Shown: positions 1-64,000 of the stretch, piece by piece | Numbering within the stretch: position 1 is the stretch's first letter | Layout: each line of letters starts with the position of its first letter | NCBI GenBank assembly: GCA_950097015.1 | Contig: CATNEN010000038.1 | Coordinates: 12,896,001-12,960,000, forward strand | Reading direction: 5' to 3' | DNA: 64,000 bases | Source of the DNA: Macrostomum hystrix | Taxonomy: Eukaryota; Animalia; Platyhelminthes | Notes under the pieces: model-generated | Database searches by the model: none | Told to the model about the DNA's origin: nothing | The model's input: the letters and a program-made list of their open reading frames with translations, nothing else | Program-made: the position numbers and the translations under genes

Positions 1-220
1 ACTTAATTTCCAAACGACTTGATAAAACAAAAACAACAAAATTCTAGTTTTTAAAAACAAAACAACAAAAGCAAGGCATCAATAACTGCACAATGTATTC
101 GACATTGACACTCAAGAAATGCGGCACAAAAAATTAGCAGTCAGGCATCCGCTCGGATTTTAGGCAGCCTGGTCTATCAGCAAACTAAATCAGGGGGGTC
201 AGTTGACCTCCACTGTAATG

Positions 221-3200
221 TCAGCTGAACCCGAATCGAATTCGCTTGACCGCCTGAGCCTGATCGGGAACAGCACGGTAGCCTCGAAGCTGCAGGTGCA
301 AATCTGCGTGGCCGGATGTTGCCGACCGAACAGCTGATGGCAGGCCGGCCAGCTGCGCCACAGAGCCGCTGGCCTCCAGCACGGTGACGTCACCGAGTGC
401 GCTGCCGCCGCAGCTGCGATCAACGCGTTCAACGCTGCAGTGTCGGCGCGCCAGCTCTGCCAGAAGGGCGTCAAAGGCGGCTGACGGCGCCGAAGCTTCG
501 GCCAAGTCGACGCGGAGTCGCATCAGCGGCTCGGTCAGCTGGACGCAGTCGGAGGACGCCAGGCGTTGTCGAACAGCGGAGTAGACCGCCGAGGTCACCT
601 GCGGGCAGGTGTGAGTTTGGCTAGATTGGGGTCAGCTGACCTCCAATCTTACTCGACTAGGAAAGTAAATGATTGGGTCAGCTGACCTCCAATCTTACTC
701 GACTAGGAAAGTAAATGATTGGGTCAGCTGACCTCCAATCTTACTCGACTAGGAAAGTAAATGATTGGGTCAGCTGACCTCCAATCTTACTCGACTAGGA
801 AAGTAAATGAGGGGGACAGATGACTAGTATTGATCGATTGCAAAGTAAACGACAGGTGTCAGCTGTCATCAATACCAGTAAGTAAATACGGGAGTATCGA
901 ACAAGACATTCAATCCCCTAACAGTTACCGCAATCCCACCTGTTGCAGGTATTTCCCTGGTGGAGCACCAGCGTGACCGGCTCGAGCCACGCCGAGCTGC
1001 AGCAGTCGGGCCCTGCAATTCGTCACCTGGCCGCGCACCAGCGGCCCAGCTCGCAGCGCTTTGGCCAGGCCGTCGCGCACCGCACGCAGAACCTGAGGCG
1101 GCAGCAAGCCCCAGTTCTGAGCTTCGGTGTTAACGAAAGTCGTTTCCGGCTCGGCGTTGGCCTCGGCAGCGGCGTCGGCTTCGTCTGCTGGCAGTCGAGG
1201 CAGAAGCTCCAGCGAGAGGCTCACCTCTATGGGGGCACCGTGCGCTTCCGCTCGCTGACTGAAATTCTCTATGGTTGCCATGGCAACTAGACGCTCGCGA
1301 TAGGAGACGGTCACGGGACCAAGGCGGAAGGCGTGCGGACCGAGCTGCTCACGGAGACGTTGGCCCGCCACCTGAGGAATAATGAATGAGCGAGAATACT
1401 CAGGATGAGGATCTGGAAGGAAAGATGCTGGGGAACTCAAACTGGGGATCTGGGAGAGGATGCCTACTCAAACTGGGGATCTGGGAGAGGATGCCTACTC
1501 AAACTGGGGATCTGGGAGAGGATGCCTACTCAAACTGGGGATCTGGGAGAGGATGCCTACTCAAACTGGGGATCTGGGAGAGGATGCTTACTCAAACTGG
1601 GGATATGGGAGTGGATGCCTGCTACTGGGGATCTAGAATATTTGCTGTGGAAATAGGCGAACCCCCCTGACCTGCAGGTGCAGTTCACCAAGGCCGCAGA
1701 GCACAGTCTCGCCAGTCTCTTCATCAGTACGCAGCCGCAGGCCCGGGTCCTCCAGCACGAGGCCGGCGAGAGCTTCGTCCAAAGGCTTGGCCCATGCCGG
1801 CGATTCGGCTTCAACTGAGGCAAAAACCACCGGATCCGGTGGGCGCAGCAGCGGCAGGCGGCGACGACGGGGTCGGGTATCTGTCGGAGTTTCATAACTC
1901 ATTTCATTCGGAGTTATGAAGTTTCATAACGCGCAAAAGTCGATAACATGACAATTTCAATGCAGACTACTGCCAGTAGAGGATTATGGCAATCGTTTTT
2001 TTTCAAAAAGAGCTAAAAAAAATTTCTTAGTGCTAAGCATACCATTTAAAGTCTCGTCTAGATCTTCTAAGTCGTCAGCAGTCGCCTCCCTGGACAAAGG
2101 CTGGTCGCTCACGATGTCCCCAGTGGTCACGGCCGTGGAGGCGGCCGTGGCACCAGAACCGGCAGCAGTCGTGGACTGTCCGAACGATGCGGCCACAATC
2201 TGGCCGGGCCCAGCGCCATCTGGCAGCTCGGTGAATTCGTCCGCAAATGGCCGATAGACCCTGGCGCACCTGTGCGGATGGCTGCCGGAAGACACACCGG
2301 AGGTGACAAACAGGTTGGCCTTTGGCAGCAGCCGGCCTGAGAAGATCCTGAGCAGCGGAGCAAAGAGATTTAGTGGCTTAGAAAGTAGATTTAATTTCTT
2401 TAACAGTAAAAGACCACGCTATATTCCTACTTGGTTATTTCAAATACCCACTGCCTACTTAACGATAGCTCCCAAACAGAATGACCGATGTTCGTAAAAG
2501 TCCACCATATGGATCAAAATTTTCCGACTTTCATTACGAATAGGAATACGAATTTCATTATCGGATAGAGTGGAAAATTTTAGCCCGTGTTCTGGATTTT
2601 CATTGCGATTGGTAGAATATTTTAGGAGATACAGAAAAAAGTAAGAAGTGCGTTTTTGAAATACCCCCGTGGTATTTCTACTGTTAAATCACGTGAAGGC
2701 ATGCGACCTCTCTACAATAGCACCATAAGGTCACGTGACAAATGGTTCTAACCGAAAGAATGTGAGCGAGCCCTTGGCCGGATCGCGAACCGTCTTAAAC
2801 GCCAGCGCCTCGAGCGCCTCCGCCGTCTGCTTTGTTGTCGCGGAGGTCGGGGGCACTTCCGGCGGCGGCAGGAACTGCAGCACAGCGTCCAGCAGCTCTG
2901 GGATCCCGAGACCCAGCTTGGCCGAGCCACATAGGGTTGGCGCCAGACGAAGACTCCGGGTGGCCCGCGCAAGCGCCGGCGTCAAATCTGTTGCCATGGA
3001 GACGCTGTCAAAGTCCGGAGAAGAGTCGGAAAGAAATTTGTCAGCTAGAATTTCGTCGGCGTCAACGACTGCCTCTAGAAGACGGCGGCGATCTTCGACG
3101 AATTCTGAGTCTTCGGCACTTAAGAACGGGTTGGCGGACGTCCATGAGCAATGAGAAGCAATATGCTTCTAGGAAAGCAGATAAATTTCGAGTAAAAAAT

Positions 3201-4188
3201 GTTTACTAGGCAGACTTACATTTTGCTGTCATCAGCAAGCAGCGGCAGCAGTCGGTCGATGCCGCCACCGACTGTCGGCCGGTTGATCAGAACCGGCGCC
3301 AGGCCCAGCTGGGCGGCCAAAGAGGCCAGGCAGGCACGGACTGCGGGGATGCGCCTATTGGCGGGCAGCAAGTCCAGCTTGTTGAGGAAGACCAGGGCGG
3401 GCAGGCCGAGGCGATGTGCCCGACGGCACACTGAGACTGTCTGAGCCTGCACGCCGCGCGTGGCGTCCAGCACCAGCGCAACGCCGTCTGCAAGTTTGAA
3501 TTGAGAATATTATCCCACTTTTGATAAGGCATAAGAACTAAATACTTTACTTCCCGCCCCATTATCTCCACCTTATCTACTTCCAGTCCCTTTATTTTCA
3601 CCATATCTACTTCCAGCCTTTCCATCGCTCACCTGATCTATTTCCAGCCCTTTCATCTCTCATCTTATCTATTTCCAGCCCTTCCATCTCTCAACTGATC
3701 TACTTCAAGCCCCTCTATCTCTCACCCTATCTACTTTAAGCTACTCAATCTCGCAGTCTCTAATTCCTCAATACCTTAACTCATCTACTATCAGCCCTCT
3801 TGAAACCCTCGCCAGACTGACCTAGGGCGCACAAAGCTCGCTCAACTTCAAACGCAAAGTCAACGTGGCCAGGCGTATCAATCAGGGTGATCTGATGGCC
3901 CTTCCATTTAAAAGCAACGGCAGCCGACACGATAGTGATGCCCCGCTCCCGCTCCTGTGTGAGGTAGTCGGTGACAGTGTCCCCCCGGTCAACACTGCCA
4001 ACAGCTCTAGTTGCGCCAGAAACATTGAGAATTCTCTCAGTTGTTGTCGTCTTGCCGGCGTCGATGTGGGCCACAATGCCAATGTTGCGCAGTCGAGACA
4101 GGCTGCCGCTGGTGGCAACAGCGGAAGCACTCAAGAGCAGCTGCGTGAGGCGCTGCAACAGTCGATAAACGAAAGTCATTAAAAACAA
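221..4188 (-). CDS. GFM2: Mitochondrial ribosome-recycling factor EF-G2mt (multi-exon; start codon unresolved)
   Basis: Exons at approx. 3823-4153 ([44 protein letters not shown]), 3219-3488 (FLNKLD), 2752-3150 (CGSAK, ALAFK), 2042-2345, 1672-1890 ([26 protein letters not shown]), 941-1372 (VSYRE) and 221-598 (LTEPLM...RSATSGHA), mostly with GT-AG flanks. The [10 protein letters not shown] signature favours EF-G2mt over EF-G1mt. Confidence 0.9.
624..810. repeat. 46-bp tandem repeat (~4 copies) in the last GFM2 intron
   Basis: Unit gattgggtcagctgacctccaatcttactcgactaggaaagtaaat, containing the palindrome ggtcagctgacc. Confidence 0.95.
1436..1633. repeat. 31-bp tandem repeat (~6 copies) in a GFM2 intron
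   Basis: Unit ctcaaactggggatctgggagaggatgccta. Confidence 0.95.
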
Positions 4189-7100
4189 AGGTTGAAAGAA
4201 TTCTGGCTGTTTGTACTCCTAGATTGTATAATGCTACATAATTCTTAGAAAATATTCTAGCGAGACTCCTGAGAGATAAGAGACAAAGAAATAATTTTTG
4301 ACTCGCCAAGTGAGGGAGATACCTAGGGGCCATGGACTCTGCTCAGTTTTGATAAAAATGGTCTTGAAATTTATAACGATTTATACTTAATGTATTACTT
4401 ATATTCAAACTGGCTAGTAAAAATAGTCATCGCCACAATAAAAGTAAACAAAATACTGAAATTAACTAGCTTTAACTTACTTCACTTAAAAAATATACAA
4501 AAAGACATGACTGGCTGGTGATATTGCCCCATTATGGCCTTGTTTGGATGTTAGCCAGCAAGCTAACTTGTGGCCTGAATTTTCAGGTATAGCTAGCTAC
4601 CAAAACACTTTGAGATTACTAGAAGATTATATAAATAGGCAAAGTAGCTAATATTAAAGAAATTCTAAAGGCAGACTAGCAGCCTAATCTAACAGACTTT
4701 GTAGTATTCTTAATTTTTCCTGTTTATATAAACAGTTTAATTTGCAACAAACAGACATTTTGCAGTTACAAGTTTACACTTAACTTTATCTGCTTAAAAC
4801 AGATATAACCTTAATGTAAAATATCATAAAATATTTTTATTGACATTGAAATGATGCTTATCTTACAACACATAGTAACAGTACCTAATTATATATATAT
4901 AATAATAACTTTGCATACCAATGGTTTAAAAGTTAATGTTGTGTCATTAATTGAGCTTGTTATTAAAGTTTTAGCATACTTTCATGTTACAATCCCCATT
5001 TTTTCATTATTTCCTTATATGATGAACATTAAAATGAATAAACAGAAGAATGTGGATCTAAAAGTGTTGTTCCAAGTGTAATTCATACTACCATTACCAA
5101 AATTCTGAATCATTTCAGATGAAAACTACATCAACAAGGATGACAACAAAAGACGACAGGAAACCAAGAAGCAGAGTTTCACTTTGCTTTTCACTTTTAT
5201 ATATTCACTTTTGTGTTACCATCTACTCCTCATATGAAACATTAAGGGGCTTAATTCGGGCCATAATGAGGAAGGCATAGCATGTACACCAAAACAAAAC
5301 CTATCTGGATTTTTTATGTGCCCTGTGCACCATATAACAATGCCAGCTAATGTGTGTGCCAAAAAGATCGAATATGATCACATGACATGAACAATGGTCA
5401 GTGATCATAAAACTAAATAATGGTCCAAGTTTTCAGCTTATGCTAGCAAATACTAATAAACATATTTCCTTCCGCCATCATTCTTGTAGGTCGACATCAT
5501 ATTTTATTAATAGCTATAAATAGAAATAATATTTTTCCCACATAAGATGTGATGACTAATGACAGGACTTGTAAAATAGTCAATAGAAAAAATATTTTAT
5601 GCATAGCAAACAGCACAGCACAGCACAAAACTTTCAAGATAAATAAGACAACTAAAAAGTACACCTATTTGCAGAGTTTTGGTGATAGCAAGGTAGTGCT
5701 TTACAAAATTTATGAAAAAGAATATTAAATAATGGATCCATAAGGACTTCTTAATAGAAGTCCTTATGGACTTCCTTATAGTTTAAATGGTTCGAATCGT
5801 AAATATAAAATATTATCGTACTTTTATAAATTACTTCGTAGAAAAATTGATTTTTGAAAGTTTCAATAAGTAAGCTTCATAACTTCTTAGCCTCCTAAAT
5901 AAAGTCCAGCGATCTTTTAAATGCTAATTGTTAATTACGCGATTTTATTTTATTTACTCTAGTTTTTTCAAGGCACAATAGAATTTTTCCAACTTGTTAT
6001 AACTATCCAGCGCTGATTTTTCAGATCAGGATACCGTAACAAATTTAAAAGGTTTATACCGTCAGATCGTTAAAGTCGTTAAAAGGACATTTGAATCGTC
6101 TATGTCGTATTTGCGGAACTGCTCTAACTGACATTATTTTATCTGTTGTGTAGATGTTTTTATATGTTGGCACAAATCTTATTGTAAAATTTATAGTATT
6201 CTTTATTCATTACTGGTACTACAATTGTCTTTCTACTATATTATCTTCCCTTGACTATGTACTGCACCCTGCCCTGGCTTAACTCTTAAAACTCTGAAAA
6301 TCCGAAAATAAACATTGCTCTTTTGGCTATGGCTGCTATGTATGATAACTTTCCTTTAAAGGAGGTCATATATTGACCGTTGATATTTTGGACATGTCTT
6401 TTGCCATATGCCAATTAGGCCAAGATAATAATTTTTTGTTCTAGGCCCTAGCATCGTGGCCTACAACCCTACACATTATCTCAAGATTTCACCAATGTTT
6501 TGTTTTTTTTCTCTGTCAAACATTAGGCCTAGCCTATTCTAAATCTCTGACTCGCATATTATTCTGTCCTGTCTGTCCTCAGTCCTTCTAGTGCTAGCAT
6601 TTAGTCTGTCTACAACTAATAGGGCCTAACTACAGAATGGAAGTGCTTATTCCCACAGTCCCGTGCCAATAATTTGAATTTTATCCACGTATCCGTGCCA
6701 ATAATTTTCTGCTTATCCACATTTTAATGTATTTACTAGTATTTACTAGGCCTAGCATAAGATAATGATAATTTTTAGTTCTTTGGCAATTTTAAACAGA
6801 TTTTTATATACATTTTGTTTTAAGTGCAGTACAAATGCCTTGCCATTTGTCCAAGAAAAGTAACATTTGCTAAATTGTGAATAGGAAAGGTCAGTTAGCT
6901 AAAGAGTAGAATAGGGCCTACTGTTCTAGTATGTATAAAGCATTTGTTTTGATAACCTTATACTTATACTTGCAAAGAGCAATAGCCTTAAAAACCAGAT
7001 TTGCTTTCTAAATTCTTGGCATGTACATATTTTAATAATAAATGCAATCTTGCACAACAATAACAATATCAATAAATAGAAAAGCCATACCAAATGATGT

Positions 7101-7642
7101 TTAAATTCATAGGCCTAATTATCCTTAGGTTGATGGCACACAACTCACAAGCTCATACAAAGTTTCTTTAAAAAAACATGTTATTAGCTGAGAAGACTAG
7201 TAAATATATTTCCCCTTTAGGGGGAAGACAGAAGAAAAAAGAATTTTGAAGCCCTAACTGAATAACTAATTTCAAGTCCATTAGTGCTATTTATTATCAA
7301 AGGACCTAGTTCAAACCTTTGGCATTCAATATTCAATGACCTTTAACATAATACATTTTATAGGCCTAATGCAAAAGAAAAATATTTTTACCTCTACTTG
7401 CAATTTGTAACTTAGCTTCTTATTTTAAATTCTTGAGCTTATTTTTAGTTGGCCATAGGCCTAGCTAGATTGCTATTTTCTTTAATAGACCTAGTAAAAA
7501 AATCTCATATATGAGAAATCCAAAAGAACTAAAATGTAATATCATTGCCACTTGTCATTTCTAGTCATTTACTGTGCTTTTTTTCTGTGTAAAATATTAT
7601 AATTACTTAATTTTGTAAGGGATGTTTAGTAAAATATTACAT

Positions 7643-7725
7643 ATGATGAACCTAGGTAATAGGAAGTGCCGACTGAAGCCACATCTTCTTTTTTGGCAAC
7701 TGTTGCATAGTTTAATACCATCTGA
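7643..7725 (+). ncRNA. SNORD49: Box C/D snoRNA, U49/SNORD49-like, copy 1
   Basis: Box C ATGATGA at 7643, guide TAATAGGAAGTGCCGA followed by D' CTGA, terminal box D CTGA at 7722-7725. The guide is antisense to the conserved 28S rRNA segment GUCGGCUCUUCCUAU. Intronic, about 80 nt upstream of an AG acceptor. Confidence 0.85.
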
Positions 7726-7925
7726 CTGTTTTATTTATAGTCATTTTTAAATAACACTTGATATTGTCATTCATCAAAAATTTTATTTTTGTTCTTTTTT
7801 TCAGCCATCCTATCAGGCCACTTGCAACACTTAAATGGAAGTCCGAAGATCAAATTTTTGTGGTGAGTATGTAAGTTTTCTTCCACTTTTTAGCTGTTTT
7901 TATCTTAAACTGCTCACTACTCTAC

Positions 7926-8008
7926 ATAACAAACCTTGGTAATAGGAAGTGCCAACTGAAGCCAGTTCTTTTTATTGTGGCTACTGTTGCTTAGTTTCTG
8001 TCATCAGA
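7926..8008 (+). pseudogene. Degenerate U49-like snoRNA, copy 2
   Basis: Same body sequence, but box C is mutated to ATAACAA, the guide has a G>A change (gccaactga) and box D reads CAGA. Confidence 0.7.
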
Positions 8009-8369
8009 TTTTGTTGTTGAAAATGGTACACTCGTATAACTTGTATGTTTTATCTTGAAAACTTTTGTGACAAACAATTTTCCTTTCTAGATACTCTTTT
8101 GCATTAATGATGGACTGAGCCAATTTTTTCAACAACATTTGAAAAATGTTTATGTAAGTTTTTATTACAATTTCGTGTGCCTTGGTTAGTAATACAAGCG
8201 TTTGTATAATAAAAGTTCTGCCGTGTCAGTCATATTAGTTTGCATTTTTTAGTTTCTGCATAGCAAAAGCTCTTACTTTCCCTATCATGATGTTAATAAC
8301 TATGACAAATTAGTAATTCAAAAGTTAGATGAATTACTTGCACCTTCAAATCAAACTTTAGACGTTGAA

Positions 8370-8451
8370 ATGATGAACCTTGGTAATAGGAAGTGCCGAC
8401 TGAAGCCAGACCTGTATTGCGGCTACTGTTGCATAGCTAAATGCCATCTGA
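8370..8451 (+). ncRNA. SNORD49: Box C/D snoRNA, U49/SNORD49-like, copy 3
   Basis: ATGATGAaccttggTAATAGGAAGTGCCGA-CTGA...ccatCTGA; intronic. Confidence 0.85.
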
Positions 8452-8655
8452 TTAAGTTCCTATTAGGAATATTTGTATAATTGTTTCTAAACAAATAATT
8501 ACATATATGTTTTTGCACTTTTTTGCAGATTAAGAACCTAAAGTTGGACTATCCTCATCAGCTGGATACACAAATTTGTGAGTCTGAAATATAATTTATA
8601 CTGTCGTTTTACTTTTATTAGGATTGTGTGCATGTATCGCATTGCAGACTTTTTA

Positions 8656-8737
8656 ATGATGAACCTTGGTAATAGGAAGTGCCGACTGAAGCCAGACCTT
8701 TATTGCGGCTACTGTTGCATAGCTAAATGCCATCTGA
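8656..8737 (+). ncRNA. SNORD49: Box C/D snoRNA, U49/SNORD49-like, copy 4
   Basis: Nearly identical to copy 3; lies in the intron 8578-8823 (gtgagt...ttgcag). Confidence 0.85.
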
Positions 8738-9019
8738 TATTTCCTATAAGTAACATTTATCTATATGAAATGTTTCTTAACTAAAAAAACAAAAATAGCG
8801 TTTGCATACTTTTTTCATTGCAGATTAAAAACTTAAAGTTGTGACTCCCTCTTCGGCTGAATAATCAAATTAGTGAGTCCTATATTTACTATTACTATAA
8901 TAATCATATTTGCAGGATAGCTATTTGGGCACTAGCACATCATTTGTTGACAGTAGACCCGAAGCCGTCGAGGTAATTCTGCTCATTCCACAGACTCCTG
9001 AGAAGACGCACACATACTT

Positions 9020-9230
9020 TACACGGCACACACACAGGTGTGTACATCTGCCCCTAGATTTCTCATCGTCAAGACAGTGTACATTCTCCCGGCCTTGGTT
9101 AAAAGTTAGCCTACATAATAGGACAAGCCTGCACCCATAAATAGCAAAAATGTGGCCTCGCCGCGGAATCGAGCTTAGGGACTTTAGTGGAAGTGTCCAA
9201 GGCGTTACACAGCTCTGCCACTCACCAGTT
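9020..9230 (-). mobile_element. tRNA-derived SINE-like insertion
   Basis: The minus strand reads agtggcagagctgtgtaacgc...gctcgattccgcggcgaggcca (A-box/B-box-like, tRNA-like head) and the element ends near a short (CA)n tract. Confidence 0.45.
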
Positions 9231-9279
9231 AAGCTGTGATATACTATTAGGATTGCATCTATCGCATAGAAGACGTTTA

Positions 9280-9360
9280 ATGATGAACCTTGGTAATAGG
9301 AAGTGCCGACTGAAGCCAGATTTTTTTGCGGCTACTGTTGCATAGCTAAATGCCATCTGA
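9280..9360 (+). ncRNA. SNORD49: Box C/D snoRNA, U49/SNORD49-like, copy 5
   Basis: Intact C, D' and D boxes and guide; lies in the intron 8973-9441. Confidence 0.85.
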
Positions 9361-10059
9361 TTGTTTATTAAGCGTGTTATGGAAGTCTTTATGTTATAAC
9401 AGTTTCTGTTTAAAAAAACTCCCTACCCTCTCTTTCCGCAGTTCGAGTCAACTGAATGCGGTCTCGCGTGTCGTGCCGAAGAATGGTGTTATTGTGAAGT
9501 CACTAAAAAGAAGCTGTATTTATTTCGATTAAATTGAGTGATATTTTCTAGTTTCTAATGCGCACTTCTTTTACAGAAAATATTCTACAGTTTTTCTTTC
9601 TTCAGTTTTTTATGAATCGTGTACGTCATTGCGAAGATGTTTCAAAACTGGATATTTTATGTTCCTCTATATGTTAAATGGCAGGTGGCAGTAAGACATT
9701 TCAAGGCAATTATAATTTGTCAAACGTATAGCTCTCAGATGCAATTTTATTACAATAAATACATCCTGCCGCCTTTACTGATTTATTTATAATTTGGAGA
9801 TTCTGGTTACATTTTTTGAGTTTATAAAAAGTTCAAGAATATTTGTTTCCATTCATTTTTACAGAAGTGAATTGGCTTATAATTAATGGGTTTAAGTATC
9901 ATGAGAGCTAAAACTATAAAAGGCCTTGATTTGCATAAAAATATGCTCTGGGTAAGCTAATAAAGCATAAAAACAAGCCTCAACCCATACACTTATCTTT
10001 GCCGTTATCTCAAGTTAACACTCGTTTACAGTGCCCTCAGATGAGTCCAGAACACGTAA

Positions 10060-11633
10060 TATAGCTTTTGTCAAGCTATCTCAGCGAATGGGCATTCAAA
10101 CTGAGCCAGCCCATCTTGTCACAGCGGTTTTTTGCTGAAGCTGCTAATTTTTACCATAGACATGCATTTTAAGACCATGCTATCTCAGCTTGGGACGAGC
10201 AATCTCAGCCAACATATAAGTTCTGTGTTATTCTGTCTATAGTTTTGTTAACATTTTAAGCTGTTCCGCCAAAATGTTGATAGAAGACCCTTTATCTCCG
10301 CGTGTACGGAAGGACAGGATATTGGTCTAGCCGCTACAATTCTTGGCATCAAATTGCAAACCGCTCGCCACATCATTGCCACTTTTGAAGCTACAGGTCG
10401 GATTGATGCTCTTCAGCGCGGAGGCCGGAAGATCGGCTCTTGCAAGCTGGACGACGAGATGCGCCAAGTGCTCATCGGCCTCTTAAATGAAAATCCGATG
10501 GCGACACTGAAAGCATTGCAGACTAATCTCGCTGCTCAGCTTCCAGACAAGCCACCGGTCTCCATTAAGACAATAGCCAGAGCTCTGGATGGAGCCCTGT
10601 ATACATTTAAGATTGCCACTAAGAACTACGACATTCGATTGAGTGCAAACTCTCCCGCGGTGATAAAGAAGCGACGCGAGTATGCGCTACTCATGGCGGG
10701 ACTGCAACTGGATACGGTGGTAATCTATATAGACGAGACGGGGTACAACCTCTGGACGCGCAGATCACAGGGAAGGTCGCGACGGGGTCAGCCAGTGAGA
10801 CGGCGTTGCCCAACACAGAGGGGTCCAAATCTTTCCATCTGTCTGGCCGTGTCATCTGCACTTGGGTTGGTGAAGAGTGAGTTATTCAGAGGAGGCCAGA
10901 CAAAGGAGAGGTTTCAACAATTCATCAATGACCTCGTGGAGCAAGTCATCCCGGAAATCGGCAACGCCAGAGTCGTCATAGTCTGCGACTGTCATCGCGG
11001 TGTGACAGTGCCGGAGCAGCACCGCCATCAGTTTGAAATTCAGCTGCTGCCCGCTTACTCGCCGTTTCTCAACCCGTGTGAGATGGCTCATAGTGCAGTG
11101 AAGGCTTCGATCAAGCTGCAGCTCGCTGAACCCGCACTGGTGGAGGAAGAAGCTGGTGGCCGACCTGATGGAGTCACCTGCGTGGAATGGCGCATTTTTC
11201 TGCTGGAGCGAGTGGGCCGAGACTCTGCAATTTGTGGCGCCAATGAAGGTAGCCAGGTGGGAAATTCACTGCAACCGGAGCTTCCCACAATGCATCCAGG
11301 AGGTACCTTTCAACTAAACTGAAATAGCCTGTTAACAGATTGTCTCTGGTATAGCCATTTTCAAAGTTTGCTCTGTATATCCCATCCCATACTCTGTTTT
11401 CTGTTACCCTGTTTTTCTCTTGTAAATAGACTGTTTAAAAAATGTTAACAAAACTACAGACAGAATAACATAGAACTTATAGGTTGGCTGAGATTTCTCG
11501 TCCCAAGCTGAGATAGCAATTAAAATGCATGTCTATGGTAAAAATTAGCAGCTTAGGTAAAAAAACCGCAGTGACAAGATGGGCTGGCTGAGATCGAATG
11601 CCCATAGGCTGAGATAGCCTGACAAAAGCTATA
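10060..11633 (+). mobile_element. Tc1/IS630-family DNA transposon with ~200-bp imperfect TIRs, degenerate
   Basis: 10060-10257 is the imperfect reverse complement of about 11440-11633 (tatagcttttgtca...gttaacatttt / aaaatgttaac...gacaaaagctata), and the pair flanks a transposase ORF. Confidence 0.88.
10354..11322 (+). pseudogene. Tc1/IS630-like DDE transposase, probably inactive
   Basis: HTH region, YIDETG (D1), VCDCH (D2, lacking the usual DNAxxH residues) and LPAYSPFLNPCE (E). No ATG at the expected N-terminus; the C-terminus looks frameshifted. Confidence 0.85.
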
Positions 11634-12109
11634 CTGTCAAGTTTTGTGACAGTATATAAACGATTCGGTCTCAATTCCAGACAGTTAACTTTATTGAGTG
11701 CCCGGAAAAAAGTTAGCAATGACCGGTAATTATTTGAACAATCTAACCTGCCCAGCGGTAACTCAGTTGATGGCTACTGCCCTGTGTGAAGTCTAGAGCC
11801 ATTTTATGAGTGAAATTCTCAGAGTAACCCCCGATACATGTCAGAGCAGCAATAACGGACATGTTATCTTCTTCCTGTGCAAGACAGACTATAGGGAAGT
11901 CGGGATGCCTTGCTTGAGTTGAATAATTTTCTGCGATTCCAATGAGCTATACTGCACTGTGATGGGTGAATTGTGCTTTAAAGCCCGCCCGGACCAATGT
12001 GCCTTATACCTTATACGTATACCTTACACGCCTTATAAGTTTATACCGTCGCTGATATGACAAAATCTGTAAGCAGCTTGCTTTGTCGCACTCGCAGCTC
12101 ACAAAACTA

Positions 12110-13629
12110 TCAAAGTTTAGAATTAGCGACCGTGGTGACAGCTGTTCCCGGCGGTGTGTCCGCGAAGCCGCCTGGCTGGCGCGTTCTGCTCTGCGTCTGA
12201 TGCTGGCCCAGCGATGAGGCAGCCGCGGAGGTGCCCGTCCACCGTTGGCAGCACCGGCAGAAGCAGCAGCAGCGGTGCGCCAGTCGGATCGCCTCTCGGC
12301 GAAACTGCGGATTGCTGGCGCAGTAAAGCAGAAAGTTGCAACAGTGGTTGGTGAACTGCAGCACCAACAGGGTGGACCACAGGATCCGGTAGGAGTAGAA
12401 CAGGCTGGGATTAGAGCTCGAGCTCAGCCAGTCCGGATAGGCGCCGCCAATCACGGTGAGGTAGAGCTTCACAGGCGAGGTGAGCAGCACGAAGGCGAAG
12501 CTGGTGAGCAATAGCATTACGGTAGTGCGGTAGCTCGCCAGCTTGGATTGGCTGCTGCCTAAGACTGAGGCTTGCCGCACCGCACGCAGTTTGGCTATGA
12601 TTGCCATGTTGCAGATGAGGATCACTGCAAACGGCAGAAAGGCCGTTAGCGCAAGATCGATCCGCGGAAATACGACCTCGACGAAGTACTGATACTGTTG
12701 CAGATTCTCACAGGACACTCCTAGCAGACTGGAGTTGCGGTTTAGTTGGCGGGTGACCGGGAAGTGGAGATTACAGGCCAACAGAGCCACGAACACTGTG
12801 GACAGAACTGTCGCCAGGCCGCGCTTGGAGATTAGGAAGGCTCGACAACGACTGCCCTGGCTGACGCAGATTGTTACGAAACGCTCGAGTGCGATGATCA
12901 TAATGATCCATGAGGAGTACATCAGGCTTAAGTATAGCAGCAGTTCGAATCCTAAAAGTGCAGTGTTGCAACGGTGTATCTGTGAAATGTGTACCAGTAT
13001 TTGATGGGGTAGAAGTTTGGGTGGGTGTGGCAGTTGGCAGTCTATGGACTAAACAGCTTCATACACAACCTTATGTGCACTGCACAATAGCTGACTATGC
13101 TGCTGGCTGTGTACCTACCATGGCCCAACTAGGTAATTTTTAGTTTTCTCCCCTCTGTGCCCCTAAGTTTGGTCCGTCCCCTGATTATTAGTGGTTTTGA
13201 CAGTTCTGTATACCCGTACTCGTCCGTCCAGAAGGTCATTTGAGAATTTGGCTCAAAGAGTTCAAAGCTTTATCCTTGTCACCTGGACAGCAGGCGTCGC
13301 ACAGTGTCTGTGGATCTAGACTGTTTCCAAAGTTCTCAGTGAAGTAGGACGCCTTGCGCAGGTAGTGGCGCAGCAGACCGGTGAGCAGCACCACGCAGTC
13401 CACCAGGGAGAGCACGGTCAGCGGCAGGTGCACTACCAGGCTGCGGAGGCGGGGCTGCAGAAGCACCAGGAAGGCGCAGATGTTGCAGGCCACGCCGCAG
13501 GGTATCATGATGGGCGGCAGGATGTTCCAGATGGCCTCGTAGTAGATCTTCTTCCACAGCCAGTCGGGCTGCCGTCCAGTCAAGTTGGCCTGTTGGTCGA
13601 AGTCATGGTATTCCCAGTCGGGCTCGGGA
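12110..13629 (-). CDS. Class A (rhodopsin-like) GPCR, peptide-receptor type (FMRFamide/TRH-receptor-like); an upstream exon was not located
   Basis: Exon 13283-13629 (TM1 GVACNICAFLVL, TM2 LSLVD) and exon 12110-12926 (YSSWIIMIIALERF, FLPF, FVLLTSP, NHCCNFLLY, NPQFR), with GT-AG at both junctions. Confidence 0.88.
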
Positions 13630-14349
13630 CTGTCGAATAGACAGAAAGAATCTTTCTTCGCAGTAATTTTAAAACAGATAGCTATAGCTTCCTGTAGGAT
13701 TGTGAATGCAACTTATAGGGGTTTTGCAGTTTTTGAAAATAAAATTCATGGGAGCTGAGATGGGTGGCAGAACGTGGTTAACGCGTCTGCCTCTCGCAAA
13801 AAGGTCGCTGAGCTTGGGGCAACATACTGCACGTTCGGGGTTGTGCAGTATGGTGATTGTGCAACTTCCCTATTGTGAAGCAAATTAACCAATCGCTGCA
13901 ATCTATTATGATGTACTTCTTGCTTCTTGACTGTTGTCGCAGGTACATTATTTCTGGGTCCCATGAATTCCGCTCCGTTAGTTGCTCTATTGCAGTAGAA
14001 TTTTTCGGCTTATTTGCATAATCATAAGCAAAAAACTGACGCAGTTATAATTATAAATTTACCCATCAAAATAAACAGTTCAGCTGCTTTAGTGGAAAAA
14101 AATCTATTGCATACGGGTCGGTCGGCCTTGTTGTTGACATTTCAGAAATCGAGAGACCGTTGTAATTGGCGAAATGACAGCCTCGTCAATTAAATTATCC
14201 ATGCAGTTGCGTTTACCAGATCTGGTGGCGATTCACCCTATGTGTTTTTTTATATGCATTGGTCTTTAGCTGCTGCACTTGCTATGCCTATGACAACAGA
14301 CACGCTGATCGACCTGGGAGAGACAATAGACGCGCTGAAGGGCTATAGA

Positions 14350-14775
14350 CTGACACCAGAGACACTGAAGGACCAGGGAGTGACACCAGACACACTGAAA
14401 GACCAGGGAGTGACACCAGACACACTGAAGGACCAGGGAGTGACACCATACATACTGAAGGACCAGGGAGTGACACCAGACACACTGAAGGATCAGGGAG
14501 TGACACCAGACACACTGAAAGACCAGGGAGTGACACCAGACACACTGAAAGACCAGGGAGTGACACCATACATACTGAAGGACCAGGGAGTGACACCATA
14601 CACACTGAAGGACCAGGGAGTGACACCAGATAAGCTGATAGACACCAGACAAGCTGAAGGACAGGTCGTGACACCAGATAAGCTGAAAGACACCAGACAC
14701 ACTGAAGGACAGGTCGTGACACCAGACACGCTGAAGGACAGGTCGTGACACCAGATAAGCTGAAAGACACCAGAC
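14350..14775. repeat. 30-bp tandem repeat
   Basis: Unit gaccagggagtgacaccagacacactgaag, about 10 regular copies followed by degenerate ones. Confidence 0.95.
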
Positions 14776-17700
14776 ATTTATTGGGGAGCAAGATTAGATT
14801 TTTCTTGGAAACAAGTCAAACTTGATTCGATCTAACACTAGTATAGGAATCAGTGAAATCATACCTTCTGCGACTCTTCCTGAATTCCTACATAGTCGAA
14901 TTCAGACATGCAAATTCGGTGTTAATTGTGAAAGTCGGTCAACCTAAGTTCAAGAAGCACTATTTATTTAGTTTGAAATCGAAGAACATTTTGGATGAAA
15001 TTAGCATTTCTTTGCCTAGTGGTACGAGATATACTTGCATCGTGAGTGAAAATTTTGCAGGGGTGAGTAATTTAGTTGGAAATGTTAAGAATTAAAGCAT
15101 TTATTTTTGCTGTTAAAAATCTTGCCTAGAGACTTGGTTCAAAGCATCGATACAGTTCAATGTCGAAATTTATTGTGAAACTTGTACGAAATAATAATTT
15201 GCGTCTTTGAAACTCAAAGACTTCAATGCAGACTGCGCTTCGATCAGCTCCATCTAACTGTTACATCAATATAAGACCATTCAGACACTGCAGTTCAACC
15301 TATATCTATGCAAACAGAATGCCTCTGTATCTTCGCAGTTGCTATGGAAACCAGACCGATGTGCCGCCATAAAAGAGTTTCTTATCTGTCAAAATACACG
15401 AAGAACAAACTCAGAGAAAGTTCGGGTGGAGGCAGATGACAGGAAGTCGTACAGGAACAATGTATGGCATTCCCTGCAGCAAACATAAAAGCGGTCTATT
15501 CGACGCCACGATCAAAGACTGCGAAATTCCACTAGCAAATATTGTTTCCGATCCCACAAAACTGAGGCCTGAGCAACAGTCTGCGTGGCAACTGCAGTGA
15601 GCTAATAAGCGATTTTAGTCATTAGCAAGCTGAGTGACCCCCTGAGATTCAGCAATCCTTTAATTATTGGCTAAAACTACCCCTATAGCTATACTCATGG
15701 CCTCCGTAGAGCATTCTGAGAAAATCGCCACATGGCTAATGAGCTGGGAATAGTCGTACAGGGATTCAACTTATTATACTTTTATTTGCCTCTGAAGTAT
15801 CATGCAGCTAGCTCTAATGGCAGAAATTTAGCAGCTCGAAATCATATCTTATCGCTAAGGAGCCTCTGACTAGCAGTGCATTCTGCAGATTTTAATTGTT
15901 CCTTGTGAATTTATCAAAAAGATTAATCGCTACATCTTTCTAGTTCATTATTTATACTACTTATTGTTTTCTTGGGGAGACAATTATCTCAATTCCAGGG
16001 ATCTAAGTTTATCTGAAACACATAAAAAGCACGGACGAACTGTACTGTTATAACTTTCAGCAACTAACTCCACAACTCATGACAAATTTTTCTTGTTGCA
16101 ATTCGACATTCTAATTGTGCTTGGTGTTATCGGCTGCGAAAAAAATTGTTATGAGGGCATTTCTGTCTGCTTTTGACAGCTTTAGCACTATAATACTATA
16201 TTATTATAATATTATATAGTGACGTAAGACGAAAGTAATATCATAAGCAACTACATAATAACAAAATTGACGATACTTAAAAAGATCGTAATTAGCCTTC
16301 AGCACACTGGAAAGAAACAATGAGACACAGATTGACTTAAAAGTAATTTAATTAAATGGGAATAGAACACCTGCTCAAACAAGCTGTTGAAAATTATCTA
16401 GGCATGTACTTACTAAGACACCTCGCTTTTGTTCATTGCCAGCAATTAAAAATATCTTTCTTTCAAAAATGAGTGTGCCTCAATTTTAGAGTCGTTCGGC
16501 AGTCAACGCTGCGGGTTGATTGCGTTTTGATTTGACAAGCCTGTTCAAACTCGGGTTGTAAAGCGTATCGGTTGTTTGTTGGCAGGTATTATACTGTGTG
16601 GCATTCGATCTATCTGCCCTGTCACTTGCCAGCCAATGGCAGACCGCGTGCCCCAGCCACCCCAAGATAAGGCAGCTAACAGGCGATGTCTGCTCTGCGC
16701 CTTCGATAGCTAGTCTTGAAAACTGCTGCAATATCAAGCCGAGCTCAATTTAGCGAATTCAGCTGTTTAAACATTTCTAACTTGTTACTTATAGTAGATA
16801 GAAATGAAGAAAATATTTTGTAACTCTTAAAGCTCAGAATATTTTCAAGAATTTTATCGAGGTCAGAAATGAACTAGATTACAACTTCAATATCATAACA
16901 AAAAAGAAGGTAAAATACGAATATAGTGTCTTTTTAAAGCATCAAAAATCTGATTTTCAGCTGTATTTATACTGTATTTATTCCATTTAAAAGCTTTGCA
17001 CAATCTGCAAATATTTTTGACCCACTGTTTAAAACCCTTGCACGTGCATTGATTGGATTGTACTCTTAGGTCTAATAACGAACGCTTACTAGCACGATTG
17101 TAACAATATTATCAAGTATGTTTAAAGCTAGCTTGAACCGAATGCACTTGTGCAGAAGCAAGTCCTGTTTGCTCCAGTTTTCTATTTTTAGCCAAAAGCG
17201 TGCGCGCCCGATTCAAGCGATGTGCTGCCCTTCCTTTCCTTGGTTTGGTCCAGCATGTACTTTGGACGACATTCCACTGACCTCAAGCGAACCCACGAGT
17301 GTAGATTTTTTACTTTAAACGGTTAGGAGGCCGATTCCATTGGGTACATGGCAAGGGGCAGCCACTGTACATATTGACGGGGAGAAAAATAAACGGGTCG
17401 ACAAATAGTCAATAGAGATAACACGGAGGGGTGAGACCCAAGAGATAAGACGGAGATAAAGAGATGAGATAAGGGATATGAGAAAAGATAGAGATAAGTC
17501 AGGTAAGAGAGAAGACACAGAGGTGAGGGAGCGATGAGACATATGAGAGTATAGGTATTGCATGGGGTTTATTTGCTGTGGTATAAAGGATCGTCAATAA
17601 TAAGTGGCTATAGCCAAACAGACAGTATTATTGATAATACGAAGTATTTACAAGCAGCATTATTAGCATAAGTTACGAGCGTAGCATTGTAGGAAGTCCT

Positions 17701-17864
17701 CTGACCCGGAGGAATCAAGCCGAAAAAAATTATTAAAGGTTTAGTTATACTCGGAAATTTTGAGATATTCAGTCCGTAATATTCAGTCCGTAATATTCAG
17801 TCCGAGAATTCGAGTCAGAAACAACGCTCGTAGTCTGATTGAAATGAGCATGGACATCTTTGAG

Positions 17865-19390
17865 TCATGCCAGGCCGCGTTCGATGACTGGCAGCACTCC
17901 GTTCAGCAGCTTCTGCCAGACGGCGCGTTGCTGGTCGAAATGCTCGCCCAGCCGATGCTGCAGAACCAGCATCAGCACCTGGTTCATGTCCTGTTCGGAT
18001 GGAACATCACATCACAGAGACTCAGCAATACATTTTTATTGTCAGCTTATCCCTGATAGAACTATCAAGGCGAGGGAAATTTCCTTCTCGACTATTTCTT
18101 TGCTGCACCCGAACGGAGCAACGCAAGCACACGAAACTCATGACCACGGGCCAACTGTTTTGTGCCTTGCTTATAAAGGTTGAAACAATAATCAAATAGC
18201 CAGCTCTTCAGACTGTCGAGATATTCAACGGTTCTGGCTGCTGGTCAGATTTTTCCCATGAGCGCTAGTAAATTTCGTACACCCCCTTATGAGCGTAAAT
18301 ACATTGTTACCACTGCGCCTCAGTGCGGCCTTGCCAGGCTTTCATATTTTATCAGCATGTCACCCGAATGTGCCTGCATCATCTCCGTCTCCGTCAACTA
18401 AGTACATGAGAATTAATTACTAATTACATGAGAATTAGTTACTAATTATATAATGCAATTAATGACTAGTTAAATGATTATTAATGACTAATTACGAGAG
18501 AATTAGTTACTAATTACATAAGAACTAATTACTGATTACATGAGACTTTTGTTACTAAATACATGAGAATTAATTAGTAAATACATGAGAATTAATAAAT
18601 TACATGAGAATTAATTATTAATTTCATGAGAATTAATAAATTACATGAGAACTAATTACTAATTACATGAGAATTAATTACTAATTACATGAGAACTAAT
18701 TACTAATTACATGAGAACTAATTACTAATTACATGAGAACTAATTACTAATTACATGAGAATTAATTACTAATTACATGAGAATTAATTACTAATTACAT
18801 GAGAATTAAATACTAAATATATGAGAATCATTTAAACGTAAATTGCTTCTTTTGCGACTAAGATTTGAACTCCTAAAACCTCTTGGTCAGAGATCTGATG
18901 CTCTAACCCCCCTCCCTCTTCAGTAAAAAACATACCCTTCCCAACCCCGAAAATTTAACGCACCTCGAAATGCTGCACTCGGAGTTGGCGGCCCTGGTGT
19001 GTTGAACCGATCATCTCAAAGGCGCTGGCACAGACGTCAATGTCGTCCAGGTTCTGAATGGCCGCCTCCAGCGTGTTCACCATACGCATGCCGTGCGCCT
19101 TCAGTCGCGGATGCCCGCTCAGCTCCTGAGTGGACCGACCAGCGAAGTCACGGAACAGCAGCTGGTGCTCCGGGTGCAGATCAAACAGCCTGCCTTGGTG
19201 ATTGAGACCGAAGAGATTTCGAGGACAACTCGGTCACTGTGGACTCAGAGTAAAACTAAAACTACTACAAACAACTATAATCAACGCCCTCTCACGTGAG
19301 GAAAATGTCCACACCGAGCTGCTTCTTGTCCTTTGTGGCTTCAGCCCAGCCGCTCAGAATGACGCTGCGCTCCTCGGTCGTAAGCAGCAT
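17865..19390 (-). CDS. Globin, 148 aa, 3 coding exons (19296-19390, 18964-19189, 17865-17990)
   Basis: Manual translation: MLLTTEERSVILSGWAEATKDKKQLGVDIFLT|LFDLHPEHQLLFRDFAGRSTQELSGHPRLKAHGMRMVNTLEAAIQNLDDIDVCASAFEMIGSTHQGRQLRVQHFE|DMNQVLMLVLQHRLGEHFDQQRAVWQKLLNGVLPVIERGLA*. Has Trp A12, Pro C2, Phe CD1, His E7 and His F8; introns are phase 2 and phase 0 at the canonical B12.2/G7.0 positions. Confidence 0.93.
18403..18828. repeat. AT-rich ~22-bp tandem repeat in globin intron 2
   Basis: Unit aattactaattacatgagaa(c/t)t. Confidence 0.9.
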
Positions 19391-20003
19391 ACTCTTTCCT
19401 GTGGTTCTCCTTCGGTTGCTTCAACCCAATGTTGCTGGTTATGACCAACCAAGGTGGGCATAACAGGAGTTATTATAAGCGTTGCATTCTGATCTCTGCT
19501 CATTGGCTGCAACGCTGTCTTCAATCACGTGATTAGCATTGCTATTTGACGTAAAGAGTATACTACTGACTGCTCGGCCAAGTAGAGTCGGACGGACATC
19601 CATAAAAATACAAAAAGCAACATCGTGTTATAATCTTAAATGCATAAAAAAGACTTTTCTTTTCAGTTCAAAAATTTGTAGTTGTTTGTACTCGTATAAA
19701 GTCATTTGTACGAGTATTAAAGTAACAATTAGCTTGACACAAAAGAGTAGACATTTTATAACTTACTAGCTTTTTTTTGCCCGTTGTTTTTGGGGCAGAA
19801 ATTTAAAGCAAAGCAGTAAGCAATTCACGTCTCTGTATTAACTTTATAGTGAAGGTCACCATTTAAATATTTACTGCATTAATGAAAAGTGAAGAGTTTG
19901 TTCAATGGCGTTTTAAGTAAAAAATAAGTGAAAAGTTTGTCCAAACAGCCCCCTCTTGATTACTTCTTTAGAATCATGTCTCTTAGCCACTCCTCTATAC
20001 AGT

Positions 20004-20273
20004 CAGTGGCAGATCCAGGAATTTTGTTTTGGGGCGGTCTGTCAGGGAAGCGCCATGAGAATCACAGAGGGGGTGCCAGCAGCCGAAAAAGGGCGCCAGG
20101 AGCCAAGAACGCCAGCGGCTGAAAAACGGGGGCCAGCGGCTGAAAAAGGGGCGCCAGCGGCCGAAAAGGGGCGCCAGTGCTGCGACTGGCGCCCCTGGTG
20201 GGGGCATCTTATTCCCATGATTAAAATTTAGGGGGGCGACTGCCCCCCCGCCCCCCCCCTAAATCTGCCTCTG
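20004..20273. mobile_element. hAT-type MITE nested in the Helitron
   Basis: TIRs cagtggcagat / atctgcctctg and an exact 8-bp TSD tatacagt (19996-20003 and 20274-20281); internal ~21-bp repeats. Confidence 0.85.
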
Positions 20274-20425
20274 TATACAGTATGCATGTACACGCGTATA
20301 CATAAGGAAAATAGCCATGGCATAACAATAACAATGTCAAAGAAACAAAATTAAACTGTTTCAGAGTTCAGAGTTAGACAGGTCAAGGTCAATTCGTGAC
20401 TACTTTTCTATTAATTGCTTGCGAG

Positions 20426-21034
20426 TCACCTCAAGGCCTGGGGATACACCACATTCTTCGTTCATCCCCTTGGTGCGAAAATGAATAGGCCAGCTGGAGT
20501 TCCAACACGGGAGCAGGCGACATAAAGCTGCCCATGCGAGAAGCAAGGAGTCTCCAGGTTGATGCCAGCCACCTTCAGCGACTGTCCCTGAGCCTTGTTA
20601 ATAGTCATCGCAAAGCACACTCTCACAGGGAACTGCAGTCGCTTGAACTGAAATGGCAGGTCCGTGGGGATAATTGGAATCCGGGGAACGAACACAGACT
20701 CTCCTCTGCCAGATCCAGTCATTATCGTGGCCTCAATCACGTGTGGGAAGAGCCGCCTGACTATCAGTCTGGTGCCGTTACACAGCCTTGGCGCATTCAG
20801 GTTGCGGAGGAGCATAATTGGTGCCCCAACTTTCAGCTGCAAGTTGTGCGATGGAGTTCCAGGAGGATCTAGAGAGTTCAGAAACTCAACAGGATACTCC
20901 ACAGCGGTGTCATCAGTCAACGTTGTATCAATTGACTTGTAGGTGAAAACTGCACCTGGCAACTCGTGAAGCAGTTGGTAGTTAATTTCGTTGGCGGCAT
21001 CATTTCTAGGACACAGAATTGCCCTCTCTGACAG
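20426..21034 (-). pseudogene. Helitron RepHel Pif1-like helicase C-terminal fragment
   Basis: LSERAILCPRN...LKVGAPIMLLRNL...LCNGTRL...KRLQFPVRVCFAMTINKAQGQS...FSHGQLYVACSRV. An in-frame TGA at 20462-20464 precedes the expected terminal TKNVVYPQALR*. Confidence 0.92.
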
Positions 21035-23277
21035 CCCGGGCTTCGGCGCCCGGGGAAGGGAGGGGGTGGCTGTAATAAAATTTGGCCCGCAGAGTGGCGG
21101 AGGGGAGTTGGGGCATAGATAAAGTATACATAGATTCCACCCCTACCCCCGCGGAGTGTCTAAATTGTGACCATCACTTTATTCACTGCGCTCCTATTGG
21201 CTGGGCCACGCTATGCACATTGAGTCCACGTGTATACTTTATCTATGTTCGGCGCCCGGGGAAGGGAGGGGGTGGCTGTAATAAAATTTGGCCCGCAGAG
21301 TGGCGGAGGGGAGTTGGGGTGGCTGTCCTCGGAAAACAAAAAGTGACTCACTTTGAGATGATGCAGCTTTGCTCTGGATTGAGTTGAGATGTTCAAAATT
21401 GACAGCATTGTTGGAAAACATTTAAAGTGTAAGTGGATCAAATTTGGAGAAAATCTGACAAAGTGGGGCGACGATATGTCGACTTTATCTATGGTTGAAA
21501 GGAAGGCTTTCGCGCCAGCCAATGAGAGCACGGTGAGTTTTATGGTGGTCAAAGTTTGGACACGAGCGTGTGTACATTCTGGGCAGGGGTGGAATCTATG
21601 TATACTTTATCTATGAGTTGGGGTGGCTGTCCTCGGAAAACAAAAAGTGACTCACTTTGAGATGATTCGGCTTTGCTCTGGATTGAGTAGAGATGTTCAA
21701 AATTGACAGCATTGTTGGAAAACATGTAAAGTGTAAGTGGATCAAATTTGGAGAAAATCTGACAAAGTGGGGCGACGATATGTCGAATTGAGTGATTTTT
21801 TGACGATTTTTGAGCAGTTTTTTGCACTTTTGAGCAGGAAGGAAATTATTTTTCGGGAATTTGAGTAGCCTATTGCACTCAGCGTAGGTGGTTTTAGGTA
21901 TGTGCAAAGTTTCGTGCGATTTGGTTGAGCGGTTTCGGCGTCTATAAAGACAAAAGGTTGCACACACACACACACACACACACAGACAGACAGACAGAGT
22001 TTTCACTTTTATATATATAGATTGTTGTCGACCAGATTAGGAAACAAATTTGCTGTGGCACGCCATTAAAATTCATATGAAACAATTTGAAGGTAGTGGC
22101 GGCTTATGGGGGCTGCAGCCTAGAGTTTAGAGTGTCGGAACCACAGCTAAAAATCGGGGGTTCGGTTCCTGACTCCACTGGAACATATAGCCCTATTTTT
22201 GCTAGTGTAATAAAGTATTATTATTATTGTTATTATAGCCTATAGCTCAAATTGAAGCTTTTAGCTCTTTTTGAAATATTACGCGCTTTCGACAAGCAAT
22301 TGTTTTTTATTTATTACAGGTTTGTAGACTTTGTGAATTAGAATATCGGGAGTGTGGTGTGAGGAATAAGTGGACCTACTGTCCATGAAAAACTAATCTG
22401 GTCAAAATATCCAAGAATTTTTATGTAACAGCGGATAGTTTGAGTGGTCTAACTGAGTATTTGGAATTGGAAAAAAATAAACTTTCTACTAGCGAGGAAG
22501 CTTTGCATATTTTCCAGCACCACTTCTGCGCGTGCAGCACCAGACAAGGTACTAAGATCAAGCTTGGATGCTACGAGTGAATTCTGCTGCTTGATGGGCG
22601 GGATTCGCCCATAGGCCGCTATTCTACCTTTGTCAAAGCTGCATTACGACACTTTTGCAGCAACCTGGGTCGGACACAGACCCATCATTTCAGTAGTAGC
22701 AGCGGTTGGAGATGAACATTGATGATGAATTGAGGAAGCTGGAAGTGGTCGCTCGCACCAACTCAAAGATAAAAAAATCAACAACAAAATTTGAAACAAA
22801 GACTCAGAAAGATATGAATTGGATACTAGATTGGATTGGAAACTAGTCTCCGCTTCGGCGCTGCTCCGACAGATCATATCTGGCAGCACTCCTTCTGCCA
22901 GACGGCGGAGTCTCCGAAGAGAGCACAGCTTACTGACTCTGACTACAGGCGCCTATCTAGACCACTCTTTACCAGAGGCGCACTCCCAAGACGCGGAACG
23001 CTGATACCTAACTGACGAGCAGATTGTGGTCGGGAACGTTGCTGGGTAATCTCACGCTTAGAGCGCGGCTCTCTTGCTTATCACTGAGGTGGGGGCGAAT
23101 CGGACGGTCTAGGCTCCGAGTACAGGAGTTTTTACAGACAGGCCGAAAACGCGGTTTTATTTTGTAGAACGATGAGAACCCCTAATTATGGTGATTGGCG
23201 TGGCGGCTGTCAGGCTGGCAGCTGGAGCCTGGGTGGAATTCACAGCAGAATTCACCGGGGTAGAAATCAGCAAGGCT

Positions 23278-23357
23278 GGGTCCCAATTTGATTGGCCGGT
23301 CCCAATTTGATTGGCCGGTCCCAATTTGATTGGCCGGTCCCAAGTTGATTGGCCGGG
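23278..23357. repeat. 19-bp tandem repeat (~4 copies)
   Basis: Unit ggtcccaatttgattggcc. Confidence 0.9.
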
Positions 23358-24093
23358 TCGTATTTCTATTGGCCAGGGCTTCAGCCAAGGGTAGAGTTGG
23401 CGGGGTGGTATGCGTCTGCCCACCTCGCTGCCCCGGACCGGCTAGGCGTAAATTTCTGACCTCTAGATTAGCTGAACTGTTCTAAAAATAGATACTGACA
23501 AAACAAAACACACATCGCTATATTTTAACAATAAATTTGGACTAAGCACTTTTCCAGACGGTACAAAAAACTAAAATAAAAATTCTAAAAGATGCTCACT
23601 CTACATCAACATGCATACCTACATTTTGCCTGATTTATTGATTGAGTAAAGTTTCAACAAACAGCATAATTAACAAGAATAGATAAAGGTGCGAGGATCG
23701 AGCAGAAAATATTCATGTACTTATGTATATGAGTATATATCATAAACGATTCCTTAGTCAATACAGTAACAAAATATCCATCAACTGTGTTGTTATTTGT
23801 ATCAGTAAATTACTGATTTTGAGAACAACTGGTAGATTTCTGATTATGGTTTTTAGTCATATTAAATAATAAATAATAATCATAAAAAATAATACGGATG
23901 GAAAAGGGTGGCCAGGGTAGAGAATATTAATGAGATTTGCGAGAAAATTGTTAGAAAGTTTCATTGAGGATGTTGAAAAAGTTGTACAATGTTCCGCATT
24001 TGCCTATTGTTTACGTAATGTTTCCGTAAACGTTGCGCTTCAAGGCTGGTGACAATAATTTGAGTACAATTAAGTCAGAAAAAGTTTCCTCTA

Positions 24094-24948
24094 TTAATCG
24101 ATTTTTAGTCTCGTATGCCTTTCAGTTTCGCTTGTTTTGAGAATGATTTTACCTGCGGTCTGCAAAAGCCACCACGACAGCTGGACAGGCTTATCCTCTT
24201 GCCGATATTTTTCATGAAAGCAGCTCGTCAAGATGTAGTTAACGATAGGAATAAATTCAACAAGGTCCATTTCCGCTCCATACTTGTCAAGCAACAAGCA
24301 AAGGCTTTGAACGAACCAACTGCCGTTAAAAATGTTACGAACGCTGGCGTCACCTGGTAGAGTCGAGTGAGAAATAATCATGTCCGGGTAGATACCGATC
24401 GACCCCTTAGATCTGTCTGAAGTATTTTTAGCATCTTTATCGTTATCTCTGCACGACTGAAATATTACAAACTTCTTACGGCCTTGCAAACCGTCATGCA
24501 AAGTTTTTAAAATAATGGTCTCAGGTACTACCTGATCGTCGCAGCCAAAGACCTGACCATTGCAACCGTGAGACATTATTGCTACAACACAGGCGTCTCC
24601 GTGATCTTGAGCGTTCGCGAATTGTTTAACCGCTGGTTGAATTTCATTAGCGATGAGATTTGACCTGACTGATACTTTGTACCCAAGCCGTGTCAGACTA
24701 TCTGTGAGCCTCTGACAGTCGCTCTGGCTCCCGCGTCTTATGTCGCTGAGCTTGGTGAATACAATGTTATTGATGATTAAAGCCCGCGCTGCTAAACCTA
24801 CTTCAGCCATAGGAACCGGCTCTTTCTTAGGAAGCCAAGTTTCTCGCATGCTAGCAGTGCTGAAGAAAGGCTTTACACCACAGTTTTGGATTAAGTTTTC
24901 ATTAATTTTATTTTTCCACTCTGGGCTGCTGTCATTGTTTATAAGAAT
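24094..24948 (-). CDS. Caspase (peptidase C14A) domain with intact catalytic dyad; 3' part of a larger locus
   Basis: RALIINN, RRGSQSD, CVVAIMSHG, KKFVIFQSCRD, then small-subunit DMIISHSTLPG..SVRN...GSWFVQSL. Confidence 0.85.
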   Translation of the reverse strand: MLINNDSSPEWKNKINENLIQNCGVKPFFSTASMRETWLPKKEPVPMAEVGLAARALIINNIVFTKLSDIRRGSQSDCQRLTDSLTRLGYKVSVRSNLIANEIQPAVKQFANAQDHGDACVVAIMSHGCNGQVFGCDDQVVPETIILKTLHDGLQGRKKFVIFQSCRDNDKDAKNTSDRSKGSIGIYPDMIISHSTLPGDASVRNIFNGSWFVQSLCLLLDKYGAEMDLVEFIPIVNYILTSCFHEKYRQEDKPVQLSWWLLQTAGKIILKTSETERHTRLKID

Positions 24949-27040
24949 CTAAAAACCCGCCTTTGAAAAGTCGAGTCCGACAACTACGTAGTTTTTTGTA
25001 TCACATCTCAGCTGCTCAAGCAGACACTTAAGTTTACTTTTGACTTCCTCTTTCATGCCGCTGTATGCTACGACAGTGAGCCGCTCAAGATTGGCGGGGG
25101 GAATAATCTCAGGTAGCAACTCATCTCCATCCTGAATTTCCATGTAGATTAGCAGTGAGCTGTGGCCGAGATTGGACTTGCTGAGCATTGCTTCGATGAT
25201 TTTGTTAAGACGATTATTGTCTTGAACTTTTTCAACCAAGATTAAAACTAGAAGCAAACCTGACTGGACACCGGATCCTATGATGCTTCTCAGTAAATCA
25301 GGGCAACCTTTAGAATCGGTCATGAGCTCAGATCGCACCTGAAAGCCAACGAGTTCGAGAAAATTCTGATAGTCCCGCACAGCATCCAACAGACCGGCTG
25401 TTATGAGGACGGCGAGCCCGGGAGAACCTATCGCAGTTTGGAAATTACTAGATTGTGTAATATTAGAATTAGATCACCACAAAGATATACAATGTAGAAA
25501 GAAAACAAGTGCTTAGAATTCTACCTATTGTCTCCTCGCCACGCTGACGCCGACCGCGACTCCGATCTACATCATCGGAGGATTCTGGCTTTTGATTTGG
25601 CTGTTCAGTGAAATCCGTCGTAGTTTCAGTTCCGCTGACAATACTATTTAGTGAAGTATAGAAATGCTTCCGATTCGCTGAAATAATTTAGCAAATGGAT
25701 TGCAGCAGGTTACATTCCGAGTCAGTTTTATCAAATTACCATCAATAAAATTTTACCTGTTCCCATGAATTTCGTTGTGTCAACTATGTAGAAGAGCTTT
25801 CTTGTTAGCACGCACCAGACCGGTACAACCGCAGTTCCTGTGGGTGCAACAGGTAATTTCTCATTAATTCGCGAAATCATTAATGCCACATCGCTAGTGG
25901 CTGCGTTGGCGATGAATGTTTCACAGATAGCACGGACCAGGGGGCTGCCATCATCACAATCGGTGCTAGTAGCTTCAGCCTGGCACCAAATCATGCCGCT
26001 TCTTGGAGGACTTTTTAAGTCCCCGTTTTTAATTCCTTGCTGCTTCCGCAACTTTTCCACAACATCTGGCAGAAAACGCATGAGCCCTGGAGGCACGTGA
26101 TCCGAGTCTCCATGCGGCTGGACTTCCCAGTGTTGCACAATGAGTAGTCTGGGCTTACCCTGAATCTTGTTGCTAGTTGCCATTGCCTCGGTGATTTTGT
26201 CTAGGCAACTGTGGTCCAGCCTCCGATCTGACAAAATAACTAAAGCGCACGAGTCGCCGTGAAATCCCGACTCTGCAAACTTTTTTACACAATCTTCAAC
26301 GTTTTTTAAATTGACGCATCGGTTTGTGCATCCTTAACTCTAAAAACTAAATTTTCAAACAGCGTTAAGAGGAGCGTCCAGTCAGCGTACATCAATTTAT
26401 TATTCCGAGTCCGATCAAGGTTCCGAATGATTAACGCCTGCGGTTTGTGCGCGTTGTCGCGTCTGTTTCTATAAATGAAACCAATTGAACTTTTCAGCGA
26501 TTCGTCAATTTTGTTTTAGAAAGTCTCAGCACCTTCAATTTTGGTTAGCCTATCGGATTCACAAGGCTTTATGATGTCTCTGATAAATTTCTTATTGTTT
26601 ACTCCTCTTACATTGAGCTCACAGTGCATATCAGATAGAATCTTTGACACACACTCGCGATCCAATAGCTCACCCTGCTGATCCTTCAGGTATGAAAATA
26701 ATTTCTCGATATCACTGAAAGGAGCGCCAATGGAGCGGAAATGATCGAGGATTTGTATTTGAAGTCAATATTGCTGAATTGTCTGCACAGTTCTTCGTCT
26801 CTTGAGTTTTCTTTACGCTCGTATTGGGTGCCGCAGCAGCAGCTGATCTACGAGCCGTACATCCTCTCGCAAAGATTTGCGGTACTCAAGAAAGTCTTTC
26901 AAGAAGCACAATGAGGTTTCATCGCAGAGGACAAAGCAGAAAACCTCTTGGACACAAGACGTGTACAGGTTTTGACACCGTGTTAGGCCGTTTTTATGTA
27001 GCGACTGCTCCACTTTGTTGTACAATAACTTAGCGTATAG
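24949..27040 (-). pseudogene. Upstream part of the caspase locus: N-terminal helical region plus two degenerate caspase-like domains, with lesions
   Basis: About 25757-26460: PQALIIRN...HGDSCALVILSD...GKPRLLIVQHW...GSPLVRAICE (no His/Cys; frameshift near 26315). About 24949-25447: PGLAVLIT...LVGFQV...LLLVLIL. In-frame TAG at 24949-24951 and further stops near 26750-26815. Confidence 0.6.
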
Positions 27041-28092
27041 GGTTCCAGTACCGAGAAACGTTCATTTTTGGCAAAGATCAACAGCAAATTTTTTTTGACT
27101 TTCTTGGTTTACTCACGAGATGAGTTTTCTGAAGTCGATGGGGGTAATCCTTCGAGTACTGAAATCATTAAATATGCATCATTGCTTTCTGTTCCTGACG
27201 CCAGGTTCTTCCACCATTTTGGAAACCACAGAAAAATTATAGAATTTTATTCATTTACTAGTAGTTGTAAACTTACTGATTCTTAGTATTAAGAATACTT
27301 ACATAAATATTTGCAGCAGCAGTAAATTTGCGAATGAAAAACACGCGAAATGCTTTTAAGCGACATGATGTCCAGATGAGCTCTGCATTGTCAAATTGAA
27401 TGAAATTGCTGCTGCAAGCAAGCCTTGAACTTGCATGCTAAGTCTGATCAGCTTAAAGTTGACATGGTAAGTATTGTCCTAAAGTTGACTGATGCGCACA
27501 TCAGTTTGCCTGTTGGCAAAAACAAGAGTGTCAAATTGGCAGCGCAGCTAAGTTTTGTCTCATACAATGGAGCAGGCTCTATTGGGAGAATAATGTAGAT
27601 TTATTTCATTAACATATCAGTAGGCTAAGCTGTAGGGTAATTTTATGTCTGATTGGTTGCTATTATGATTGGGAGTGAGAAAAGCACTGCCTGACAAATG
27701 TGAGTCTCACTACTCAGAATTCGGCCTCGTGGCCCAGTGCGCTAATTTCAATACGTTGCTGTAGCTGTAAAGTAGCAGACAGAAAAACTTTTTATAAGCT
27801 CTGTGTAATAATCGGTATGAAAAAAGAGAATTCCCTAGGTACATTAGAGTTTTTTCTACGACAGCATACAATAAAGTCTTTCAAGAAGCACAATGAGGTT
27901 TCATCACAGAGGACAAAGCAGATAACCTCTTGGACACAAGACGTGTACAGGTTTTGACACCGTGTTAGGCCGTTTTTATGTAGCGACTGCTCCACTTTGT
28001 TGTACAATAACTTAGCGTACATAGTACATAATTAGTACATAAAAGTTAATCTAGTTTATCTAGTTATAAAGACGACTTTATTACAGAAGGAT

Positions 28093-30430
28093 CTCCACAC
28101 GCCACATATGATTTATCACAGCCGCCCCCAGTTTCAGCCAGGAGCACTAAGAATCCACACGCCACATAGGATTTATCACAGCCGCCCCCAGTTTCAGCCA
28201 GGAGCACTAAGAATCCACACGCCACATATGATTTATCACAGCCGCCCCCAGTTTCAGCCAGGAGCACTAAGAATCCACACGCCACATAGGATTTATCACA
28301 GCCGCCATCAGTTTCAGCCAGGAGCACTAAGAATCCATCCGCCACATTGTATTTATCACAGCCGCCATCAGTTTCAGCCAGGAGCACTGAGAATCCATCC
28401 GCCACATTGTATTTATCACAGCCGCCATCAGTTTCAGCCAGGAGCACTAAGAATCCACACGCCACATAGGATTTATCACAGCCGCCATCAGTTTCAGCCA
28501 GGACACTAAGAATCCATCCGCCACATAGGATTTATCACAGCCGCCCCCAGTTTCAGCCAGGAGCACTAAGAATCCACACGCCACATAGGATTTATCACAG
28601 CCGCCATCAGTTTCAGCCAGGAGCACTAAGAATCCACACACCACATAGGATTTATCACAGCCGCCCACAGTTTCAGCCAGGAGCACTAAGAATCCACACG
28701 CCACATAGGATTTATCACAGCCGCCATCAGTTTCAGCCAGGAGCACTAAGAATCCATCCGCCACATTGTATTTATCACAGCCGCCATCAGTTTCAGCCAG
28801 GAGCACTGAGAATCCATCCGCCACATTGTATTTATCACAGCCGCCATCAGTTTCAGCCAGGAGCACTAAGAATCCACACGCCACATAGTATTTATCACAG
28901 CCGCCATCAGTTTCAGCCAGGAGCACTAAGAATCCACACGCCACATAGGATTTATCACAGCCGCCCCCAGTTTCAGCCAGGAGCACTAAGAATCCACACG
29001 CCACATAGGATTTATCACAGCCGCCATCAGTTTCAGCCAGGAGCACTAAGAATCCATCCGCCACATTGTATTTATCACAGCCGCCATCAGTTTCAGCCAG
29101 GAGCACTGAGAATCCATCCGCCACATAGTATTTATCACAGCCGCCATCAGTTTCAGCCAGGAGCACTAAGAATCCATCCGCCACATAGGATTTATCACAG
29201 CCGCCATCAGTTTCAGCCAGGAGCACTAAGAATCCATCCGCCACATAGTATTTATCACAGCCGCCATCAGTTTCAGCCAGGAGCACTAAGAATCCATCCG
29301 CCACATAGGATTTATCACAGCCGCCATCAGTTTCAGCCAGGAGCACTAAGAATCCACACGCCACATAGGATTTATCACAGCCGCCATCAGTTTCAGCCAG
29401 GAGCACTAAGAATCCACACGCCACATAGGATTTATCACAGCCGCCCACAGTTTCAGCCAGGAGCACTAAGAATCCACACGCCACATAGGATTTATCACAG
29501 CCGCCATCAGTTTCAGCCAGGAGCACTAAGAATCCACACGCCACATAGGATTTATCACAGCCGCCATCAGTTTCAGCCAGGAGCACTGAGAATCCATCCG
29601 CCACATAGTATTTATCACAGCCGCCATCAGTTTCAGCCAGGAGCACTAAGAATCCATCCGCCACATAGGATTTATCACAGCCGCCATCAGTTTCAGCCAG
29701 GAGCACTAAGAATCCATCCGCCACATAGTATTTATCACAGCCGCCATCAGTTTCAGCCAGGAGCACTAAGAATCCATCCGCCACATAGGATTTATCACAG
29801 CCGCCATCAGTTTCAGCCAGGAGCACTAAGAATCCACACGCCACATAGGATTTATCACAGCCGCCATCAGTTTCAGCCAGGAGCACTAAGAATCCACACG
29901 CCACATAGGATTTATCACAGCCGCCATCAGTTTCAGCCAGGAGCACTAAGAATCCACACGCCACATAGGATTTATCACAGCCGCCCACAGTTTCAGCCAG
30001 GAGCACTAAGAATCCACACGCCACATAGGATTTATCACAGCCGCCATCAGTTTCAGCCAGGAGCACTAAGAATCCACACGCCACATAGGATTTATCACAG
30101 CCGCCATCAGTTTCAGCCAGGAGCACTAAGAATCCACACGCCACATAGGATTTATCACAGCCGCCCACAGTTTCAGCCAGGAGCACTAAGAATCCACACG
30201 CCACATAGGATTTATCACAGCCGCCATCAGTTTCAGCCAGGAGCACTAAGAATCCACACGCCACATAGGATTTATCACAGCTGCCGACAGTTTCAGCCAG
30301 GAGCACTAAGAATCCACACGCCACATAGGATTTATCACAGCCGCCATCAGTTTCAGCCAGGACACTAAGAATCCATCCGCCACATAGGATTTATCACAGC
30401 CGCCCCCAGTTTCAGCCAGGAGCACTAAGA
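28093..30430. repeat. 60-bp tandem satellite, ~39 copies
   Basis: Unit gagcactaagaatccacacgccacataggatttatcacagccgccatcagtttcagccag, with a few variant positions and two 59-bp units (near 28501 and 30361). Confidence 0.97.
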
Positions 30431-30981
30431 AGCTGCTGCCGCAGAGGCTCTGCAGCTGAAAGTGCACCTCGTGAATCATCAGCTCGCATTGACATAAGCT
30501 GTCTGTCTGGCTTACCTAACGACAAGTTAGCGAGGTTTCCCCTTCTGTTTTACACCGAGGCAATCAAACTAAGCTACCTAGAATCCGAAAGATAAGGCAA
30601 GCTCAAAGTCATCATTCCCTAACTGCTGCAGCCAATTAGAACGGAATATCCTTCGTCCAGCTGTCCTGTACCCCTGTACCACGGTACGGCTGTCCAGATC
30701 AACAGCACTTCAAGACTTGCACTGCGAGGTTTTGGTACGCCTGTACCATTTATCCATGGGTGGAACTAGCAAAATGTTTACTCGTATATTTATTATAAAA
30801 TGAATATATTTATATGCTAACTACAGCCTTGAACTTAGAGACTAATAGTTTTGCTGATTGGTACATCATTCCTTTTTCGAATATCCACCAGCGATTTGCG
30901 AAAGAAGTGAGTTTTCTCGCTAGACAAAAGGCAAAACGCTGAGCTCCGGTCGAGCATTAATTTCCGGCCTCATTATCGCAA

Positions 30982-33900
30982 CTACAACGCAGTCATTGAG
31001 GGCATTGCCGTGCTGTTAAGCAAGGCGGTGACGGCTGCTTTGTTGGCCCAGGACGGATACTCATACAGCTTGAAAATTCCCGGAGCGTAGGACAGTGTTG
31101 CTATGGAAACGATTGAGTTTGACATCAGCGTCATCATCGAGCCAGTGCGGAGCTAGAAGGGCCGGATAGAGGTGTCACTGTTGCTAAAGTAACAATCACT
31201 GAGAACAGAGACTTAGGCTAGTGACAGATCACTTCTGACATAAATGTGTAATTTGCACCAGCTGCTCACCATGTCGAAGGCGGTGAGATAGCCCCTAGAG
31301 TAGACCATTATGTTGGCCGGGGTTGAGATCGGCAGGATGAAGGCGAACGAGCAAGAGGCAGTGCAGCAGAGCATCAGGTAGAATGGGTGCACCCGCAGGC
31401 GCTCGCTCTGTGGTTTTTAAGGTAGAAACAGGTGTTGGACTTCTTAAAGACACCGATTAGAATTCTTAGAATGAGGATCCCACTCAGCCGATCCCCACTG
31501 CAGATCCCACTCAGCCAATCCCCACTGCAGATCCCACTAAGCCAATCCCCACTGCAGATCCCACTCTGCCAATCCCCACTGCAGATCCCCACTGCAAATC
31601 CTACTCAGCCAATCCCCACTGCAGATCCCACTCAGCTAATCCCCACTGCAAATCCCACTCAGCCAATCCACACTGCAGATCCCACTCAGCCAATCCCCAC
31701 TGCATATCCCACTCAGCCGATCCCCACTGCAGATCCCACACATGCAATCCCTACTGCAGATCCCACTCAGCCAATCCCCACTGCAGATCCCACTCAGCCA
31801 ATCCCAAAGCTCACAAAGCTGGCCAGAATGGGCAGAAGAATGGTGGCGGCGGCACCGTTGGAGGTGAGCTCCGTGAGAATGGCCGAACAGAAGCTGAAGA
31901 TGAAGACCAAAGCTTCCAGCGGGATGACGTGAAGCACGTACAGCTGCTTGCCGATCCAATCAGAGAGGCCGGATTCCTAAACAGTTGGGTTGAGTTGCAT
32001 ATTCATATGAGTTTATGCTATCAAAAATTCAGCTGAAAATGACACGGATTTTCAGTGTTCAAACCTTGGACGTCTCAGCTAGAGCCAGTCCGCTGCCAAG
32101 CATGAGCACAATGTGCCAGGCCACTCGTTCCTGCATTAGCTTCCAGTTCATTAACTTGTCCGGCTTTTCCACCACCAGCTGCACCTGAATGTCGTCCGTG
32201 ACGGCCACATCGTAAACCGTTGAGGCGTGCGATCGGCTGACTGGGCGGTGGCAGAAGGCGGCGAATGGGTTGCGGGAGGGGAGCAGGAACAGCAGAATGG
32301 CCGACATGATGGCCGGCTGGGCGTCGCTCATATAGGACACGACGCGATTGTTTTTGTCCTTGCCGCGGAAGAGCGCCGTCCAGCCCGGGACGCCCGGCTC
32401 GCGCGAGATCCACAGGCCGATGGTCACAGCGAAGAGAACCAGCACAAGGATCTCGGCAAAGCTGCAAACAATGGTCGAGCAGGCTTTGATGATGTTTGAG
32501 TAGGCTTTTGTGAAGTTAGGAGATTTTTTAAGTAGGTGTTTGGTTTGAGAAGGCTTTGCTGATTTGAGTAGGATTTGATCTGAGTAGGTTGTAGCATTCT
32601 GAGTTGGCTTCTATGGGTGAGGCAGGGCTCATTGGTCACACTCACGAGATGGGGCCCAGCTGCTCGTACTCCTTGACCAGGCCCTGCTTGATGCGGTCCT
32701 CGTCACTCTTGGGAATCTTCTTGGGCCGGATGAGGGAGCGCAGGCCGAGAAAGCTGATCTGCAGCCAGAGCCAGCTGAGGCCCAGGCAGACAATGGACAC
32801 GGGCATGGCGTAGAACATCCAGCTGCTGTAGTTGAAGCTGGTCTCCGAGCCGAAGTACTCCTGCACGATGCCGTTGAAGATAACGTTCGGCGAGGTGCCA
32901 GTGACGGTGGCGACTCCGCCGAACACGGCGCCGTAGGACACGGACAGCATGATCATCTTGCAGGTGCCGCGGAACTCCGCATTCCTTGGGTCGGCCAGGA
33001 AGTCCTGCGTGAAGGAGGATGCTTGATGCGTGATGAACTTCAAAACCCAACTCAGCCAATCCCCACTGCAGATCCCACAGACAAATTCCCACTGTTGATC
33101 CCACCCAACCCACACCCCATTCCAGTCCCACACAGCCCACACCCCAGTCCAGTCCCACACAGTCTACACTGAAGTCCAGTCCCACACAGTCCACACCCCA
33201 GTCCAGTCCCACACAGTCCACACCCCATTCCAGTCCCACACAGTCCACACCCAGTCCAGTCCCACACAGTCCACACCCCATTCCAGTCCCACACAGTCCA
33301 CACCCCAGTCCAGTCCCACACAGTCCACACCCCAGTCCAGTCCCACACAGTCCACACCCCAGTCCAGTCCCACACAGTCCACACCCCAGTTCAGTCCCAC
33401 ACAGTCCACACCCCAGTCCAGTCCCACACAGTCCACACCCCAGTTCAGTCCCACACAGTCCACACCCCAGTCCAGTCCCACACAGTCCACACCCCAGTCC
33501 AGTCCCACACAGTCCACACCCCAGTTCAGTCCCACACAGTCCACACCCCAGTCCAGTCCCACACAGTCCACACCCCAGTTCAGTCCCACACAGTCCACAC
33601 CCCAGTCCAGTCCCACACAGTCCACACCCCAGTCCAGTCCCACACAGTCCACACCCCAGTTCAGTCCCACACAGTCCACACCCCAGTTCAGTCCCACACA
33701 GTCCACACCCCAGTTCAGTCCCACACAGTCCACACCCCAGTCCAGTCCCACACAGTCCACACCCCAGTTCAGTCCCACACAGTCCACACCCCAGTCCAGT
33801 CCCACACAGTCCACACCCCAGTCCAGTCCCACACAGTCCACACCCCAGTTCAGTCCCACACAGTCCACACCCCAGTTCAGTCCCACACAGTCCACACCCC

Positions 33901-36900
33901 AGTCCAGTCCCACACAGTCCACACCCCAGTTCAGTCCCACACAGCCCACAGCCCAGTCCAGTCCCACACAGTCCAAACCCCATTCCAGTCCCACACAGCC
34001 CACACCCCAGTCCCACCTTCATTGGCAGGTCCAGCGCTGGGTCGTGCGCCGTCTCCGCCTGTCTTTCGGCGCTTTCCGCCACGTCCTGCAGCTGGCATTC
34101 GCCCGGCTCGCCGGAGTAGCAGTTGTTGACGGCGGCAGCCGCCTTCTTGTCGCTCGGTCCGCCGCTGGGCTGGAAGTGCTTCCGCAGCTCCAGCAGCACC
34201 GCCTCAGCAATTGGAATCATCATGGCCGTCGTCGCCGTGTTCGAGATCCACATTGACAGCAGCCAGGTGGGGATCAGGAAACCGAAAAGCAACCTGGCAG
34301 GGCGACAGGTCATTGAGGCATGTAGGGGATTTGGGAATCTGGGAGATGTCTCTCTGGGGATTAGTATCTGCAACCCAGTAAAAAACTCCTACCCTTTCTC
34401 GCAGAGTGCGATGGGATGGGGAATTGTGGTGTAAGAATACATTGGGATGGAAATCTGGTGAATGAGGAACTGGGGAAATAGGGATACGCAGAAATCAGGT
34501 TGGGTAAAAAAGAGTATCTGGAAACGAGGATCTTAGAAATGGAGATCTAGGGAATATTTTTCAGAGGGGAATGGGTTTCTAGTGATGGAGAGCTGATCAT
34601 GTGAGAATGGGGATCTGGGGACTTAAGTATTGAGAGCCTAGTGTTGTGATGGGAATATGAAGAATTACAATTTGAATTGGTTCCAGCCGTGTTTTGCAGT
34701 TAGTTCGGATATAAAATCCTGTCTGTATAAAATAGGGCTCTGAGGTTTCGGGTGATAATAAATATAGCTTAGACTTTTTATTTTTTCTAACGCTTAAGAA
34801 AATTACCCAAACTCGCTACTGTCAGTGAAACCAGGCAGAAAAAAAAGTTTTTTTAAGCAGGTTTGAGAAAACTGTTAACCTTTCACGTGAAATGTAAAAT
34901 GTCAAAGTAAAAAGGCTGTTCATGCGACACTATGCGCTAGCAATAAAAAATTAATTCCCATATTAACATGCCAGACATAAGTGACAGAGGCAGTGACCTG
35001 TCTCCAAACCGATCATCACTCCAGTTAGAAATCTGGTAAGCATATAACAGCACCTGACGCGTTGGCATGGCGACGAGTTTAACGGAAAATTATGGCTTTT
35101 TCAACTTGTCTAATCCGACTGTACCCAGATCGCGGTGGTCAGAATTGAGTTGCAGGTTAAATGTTTACCTGATATTGAATATGGCTCAAACGGTATAATA
35201 TGAATTAGCATTTATCTGGTAGGGCAGTAGCGCCAGTTTGCGGGTCAGTTGTCGGTAACTGGTCATAAACAATTATCATAACTTATCATATTAGTATTCA
35301 TGGAACTCTAGCAGTCACGACAAATCCCATTTGAATAGACGAATCGCTTAGCGCAACATTAAAGTTTGCAATGATATGCTTCGACCATCGACCAGTCAGT
35401 TCTGGCTGGCTTAACAAATTTGAAACTATGCCATTGTTAATAGTGCATCTCACCAGCGAGGCTGCACGCCAAACATGATGAGCACCTTCAGCGCGATCCG
35501 CTTGTGCAGATCCCAAACCTCGATTGATACGGCCAGGATTAAGCCGCCCAGAAACAGCATATTTGAGTCCTGCCGTCGTGGGTGCGCGATTGGAGCATTT
35601 TTTAGACAATTATGGGCGCATTTGGACGGAGTGGAAGGCTAGGCAATGCCATTGATACAGTGACTTTGTTGGAGACAATGAGAGAGATTGATAGGAAGCA
35701 CTGAGAGTGATTGATAGGAAGCACTGAGAGTGATTGATAGGAAGCACTGAGAGATTGATAGGAAGCACTGAGAGAGATTGATAGGAAGCACTGAGAGTGA
35801 TTGATAGGAAGCACTGAGAGTTATTGATAGGAAGCACTGAGAGTGACAGATAGAGACGCACTGAGAGTGACAGATAGAGACGCACTGCGAGTTATTGATA
35901 GAAAGCACTGAGAGTGACAGATAGAGACGCACTGAGAGTGACAGATAGAGACGCACTGAGAGTGACAGATAGAGACGCACTGAGAGTGACAGATAGAGAC
36001 GCACTGCGAGTTATTGATAGAAAGCACTGGGAGTGACGGAGACGCACTGAGAGTGACAGATAGAGACGCACTGAGAGTGACAGATAGAGACGCACTGCGA
36101 GTTATTGATAGAAAGCACTGGGAGTGACGGAGACGCACTGAGAGTGACAGATAGAGATGCACTGAGAGTGACAGATAGAGACGCACTGAGAGTGACAGAT
36201 AGAGACGCACTGAGAGTGACAGATAGAGACGCACTGAGAGTGACAGATAGAGATGCACTGAGAGTGACAGATAGAGACGCACTGAGAGTGACAGATAGAG
36301 ACGCACTGAGAGTGACAGATAGAGATGCACTGAGAGTGACAGATAGAGACGCACTGAGAGTGACAGATAGAGACGCACTGAGAGTGACAGATTATGGCAG
36401 ATAGGGAGACCATAGGAATAACAAAGGGAGTTACGTGACATGGGGAATCGACAGTGACAGATAAACCACTGAGTGACAGGGGCACTGAGAGTGACAAACA
36501 ATCAGGCTAGCCATTTGGCTGTACCTTGAAGTAGGCGGGACAGATGTCCTTGCTGGGCAGGATGCCAAACAGTGGCACCAGCACAACGGGAAACAGAGCC
36601 GTGATGCCCAGCGGCACCACTTCGAAGTTCCAGTAGAAGGACATCAGAATCAGGATGTACCCCGCCTTGGCCTCCTGAGTAAAATTTGGATTTCTATCTC
36701 ATTGTTAAACTCAAAGATCCAATTTCGGGATCCACTGTTTCCCCATCATACCTTGGTACCAATGCAGAACAGTAGAGGCAGCAGGGCGATTGGAATGCCA
36801 AACATGATGCACTGCACCCGGTAGGCGTAGATGACCTTCGCCGTGGTGCGTAGAGACCGACCGAGAGTGCGCAGGACTCCGGATGGTCGCTGCTCGTCAT

Positions 36901-36904
36901 CCAT
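30982..36904 (-). CDS. SLC13A: SLC13 family Na+/dicarboxylate-citrate cotransporter (INDY-like)
   Basis: Exons approx. 36752-36904 (MDDEQRP...), 36526-36674 ([27 protein letters not shown]), 35453-35569 (NMLFLGG...[10 protein letters not shown]), 34018-34293 ([17 protein letters not shown]), 32646-33003 ([12 protein letters not shown]), 32066-32460, 31816-31976 ([10 protein letters not shown]), 31271-31400 ([13 protein letters not shown]) and 30982-31152. Confidence 0.92.
31475..31806. repeat. 27-bp tandem repeat in an SLC13 intron
   Basis: Unit gatcccactcagccaatccccactgca; a single related copy also occurs at about 33050-33078. Confidence 0.92.
33105..34015. repeat. 25-bp tandem repeat (~36 copies) filling an SLC13 intron
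   Basis: Unit cagtcccacacagtccacaccccagt(c/t); the array abuts the splice donor at about 34017. Confidence 0.97.
35682..36391. repeat. 24-bp tandem repeat in an SLC13 intron
   Basis: Two related units, gcactgagagtgacagatagagac and gcactgagagtgattgataggaa. Confidence 0.95.
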
Positions 36905-37785
36905 TCGGATTAAGTTATCTGTTTTGAAAAGGCCGGTTTCGATGTCGATACACGTGTGCGACTAGCTGCGGATTCCGCGGGCCGTTTGCCTGTATATGTA
37001 AAGCGATATCAACTGAATAATTTATTCCTCTCCTCTAGGGCAGTGCACCGAAGGCCATAGTCGCTCACCTGCGATTGGCTCAGGGCAAGCAAAAGGTGAA
37101 GCACTCCTTAATGGGCAAGACATTGGCAGTTGGGCTGCCATTTCTGTAAGGAAAGGTATTCCTCAGGCTGGAAAAATCCCTAAGTTAATAAATTTACTCG
37201 CGCATCTATCTTCGACACGTTATCATCATGAGGCAGTCTCATTGTGCTTTTGGAATCGGCCATAAGAAGCGCAAATCGCAATCTGTGAAAAGCAGGGCAG
37301 GCTAAACGAATGCAAGCTGATATCAACCTAGACCATGTTGTTACATACTGCACTTGACACGAGAGCAGAGAGAGGGTCTCGTTTGTAGGGTTGCTGGCAA
37401 CAATTCTTTTCGATAAACTGCGCCATTAATGGCGAAAAGCAATGGCGGATCTAACTTAGCCGAGAATCATTTGTGAGCATTCCTAAACTCCTTCATGAGT
37501 GTAAATGGCGCACAGTTGCCTCATCTTGCAGAAAGAATGCGAACCAGCTACTTGAATTTGCACTTTATGCTGACCTGATTTTTTATTACCAGCTTTAACA
37601 GCCAATGTACATATTCGAAGCGTCAAAGTGCTCACAACACAGATAGTAACGCCCGTTGCGGGCCGTATGGCCACGATAAACAGCCTTTTTTATAGTCACG
37701 GTTACTGACGGTGAGCTTCAGACGGGCCCTGGAAATGGACCTGGTAGTGGGGATTGTAGAGCATAGTAGTGAACATTGTAGAGCG

Positions 37786-37922
37786 CTCACTACCAAGCCT
37801 TCTACAATGCTCACTACCAAGCCTTCTACTCGTACAATGCTCACTACAAAGCCTTCTACAATGCTCACTACTAAGTCCTCTACAATGCTCACTACTAAGT
37901 CCTCTACAATGCTCACTACCAA
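37786..37922. repeat. ~24-bp tandem repeat
   Basis: Unit ctcactaccaagccttctacaatg-like. Confidence 0.85.
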
Positions 37923-38338
37923 GTCGCAATCATTACATTATAGTGTTTTTACAAGCAGTGCTAATGAAGGTTAAAAGACTAGACAAAAAATAAATGGATT
38001 TTTTGGCTGGAGAGACCAAGTTCTATTAGAATCACATCTCATTGCTGCTACTGAAAAGTGAAATCAGCGAGTAGAAGCAAGCACGGTTGAATAACAAAAA
38101 CTGTATTTATTAACATGAAGTGCAAGCTAAACATAATAAACAACATTTTAAACGCATTCAAAGTTAAAGTTAGGATTAATTTTTAGGCAACAATGACAAT
38201 AGGTTTCCCGTTAAATCGATTCAGAACCCCTGCTTCTTTGTTTCAGTTATAACTTCGAGTTGCACTTATGGAGTTCAGACTTTAAGATCAATCTACGCTT
38301 TTATGAAGGATTTTAAGACTCTTAGCTGGATCTATAGG

Positions 38339-38880
38339 ACTCTGGGACTTACAGTTTGTATCCATGTGATTCTGGGTCTTCCAGTTTGTATCCATGGAAT
38401 TCTGGGACTTACAGTTTGTATCCATGGGATTCTGGGTCTTCCAGTTTGTATCCATGTGATTCTGGGTCTTCCAGTTTGTATCCATGTGATTCTGGGTCTT
38501 CCAGTTTGTATCCATGGAATTCTGGGTCTTCCAGTTTGTATCCATGGGATTCTGGGACTTCCAGTTTGTATCCATATGATTCTGGGTCTTCCAGTTTGTA
38601 TCCATGTGATTCTGGGTCTTCCAGTTTGTATCCATGTGATTCTGGGTCTTCCAGTTTGTATCCATGGAATTCTGGGTCTTCCAGTTTGTATCCATGGGAT
38701 TCTGGGACTTCCAGTTTGTATCCATATGATTCTGGGTCTTCCAGTTTGTATCCATGGGATTCTGGGACTTCCAGTTTGTATCCATGTGATTCTGGCTCCT
38801 CCAGTTTGTATCCATGGAATTCTGGGTCTTCCAGTTTGTATCCAAGGGATTCTGGGTCTTCCAGTTTGTATCCATGGGAT
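38339..38880. repeat. 30-bp tandem repeat (~18 copies) just 3' of ERAL1
   Basis: Unit tctgggtcttccagtttgtatccatgtgat. Confidence 0.97.
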
Positions 38881-38957
38881 GCTCTAGTCGGCCTAGAGAA
38901 AGTGGTCTAGCGCTATCAAAATGCTTTGGGCCGGATAAACACGATTAATCAGTAAAA

Positions 38958-41900
38958 TTAATGTGCCACATCCGGCATGAGCTGGGCAAAGGATTCGGCC
39001 TGCTTCATCAGTTTGAGGTGTCCTCCAGGCACGGTGGCCCTCACAGCCGCCAATTTGAGCACAACACCAGTCTTGAAGATGTCCTGCAGCTCCTCCTTAG
39101 AGCGGACTGCGATCTCGTTGATATTCTCGCCGTTCTGGCCGATGACGCAGGTAAGGGCGCGAATCGACGGGCAGAGGATGCGCACGCTGATGAAGAGGCG
39201 ACCGTCCCTGGCGCGATCCAGATCCGCGAGTTCGAAGCCCAGCCGGTAGGGCACCTCTTTGGGCAGCAGGTCGAGGCAGCGGGCCCAGATGCACATGCGA
39301 ACCAGGTCTAGAGGCTCCATGTCCGACAGGCAGGAGCTGTGGAACAGCCAGGGCCGCGGCAGGGCGATGGAGAACAGGTAGTCACGGAGACCGTCCACTC
39401 CATGACCAGTGGCCGCTGACACCATGAACACCTCCTGGTGGGGTTTAAGGTAATAAATACAAAATTAATATGCTTTTTCAGGTCACCATGGGTCAGTAAT
39501 TGTTGGTCAGAGTCTGGGTCAAGGTAAGAAACTATGGGTCAGTATTTGTTGGTCAGATTCTGGGTCGAGGTAAGAAACTTTGGGCCAGAATTTATAGGTC
39601 AGATTTTGGGTCAAGGTAAGAAACCATGGGTCAGTATGTTTCTATTCCTGGTAGGGTCAAGGTTAAATAGCATGGCTAAAACTGAGGCACAGGTGAGGGA
39701 GTGACTCTGACTTATGACACAGTCAGAACTGTCAGTGCCAAGCTGAGAAATAAAAGCTCAGTTGCACAATTTGGCAGTTAGATGCCGTGGGTCAGGATTA
39801 GTCCTCAGCCGCACCTGGAATCCACGCCAGGTGGACTGTCCTTCAACCAGGCGGCTGATTTCACGCCAGCGGCGCCGCCTAGCCAGAGCCTCCTCCTTGC
39901 TGACCGCGCCAAGCAGCATCTGCTCGCGCAACCACAGAGCAAACGGGTCCAGCTCGGACAATGAAGGCGGCGGTTGCAGAGGCGTCAAGCTGCGCTCGCT
40001 GCCAGTGTTGTGACTATCCAGCAGGCAGGCTGGCAAAGAGTCCGTATCTGCGGGATTATGAATGAAGTCTTATCGGTTGGAAAAATCTGCTCAGGGCGCA
40101 GAGTTTTTATCTCAATTAATAAAATTAGATCATTGATTACACCTGCCCCTATCGGGCCAGATTTACCTGCCCCACCCAAACGAAAGCTGGTACCCATTAA
40201 ACAGCTGTGTGAACTGAAGCAATGCAGAGTTAAGTGTCTTGCTAAAGGACAAAAAGTGTTCCAGTGGAGTCGGGAATCGAACCCACAACCTACGCTCTAA
40301 CCACTAACCAACCCTTGTTTTTGTAACCCCGAAATATTCTTTTTTAACTGAGAAGTACGGGATCGGCTTAGCGTCTTTCCCTTAAATCCACCCTCAGAAG
40401 TCGGGAGGATGATAGGATTATCCAGAACTTAGGGTCTGCGGCTCTCTTAAGACTGCACAGCATCGCACCTTGCTCAGCCAGATCAGGCACGGCAGTCAGC
40501 AGCCGCCGCTCGTCCTCCTGGTCGGCTAGCAGTGCCGCGCGCCGATCGTCTTCTAGCAACATCGGCGTCGGTGCCGGAGGATTCGGGCCCCACATCAGCA
40601 CATCGGGCGGAGGTAACAGGTGGCGTTGAAGGCGCTCAACGGGCGGCACCAGGTACCGCTCCCAGCTGCGATCCCAACGGCCATGCCAGACACCACCGTC
40701 TGTGATGGCGTCGTCAGTAGCCTGCGATTTGGCCAATAAATTTTGTACCAAATCGTTGAAGAATAATTAGATTTAAAACCTGGATATGCCGAGTTCGAAT
40801 CTCATCTTATCCAACTCACCTCTGCTCGGCCCTCCAAAGCTTGTAGCTGCCTCACTTGCCGATCAATAACCTCAATGCGACCGGCGTACTTGTCAACGTG
40901 ACTGACGCGACCCGCAACCACCCCGTCAGTGAGGCTGCGTGCCATCTCCAGCAGGCGAACGCGGCTGCCGCGGAGCAGGTCAACCTTGTTCAGCACCAGC
41001 ACTGACGGCTTGTTGGCGAAATAATGCAGCGCCTTCAGCACCTCCGGGTCCAGGCGGCTGCGCGAAGGCCGATGAGACACGTCGGCCATGACTAGGATTA
41101 GGTCAGCCTGTGGAAAGGATTGTCAGGGACGGGTTAAGTATGGACAGTTCATTAAGAATGAGCTCACCAGGTTTATACCTGTCAAGACTCTGACCCCGCA
41201 CTTTGATCCACCCAGCCTCCTTAACAACAAGCGAGGCTTTAACACCTGAACGTGAGAGCCACCCTATGGACATCGGCGCAGCTGGTCACTGCTTCACCGA
41301 TGTCTCAGATGGCTCGCTATCTAAAGGCCGGAGCAGTCATCGTCTTCTTCCACAAGGGTGGAGCGCTCCTTCTGGAGAGCCTGCATCTTGGTGAGAACAA
41401 CTCTGTTTTCAGGCGGAGTTCTGCGCCATCAACGAGTGCGCGAAACATCTCATTAAGGCGAATAACAATAACAAGCAGACTTACATGTATTGTGACATTT
41501 AAGCCGCCATCAAGGCACTGAATGCAGTCAAATCATATAAAAATGGTGGTTTAGAATAGTTCGTTTAGAAGCATGCAAACTCTAGCGGTCATTAATAGGG
41601 TCAACCTGATCTGGACGCCCGGTCACAACAATATCATCGACAATGGGCTCGTGGATTGACTCGCCAAGGATCGTGATAATCTTGAAATAATCCTGAAAGC
41701 GGCCACCGGGAGATCATCCGAAGCTTTGAGAAGTGGCTCAAGCGCCAGCTTCCAGACGCTCTGGAACAGCTTTGACGACAACAGACAAGCCCGTTCCACT
41801 TTGCCCGAAATTAACCGCTCAGATTACCTGCTGATTTCTCTCAACAGAACTGACCTCACGGAGATTCGCATTGCCAGTACTGGTCACGGCTTGTTCCAGA

Positions 41901-42738
41901 GACACATTTCTCTCCTAAGCGGGCGCTTCCCCACCTGCCCCTTCTGCGGCATAGTTGAGGAAACCGCGACACATCACGTCACCTTCTGCCCGTTCTTTGA
42001 GAAATAGCGCAGATAACATCTTCGTCACCTTTAAGGAAAGGATCTCAACTTCATTCGACACAGCAGCCGGATGAAGATCGCCAACGCCGACCGAGCGAAC
42101 CTGCTGTTGCTGCTGGCGCGGGGTGGGCGCACCCACAAGGCTCAGCCTCTTCTCTTTTACATTGGGGTTGCGATAGGCGCCTCATGTCCTATTGATGACG
42201 TTCCGCCCCCCGTCAGTAAGTAGGTAGTTAAGAACAGACAAACCCCCAGAACACAGACGAACTCCAGCCCACCTGAAACACCGTCGAGTGCACGTCTCTC
42301 ATAATGAAATTCTCTAGATTGAATCTTCGTCTCCTCTGCTCGCTGAGCAGTCCGGGCAGATCCAGGAAGACCAGCTGGGCATTGCCCCGGGTGCTGATCA
42401 CCGCCTGCTTGGAGCGGGTGGTGTTGATTTTCTGCGACACAGCGCAGGACCTGTAGCAGGACAGCATGTTAACCAGCGAACTCTTGCCAACGCCTGTCGC
42501 GCCAAGGACGGCTACACGAAGAAGGCGAGAGTCCGGGGGCGAGTCCGGCTGCAGGTAAGCCAGCTTCTGCCACATGCTGCGCGCCTTCTCAGCCAGCTTG
42601 TCGGCTGGCGCCGCAGCCGGCAGAGCCACCGACGATGCGGAACTGCTGGCTGGGGCTCTGACGGTAATTAGCTGCGGCTGCAGCTGGAGTACCTGCAGAC
42701 GCAGACAGCGGCAGCCAAAGAGACTGCTAATGATGGCC
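38958..42738 (-). CDS. ERAL1: Mitochondrial Era-like GTPase (small-subunit assembly factor); short 5' exons near 42940-43040 unresolved
   Basis: G1 GATGVGKSSL, VSQKINTTR, DLPG (42273-42738); LVLNKVD (40821-41107); two insert exons (about 40469-40722 and 39815-40015); VFMVSAATG, LPKEVPY and the KH-domain VIGQNGENI (38958-39434). Confidence 0.9.
40165..40310 (-). mobile_element. tRNA-derived SINE remnant in an ERAL1 intron
   Basis: Plus strand ttaagtgtcttgctaaaggac...gggaatcgaacccacaacc...ctctaaccact: the reverse complement of a B-box/A-box head plus a segment resembling conserved CORE/V-type SINE domains. Confidence 0.6.
41170..42210 (+). mobile_element. Degenerate non-LTR retrotransposon 3' fragment (RNase H + Zn-knuckle) in an ERAL1 intron
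   Basis: HCFTD, LIWTPGHNNI..NGLVD*LAK and STGHG...CPFCGIVEETATHHVTFCP motifs, interrupted by stops and frameshifts. Confidence 0.75.
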
Positions 42739-43320
42739 TGAAATGAAAACTATTCTGTCTCATCATCTGCAAGGATAATTCCTACATGAATGATCTGAGG
42801 AAAATACCTAAATAAGTAGTTGAGAGGATAATTCCGACCTGAGGATCGGGAAGGATAACTCCTACCTCATCATCCGAGAGGATAACTCCTACATGATCAT
42901 CTGAGAGGATAATTCCTCTATAAAAATGTATAATTTATTGCCTGCAAATAGTGCGTGTGCCCAACACATGGCTTTGCAAAGACCTGAAAGAAGAGATGAA
43001 AAACAAAGAAATACAAATAATTTACCGAAAATGGGCATCAATTAAACGCTGCCAAAATCAATAAAGAAATCAGCAGCAGTTTAAATATTCTTTACACAAC
43101 AGGGCAAATAAATTTTGTCGCCTACTTAATGAAGCTAATAAAATTTTGAGCCAGTAGTTGCTGTCTATTTAGCGAATCGAAAATGATTTATCGATGCAAA
43201 GTAACATAATTGACATTGTAATTCAGACAAGAAAGTACGCAAAACAATGCAAAACCTGACAGGGGATTTCATGAAATTATCGGTCTGGATTATATAGGAA
43301 TCCTGTTCTTAATAACAAGT

Positions 43321-43487
43321 GATTCTTGATCTGGATTTCAGTGGTTCCTGATCTGGATTTCAGGGATTCCTGATCTGGATTTTTGGGGATCCTGATCTGG
43401 ATTTCAGGGATTTCTGATCTGGATTTCAGTGATTGCTGATCTGGATTTCAGTGATTCCTGATTAGGATTTCAGGGATTCCTGATCTA
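43321..43487. repeat. 21-bp tandem repeat between MRPS2 and ERAL1
   Basis: Unit gattcctgatctggatttcag. Confidence 0.9.
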
Positions 43488-43621
43488 ACAAGGATCCCAG
43501 TAAAAATAGTTTTTAGTTCTAGAATTCCTGGCCTTCAGTTAGTGAAGTGCGTTAGGAGCAGTTACAATTGAAAACATGTGCCTATTCCCAGTGTCCCGAT
43601 ACTAAATCTCAGTTTCTGTTG

Positions 43622-45388
43622 TCAGATTTTGCCTGTGGGCGGTTTCGGCGTTCCGGTCGGCGAGCCTGGACGTTTCACTGCACCCAGACGATTTCGGTCT
43701 GGTTGCTGCTGCTGCTGCTGCAGCTTGGCTTGACGCTGATGCTGCTGCGGCTGACCCTGCCAACGCTCTAACCGCTGTGCAACACCTCCTGTGCCGCTGC
43801 CCTCCGATTTAATTGCTCGCGTCTGGGCTCGACGGAACGAGTCACGCGGGTCGTCTTTGGCGATGAGCCTGCTGCCGACACAAAAAGTGCTAAATTTTAA
43901 CACTCTACTTGCTCTCAGACCGCTCTGAATCCAGTTTTCCCAGCAAATAATAATTAACCACGAACCCATCGTCGCCATAGTCATCCGAGACACTGTCTGG
44001 CAGTTGCCGACTTGTTGATGCTGCTGACTCCTCCAGCTGCGTCCCGGTTGACCACTGGGCAAAGGCGGCCTTGCCGCGTCTGATAGCCTCGCCAAACAAT
44101 ACCAGGTATAGCTGCAGCGCCTGTGGCGAATCGTCATTGCCGGGCACGGGGTAGGTTACTAGGCGGGGATCGGCGTTCGAGTCGCAGATTCCCACTGTGG
44201 GGACCATCACCTGCAAGTCAAGTTTGTTCCTCAGTGTTTTCAATGAGATAGTGTGTGAGTGGCAGACTATGGCAGACTAGAGTGGCAGCTGGGGTGACAG
44301 TGGCAGACAATCAGTTGGGGTTAGATGCAGCAGTTAGATTAGAACAGGTCATGTGACAGCAGTTAGAAGCCAACCTTGGCGCAGGCTGCGATTGCCGGAT
44401 GAGGCAGCATGACCGGGCTCATGCAGGACAGGAAAATGGCCAGGTCGGGCAGGCGGGTGGCGGTATTGAAGTAATTTGTGGCGTCAGTCAGGGACTGATC
44501 AACCCAGGGTCGCGTGTAGGAGAACTCGCCCATCTCCGCGACGCGCCGCTCAATCAGAGGCGACAAGGCCGGCCAGCCCTGCGGCAAGGCAAAATGGATT
44601 GTTATTCACCGTGTGCTTTGCGATCTCACTACGCTGATTTCTATATATTCAGTCGAACAATACCGGCTACTTTTTCATTAAGCACGCCTTACCTGCCAGA
44701 CAAACAACACGATGCCGCCCCGAGCCGCCACGTGGGCAGTGAAGTTCAGCGCCCTACGCAACAGCGGCGCCGTCTGTTCCAAATCGATTATGTCCACATC
44801 GCAGCGACAGCCAAACAGGCTTGGCGTCATCCACTCACTGCGGCAGCCGAACTTGTGTCCCAGGTGAACCCTGTGCTCCATTAGCTGGTGCTTGTTCACT
44901 AGCCTGTTTACCTGTGGAGTGAGGTAATCTTAGACTACAGACTTTTCTCCTGCTCTTTGACAAAGTTCTTGCCCCTATGTCCCTCACCCCCTCTTTTCTC
45001 TATCATTTATCATTTTACCTAATGGCTCATTATTATTTGCCCTCATTCTCCTCTCCTCGAATCCAATGTCTCTTTCTCCTCATATCCCATGGCTTTTTTA
45101 CTTCACCCATTCTCCTTTCCTCATATTTAATTGGCCTTTCTGCTTTTTCAAACTCCTCCTTTTTTACCCGCGCACCTGAAAATAGTCGTCGATACGCAGG
45201 CTCTGGTCCATTGTGACACCTTTGTTTGGCTGCCAGGTAAGCAGGGATAAGTCAGCAGCGCTTGCGACAGCCTCCCTCGCGCTGGCTGCAGTGCAGAGCC
45301 CAACACTGGCTGGCGCGCGCAGCATCAGACAGCGGCGAAGGCACCAATTGAAGGCCATAGACTGGCTGGCTGCAAGTATAATTTTCAT
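43622..45388 (-). CDS. MRPS2: Mitochondrial ribosomal protein uS2m
   Basis: Exons approx. 45168-45388 (targeting peptide, DDYFQV), 44693-44910 ([10 protein letters not shown]...[32 protein letters not shown]), 44376-44578 (RLPDLAIF), 43960-44210 ([25 protein letters not shown]) and a Q-rich tail at 43622-43870. Confidence 0.92.
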
Positions 45389-47475
45389 ACATTTACCTGA
45401 GCTATTTAACAGTTTTATTTAAACATTTGAGTAAGCTACTGTAAGATGCAATAGGAATTAATGACTGGGAAAGAGTTTTAAGTTAAAGAACATATAGAAA
45501 ACACTAATATTTAGAAGTCTCAGGACTGTTCTCAAATAAACTAGCATGTAACTAAGCAAATAATGATACTTGAGTGATCGTAACAAAATATCCCATAAAC
45601 AGATTTTAAAAGATCCTAAAAATACTTTAATACAAGTACAGAATAAAAGCTTATTAATTTTTTGCACATTGTTGAATTAACTGTGTATGTACATAATTAA
45701 GTGTTAGCCATGTAGGCTACAATGAGCCATTAGTACTATTGAAGTACTACTGCACATATGTAAAGCACATTATATACAAATAAAAGCAGTCATTAATCTG
45801 CCCCATCAAATACTAGCTTTCAGACTGCAGTGCAGTATTAGTTTTAAAATGCTTAGGAACTAAATTGCTCAATGCTAAGTTAAAAAGGGTGTGCTCTTTT
45901 ATAATAGAATGCAGTCTGTTTTAAGGTTAATACAAGTTAAAGCTATTGTCATTAATGTCATTATTATTTTTGTCATTATTATCTCATTATTATTATTATT
46001 ATTATTATCATTATTATCAACATTATTATTGTCATCATCATTATTTTCATTAATATATTAAAAATGCAATCAATAAAGATTACATATAATTAATGAGCCT
46101 TTTTGAGGTAGCTTTTAAGAAAATCTAATAAAATGATAGGCTTAATGACTGATGAACACATTGGAAAAGGTAACTTTCCAAATGCAAAATCCAAATACCA
46201 AATGTTTATTCCATTAGCATCTGCAAACACATATGCTGCCCTCTTAAATAAATAAATAAATATATATGCTACTTAGTATTGTATTAGTAGTAGTTGTACT
46301 TAATAGTAGTCTCTTACTTCAGTTGTTACGATTGAATTCTTTTTATGTTTTATCATTTTTATGAATCCTATAAATAAATAACAGATAAAATTGTTCTTTA
46401 AAGCTAACTATGCTTATTTGATCACTTAGTCAGTGTTACATTTTATTGAAAGTATTTTGATTTTACTTCTGATTACATAATTATAGATACAATAATATAA
46501 TAGTAATTATTGTCAACCACATAGCCAGAAATTTTTTTGGGGGGGGAGAGGGAAAGGCTGCCCCTAAGGGAGGGAAAAGGAAATTCTAAATCTTGAAGTA
46601 TTGCATGGCCTGTTGCTGAAAAATGCCATCGCCGATCATATACTAGAAAAATGGACTTTATTAATTTTTTTGGCAGCTGTTTGGGGGGATACATTCTCCC
46701 CCACCCCCTCCCTCACTGATTATTGTAAAATAATAGTAGGGCCTATACTATAGCCACAATATGTTATTATTTAAGTTCCCTATACTATTTGTGGAAATAT
46801 AAGGAAATACAACTACAAGATATAGGGAAGTCAATCAGTTACCAGAGTAATCTTGGCCAGAGTTCCAAAAATATGGGACTATAGCTTGTCAGCAATGAAT
46901 CCCATTCCAAGAGGCTATTCTACTCTGTTGCTTTGTTGGTTGGACAACATGAATCTATTGTATATAACAAAGCATAGAGGTAAGCACTACAATTTATAAT
47001 TTTTTATTGATTAAACTTGTAAATGTTCTCACAATTACTTGTTTAAGCATTTTGCCACTATAGTATTAGGCATATTTTTGTTGAATTAAATTGCTACAAA
47101 CTTACAACATATAAGCTAACTCTGTTCCATTCCTACACCTTCTACATAAGGAGGCTTTCCTCATTCCAGTGCAAATCAATCTTCTCCATCAAAAATGCAA
47201 TCTGAGATATGAGTGGCCACATTACAAATGGCAATATGAGGTCATGGTGAAACTCTAGAAAAAGCTGCATTCAATTACTATCCAGTAATTTTTATTGAAT
47301 GTGCTTGCCTAGCTCATCCCCCAACTTTGTCCGCAACAATGCTGCTCAGTAGGCCTAGTACATTCCAAACCTGTACATACTCAGGTTTACAACTTTTTTG
47401 TTACTTTTAATTATTGATTATTAATTGATTGTCACTTTTAATAACAATAACAATATTACTTTGTATATTATTATT

Positions 47476-47725
47476 CATACATGTGCAACACCTGGCCGAC
47501 CTGGCTGAACTGACCGGGGGAAACGAGTGCCAAGCAAGGTAAGTCGCAAAAACCAATCATCCATGCACAAAAAAATCAAAGGGGGACCAAGGGACAAAAA
47601 AGGAAGGCGTGAAGAAAAGGAAAAAGTGGAGAGAAAAAGAGAGCAAATGAGAGCAAACTAAGTCGTAAATAGAGCAAAAACTAAGTTGCATGACCGGCTA
47701 AGATTTGGGAGGTTGCGCATGTATG
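47476..47725. mobile_element. hAT-type MITE
   Basis: 14-bp TIRs catacatgtgcaac / gttgcgcatgtatg (one mismatch), with the 8-bp TSD ttattatt on both sides. Confidence 0.8.
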
Positions 47726-48339
47726 TTATTATTACTAGGCCTATGACTAGACCTAGGGCCTATGACTAAATGGAATAATTTACTATCATAGATAGGCCCT
47801 AGGCTCCCTAACATAGCTACAAGCTACATGGATAGCACAAATTAACAATTCGTGAATTTTGTAATAAGTTTTTGGTATATTACTATTAGGATTTTTAGGA
47901 GAATGACTAGGAGTGCTCATCTCATGCTGAAATTACATGTTACGAAAAAATCGAATCCTCAAAATTATTAAATAAATTATCTTCTATCTCGCGTTGTACG
48001 CAAATATCGTAGGGCCTACTTACTTTTATTTCGCTAGACGCTAAAAAGTGGGATACATACTAATAGTATTATACATTCTTAAATATTACACGTCAAAGCC
48101 GCTTGTAAGTTAACTTAATTTCGCGCTGAAATCGAAACCGAATACGAGCCGGAATTCGAAACACTATGCTATTAGAATCATTGATTGGAGAAAGTGAACA
48201 AGGCAAATTTAATAGTGACTATGCTATTGACAAATTGAACGAAAACATATTCCAAGAAACTTCCTATCCTGACCTTTATTTTTTACTCACCTTAGCAATT
48301 TCTACTGTGCCTGTATAAACACTGACACATTGGTGAATC

Positions 48340-48800
48340 TACACTACAATAAGTAAAGACCAGCATGATCTGGATCAATGCCTTGCAAGTTAAGAACTGC
48401 CTCGAGTCCCTAAAGCGAGTGCAGGAGCGAGCATGCCGGATGGTACTGGACGCACCCAAAATCTCTTGCGCTCTTGGACAGCTTAATTCAACGCCTTGCT
48501 TGACCTGACGCCCTTGGACATCTATATTCGAAAAGAAGCGGCGACTACTACCCGCCGCCTTCTGGATGCTGGAGTCCATTTCAGGTTTCATATCAGCTAA
48601 GCGAAAGCATATTCCGCACACGGACCTCGGGGTTTGGGAGAGGGCAACAATCTCAACGTCCTCTCTTACGAGGAGCCGAGTACGCTCAACCTCAGTCAAC
48701 GCTTTAAGATTTTTATCCCCTCGAGGAAAGGTGCCAATGAATGATAGGTGGAACTGCAACGAGATTCACTGTTTTACTGACGGAACAGTATAACGCCCAT
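48340..48800 (+). mobile_element. Degenerate non-LTR retrotransposon fragment (RT C-terminus to RNase H start)
   Basis: IWINAL...LKRVQERACRMVL...ALLDLTPLDIYIRKEAA...EIHCFTDG, read across frameshifts. Confidence 0.65.
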
Positions 48801-49514
48801 TCTCACGCAAATACTGCCGCCAATCCACAACGGCAGTCACGTGCCCCTCCAGAAGGCTGAGAAATATATTCTCCTGAACCAAAACAGGAAAGACATCCTC
48901 GCCCTCTTGATCTATGGAAAACCATTGTCCCCCCATGGACGAGCTGATTTATTTCTAGAAGAACACGCCACAGAGAGGACCGGCTGACCTACCTGACGGG
49001 CCCCCAGGCCTAGCCAAAGCGGACCGAAGACGCAGCGAGTAAGTCAAAAGCTCGAGTCGATCGATCTCGAACAGTAACTAAGTTCGGAGACCCAGTACTC
49101 AATAAAAAAACTTTTTGCTGTTGCTTACGAGAAATGTAAAACAACTGATCATTTTCGAACAAACCTTCAGACAATTACAAATCGCTCACATACCGCAAGT
49201 ATGTAAATAGCCACTATATATTAAAATATAAAATACGCTCGTACAATAGCGTATAACAGCACAGCAGTAAAATTTACGCAAGTCATAAGGAGGCAACAGA
49301 GATACATCGAAAGTGGGCATCTTTTTACCTAAGAACAAAATGATTCCGTTGTAAAAAATGCCAATTAAGCAGCGATAGTCAGAAAGCAAGCAGCTTTAAT
49401 CGTGGTGAGGCATCTGACACTTACTTGCAAATTAGTAAGTTTGCAAGGCACTAATCATTTAGTTAAGGTGGAGGGTGAACTGGGTGAAAGGGGAGAGGAC
49501 AATGGAACAGCGGG

Positions 49515-49782
49515 AATGAGGGCAGGGAACAGTGGGCAGGAAGGAGGGCAGGGAACAGTGGGAAGGAAAGAGGGCAGGGAACAGTGGGAAGGAAGGAGGG
49601 CAGGGAACAGTGGGAAGGAAGGAGGGCAGAGAACAGTGGGAAGGAAGGAGGGCAGAGAACAGTGGGAAGGAAGGAGGGCAGAGAACAGTGGGAAGGAAGG
49701 AGGGCAGAGAACAGTGGGAAGGAAGGAGGGCAGGGAACAGTGGGAAGGAAGGAGGGCAGAGAACAGTGGGAAGGAAGGAGGG
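49515..49782. repeat. 25-bp purine-rich tandem repeat
   Basis: Unit gaacagtgggaaggaaggagggca(g/a), about 10 copies. Confidence 0.95.
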
Positions 49783-51132
49783 AGGTTAGTGACAGGTCAG
49801 TATTAGCAGCGGCAGCAGCAGCGAAGATCACAAAAACAAAACACAAAGCAGTACACAAAAGCATCATAGTGATCTAGTATATAATGAAACAAGGCAATGG
49901 TGAAGCGTTAGTCACTGCTGAAGCGGACCAAAAGTAAAAATGTTAAGTGATTGAATGAAGTGCAAAAGAAAGTATATTTTCATTTGAGGCAATATTGAAA
50001 TATAAATATAGGTATTGCAATGGTTCTTGGGCTACCCACTGCCCTTCAAGATTTAACAAAGCTGAGCAAAATAGGAACAGCTACTGAGAGAACTGAGTTG
50101 GTTTCGCTTTTTTTAAATCTAGCACATGCGTCAGACTGAGGGAATACATGGGAATACATGAGGGAATATGAGCAAGTCAGAGTCAAAAGTAAAGCGATAA
50201 CAAAACAGAAAAGGCAAATAATCATTTCACCAAGGAACTTCCCTTTGCGACATATCACTGAGACAAGAGTGTTTACGCAGGCTTTAGAAAGCTGTTTCAG
50301 AAAGTCGCGATGCAGTAACTGATAAACCGATTTGGTCCATTGGGTTTAACAGTAGCTAGGCTCACCTTGCACTACGAGTCTAATTCAAGAACTGCAGAAT
50401 CAAACATTTATGCCAACATGCTTAAGGATGTCTGGTCTGAGCAGAGAGCATTGGAGTATGAGAAAGCAAGTCCAGGCCGGCAGGAGCAAAGGCACTCATC
50501 ACTGCAAGCGAGTACCGCTGCAGCTCTTGGTCAAAGAAGAATTTATTCTCACTGATGCAAAATTAGAAAGGCACTTTAATGAGCAGAGTAAAATTTTGCT
50601 GCAGGTAAGCTCGTAATAGAAACACAGTTTGAGTCCGAAGGCTGATAATGGTGGTAGAAAGGCATTCACAACAAATAATCTAGCATCTGGTCACTAGAAA
50701 AAAACCGCGTGGTGCTCGATGAGGGCACCAAGAAACACGGAGTAACAGAAAGGCAAATTATTTTGCCGGTGCTTCTCAAACAGATGAAGCAGTGCTCTGT
50801 GCGGACCATGAAATCTCGAAATAGGAAATGAGCTAAAAGGCGAAAATGTGTAAAATATGGGCACATTACTGGTTGCACCCAACTGCGAAACACAGAAACG
50901 AGAATCATCAATGGAGCTGAGCTCCCAGAGCAAATGGGTCAACGGCTGCAGCCCGCAAAAAACTAAAGCAAAGTGCCACAAATGGCACAGTCAGTAGGGT
51001 TGATTTTAAGTAAAAAGAGATGTTTAAAAACAACTAAAATCACACAGGAAAATTGCACGAGATGTGTTTGGATAAGCTGATCCACAAACGATCGGTTCAG
51101 TGAGGATTTAATCCAGTCAGGTGAAAGATTGG

Positions 51133-54024
51133 TCAGTCCACTCGCTCCACCTTGCCAACCACCTTGCCCTCCCACAGAGGCAGCACGTCCGCATCGTTGG
51201 TAACCTCCTCAAAGACGGCTCCGCCAGCTGAGAATTCGTCTGAGCGCTTCTTGAAAAAGTAGCGATAAAGGCCACGCTTGGGTAGCAGCCGCTTAAACTG
51301 GCCCAGGCTGATCTCCGATTGCGGCCAGTCATGCCTAAACGGGACGGAGTCGCCGCAGAAGAAATACCCAACAGTAAGCTGCGGCTGAGGCTGCGGTGGC
51401 TGCTCGGACTGACATGCCGGCGCAATCTGACACAGTAGTTTATTAGTACTATGAGGTAAAAGAGGCCATACAACTGACAGATTGAATGATATGAGATGCC
51501 TGAGGACAAACTGAGAATCTGGGAGGATGAGAGTCTGCTCAAACTAATGATCTGGGAGGATGAAAATGTGCTCAAAGTGATGATCTGGGAGGACAAGAGT
51601 CTGCTCAAACTGATGATCTGGGAGTATGTGGGGCCTGCTCAAACCGAGGATCTGGGAGGATAAGTGCATGCTTAAACTGAGGATCTGGGAGGCTAGGTAT
51701 AACAGTTATGAAGCAAGCTTCGTACCAACTGCAGCCGGCGTCGAGCTCCTTCAATAACGTTGTCAGTATGCGGCCGCTCTAGTACCGACATGTTTAAATC
51801 AGACGCCAGTGGTTGTCTAGGCAACGACATACCACCAGCTTGAGACGATGCGTGGAGAGCCACGCACTCGTGCAGATGCTGCCCACGGCCAGGTACAGTC
51901 GCAGGCGTCGTAGTGGAGGAGGTGGCGGTGGCAGAGGCTGCTGGGGCGGCATCTCCGAAGAAAAATCGCGACCTACTAGACACAGTGCCATCAAAGCCAG
52001 AGTCCACAGTGGAAGGCGGAGCGGCAGCAGCCGCTACCGGGACTGTGGCAAGATTGGCAGCAACTGATACAGAGGCAGTCGAAGCTGAGAATGAGGAGTT
52101 TCCTGCCGCCGAAATGCCAGCAGCTGCTGAGCCTCCGCTGCGTTTGCCCCCGGAGCCGACACCTCCGCTGCTGCCGCTGCGTCCGCGGCCACCGCTGCGA
52201 CCAGCGCCGCGAGGCATAATATGATGATGATGATGGTGATGGTAGACCAGCAGGTTGGGATCCGACATGGAGTGGGGAGCACTGGCGCGCTGGTCCAAGA
52301 CCTCGTGAACGTGTCTGGATGGCGAAAAAGAAACGGGCAGTTTGTGGCTGTGTAAGTCGGAAGGACAAAGCTTTTGTGAAGTACGAAGGTCAGAAGCTCG
52401 CGTCTGTAGCTGGATCGCATTCATCTGATAGATACGCAGCTGCCGACCCTACTTACCTGTCCAATATCTGCTCCGGTGTGTCAGCAGAACTGCTCAGCAG
52501 TACCCGACCAATGATCCGCCGAGCCCATGGTTCTTTGAGTAGATCGCGCGCTGGCGCTGCGGCCGAAATTGACGAAGCACCAGCCGAAACTGTAGAAGAT
52601 TGTGGCTGCAGCTGCTGTCCTGGCGATAACTGCAGATGCTGCTGCTGCGGCTGCCCGGAAGCCGGCGGAGTTGCCACTGACTCCCCGGCAGTGCAAGTGT
52701 CACCCTGCGCCTGCAGCAGCGCCACTTGCTGGAGCTTATCGGCCAGCAGTCGGGCAAATGCCGGCGGATTCGACGCGGCGTCGCAGGACGCCGCAGCCAT
52801 TGACGATGACTGCGGGGGCGGTGGGGCAGCTGTAGCAGCTGCTGCTGCTGCCGCTGCTGCGGCGGTCCGTCGTCTGTGTCGGCTGGCAACAGCAGCTCTT
52901 GCTGCCTCCAAGCTGCCGCTGCCTGTGTCCGTCAGCAGTGACTGCGTGTCCGACGTGGTGGTTGTTGGCGCTTCCGAAGACAGCGAGGCCGTCTGGGGCA
53001 GCGAGTCGGGCAGCGACGCGGCGGAGAGCGAGCTGCCAACGTAGTAGGGCAGGGCAAGGCCCGCTCGGCCAAGACTGCGGCGGCGACAGAGGTGGAGAAA
53101 ATATATTTAGCATGTGAATCTCGGAGAGAGGAGGATAATTAATATTGGATAGCGCTAAAGACTTTTTGCTCCGATGTCATCCTCACCCAGCGCAGTCAGC
53201 AGCTCCGCGTTCTCGCACGGTGGCCATCAGGTTGCGGCTGGTCAGGTCAAGGGAGCCACCTCCGCCACCATGGCAGGAGCGGGACCGGGGCACCGAACTT
53301 GCACGAGCAGTACGCGAGCCGCTTGTTGTACCACCACCACTGACGCCCATCGATTCGGCGGCAGCCGCGGCACTTGAGGTCGCCAGTTCGAATCCGGAGC
53401 CGCGCTCGCCCCACCAACGGGCAAAGCTAGGATAGACTCTGTGAGCCAAAAACTGCTCCACCTCCTGGACGGCGCAGTCGAAGACGCCGACATCGCAATC
53501 GTCGCCGGCCTGGAGACGCTCGTGAATGCTCTGGCGAGACGCGGCGCTGATTGGCAGGTACTCCTCGCGGCGAATGTAGCGCCTGTCTATGGCCAGGACC
53601 ACTCTGCGGCACCTAGGCGGGATTTTAATGGAATGTAAATTCAGTGGCTCAGCCGCATCAAAATGCTGTAGTTTCCTGGGACTGGGATTGACCGAAGCAA
53701 AAGTCAATTCAGATTTCATTCCTTATATTTTCCCAAATGGATAAATCAATCGGTGATTTTAGTAGTCGATCTGCATCGAATTCGCTAATCCAAACGGGCT
53801 CCATCACTCAGTGCTCACCTCCTGTCGCTGTATCCCTGCTTCTGCTTGGCCCGAAGGCCGCGGACTGCAAAGTAGAAATCAAAGGCGCGAGCCTGCCTAG
53901 GCCAGGCGAGCTCCATAAACTGCTTCAATAGCTGGACACCCTCTGGATCATCCAGCAGGCTTTGCAGGCCGCCATCCAGCCAGCGACAATCGCCGAAGCC
54001 GCCGCCAGAGGGTGCATTGGTCAT
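51133..54024 (-). CDS. AXIN: Axin (Wnt/beta-catenin destruction-complex scaffold)
   Basis: RGS domain (LQSLLDDPEGVQLLKQF..FDFYFAVRG | AIDRRYI..VEQFLAHRVYPSF; exons 53818-54024 and 53188-53613), GSK3-binding PPAFARLLADKLQQV, beta-catenin-binding PEQILDR|HVHEV, GARRRL motif, and a terminal DIX exon 51133-51426 (LTVGYFFCGDSVPF..LGQFKRLLPKRGLYRYFFK..VLPLWEGKVVGKVERVD*) read manually. Confidence 0.93.
51505..51692. repeat. 30-bp tandem repeat in the last Axin intron
   Basis: Unit ctcaaactgatgatctgggagga...; related to the 31-bp repeat at 1436-1633. Confidence 0.85.
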
Positions 54025-57000
54025 GGCGGCGGCTGCTGCGGCTGCTGCAGACTCGAGGCTGAGCTACTGCTTTTGTTTAACTGCAATATAAAAGTATTCA
54101 TATTCAACGATTCCATTATTTTTTCAACGGAAAAATTATTTGTAGGCAAAAGATTGTTACCACTAACTTATCGAGTTTCTTCTATTTCAATCATTCATAA
54201 CATTATAAGTACTTCATTTGTTATATTTTGACACAAAAGCCCAAATTAAAATTGCAAGATCTTTTTATTTAACTACTAACAGACCAAGTGGAATCTTTAA
54301 CTCAAACAGTTTTTTATTTTAAATCCTATATGGTCATTCTTTTTTCTATATATATATCAAAAAGCATATAGCATATAGCAATCATTAACAAATATTCTTC
54401 TATTCTTAAAGTCACAAAAAACCCAGCTTGTACTAGGAATTGGTATAGGCTAGCCGAGCTGTAGACAAGCTATTTTAAGATATAAGCTAACTGTAGCCCA
54501 CACTGCAGACCATGTATGGTACAATAGAAATTTCCATCATACAAGGTCCCTGCCTATCATACATGTCATATGAATTTTGGGCAATGGGGCACATTGTCGT
54601 GCACCTGTCGTATAGACTGCCCTTGGAGTTGTTACGCCCTGTTGGCCATTGTACACTTTTTGTTGTATGTGACAACATCATTAGTTTGCTAGTCATTGAA
54701 CTAGAACACCAAAAGAAAACATGTAGGCTATATTTCACTGCATAAAAATATGTGAAGTGTGCAAAACTATTGTGATAAAAAAAGATAATAAATTAATCTG
54801 TTAAATTTCTGCCATGTTAGGTTGTGGTTTAAGGACTAATGTTAATACATTTTTTGACTTCCTAGTATTCAAATTTGTGTTAGTCAAACTACACTTGGTG
54901 ATATTGATACTTGCATGTTTGCTTGTCACTTTATTAACTTAAATCTACCTGTTGGGTGTTGTCCTCTCTACTCCTCTTCTCATCTAATCTATGAGTCTAC
55001 ATCTCTAATAAACATTGTTATATTAGGCTAGACCTTTTGCTATAAAACTCTTATCCTCATGTAGGAATACTGTCGTACATATACAAATATGTTTAAGTCT
55101 AAGATAATTTTGATTACTGTTGTACCATTGTACAACAGAATCCTCAAACTTAGTCTATTGTCATACTGTCATACATTGGGCAAAATTTCAAAATTTCTAT
55201 TGTTGTACATCAAACATGGTCTACACTGCACTAGGCCTATGGACAGTAGCATGGTCAATACAATACTGCCTATGACATTTGAAGCATATGCCATAAGCAT
55301 ATGCCATATAGATATCACTATTGGAATTTAAAACTATTTCCAGTTATAAATTAAAATTAGGCATAAGATAGGCCTAGGCTACAATTAATAAAAACTAAGC
55401 TCTAAGTCTAAATATTATTGACTTGCTAGCAATCTAGCATAGGCTACCAGAAGTCATTAGTCACTACCCACTAGGCCATTAGTCACTCTTGTCTATTGAC
55501 TATTATTAGCTTATAAACATCTTAATCTGCCTAGACGCAAATTGCAATAACACTCTATTACACTCCACTCTATTACACTCATGTGGCAAATATAGGCCTA
55601 TACATTAGGCCCTAATGATTCGAAAAAGTAGAAACCAGTAAATTCGCTATCCTTGTAACACAGTTAGGCCTACTGTCATTGTGTAGTCGACGTCCTGATA
55701 GAAGGATTTATATTTCTTACTCACAGTATGTAATAAAAAAGTTAAAACAAAAAATAAAGTACAAGTAGGTGGTGGAAGTCAATTGGTGGTCTAATCGCTC
55801 GTTCGGGGTTAAGCTAGGGCTAGCCGACGGGCCTACATTACTTTGGAGAAGGTCCTTTGACCTTGTTTTTATGAATTTAATTTACATCGAAAATAATCAC
55901 ATTCTATGTTGATTTTTTTATAGACGAAAATACAATCAGCTTGGCCTTCTTTATTAATTCGTTAAATGCTTTTATAAATAAATAGGCGAGACTAGAATAT
56001 TTGTGTTTCATGGATAAGTAAACATTTAAAACACTTAAAATTTTCTCAATTGCAAATCCAAGTAAAACAAACGACAACTGACATTATTACTGTTTTTGAC
56101 GGTTTCTTTGCATACTTCACATGGTCACTTTTTTCGATGTTCATAAATTTGCGCAGTCTTGGAATGATTTGTAAATTTATATTTAAGACTTTACGGGACG
56201 CCGTGTCTATTTCTAGACAGATAAATATACACAACAACAAAAAACGAAAAAAAAGAGTACAATGTGTCTTTTGATAGATATACTACTGACCAATAGAAGA
56301 AAAAGGACGGGAAACTACGTTTCTTCGAGAAAAAAATTGGAGGTTTTCGCCGGAAGGCTGGACTTCTGGGAGACTGCATGGAGCAACATACAGTGATCCG
56401 AAAATATGATGCCCGATGGTGAAAATTTGTGGCAGCTAGCCAGGATCGTCCAAATCGATTGCCACCGCTTAGTCTACACGGGATCGCTGCAGAACATCTC
56501 GAACCCGACTCGGCGGAAGGAAAGCTTGTGGCGAGCTGGGCAACTCCAGCACAGACGGCGGATTTAATGGAAGCGGCAGAGGCGATGTTTCTAAAGCTGG
56601 CGTAGGCGGAGCAGCTGTCAGAAAGTCTGGCCGGATTGTTGGCGGTAGCGGCTGCGTCGGCTTCTCACGAGGCAACTGTGGTGAGTGTGCAGTGACTAAG
56701 TATGCAGCTACACCTAAGCACTTATAGCAGCGGTTGACAGTAAAAAAGCCAGTGTAATACATTGTAATTGTAAATCCACGACTTAGAAGTTAGAAACCAT
56801 GCACATAAAGTTTAGTCCGAATCGCTTCTAATGAAAAAGAAAGTTAACTTTTCATTGTCTCCAATTTTTCAGTTCAAAACGAACAAAAGTAGCATTCAGC
56901 CTTCCAGTCGCGCTGTAACACAGTTCATGGCACAATAAATGTTCAGATAGGTATAGGTAGCTACATTAAGCTCAACTGTTGATTTGGCCAGCAGGATCTG

Positions 57001-58469
57001 ATCTCGTTCAATGACTTCGGAAATTAGTTTACAGCACCTTATAGCTGTACCATCAATCAGCTGTTATAAGGTAGAACTATGCAAGAATTTTCTACAAACG
57101 GAATTACTGCTTTGAGCTGATCAATGAAACTTTCAGATACTTCGCAAAGTTTATTGACTGTGAGCCTATTTTTCTGTCTCAAAACTGTGTTTGAGCATTC
57201 TTAAAATGCATGGCCGGCTGCTCAAATGCTGGAAAGTATTCTTTGGCCTTATATTTTCATGTCAATTAATAAGTAGCTAAAACTCGGGATTTTTGGCTGT
57301 GCTGTTTTCAAAGTAATCTCGGCTAATAATCCTCTTCATTGCCTCTGTATAGTGCTGTCACATAAGCCTACTTATTATTACGATCGTAATAAGCCTACTT
57401 ACTAGTAATCTGTGCTTTACTACATGCTCCCCGTGTTGCTTACCCTTTTATCTTTATCGCACACGCTCTTGTGATAGGCTGCGCTACGGCATTCATTCCT
57501 TCCCCACGCACCGCCGTCGACCTGACTAGCCCTCCTGTGCTGATGCATTCTCACTGTCGGAGACTGCCATGATTGCTCATGCAGTGCCTTGGCTTTTGAC
57601 TCCATGACCTTTAGGAGCCTGTGATGTGCTTTAGGATAAGAATTCCAGGGTTGATGCCAAGGTTTTGAAAGTGTGCTGACTTTCTGGGTCGACTTTACTC
57701 GTGGGCCGACGGCGAGCGACAACAACAACAAACTCAAGCTTCAACCATCGCATCTCTGGGCCGCATCTATCGCCACAATCAAGAAAAAGCAAACAAATGA
57801 GCATTATGAAGCCAAGAGTATACCCGCGTCGAGATGCCAGTGAGCTGATCAGCTTGCCGGATGACATCCTGACCGAAGATAGGTTTATCCAGGCAGAATA
57901 ATGAAATGTGCGACTTACTTAGAGAGGCAGATATAACTTTCCCTTTTTTCTCTAAATCCTGTGCTCATGTTTAGTTTACAAAGACTTAGTCTGAGTCTTT
58001 GATAATGTGTTTTTACGAGCGTTTTATGGGGCTTTTCACGGTGTTGGTAAGCACACGCTGCGGACTGGACAAAGCCCCGGAGCAACTCTCTCGTGACAAA
58101 TAGGCTCCATGCCTCTTCAATTCTCTCTCCCGATACGAACTCAGGACCGCGAGATGTACGAGAGTCGACCAAAGCACTCTCATGTACATCGTGGCCGCTC
58201 AGAAACGACAATTTTGAATCCTGCATAAAATTTTAATGTAGAAAGTAACACTAGCATTCAATAATTCGTGTTTTTGCTCATGTCTGTCCGTGCTTCAGCC
58301 CTACTCTCTGTTCTAAGCACATCAGGTCAGGGCCTTCTCTGTTCGACCCTCAGTTCTCATTGGCCAGCGGTTGACTCATTGTGGGCCTATATACATGAGA
58401 TTCTATCGTTAGCAGTTATTTCAGCTCATGCGGCTAATGCGGAATCGAATCCCAAGGCACTGAGCAGTC

Positions 58470-58731
58470 ATGACGGTCTCCTACAGTGAGACCATCTCCA
58501 GCAGTCAGGGCGGAGTCTTCATCAAGATTCTGGGCCTGTGGAAGGGCAGCCTGTACAAGCTTGTCTACACGGACCTACTGGCCTACCTGTTCATGTACTA
58601 CGTCTTCAATCTGTGCTACCGGTTGCTCATGGGCCCAGCCGCCAGGCAGAATTTCGAACTGGTGGTGAAGTTCTGCAACGAGATGGACAAAACGATCCCA
58701 CTGTCATTTATTCTCGGCTTCTTTGTGGCAG
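58470..58731 (+). CDS. BEST: Bestrophin chloride channel, first coding exon (gene presumably continues beyond the window)
   Basis: MTVSYS...FIKILGLWKGSLYKLVY...YRLLM...IPLSFILGFFV, followed by the donor gcag|gtgagc. Confidence 0.9.
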
Positions 58732-60464
58732 GTGAGCTGCGGGGTTTAAGAAGGGGATCTTGCAACTCGCAATGGGAAGTTTTGGGCCGAACTAATTTTA
58801 GTAAACTTGACTAATATTAAAAAAATATATAAAACAAAATAGTGCCTCGATTAGCCAAAGTAGGGAAAGTCTGGGCGTGAAATCTGGTCAACACTAAGGA
58901 GAGTCGGAATAAAAGACTATTCTGCATTGCGTGTCGGCATTTTCTGAAAGTATACTGGATGCGTGATAGAGCACTAGATAAATTCAATCCTGAGCTTGCA
59001 TTTCGTGATTCCCGCGTATATAGCTTAGTCGCGCACTTGAAATCGGGCTGCCCCAGAATCTCTTGATTGACATCGTAATGGAACATGTAAGAGCGAGAGA
59101 AAGAGGTGAGAGACGTGTGTTCTAAGCTTGAAATCCTAAAATAACCCTCCGCAGGATGGTGAATGCTCAAGAAAAGTATATTCTGGAATTAAAAACTCTC
59201 GAACTCTGTATATACCAGCTCAAACTAAGACCTCAGTAGAGTTGGCTGTTGAACACTTCCGTACACTTCAATGCATCAAAGTATCATTAGATACTTTGAA
59301 AGAACTGTTTTCAGTCTAGAGTCTAAAAGACTAAGAAAGTGTTGCTTGCCAACAGTTTTGTATTAGAGAATGTATTTCTCTCGAAGCAATGTGTTTGTTG
59401 GTGTGCAAGCAATGAGGGACCATGCTGATGAAGCCAGCGATAAGGGGTCGTGTGTGACAGCTGCTCAGCGGCTTCCGAAGTGTCAGATTGCTAGTAATTT
59501 GACTGAACGAAAGGAATGCAAGGTGAGAAAGTGGAGAACAGGGAAGAAGCAAAGTGGTGATTAGTAGCGGAGTTAATTGTGCGTGTGTTGAGTCCCTCCT
59601 GACGCCCACCGATTTTGTGCCACTGAGTTGCTCAATTTACACCGCAACTCAGCCCGGCCAGTAATTGTGCTCATACCTGTTTGGACTCCGATGTTGCGAG
59701 CGAAGAACAAAAACTTTGCATTCTGTCCGATACAAACTGTCCAAACTGACTCAACTGACTCAATTAAAGTCTTTCAAATTTTAATTTTGAATTTTAAAGA
59801 CATTTGGATGCTCAGATTGGGTAGAGCTGATCCTGAGTATGATGCTCAGGTCAAGTATGTGTCAGTTTTGAGCACAATTTCATGTTGAACTGGTCTTTAT
59901 TATGACTGTCAAATTGAGTCATCAGTCGTCAGTTTTAAGAGCATTTAGAGTTCCGTCAGCCTTAATGGCTTTAGGTGGAGAAAATCACCAAAGAGGATTC
60001 TGACGCAGTAGTATGCAAGAGGGGGCTTCTAGGACAAAAATAATCGCAGCCTCCATTATCCACAAACCATTACTTTTATTATTCCCGAAGAGATCAGGAA
60101 AAAAAGGGTCCCCGCCTCTCTCTAAAAAACTCCGTCTCCATATTCTAAATTCTCTACTTTTAATATCCCACATCAGTTTGTAAGTTGAATATCTAGGACA
60201 AAAATTATCGCAGCCTCCTTAATGCACAAACCATTACCTTTCCTGAAGGAACAAGGTTCCCCCGCCAAAAAAAATACTTTCCAGTTTCTGAACTTGGACA
60301 AAAAAAATTATCGCAGCCACTCCCTAAGAGATCATGCACAAAATAGTGAACCTGTAAAAAGCGTGCCAAGACAATCAAATTAGCACTAAAATCCCATTCC
60401 CAAAACTCAAGACCCCAAACCTTGGGTGCTCATCCTCCGAAAAAAAATTATATTCTCATTAAAA

Positions 60465-60701
60465 ATGCTCCCAATCGTCTCTCAAGGATCTTATTACACA
60501 AGGCATGAGCCTAATTACAAGAGTAAGTACCAATGCAAACAAGAATGCAGCGAGTACATGAAGAAATATTGTCCCAACGTCGATATCAATGTCCCTAATA
60601 TTAATCAAGCTCTCCAAAGTCACTGGTTTCATAAGTATGGAGCAATTATAAAGGACTACGACAGCTACTATAACTTTGCAGAAATCATTAAGCAATTGTA
60701 A
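60465..60701 (+). CDS. Small hypothetical protein of the Polinton-like element
   Basis: ATG in a taaaaATG context like the other element genes; 78-aa Tyr/Cys-rich ORF with no family recognised. Confidence 0.4.
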   Translation: MLPIVSQGSYYTRHEPNYKSKYQCKQECSEYMKKYCPNVDINVPNINQALQSHWFHKYGAIIKDYDSYYNFAEIIKQL

Positions 60702-60954
60702 GTTTTTTTTCGACTAACGATCGATTCTCTGTGGAGTACTCACAACTCCTAGTTTGAGTTTTGGTTGGTGCTCTCGGGAAAGGAATTTAGAGTGAACGAG
60801 ACACATTTCTCTCCTCTCCGTTCTCAACCCAAAGAAAAAGAAGTTCCTTGTTGGAGTTTTATGGTCGGCCTTATAAAAAGAGCATGTTACGTGATTCACC
60901 CAGAGCACGCAGGAACTTCTTATTTTTTTAACTGCCTAATCTCTGGAACTTGCA

Positions 60955-61605
60955 ATGGATGTTGAAATGCCAGCAGGCGACATCGTTTACATCGAAAATC
61001 TGGAGAAATTCATCAAGGCAGTTTTTTCTAGTAAAGATCTTGACAATTGGAATGTTTGGGTCGATAAATATAATGCAATTGCTCGGACACCCATCGCGAA
61101 ACCAACTATAATCAATCGGCTAGCTAAAACTGCCGACAAGCAATCGCAAATCAACAAGACTCTGGACGAGTTGCGCAAGGCCTACAAGGTCAACGGTGAG
61201 CATGTGCCTGAGCATTCTCCACAAGAATTTGCGCAGGGCACATTCCAGATCGAAGCGGTGCTTACACAGATCGCCAACCTTAATAAACTAGTTGAACGGC
61301 GTGGTAAGCAAGGCTTTGCAAACGGCCTACAGCTCGGCAGGATCTTTCTGCGAATGGAGCGGGTTCTCTCTAAGGAACAGTTCAACGAGTTGAAAAGACG
61401 TGCGCCGTTCACCAGCCAGTGGACCAACTTTCTGATGAAATTGGCTGACCAGGCTGAGAAATATCCGGTGCTACTAAGATCTGCAATGTCCCTACACAAG
61501 CTGAAGTCGATGATAGCATACCTGCCAGAGGCCCTGGTGAAGCTGCAACAGGAAGTGGACGAAGACGAAGACTTAATTGACTTAATTGACTTACAACATA
61601 ATTGA
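60955..61605 (+). CDS. Hypothetical 216-aa helical protein of the Polinton-like element
   Basis: Uninterrupted ATG-started ORF with protein-like composition and an acidic tail; no family recognised. Confidence 0.7.
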   Translation: MDVEMPAGDIVYIENLEKFIKAVFSSKDLDNWNVWVDKYNAIARTPIAKPTIINRLAKTADKQSQINKTLDELRKAYKVNGEHVPEHSPQEFAQGTFQIEAVLTQIANLNKLVERRGKQGFANGLQLGRIFLRMERVLSKEQFNELKRRAPFTSQWTNFLMKLADQAEKYPVLLRSAMSLHKLKSMIAYLPEALVKLQQEVDEDEDLIDLIDLQHN

Positions 61606-61608
61606 CAC

Positions 61609-61875
61609 CCACCTCAAATTTCGAAACCACTGGTTTCATTTTCTAGGGTGGTTGTTTCACATGTATGCCATTTTGATTGCCCACCTCAAAATTTGAAACC
61701 AACGGTTTCATTTTCTGAGGTGGTTGTTGGAACAGTACAGGATTCAATTTACCCACCTCAAAATTTGAAACCAACGGTTTCATTTTCTGAGGTGGTTGTT
61801 GGAACAGTGCAGGATTCAATTCACCCACCTCAAAATTTGAAACCAACGGTTTCATTTTCAGAGGTGGTAGTTTGA
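61609..61875. repeat. 72-bp tandem repeat (~4 copies) within the element, between convergent ORFs
   Basis: ccacctcaaa recurs at 61609, 61681, 61753 and 61825. Confidence 0.92.
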
Positions 61876-62144
61876 CTAAAATAGAAAATGAGCTCGGTAG
61901 AGCGTAGAATAAAACGGAGTGGCTAGGAGTTGTTCTGCGTGGTGAGTGAAAAAGCAAATTTGGGGGAGAAAAAGCGGGCCGCTTACCCGGAAACCAGCTG
62001 TTTCTGTTGCGGCTGTTTTGTATTGTTGCATAGGATTAGTTAAAAACACATACGAAAGGTCTTCTGCTGCAAGGCTGTGTTGTTACCCAGAATTTTGAGG
62101 TCGCTGTATAGGATTAGCCATGTCGCTTATCTTGCTTGCTTGAA

Positions 62145-62588
62145 TCATTCTGCTCTCTCAACCCCCAGCTCTTTCAGCAGTCTTCCCAGTTCTTTACTTG
62201 GAGCATGCAATACAAAGCCCACCCCACCAATCCCCAACCCCAACTTTGTCTTACCAAAAATAACAGCTTTAACTAGCTTCCGAGCGATCGATTCCCTCCA
62301 CCCGCTTGAAGCCGCCATATTGTCTAGCATTCTGAGCATTTCTTTGTCCCAGCGAGTCTTCTCCTCTGGAAAATCCCTATACTTAATATCATGCCACATA
62401 CAGACAGAGTCTAGCTCGTTCACTGGCTCATGCCCAGGATTTGGATTATTGTTTTTATCTAGCTGTATTTCAAGCGGATTCAAAGGCCCGCAATATTTGT
62501 AGCCGGGAATTGTCCAGCCTTTGTTTGGATGAGGAAGCTTTTCTACCAGTCCATGTGAGTCTAAGTTTCCACCAAAGCGTTGCATCAT
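62145..62588 (-). CDS. Parvovirus VP1u-type phospholipase A2 domain protein
   Basis: Ca2+-loop motif IPGYKYCGP, PVNELD, catalytic HDIKY and downstream D (RWDKEML). Confidence 0.88.
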   Translation of the reverse strand: MMQRFGGNLDSHGLVEKLPHPNKGWTIPGYKYCGPLNPLEIQLDKNNNPNPGHEPVNELDSVCMWHDIKYRDFPEEKTRWDKEMLRMLDNMAASSGWRESIARKLVKAVIFGKTKLGLGIGGVGFVLHAPSKELGRLLKELGVERAE

Positions 62589-62614
62589 TTTTATAAAAAA
62601 TTAAATAAAAAATA

Positions 62615-63604
62615 ATGACAGATCAGAAACTTCAAAAGCCCTACTACAGCGACAAAGGATTCTTTGTAGGAAAAAATGCAGTCACCAAACTCGCAGAACT
62701 AAGCAATGAATCAAAACAAACAGTTGAAAGATGGCTCTCTAAGCAAGCAGTTTACCAAGTCTATTTCCCACCTGTTAAATTTGCAAGACCTCACTTTAAC
62801 ATCTATAAACCTAATGAAGCGCACCAAGCAGATCTTCTGTTTCTCCCCAACGACTCAGGCTACAAGTATGCTCTCACAGTTATAGACATTGCCTCCAGAT
62901 ATAAGGAAGCGAGACCGCTTAAGACTAAGAAGTCAGAAGCAGTTGCAGCTGCCCTCCAATACATTTACAAAAACTCACCGCTCACATACCCCCAAACCTT
63001 TATGACTGATCCTGGCAAAGAATTCATGGGAGCAGTCAAATCCCTTATGGAAAAGAACAATACGAAAATGCGCTATGGAAGAACTGAGCTCCATAGAGAC
63101 CAGGCTTTTGTTGAAAGATTCAATCTAACTCTAGCAAAGAGACTTTTCACAAAGCAGACAGCTGAAGAGCTGAAACTAAAAAGTGGCCAATACTATACCA
63201 AGTGGACAGAAAGACTCCCCGCAGTAATAAGTCAACTGAACAATGAAGTATCTCGAATGACAAACCTGAAACCAAATACTGCCATCAAACAAGACACAGT
63301 TGAATCAAAACATCCGATCGCCAATTTCAACTATCCAAAGCTCCCTGGCGTTTATTCTCCGGAAATTCTTACTAACTCTGAATTCGTTCGCTTCCTTTAC
63401 TTACCAGGAGAGCTGGAGAAGGACACAAAGAGAAGAGCAACAGACCCATACTTTAGTCTTGATGTACATAAGATAAACAGGCATTTCACATCAGCATCCG
63501 GCGATTACTATTTTCTATCCCAAGACTTTAATTCAAAAGCCCCCACACGATCATTCACAAGGGCTGAGCTTCTAGTGATTCCACATGACACAGAAATAAA
63601 TTAA
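62615..63604 (+). CDS. Retroviral-like (rve) DDE integrase of Polinton/Maverick type
   Basis: HQADL (D), YKYALTVIDIASRY, FMTDPGKEF (D), QAFVERFNLTL (E); intact 329-aa ORF with no adjacent RT or RNase H. Confidence 0.92.
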   Translation: MTDQKLQKPYYSDKGFFVGKNAVTKLAELSNESKQTVERWLSKQAVYQVYFPPVKFARPHFNIYKPNEAHQADLLFLPNDSGYKYALTVIDIASRYKEARPLKTKKSEAVAAALQYIYKNSPLTYPQTFMTDPGKEFMGAVKSLMEKNNTKMRYGRTELHRDQAFVERFNLTLAKRLFTKQTAEELKLKSGQYYTKWTERLPAVISQLNNEVSRMTNLKPNTAIKQDTVESKHPIANFNYPKLPGVYSPEILTNSEFVRFLYLPGELEKDTKRRATDPYFSLDVHKINRHFTSASGDYYFLSQDFNSKAPTRSFTRAELLVIPHDTEIN

Positions 63605-63621
63605 ATTTTTTTTTAAATAAA

Positions 63622-64000
63622 ATGATTGAAACCAGAACCGTGAATAAAATCAGCAGAATTATCGACTCTAAGAAGCCAGGAGTTGTATCAATTAAAGGTG
63701 TCAAAGTCAAAGTAGATCCAATCCAGCATCTGATCCATTGTAACAATCAAACGCACAATATCACTGATGAGAAGACAGGTGGGATTCTTCCTTTGCTAAC
63801 TCTTATCCCCATCATCGCAGGTGCTCTTGGTGCTGCAGGAGGTGTAGCCGGCGGAGTTGCATCAGCTGTGAAGGCTGGCAATGACAGAGCACATCAACAA
63901 GAGATGGAGAAAATCGCTAGAGAAAAAGGAGTCAGAATCGGGGGTAGTTGTGAATCTGATGAATCAGCTGATGAATCAGTCAGCAAATCAGAAATCGTTA
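63622..64000 (+). CDS. Adenovirus pX-like core/membrane-active protein (partial, runs off the window)
   Basis: Manual translation MIETRTVNKISRIIDSKKPGVVSIKG...EKTGGILPLLTLIPIIAGALGAAGGVAGGVASAVKAG...; the hydrophobic segment resembles the adenovirus pX motif GGILPLLIPLIAAAIGA. Confidence 0.72.
   Translation, partial: MIETRTVNKISRIIDSKKPGVVSIKGVKVKVDPIQHLIHCNNQTHNITDEKTGGILPLLTLIPIIAGALGAAGGVAGGVASAVKAGNDRAHQQEMEKIAREKGVRIGGSCESDESADESVSKSEIV

What the first reader, a model, noticed from the sequence alone, without database searches (positions are those of the whole stretch)
7600..9540. Non-coding host gene built by exon-intron duplication, carrying five copies of one U49-like snoRNA
Seen: five ~82-nt copies of a C/D-box unit, each 75-90 nt upstream of a 3' splice site, separated by 49-63 nt non-coding exons. 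Two exons (8529-8577 and 8824-8872) are themselves paralogous. Established: C/D guides methylate the base paired with the 5th nucleotide upstream of D/D', which here predicts Cm in 28S GUCGG[C]UCUUCC in the peptidyl-transferase region. From memory, the guide, including its U-U mismatch, matches vertebrate U49. Inference: a single-snoRNA amplification array undergoing birth and death, which ORF-based annotation would miss.
Basis: partly seen in the sequence, partly recalled or inferred. Interest (0 to 1): 0.75.

Follow-up and report, generated by a model that had tools for sequence, protein, structure and literature searches.

The report
U49 snoRNA array with outron copy
This spliced, apparently non-coding flatworm gene carries four intact copies and one decayed copy of a well-known small RNA predicted to guide a ribosomal RNA methylation; one intact copy lies in front of the site where a spliced leader is joined on, so it is likely salvaged from the normally discarded front end (outron) of the transcript rather than from an intron.

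Summary
The array is real. Five 81-83-nt box C/D units each end 77-86 nt before a splice acceptor. Public-run contigs show spliced exons of 58, 63, 49 and 49 nt plus a last exon. Corrections: the last joint seen is 8872/9442, not 8972/9442, and copy 2 has decayed (boxes C and D and the guide changed). Rfam's best family is SNORD49 for 4 of 5 copies, below its gathering score. The D' guide pairs at 13 of 14 positions with the eukaryotic LSU site, C at +5, and keeps U49's unpaired U. This part is a known layout. Copy 1 therefore lies upstream of the trans-splice site, yet has 0 of 36 changes in boxes and guide against 12 of 47 elsewhere (p=0.0008). It is most likely released from the Y-branched outron. 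A rare cis-intron, an own promoter or recent relic status are not excluded. Not shown: mature snoRNA, transcription start, methylation, this species' 28S sequence.

The parts
7643..7725 (+). snoRNA copy 1 (U49-like, all boxes and guide intact), upstream of the trans-splice acceptor
   Evidence: SNORD49 26.9 bits, E 0.0019; 0/36 vs 12/47 changes; 79 nt to acceptor
7659..7672 (+). D' guide of copy 1 (D' box 7673-7676; +5 base 7668); holds the only CpG between 6695 and 7804
7783..7804 (+). polypyrimidine tract and AG: spliced-leader trans-splice acceptor
   Evidence: 22-nt loose end before 7804 in X2, X3, X4 equals the 3' part of the published M. lignano leader and is absent from the window
7805..7862 (+). 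exon 1 (58 nt); the leader's terminal AUG would open a 10-codon ORF that stops here
7926..8008 (+). snoRNA copy 2, decayed (box C ATAACAA, box D CAGA, one guide change), in intron 7863-8090
8091..8153 (+). exon 2 (63 nt), skipped in some contigs
8370..8451 (+). snoRNA copy 3, intact, in intron 8154-8528
   Evidence: (30.6 bits, E 0.0002)
8529..8577 (+). exon 3 (49 nt), paralogue of exon 4
8642..8648 (+). alternative acceptor 8 nt before box C of copy 4 (joint 8577/8648); would make copy 4 exonic
   Evidence: one contig of X4, shorter side 29 nt: weak
8656..8737 (+). snoRNA copy 4, intact, in intron 8578-8823
   Evidence: (27.1 bits)
8824..8872 (+). exon 4 (49 nt)
8896..9242 (.). probable insertion (approximate bounds) in intron 8873-9441 upstream of copy 5; holds a piece (9148-9189) shared with many unrelated contigs
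   Evidence: loose ends at 9148-9189; TACTATTA on both sides read from the sequence; insertion inferred
9280..9360 (+). snoRNA copy 5, intact, in intron 8873-9441
   Evidence: (27.1 bits)
9442..9806 (+). last exon; contigs end at 9743, 9748 and 9806; AATAAA at 9754; longest ATG ORFs 39 and 51 aa without a Pfam match
5751..6130 (.). CpG-rich island midway between the two divergent leader acceptors: inferred shared promoter
   Evidence: CpG o/e 1.76 against 0.28 and 0.20 on the two sides; no start site mapped
6131..7804 (+). inferred outron of the host gene (about 1.7 kb), contains copy 1; donor-like GTAAG at 7615 (another at 5870, inside the island)
   Evidence: inference
3822..4153 (-). first exon and leader acceptor (4153) of the divergent EF-G-type GTPase gene; the leader AUG is in frame
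   Evidence: loose end in X3 is the reverse complement of the leader end; Pfam GTP_EFTU E 1e-31

Best explanation
This is a spliced, leader-trans-spliced and apparently non-coding host gene carrying four intact and one decayed copy of a U49/SNORD49-like box C/D snoRNA, predicted to guide 2'-O-methylation of the 28S cytidine equivalent to human Cm4456; copies 3-5 are likely released from cis-spliced introns and copy 1 is likely released from the outron cut off by trans-splicing. Shown: copy number, boxes, exon joints, leader at 7804, guide complementarity to a eukaryotic LSU rRNA, constraint on copies 1 and 3-5, decay of copy 2. Inferred: transcription starts at the CpG island near 5750-6130, shared with the divergent EF-G-type gene; the snoRNP assembles during splicing at the usual distance from the acceptor, which should work for trans- as for cis-splicing; after debranching, 3' trimming stops at box D; the outron keeps its cap, so copy 1 also needs decapping or an endonucleolytic cut and 5'-3' trimming; the spliced host RNA, with a 10-codon ORF from the leader AUG that stops before three or four joints, would be removed by nonsense-mediated decay; copies 3-5 arose by tandem duplication of an intron-exon unit of about 290 nt.
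For: Rfam best family SNORD49 for copies 1, 3, 4, 5 (26.9-30.6 bits, E 2e-4 to 2e-3). D' guide: 13 of 14 Watson-Crick pairs at one site in 18S+5.8S+28S of locus L248, C opposite +5, matched by 1-2 of 2000 shuffles. The +5 rule is cited in PMC8162545; SNORD49A/B guide Cm4456 (PMC9941101); the chicken U49 guide is also on the D' side (PMC2653536). The unpaired U is in the Rfam consensus and faces U in 32 of 32 rRNA-context loci, where that position was left free in the pattern. Joints in 4 of 4 runs from two studies. Leader at 7804 in 3 of 4 runs; X1's contig begins at 7830 and cannot show it. Copy 1: 0/36 changes in boxes and guide against 12/47 elsewhere, p=0.0008 (p=0.006 without the inferred C'); copy 2: 5/36 against 11/48, p=0.40. 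Copy 1 keeps 79 nt to its acceptor, within the 77-86 nt of the others, although that spacer is only 51-57% identical to theirs. Its guide holds the only CpG in 6695-7804 (0 CpG against 18.8 expected in 6750-7640). Copies 3 and 4 are 81/82 identical against 39/50 for their exons (p=9e-5).
Against: All Rfam scores are under the gathering score of 37. Likeness to U49 lies mostly in box C and the guide: 1 of 11 probable chance loci scored as well with my model as a true SNORD49. With a lenient G-U-permitting score the guide's best site was matched by 0-6 of 60 shuffles. The rRNA used is from another, unidentified eukaryote, not this species. The leader evidence comes from one study, as contigs, which drop rare forms. 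Donor-like GTAAG words lie at 7615 (28 nt before box C of copy 1) and 5870, so a cis-spliced form is possible (3 such words observed, 4.5 expected). No start site is mapped. Gene conversion could account for part of the identity among copies 3-5. Y-branched outrons are assumed to turn over fast, and targeted enrichment of them failed in a flatworm (PMC8763715).
Confidence: 0.62

Rival explanations
1. Copy 1 is an ordinary intronic snoRNA: a minor or unseen isoform splices in cis from an upstream donor (7615 or 5870) to 7805, and the leader uses the same acceptor on other molecules.
For: GTAAG at 7615 and 5870. The 79-nt spacing is the usual intronic one. Contigs drop rare variants. [quoted passage not shown]
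Against: The only thing joined to 7805 in the listed joints and loose ends is the leader, in 3 of 3 organism-B runs. Donor-like words are not in excess. The tract before 7615 ends in TGTG, not YAG. An unpaired acceptor is what drives trans-splicing (PMC8629364). No same-strand gene lies upstream: the neighbour is divergent.
Confidence: 0.17
2. Copy 1 is a recently orphaned relic: it was intronic until an upstream exon or donor was lost and the acceptor became a leader acceptor. It looks intact because it has not yet decayed, or because conversion repairs it, and it yields no RNA now.
For: Sequence constraint records past selection. Copy 2 shows that copies do die here. No mature RNA is shown.
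Against: Twelve changes outside and none inside boxes and guide. The guide CpG survives in a zone that has lost every other CpG, including the second CpG that copies 3-5 keep, whereas copy 2 lost its guide CpG. Conversion would not be confined to functional positions.
Confidence: 0.1
3. Copy 1 is made as its own short transcript, or persists as a long capped RNA that ends in the snoRNA (like human LNC-SNO49AB), rather than being trimmed out of the outron to about 83 nt.
For: C. elegans snoRNA genes often have their own start sites (74 of 141 annotated; PMC3687364). A capped lncRNA ending in SNORD49A is described from SNHG29 (PMC11028025). The outron is capped, and caps harm snoRNA function unless removed (PMC12508059).
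Against: An independent gene has no reason to keep the splicing-linked 79-nt spacing. The 890 nt before copy 1 are CpG-free, unlike the island at 5751-6130.
Confidence: 0.08
4. The repeats are not functional snoRNAs (chance guide, repeat relic), or the host encodes a micropeptide that is its real product.
For: Below Rfam gathering score. Box C plus guide occurs by chance in large collections: most of the 119 stored metagenome loci look bacterial.
Against: Four boxes in order, guide at D', fixed spacing, selection confined to boxes and guide, exons drifting far faster than the units, leader ORF of 10 codons, other ORFs at most 51 aa without Pfam match.
Confidence: 0.03

Closest known systems
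SNORD49A/B (U49; Rfam RF00277), guide of human 28S Cm4456, in the non-coding host SNHG29
   Same: D'-side guide with the same unpaired U, same predicted target, non-coding host with more than one copy. Metagenome locus L079 shows two SNORD49 and two SNORD65 matches in 2 kb, with 79 nt from box D to the next acceptor-like site for one of each.
   Different: Longer (81-83 nt against a 71-position model), below gathering score; five copies of this one snoRNA and no other family found; host trans-spliced; one copy outside the cis introns.
Tandem C/D snoRNA repeats in repeated introns of lncRNAs (SNORD113/114, SNORD115/116, rat Bsr) and cis-duplicated paralogues in adjacent introns (chicken, platypus)
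   Same: One family amplified with its intron-exon unit, with gains, losses and conversion (PMC11028025 passages; PMC2653536 passages).
   Different: Small array, canonical rRNA guide rather than orphan, near-acceptor position kept, invertebrate, spliced leader.
gas5-type non-coding snoRNA hosts
   Same: Short poorly conserved exons, one snoRNA per intron; NMD of host transcripts is discussed.
   Different: The chicken gas5-like host has a 5'TOP start and mixed snoRNA families; here the 5' end is replaced by a leader ending in AUG.
SL trans-splicing in Macrostomum lignano and Y-branched outrons of flatworms
   Same: Same leader end, YTNCAG-type acceptor; 5.8% of trans-spliced genes are non-coding (PMC8629364); outron released as a Y-branched product (PMC8763715).
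   Different: Outrons are treated there as waste; the word snoRNA does not occur in either paper's main text.

Membership tests
Box C/D snoRNA | Box C (RUGAUGA) and box D (CUGA) at the ends, internal D' and C', 60-100 nt | tested here: met
   Copies 1, 3, 4, 5: ATGATGA, CTGA, CTGTTGC (C' assigned by position against the Rfam consensus), CTGA; 81-83 nt.
Box C/D snoRNA | Same boxes in copy 2 | tested here: not met
   Box C ATAACAA, box D CAGA: filed as a decayed copy.
Box C/D snoRNA | 10-21-nt guide before D or D' complementary to rRNA, target at +5 | tested here: met
   D' guide 13/14 pairs, C at +5, 1-2 of 2000 shuffles, on another eukaryote's rRNA. D-side spacer: no target above chance (618-1972 of 2000).
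Box C/D snoRNA | Stable mature RNA bound by fibrillarin/Nop56/Nop58/Snu13; methylation of the target | not testable with these tools
   Only assembled contigs were served; no small-RNA or RiboMeth data.
SNORD49 (RF00277) | Score at or above the gathering threshold (37 bits) | tested here: not met
   26.9-30.6 bits for 4 of 5 copies, E 2e-4 to 2e-3. Six other U49-like loci also score 26.5-34.1. Not a formal Rfam member; it is predicted to work like U49.
SNORD49 (RF00277) | D'-side guide to the LSU cytidine equivalent to human C4456, with the unpaired U at +6 | tested here: met
   (consensus); numbering from PMC9941101. That the L248 site equals human C4456 follows from the shared guide, not from an alignment to human 28S.
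SNORD49 (RF00277) | Complementary site present in this species' own 28S | not tested
   No genome held; no 28S of this species obtained.
Non-coding intronic snoRNA host gene | Spliced transcript with snoRNAs in introns at a fixed distance from the 3' splice site | tested here: met
   Copies 2-5: joints, 77-86 nt.
Non-coding intronic snoRNA host gene | No protein-coding ORF; exons poorly conserved | tested here: met
   Leader ORF 10 aa, longest ORF 51 aa, no Pfam match for the 39- and 51-aa ORFs; exon 3/4 identity 78% against 99% for their snoRNAs. No ribosome data.
Non-coding intronic snoRNA host gene | Every snoRNA lies between a cis donor and acceptor | tested here: inconclusive
   Copy 1: the leader is joined at its acceptor; no cis joint listed, but contigs cannot exclude one.
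SL trans-spliced gene (Macrostomum type) | Leader sequence joined at an AG acceptor and absent from the locus | tested here: met
SL trans-spliced gene (Macrostomum type) | Transcription start upstream, so that copy 1 is inside the outron | not testable with these tools
   Only the CpG pattern points to a start near 5750-6130.

The most novel reading that the evidence does not exclude
Outrons can be snoRNA hosts: a functional box C/D guide sits 79 nt upstream of a trans-splice acceptor, is loaded with its proteins during spliced-leader trans-splicing and is salvaged from the capped, Y-branched outron, a biogenesis route beside intronic, polycistronic and independent transcription.
Probability: 0.45. 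Interest if true: 0.72.

Novelty: new variant of a known kind. Interest (0 to 1): 0.5.

Why it matters
The array itself adds an unannotated flatworm U49-like guide and a small example of snoRNA birth and death; Rfam at its standard threshold misses it. If copy 1 is made from the outron, then position-dependent snoRNP assembly works with the trans-spliceosome and outrons are not only waste. It would also give a stable, countable marker of outron turnover (debranching, decapping, 5'-3' trimming), whose mechanism and rate are described as unknown (PMC8763715). The locus has built-in controls: three intronic near-identical copies, one dead copy, and copy-1-specific bases. It suggests screening the 70-170 nt upstream of all leader acceptors in flatworms, nematodes and tunicates.

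Tried and rejected
Whole-window Rfam at gathering: nothing. No genome held, so no search for other U49 loci, rDNA or the SL gene in this assembly. No listed run is on record as RNA: no RNA holder listed; X2-X4 are read as RNA-derived only because their contigs are spliced and carry the leader. No contig cover in 4360-6483 or 6956-7663: not used as evidence. Micro-exon 8954-8972: no joint listed. Second guide before box D: best site 11/14, at chance level, and not conserved in copy 1: rejected. C/D-like stretch 5019-5108: only a weak Rfam match (17.6 bits, E 5.4) and guides at chance level: rejected as unsupported. RNAalifold on four copies: 19 pairs, 0 compensatory; covariation uninformative. 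Viral contigs gave no 28S context (108 loci). Most of the 119 stored metagenome matches look like chance bacterial hits. Box D-to-acceptor spacing in 8 picked homologous loci (9 guides) gave 79, 91, 213, 298, 332, none twice, no box D twice: only weak outside support. The crude spacing null (p=1e-4) treats duplicated copies as independent and is not relied on. No same-strand downstream gene for an operon was found among ORFs of 90 aa or more: a DDE transposon, then minus-strand GPCR and globin. ARAGORN: 0 tRNA genes. The primary paper on the intron-position rule was not held; a review is cited instead. Paper search for multi-copy hosts with five terms found 0.
Full report
1. Observation. The region holds five copies of one unit, box C to box D at 7643-7725, 7926-8008, 8370-8451, 8656-8737 and 9280-9360. 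A sequence-only model built from four of them finds these five in the 64 kb (64-105 bits) and nothing else above 8 bits. Box D ends 79, 82, 77, 86 and 81 nt before the next acceptor. Four public runs hold the stretch (X1 from one study, X2-X4 from another). None is on record as RNA and all are assembled contigs. Their contigs show GT..AG joints 7862/8091, 8153/8529 and 8577/8824 in 3 of 4 runs and 8872/9442 in 4 of 4. Skips 7862/8529 (X2) and 7862/8824 (X1) and an alternative acceptor 8577/8648 (X4, side 29 nt) are each seen in one run. Exons 3 and 4 are paralogous (39/50; 0 of 500 shuffles), as are the spacers after copies 3 and 4 and the 40 nt before copies 4 and 5. Flanks of copies 1 and 2 are at or near shuffle level, so unit duplication is shown only for the 3' part.

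2. What the unit is. Rfam reports nothing at gathering score in the window. At E-value thresholds SNORD49 (RF00277) is the best family for copies 1, 3, 4 and 5 (26.9-30.6 bits against 37; E 2e-4 to 2e-3); copy 2 has no such match. To test the target I fetched 43 contigs by a pattern with two free positions. 32 of 43 are in rRNA context and all 32 have U opposite the guide's U; the fixed positions agree by construction. Of 15 of the 43 given to Rfam, 9 match LSU_rRNA_eukarya, and L248 holds complete 18S, 5.8S and 28S. Against L248 the 14 nt before D' make 13 Watson-Crick pairs at a single site with C opposite +5; 1-2 of 2000 shuffles do as well, and 41 of 2000 for copy 2 with 12 pairs. A lenient score that rewards G-U gave a weaker separation, 0-6 of 60 shuffles. 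The D-side spacer has no target above chance. The +5 rule is cited from PMC8162545 (passages), SNORD49A/B as guides of 28S Cm4456 from PMC9941101 (passages), and the D'-side position of chicken U49 from PMC2653536 (passages). The shared unpaired U argues for common descent, since a guide that arose independently would be expected to pair there (inference). Likeness outside box C and the guide is weak: my model hit 9 of 15 picked U49-like loci and 1 of 11 probable chance loci. This species' 28S was not available.

3. Selection. Copies 3 and 4 are 81/82 identical while their exons are 39/50 and downstream spacers 60/89 (p=9e-5 and 8e-9); conversion may contribute. Against copy 4, copy 1 has 0 of 36 changes in boxes and guide and 12 of 47 elsewhere (p=0.0008; 0.006 without C'). 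Copy 2 has 5 of 36 and 11 of 48 (p=0.40), with three changes in box C, one in box D and one in the guide. So four copies are constrained and one has decayed.

4. In X2, X3 and X4 the contig that covers exon 1 carries 22 extra letters before 7804. They are absent from the window and equal the 3' part of the Macrostomum lignano spliced leader (PMC5173321 passage; PMC8629364 passages and most of Results). The animal is thus a Macrostomum-type flatworm, the host is trans-spliced, and copy 1 lies upstream of the leader acceptor. The neighbouring gene runs the other way, encodes an EF-G-type GTPase (Pfam GTP_EFTU; the name GFM2/RRF2mt is my recall) and also receives the leader, at 4153 (shown in X3; X4's contig leaves 23 letters over at the same place). 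The leader AUG is in frame with its first exon. Midway between the two acceptors lies a CpG-rich patch (5751-6130, o/e 1.76) flanked by CpG-poor arms (0.28 and 0.20). 6750-7640 has 0 CpG against 18.8 expected, and the only CpG in 6695-7804 is in the guide of copy 1. I read this as a shared promoter with outrons of about 1.6-1.7 kb. Bidirectional promoters with outrons are common in C. elegans (PMC3730108 passages), which also warn that start sites cannot be inferred from leader sites alone. With the leader AUG the spliced host encodes 10 codons that stop in exon 1 in all three joined forms examined. The longest ORFs (39 and 51 aa, last exon) have no Pfam match.

5. Mechanism. Box C/D snoRNAs sit at a conserved distance upstream of the 3' splice site because assembly is coupled to splicing through Aquarius/IBP160 (PMC8162545). 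Copies 3-5 fit this and would be freed by debranching and trimming (PMC12508059 passages). Copy 1 has the same spacing to a trans-splice acceptor. Trans-splicing releases the outron as a Y-branched RNA assumed to be debranched and degraded (PMC8763715 passages). I infer that the snoRNP assembles there as in an intron and survives the trimming. The outron is capped, so decapping or an endonucleolytic cut is also needed; otherwise a capped RNA ending in the snoRNA results, as described for human LNC-SNO49AB (PMC11028025 passages). None of these processing steps was observed. Rivals: a rare cis intron from donor-like GTAAG at 7615 or 5870 (3 such words seen, 4.5 expected), a recently orphaned copy, or an own promoter.

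6. Comparison and novelty. Cis-duplicated snoRNA paralogues in adjacent introns, gas5-type hosts and tandem intron repeats (SNORD113-116, Bsr) are described. U49 itself is doubled in the non-coding SNHG29, and metagenome locus L079 shows two SNORD49 and two SNORD65 (15 of 119 loci given to Rfam, picked by eye). This scan's own unchecked notes list 18 snoRNA-array findings in at least 14 genomes. The array is therefore a new member of a known kind; it is predicted to work like U49 but is not a formal Rfam member. I found no description of a snoRNA encoded in an outron in five searches of the held library (listings only, plus passages of PMC3687364, PMC3130273 and PMC8311971) or in the scan's notes. 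The library lacks most subscription journals, and supplements were not read. From recall, not checked here: trypanosome snoRNA cluster precursors are trans-spliced, but with the snoRNAs inside the spliced product.

7. Verdict. Observation partly confirmed, interpretation partly supported. U49-like guide and non-coding spliced host: about 0.9. Whole model, including release of copy 1 from the outron in some form: about 0.6. Strong novel reading (mature functional snoRNA salvaged from the outron, route undescribed): 0.45. Interest 0.5.

Noticed in passing
window 240-4153 (-): EF-G-type GTPase gene, SL trans-spliced at 4153; the leader's terminal AUG is in frame with the first exon and would supply the start codon of an N-terminal extension that looks like a mitochondrial targeting peptide. 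Introns 3488-3821, 3119-3219 and about 2347-2751 are bridged by contigs.
   Followed up: partly
window 4154-7804: CpG-rich centre (5751-6130) with strongly CpG-depleted arms towards both leader acceptors; other CpG-poor tiles at 33001-34000, 45501-47500 and 55001-55500.
   Followed up: partly
window 8578-8853: Alternative acceptor 8 nt before box C of copy 4; one contig runs from 8648 through the snoRNA into exon 4, an isoform with an exonic snoRNA (one run, weak).
   Followed up: partly
window 10060-11633: DDE (IS630/Tc1-type) transposon with long terminal inverted repeats and a 356-aa open frame (DDE_3, HTH) just behind the host gene.
   Followed up: partly
window 8896-9242: Probable insertion between two TACTATTA words in the intron before copy 5, with a piece (9148-9189) found in many unrelated contigs; it lies upstream of the snoRNA and leaves the spacing to the acceptor unchanged.
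   Followed up: no
window 5019-5108 (+): Perfect box C and box D 90 nt apart, without a guide above chance and without a convincing Rfam family.
   Followed up: yes
window 12110-13712 (-) and 18955-19233 (-): Rhodopsin-family GPCR exon(s) and a globin exon.
   Followed up: no
window 20462-21142 (-): Open frame that looks like a PIF1/Helitron helicase fragment by eye; not searched.
   Followed up: no
window 627-810 and 1430-1620: Short tandem repeats inside introns of the EF-G-type gene, read from the sequence.
   Followed up: no
L079 467-2021; L029 1000-1557: Metagenome contigs with clusters of SNORD49 plus SNORD65 (L079) and SNORD49 plus snoR38-family matches (L029).
   Followed up: partly
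L228-L270: 32 of 43 contigs fetched from prokaryotic genome assemblies carry the eukaryotic LSU rRNA context, probably contamination; L248 holds a whole 18S-5.8S-28S unit.
   Followed up: partly

What the first reader, a model, noticed from the sequence alone, without database searches (positions are those of the whole stretch)
60001..64000. Apparently intact endogenous Polinton/adintovirus-like element downstream of bestrophin exon 1
Seen: an abrupt switch to compact intronless ORFs after a terminal AGTAGT, an intact DDE integrase, a PLA2 gene and a pX-like gene, with no disabling lesions in these ORFs. Established: Polintons/Mavericks have AG-starting TIRs, 6-bp TSDs, an rve integrase, pPolB, an ATPase, a protease and capsid genes, and adintovirus-type members carry PLA2 and pX-like genes. 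Inference: a young, possibly virion-forming endogenous virus of an invertebrate host inserted in the bestrophin intron; predicted TSD tgacgc (60001-60006).
Basis: partly seen in the sequence, partly recalled or inferred. Interest (0 to 1): 0.85.

Follow-up and report, generated by a model that had tools for sequence, protein, structure and literature searches.

The report
Polinton end with optional cargo cassette
Inside an intron of a chloride-channel gene of an animal, likely a flatworm, sits one end of a many-copy virus-like transposon that is most likely an ordinary Polinton/Maverick; its visible genes are unbroken and it carries an optional extra gene followed by palindromic repeats, but its polymerase and capsid genes, if present, would lie beyond the window and were not seen.

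Summary
An element starts exactly at 60007 (AGTAGT): 7 contigs in 3 of 4 runs leave the window there into other flanks. It carries an open DDE integrase, a parvovirus-type PLA2 and an adenovirus-pX-like ORF, within the intron after the first coding exon of a bestrophin. It is a multi-copy family, also present in a second organism. Of 82 loci with related integrases (27-49% identity), 69 show a PolB, helicase, A32 ATPase or capsid-like gene, so Polinton class is likely. 'Intact', 'young', 'virion-forming' and the TSD could not be tested: polymerase, capsids and right end lie outside the window and no genome is held. The one complete relative has a 5-bp, not 6-bp, TSD. New member of a known kind; modest interest.

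The parts
58470..58731 (+). Host bestrophin, first coding exon; GT donor at 58732
   Evidence: Pfam Bestrophin E 5e-26; donor sequence; X15 and X19 contigs leave the exon at 58729 into bestrophin-like coding sequence. No next exon motif between donor and element.
60001..60006 (+). Left flank; candidate target-site duplication (5 or 6 bp), untested
   Evidence: Sequence; right flank not in window; relative L047 has a 5-bp duplication.
60007..60700 (.). Left terminal region, likely the terminal inverted repeat (inner boundary uncertain), with 3 sub-repeats of a 16-50 bp motif at 60028, 60192 and about 60293
   Evidence: Loose ends at 60007; summed contig depth about 8,000-12,000 against 2,200-5,900 in the core and 70 in the flank in X1 (rough, not a copy number); sub-repeats D2, D6, D7.
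60465..60701 (+). 78-aa ORF, no family; likely a real gene
   Evidence: no Pfam or PHROG hit; indels near 60645-60648 in other copies add up to 3 bases in X1, X9, X15 and X19.
60701..62150 (.). Optional cassette in a variable slot; borders approximate
   Evidence: Depth about 200-400 against 2,200-5,900 in X1 and about 90-350 against 4,700-9,600 in X9; one X19 contig joins 60700 to 62156; X2 and X3 contigs enter at 62136 from other sequence.
60955..61605 (+). 216-aa predicted all-helical orphan ORF (candidate cargo or DNA-binding gene); TATAAAA at 60872 inside an 18-bp inverted repeat, AATAAA at 61908
   Evidence: 5 hits among 1.84 billion proteins, 4 of them aligned; model pLDDT 71.6; no significant fold match; motifs.
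61607..61872 (.). 3.7 copies of a 72-bp unit, each holding a 43-bp imperfect palindrome; starts 2 bases after the ORF216 stop
   Evidence: TRF score 335; 3 of 4 units fold better than all 200 shuffles, the first does not; pattern matches both strands of all 4 units, 0 expected.
62145..62588 (-). Parvovirus-type phospholipase A2, 147 aa; calcium-loop and His-Asp motifs present
   Evidence: profile hits parvoviral VP1 capsid chains, best E 0.0015.
62615..63604 (+). Retrovirus-like (rve) DDE integrase, 329 aa, D73/D132/E167
   Evidence: 14 of 19 listed variable sites at third codon positions.
63622..64000 (+). Adenovirus pX-like ORF, cut by the window end
   Evidence: Adeno_PX E 4.8e-6.

Best explanation
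This is one end of a multi-copy, integrase-bearing mobile element, most likely a Polinton/Maverick (adintovirus-like) with a protein-primed DNA polymerase and capsid genes predicted beyond the window. Shown: the terminus, the open integrase, PLA2 and pX-like genes, the multi-copy family, and the optional cassette. Inferred from the known family: the polymerase copies the linear element from its ends, the integrase inserts the copy into host DNA with a short target duplication (here in a bestrophin intron), and PLA2 and pX would be virion accessory proteins for membrane entry and core packaging. This copy belongs to a minority subfamily that carries a cargo cassette between the end and the integrase. 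My best guess for the cassette (about 25%) is a helical DNA-binding protein acting on the four palindromes behind its own gene.
For: Exact terminus with other flanks in 7 contigs of 3 of 4 runs and in a second organism. Three Polinton-type genes above Pfam cut-offs. 69 of 82 integrase-related loci, and 23 of 25 loci of 8 kb or more, carry a PolB, helicase, A32 or capsid-like gene; 56 of 82 hit a PolB ORF, 7 an SF1 helicase (queries typed by Pfam). The complete relative L047 has AGTAGTAT ends, a 107-bp perfect TIR and a TSD; L035 starts alike. Integrase variation falls mostly at third codon positions, 14 of 19. Nematode Mavericks have a variable cargo region between left TIR and integrase (bioRxiv 2022.07.12.499685, passages).
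Against: No polymerase, ATPase or capsid hit in the window, and no protease or right end was seen. The window's own integrase clade (7 rows, SH-aLRT 99, quick tree) has no member with known context; the loci with context are only 44-49% identical. Gene order differs: in the long relatives a convergent PolB or helicase gene follows the integrase, here a same-strand pX-like gene does; pX was found in 0 of 82 loci and PLA2 in 5 of 82, on the integrase strand. The capsid-like query has only a sub-threshold Pfam hit (E 2e-4). Some family copies are broken (frameshift near 62671, deletion 62311-62471). For the DNA-binding guess: no family or fold support, and ORF216 sites show no third-position excess, 4 of 10.
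Confidence: 0.72

Rival explanations
1. A Polinton-like virus of the same class that replicates with an SF1 helicase module rather than pPolB, so not a Polinton in the strict sense.
For: 7 of 82 integrase-related loci carry an SF1 helicase gene in the PolB position, interspersed with PolB loci in the tree; one of them (L056) also has PLA2 beside the integrase. A PLA2 relative sits in an element with primase-helicase and tyrosine recombinase (L083, 27% identity).
Against: 56 of 82 loci hit a PolB ORF. Most coral elements have PolB and rve integrase (PMC11131425 passages).
Confidence: 0.12
2. A deleted, non-autonomous derivative that keeps the ends, integrase, PLA2 and pX but lacks polymerase or capsid genes and is moved by complete copies.
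For: Broken copies exist in the family. Terminal depth is 2-4 times core depth in X1, which may exceed what two ends alone give (rough).
Against: All five visible ORFs are open; the integrase is full length against its relatives.
Confidence: 0.12
3. An integrase-only DNA transposon (Ginger-like) with captured genes, or an assembly chimera.
For: Only 4 kb are visible.
Against: One X1 contig runs from 57000 to 60034 across the junction with no differences (X1 may be the source sample). The integrase groups with Polinton-type loci. PLA2 plus pX are described virion-accessory genes.
Confidence: 0.04

Closest known systems
Animal Polintons/Mavericks (Polintoviricetes)
   Same: AG-starting terminus, rve DDE integrase, compact intronless ORFs, multi-copy chromosomal insertions; nearest loci with context (likely cnidarian and other marine animals, by recall of that clade) share the AGTAGTAT end.
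   Different: Forms its own integrase clade (62-73% identity within, under about 52% to others); integrase lies near the end and is followed by pX, not PolB; core genes not seen.
Alpha (Mayetiola-class) adintoviruses, Starrett et al. 2021 (PMC8502044; passages and section 3.1 read)
   Same: Parvovirus-type PLA2 and pX-like sequences together with an rve integrase.
   Different: PLA2 and pX are separate, oppositely oriented genes on either side of the integrase; no pX domain detected in the PLA2. OTU-PolB, adenain, hexon and penton not testable.
Cargo-bearing nematode Mavericks (bioRxiv 2022.07.12.499685; passages read)
   Same: A poorly conserved region between left TIR and integrase that holds exchangeable genes.
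   Different: The cargo here is an intronless helical orphan with a palindrome array, with no sign of a protease or kinase family; no horizontal transfer was tested.
Baculovirus hr / EBV oriP-type palindrome arrays (recalled; raised in earlier scan notes)
   Same: Tandem units that each hold a palindrome, next to a possible DNA-binding gene.
   Different: Optional in the family, so not needed for replication of most copies; no similarity to IE1 or EBNA1 was found in the family or fold searches.

Membership tests
Polinton/Maverick | rve DDE integrase | tested here: met
   Pfam rve E 3.4e-9; D73/D132/E167
Polinton/Maverick | Defined terminus beginning with AG (AG rule recalled) | tested here: met
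   Loose ends exactly at 60007; same AGTAGTAT start in L035 and L047
Polinton/Maverick | Terminal inverted repeats of 100-1500 bp | tested here: inconclusive
   Right end not in window; higher depth over 60007-60740 fits a two-ended repeat. Range from bioRxiv 2023.08.22.554363 passage
Polinton/Maverick | 5-8 bp target-site duplication | not testable with these tools
   Right flank missing, no genome held; no empty site seen
Polinton/Maverick | Protein-primed PolB | not testable with these tools
   Not in window; 56 of 82 related loci hit a PolB ORF
Polinton/Maverick | A32/FtsK ATPase, adenain-like protease, major and minor capsid proteins | not testable with these tools
   No A32 or capsid-like hit in window; 26 and 22 of 82 related loci; protease not searched
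Alpha adintovirus | Parvovirus-type PLA2 gene | tested here: met
Alpha adintovirus | pX-like domain at the C-terminus of PLA2 (PLA2X) | tested here: inconclusive
   No Adeno_PX hit in the PLA2 or 4 close relatives; hhalign probability 3%; a separate pX gene is present. The short domain may escape detection
Alpha adintovirus | OTU-pfam03175 PolB | not testable with these tools
   Outside the window
HTH DNA-binding protein (ParB/DUF3102-like; resemblance recalled) for ORF216 | Profile or fold match to an HTH family | tested here: inconclusive
   No Pfam hit for 5 members except a spurious FemAB; Spo0J and Raf1 at Z 5.2-5.3, rmsd over 5, within noise

The most novel reading that the evidence does not exclude
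A Polinton lineage of flatworm-like hosts carries a swappable regulator-operator cassette: a new family of helical DNA-binding proteins with an array of its own palindromic sites, kept in a minority subfamily across two host organisms and acting as a switch or episome-maintenance element of an endogenous virus. Two unchecked earlier notes describe a similar gene-plus-palindrome layout near other Polinton ends.
Probability: 0.2. Interest if true: 0.6.

Novelty: new member of a known kind. Interest (0 to 1): 0.3.

Why it matters
Polintons are common in invertebrate genomes, so one more insertion is routine. Two things add some value. First, the family forms its own integrase clade, and I found no paper on Polintons of Macrostomum in the library (Repbase and subscription papers not covered); if the host is that laboratory flatworm, activity of the family could be observed directly. 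Second, control of animal Polintons is poorly understood (my recall), and an optional gene-plus-palindrome cassette is a concrete, testable candidate for such control.

Tried and rejected
Rest of the element: no genome held; terminus pattern 0 matches in viral contigs; integrase alone 0 loci; close-clade alignment 0 loci in viral contigs and one 1.9-kb contig at 48% in prokaryote genomes. Earlier-findings look-ups by place and by sequence were empty. Expression: no RNA holder listed; element-like contigs occur in X15 and X19, which also hold spliced-looking bestrophin contigs, but their RNA label is a guess, DNA may be present and no silent control was covered, so this is not used as evidence. 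Empty site: none seen; X2-X4 and X9 do not cover the intron, and contigs drop rare variants, so nothing follows. ORF216: word-index search 0 of 177 candidates; single-sequence model useless, pLDDT 37.5; Foldseek PDB and BFVD no match at E 0.001; VIA best Z 6.3; PDB sequence profile best E 0.024; phages, plasmids and viral contigs nothing; the protein atlas gave no answer. Heat-shock promoter as in the earlier notes: no canonical element upstream of ORF216. Palindrome pattern 0 matches in viral contigs; no repeated palindrome array in 16 long related loci with my scan. Rfam: 5 sub-threshold hairpin-type hits, taken as chance. Poxvirus-like promoter idea: the paper checked has no passage on promoters (PMC11296320); A-rich start contexts are also the usual invertebrate context (recalled); not pursued. 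One paper id was not held. Supplements of bioRxiv preprints could not be seen; the one held supplement of PMC8502044 may be cut.
Full report
Observation. The sequence reads tgacgc (60001-60006) then AGTAGT (60007-60012). Five ORFs follow: 78 aa (60465-60701+), 216 aa (60955-61605+), 147 aa (62145-62588-), 329 aa (62615-63604+) and at least 126 aa (63622 to the window end). Pfam names three of them above its cut-offs: rve integrase, Phospholip_A2_4 and Adeno_PX; the upstream ORF matches bestrophin profile positions 1-87. The integrase has D73, D132 and E167 and is full length against 22 relatives. The PLA2 keeps the YCGP loop and HD motif and its profile hits parvoviral VP1 chains weakly. GC does not change at the border (41.9% against 42.0%); coding density does (68%).

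The end is real. The AGTAGT word alone is at chance level. No genome is held, so I laid public contigs on the stretch. In 3 of 4 runs, 7 contigs match from 60007 inward and continue outward into other DNA (92 further loose-end rows were not shown); a run of a second organism shows the same (record 23). One X1 contig crosses the junction from 57000 to 60034 without a difference, which argues against a chimera, though X1 may be the source sample. Summed depth in X1 is 70 on the flank, 2,200-5,900 on PLA2, integrase and pX, and 8,000-12,000 on 60007-60740. This is not a copy number, but it shows a family of many copies and fits a terminal repeat present at both ends. Some copies are broken (frameshift near 62671, deletion 62311-62471). 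Of 19 listed variable sites in the integrase, 14 are third codon positions (p 4e-4; the tool lists were cut, and I left out three sites inside a compensated frameshift), which suggests selection on the protein.

Host context. The bestrophin exon ends at a GT donor (58732). Contigs of X15 and X19 leave the exon there into bestrophin-like coding sequence, so the donor is used in a related organism. No next-exon motif lies between donor and element, so the element most likely sits in that intron. The host is probably a macrostomid flatworm; the only named homologue of ORF216 is a Macrostomum lignano hypothetical protein. This is inference.

What class of element. The integrase has 1,285 relatives. 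A metagenome scan kept the best 80 of 523 confirmed loci; with 2 viral contigs that makes 82. Using queries typed by Pfam, 56 hit a PolB ORF (some only short pieces at contig ends), 7 an SF1 helicase, 26 an A32 ATPase and 22 a capsid-like protein; 69 of 82 have at least one, and 23 of 25 loci of 8 kb or more. L047 is a complete element with AGTAGTAT ends, a 107-bp perfect TIR and a 5-bp duplication, and L035 starts with the same word. The limit: in a quick tree of 88 rows (9 loci without hallmark genes and one duplicated protein left out), the window forms a separate 7-row clade (SH-aLRT 99) whose other members lie on contigs of 1.4-2.3 kb with no context. Gene order also differs from the long relatives. 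So Polinton class is likely, but the replicase type and capsid set of this family are inferred, not seen. None of those genes is in the window, and five scans for close relatives with long context failed.

The cassette. 60744-62147 has depth of only 200-400 in X1 and 90-350 in X9, where the core has 4,700-9,600 (one bin is lower still). One X19 contig joins 60700 to 62156, and X2 and X3 contigs enter at 62136 from other sequence. The slot therefore has at least three states, and the state seen here is a minority in both organisms. It holds ORF216 and, 2 bases after its stop, 3.7 units of 72 bp, each with a 43-bp imperfect palindrome. ORF216 has 5 hits among 1.84 billion proteins, the best 47% identical over nearly its whole length. 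Its model is all-helical (pLDDT 71.6) with a basic stretch at residues 95-200 (17 K/R, 9 D/E), but no family or fold match is significant. A variable cargo region between left TIR and integrase is described as common in nematode Mavericks (bioRxiv 2022.07.12.499685, passages), so the slot itself is a known feature. Two earlier AI notes describe a predicted DNA-binding gene with a palindrome array near other Polinton ends. They are leads only; they showed no sequence likeness and their heat-shock promoter is absent here. The array could equally act as RNA hairpins in the 3' untranslated region, since an AATAAA follows at 61908.

Mechanism. Shown: terminus, multi-copy insertion, open integrase, PLA2 and pX-like genes, optional cassette. 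From established knowledge (PMC6431247, PMC8502044 and bioRxiv 2023.08.22.554363, passages): Polintons replicate with a protein-primed PolB, integrate with the rve integrase leaving 5-8 bp duplications, and often encode capsids; PLA2 is thought to help membrane passage during entry. Inferred: that this family does the same. Guess: ORF216 binds the palindromes (about 25%).

Comparison and novelty. It works like an animal Polinton and meets every defining feature that could be tested; TIR pair, TSD, PolB and capsids could not be. It resembles alpha adintoviruses in having PLA2 and pX, but as two genes, not a detected fusion. Searches pairing Macrostomum with Polinton or Maverick listed 1 and 2 papers on other subjects (listings only), and the one held supplement of PMC8502044 has no flatworm term; Repbase and subscription papers were not covered. 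Verdict: a new member of a known kind. Interest 0.3; the cassette reading would deserve 0.6 if true (probability 0.2).

Noticed in passing
window 62589-62614: Only 26 AT-rich bases separate the head-to-head start codons of PLA2 and integrase; four of five element ORFs have an almost pure A/T run before the ATG, while ORF216 has a separate TATA box 83 bases upstream.
   Followed up: partly
window 63320-63333: Many copies in X2-X4, X9, X15 and X19 differ from the window by a compensating pair of one-base indels in the integrase; both forms stay open.
   Followed up: partly
L020, L024, L025, L027, L028, L033, L056: Elements with this integrase type carry an SF1 helicase gene where relatives carry PolB, scattered through the integrase tree.
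   Followed up: partly
L047 200-15482: A complete 15.3-kb Polinton with a 107-bp perfect TIR and a 5-bp target duplication.
   Followed up: yes
window 10252-11322: Open 356-aa frame that looks like a Tc1/IS630-type transposase (by eye).
   Followed up: no
window 20462-21142: Helitron/PIF1-like helicase fragment on the minus strand (by eye).
   Followed up: no
window 24094-26333: Caspase-like frames on the minus strand, possibly more than one caspase domain (by eye).
   Followed up: no
window 28036-30390, 33037-34388, 38180-38944: Long tandem-repeat arrays; the one near 33100-34000 appears to interrupt an SLC13-like transporter gene (by eye).
   Followed up: no
window 59340-59573: A short repeated piece in the bestrophin intron, covered in X2 and X4 with a loose end at 59473.
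   Followed up: no
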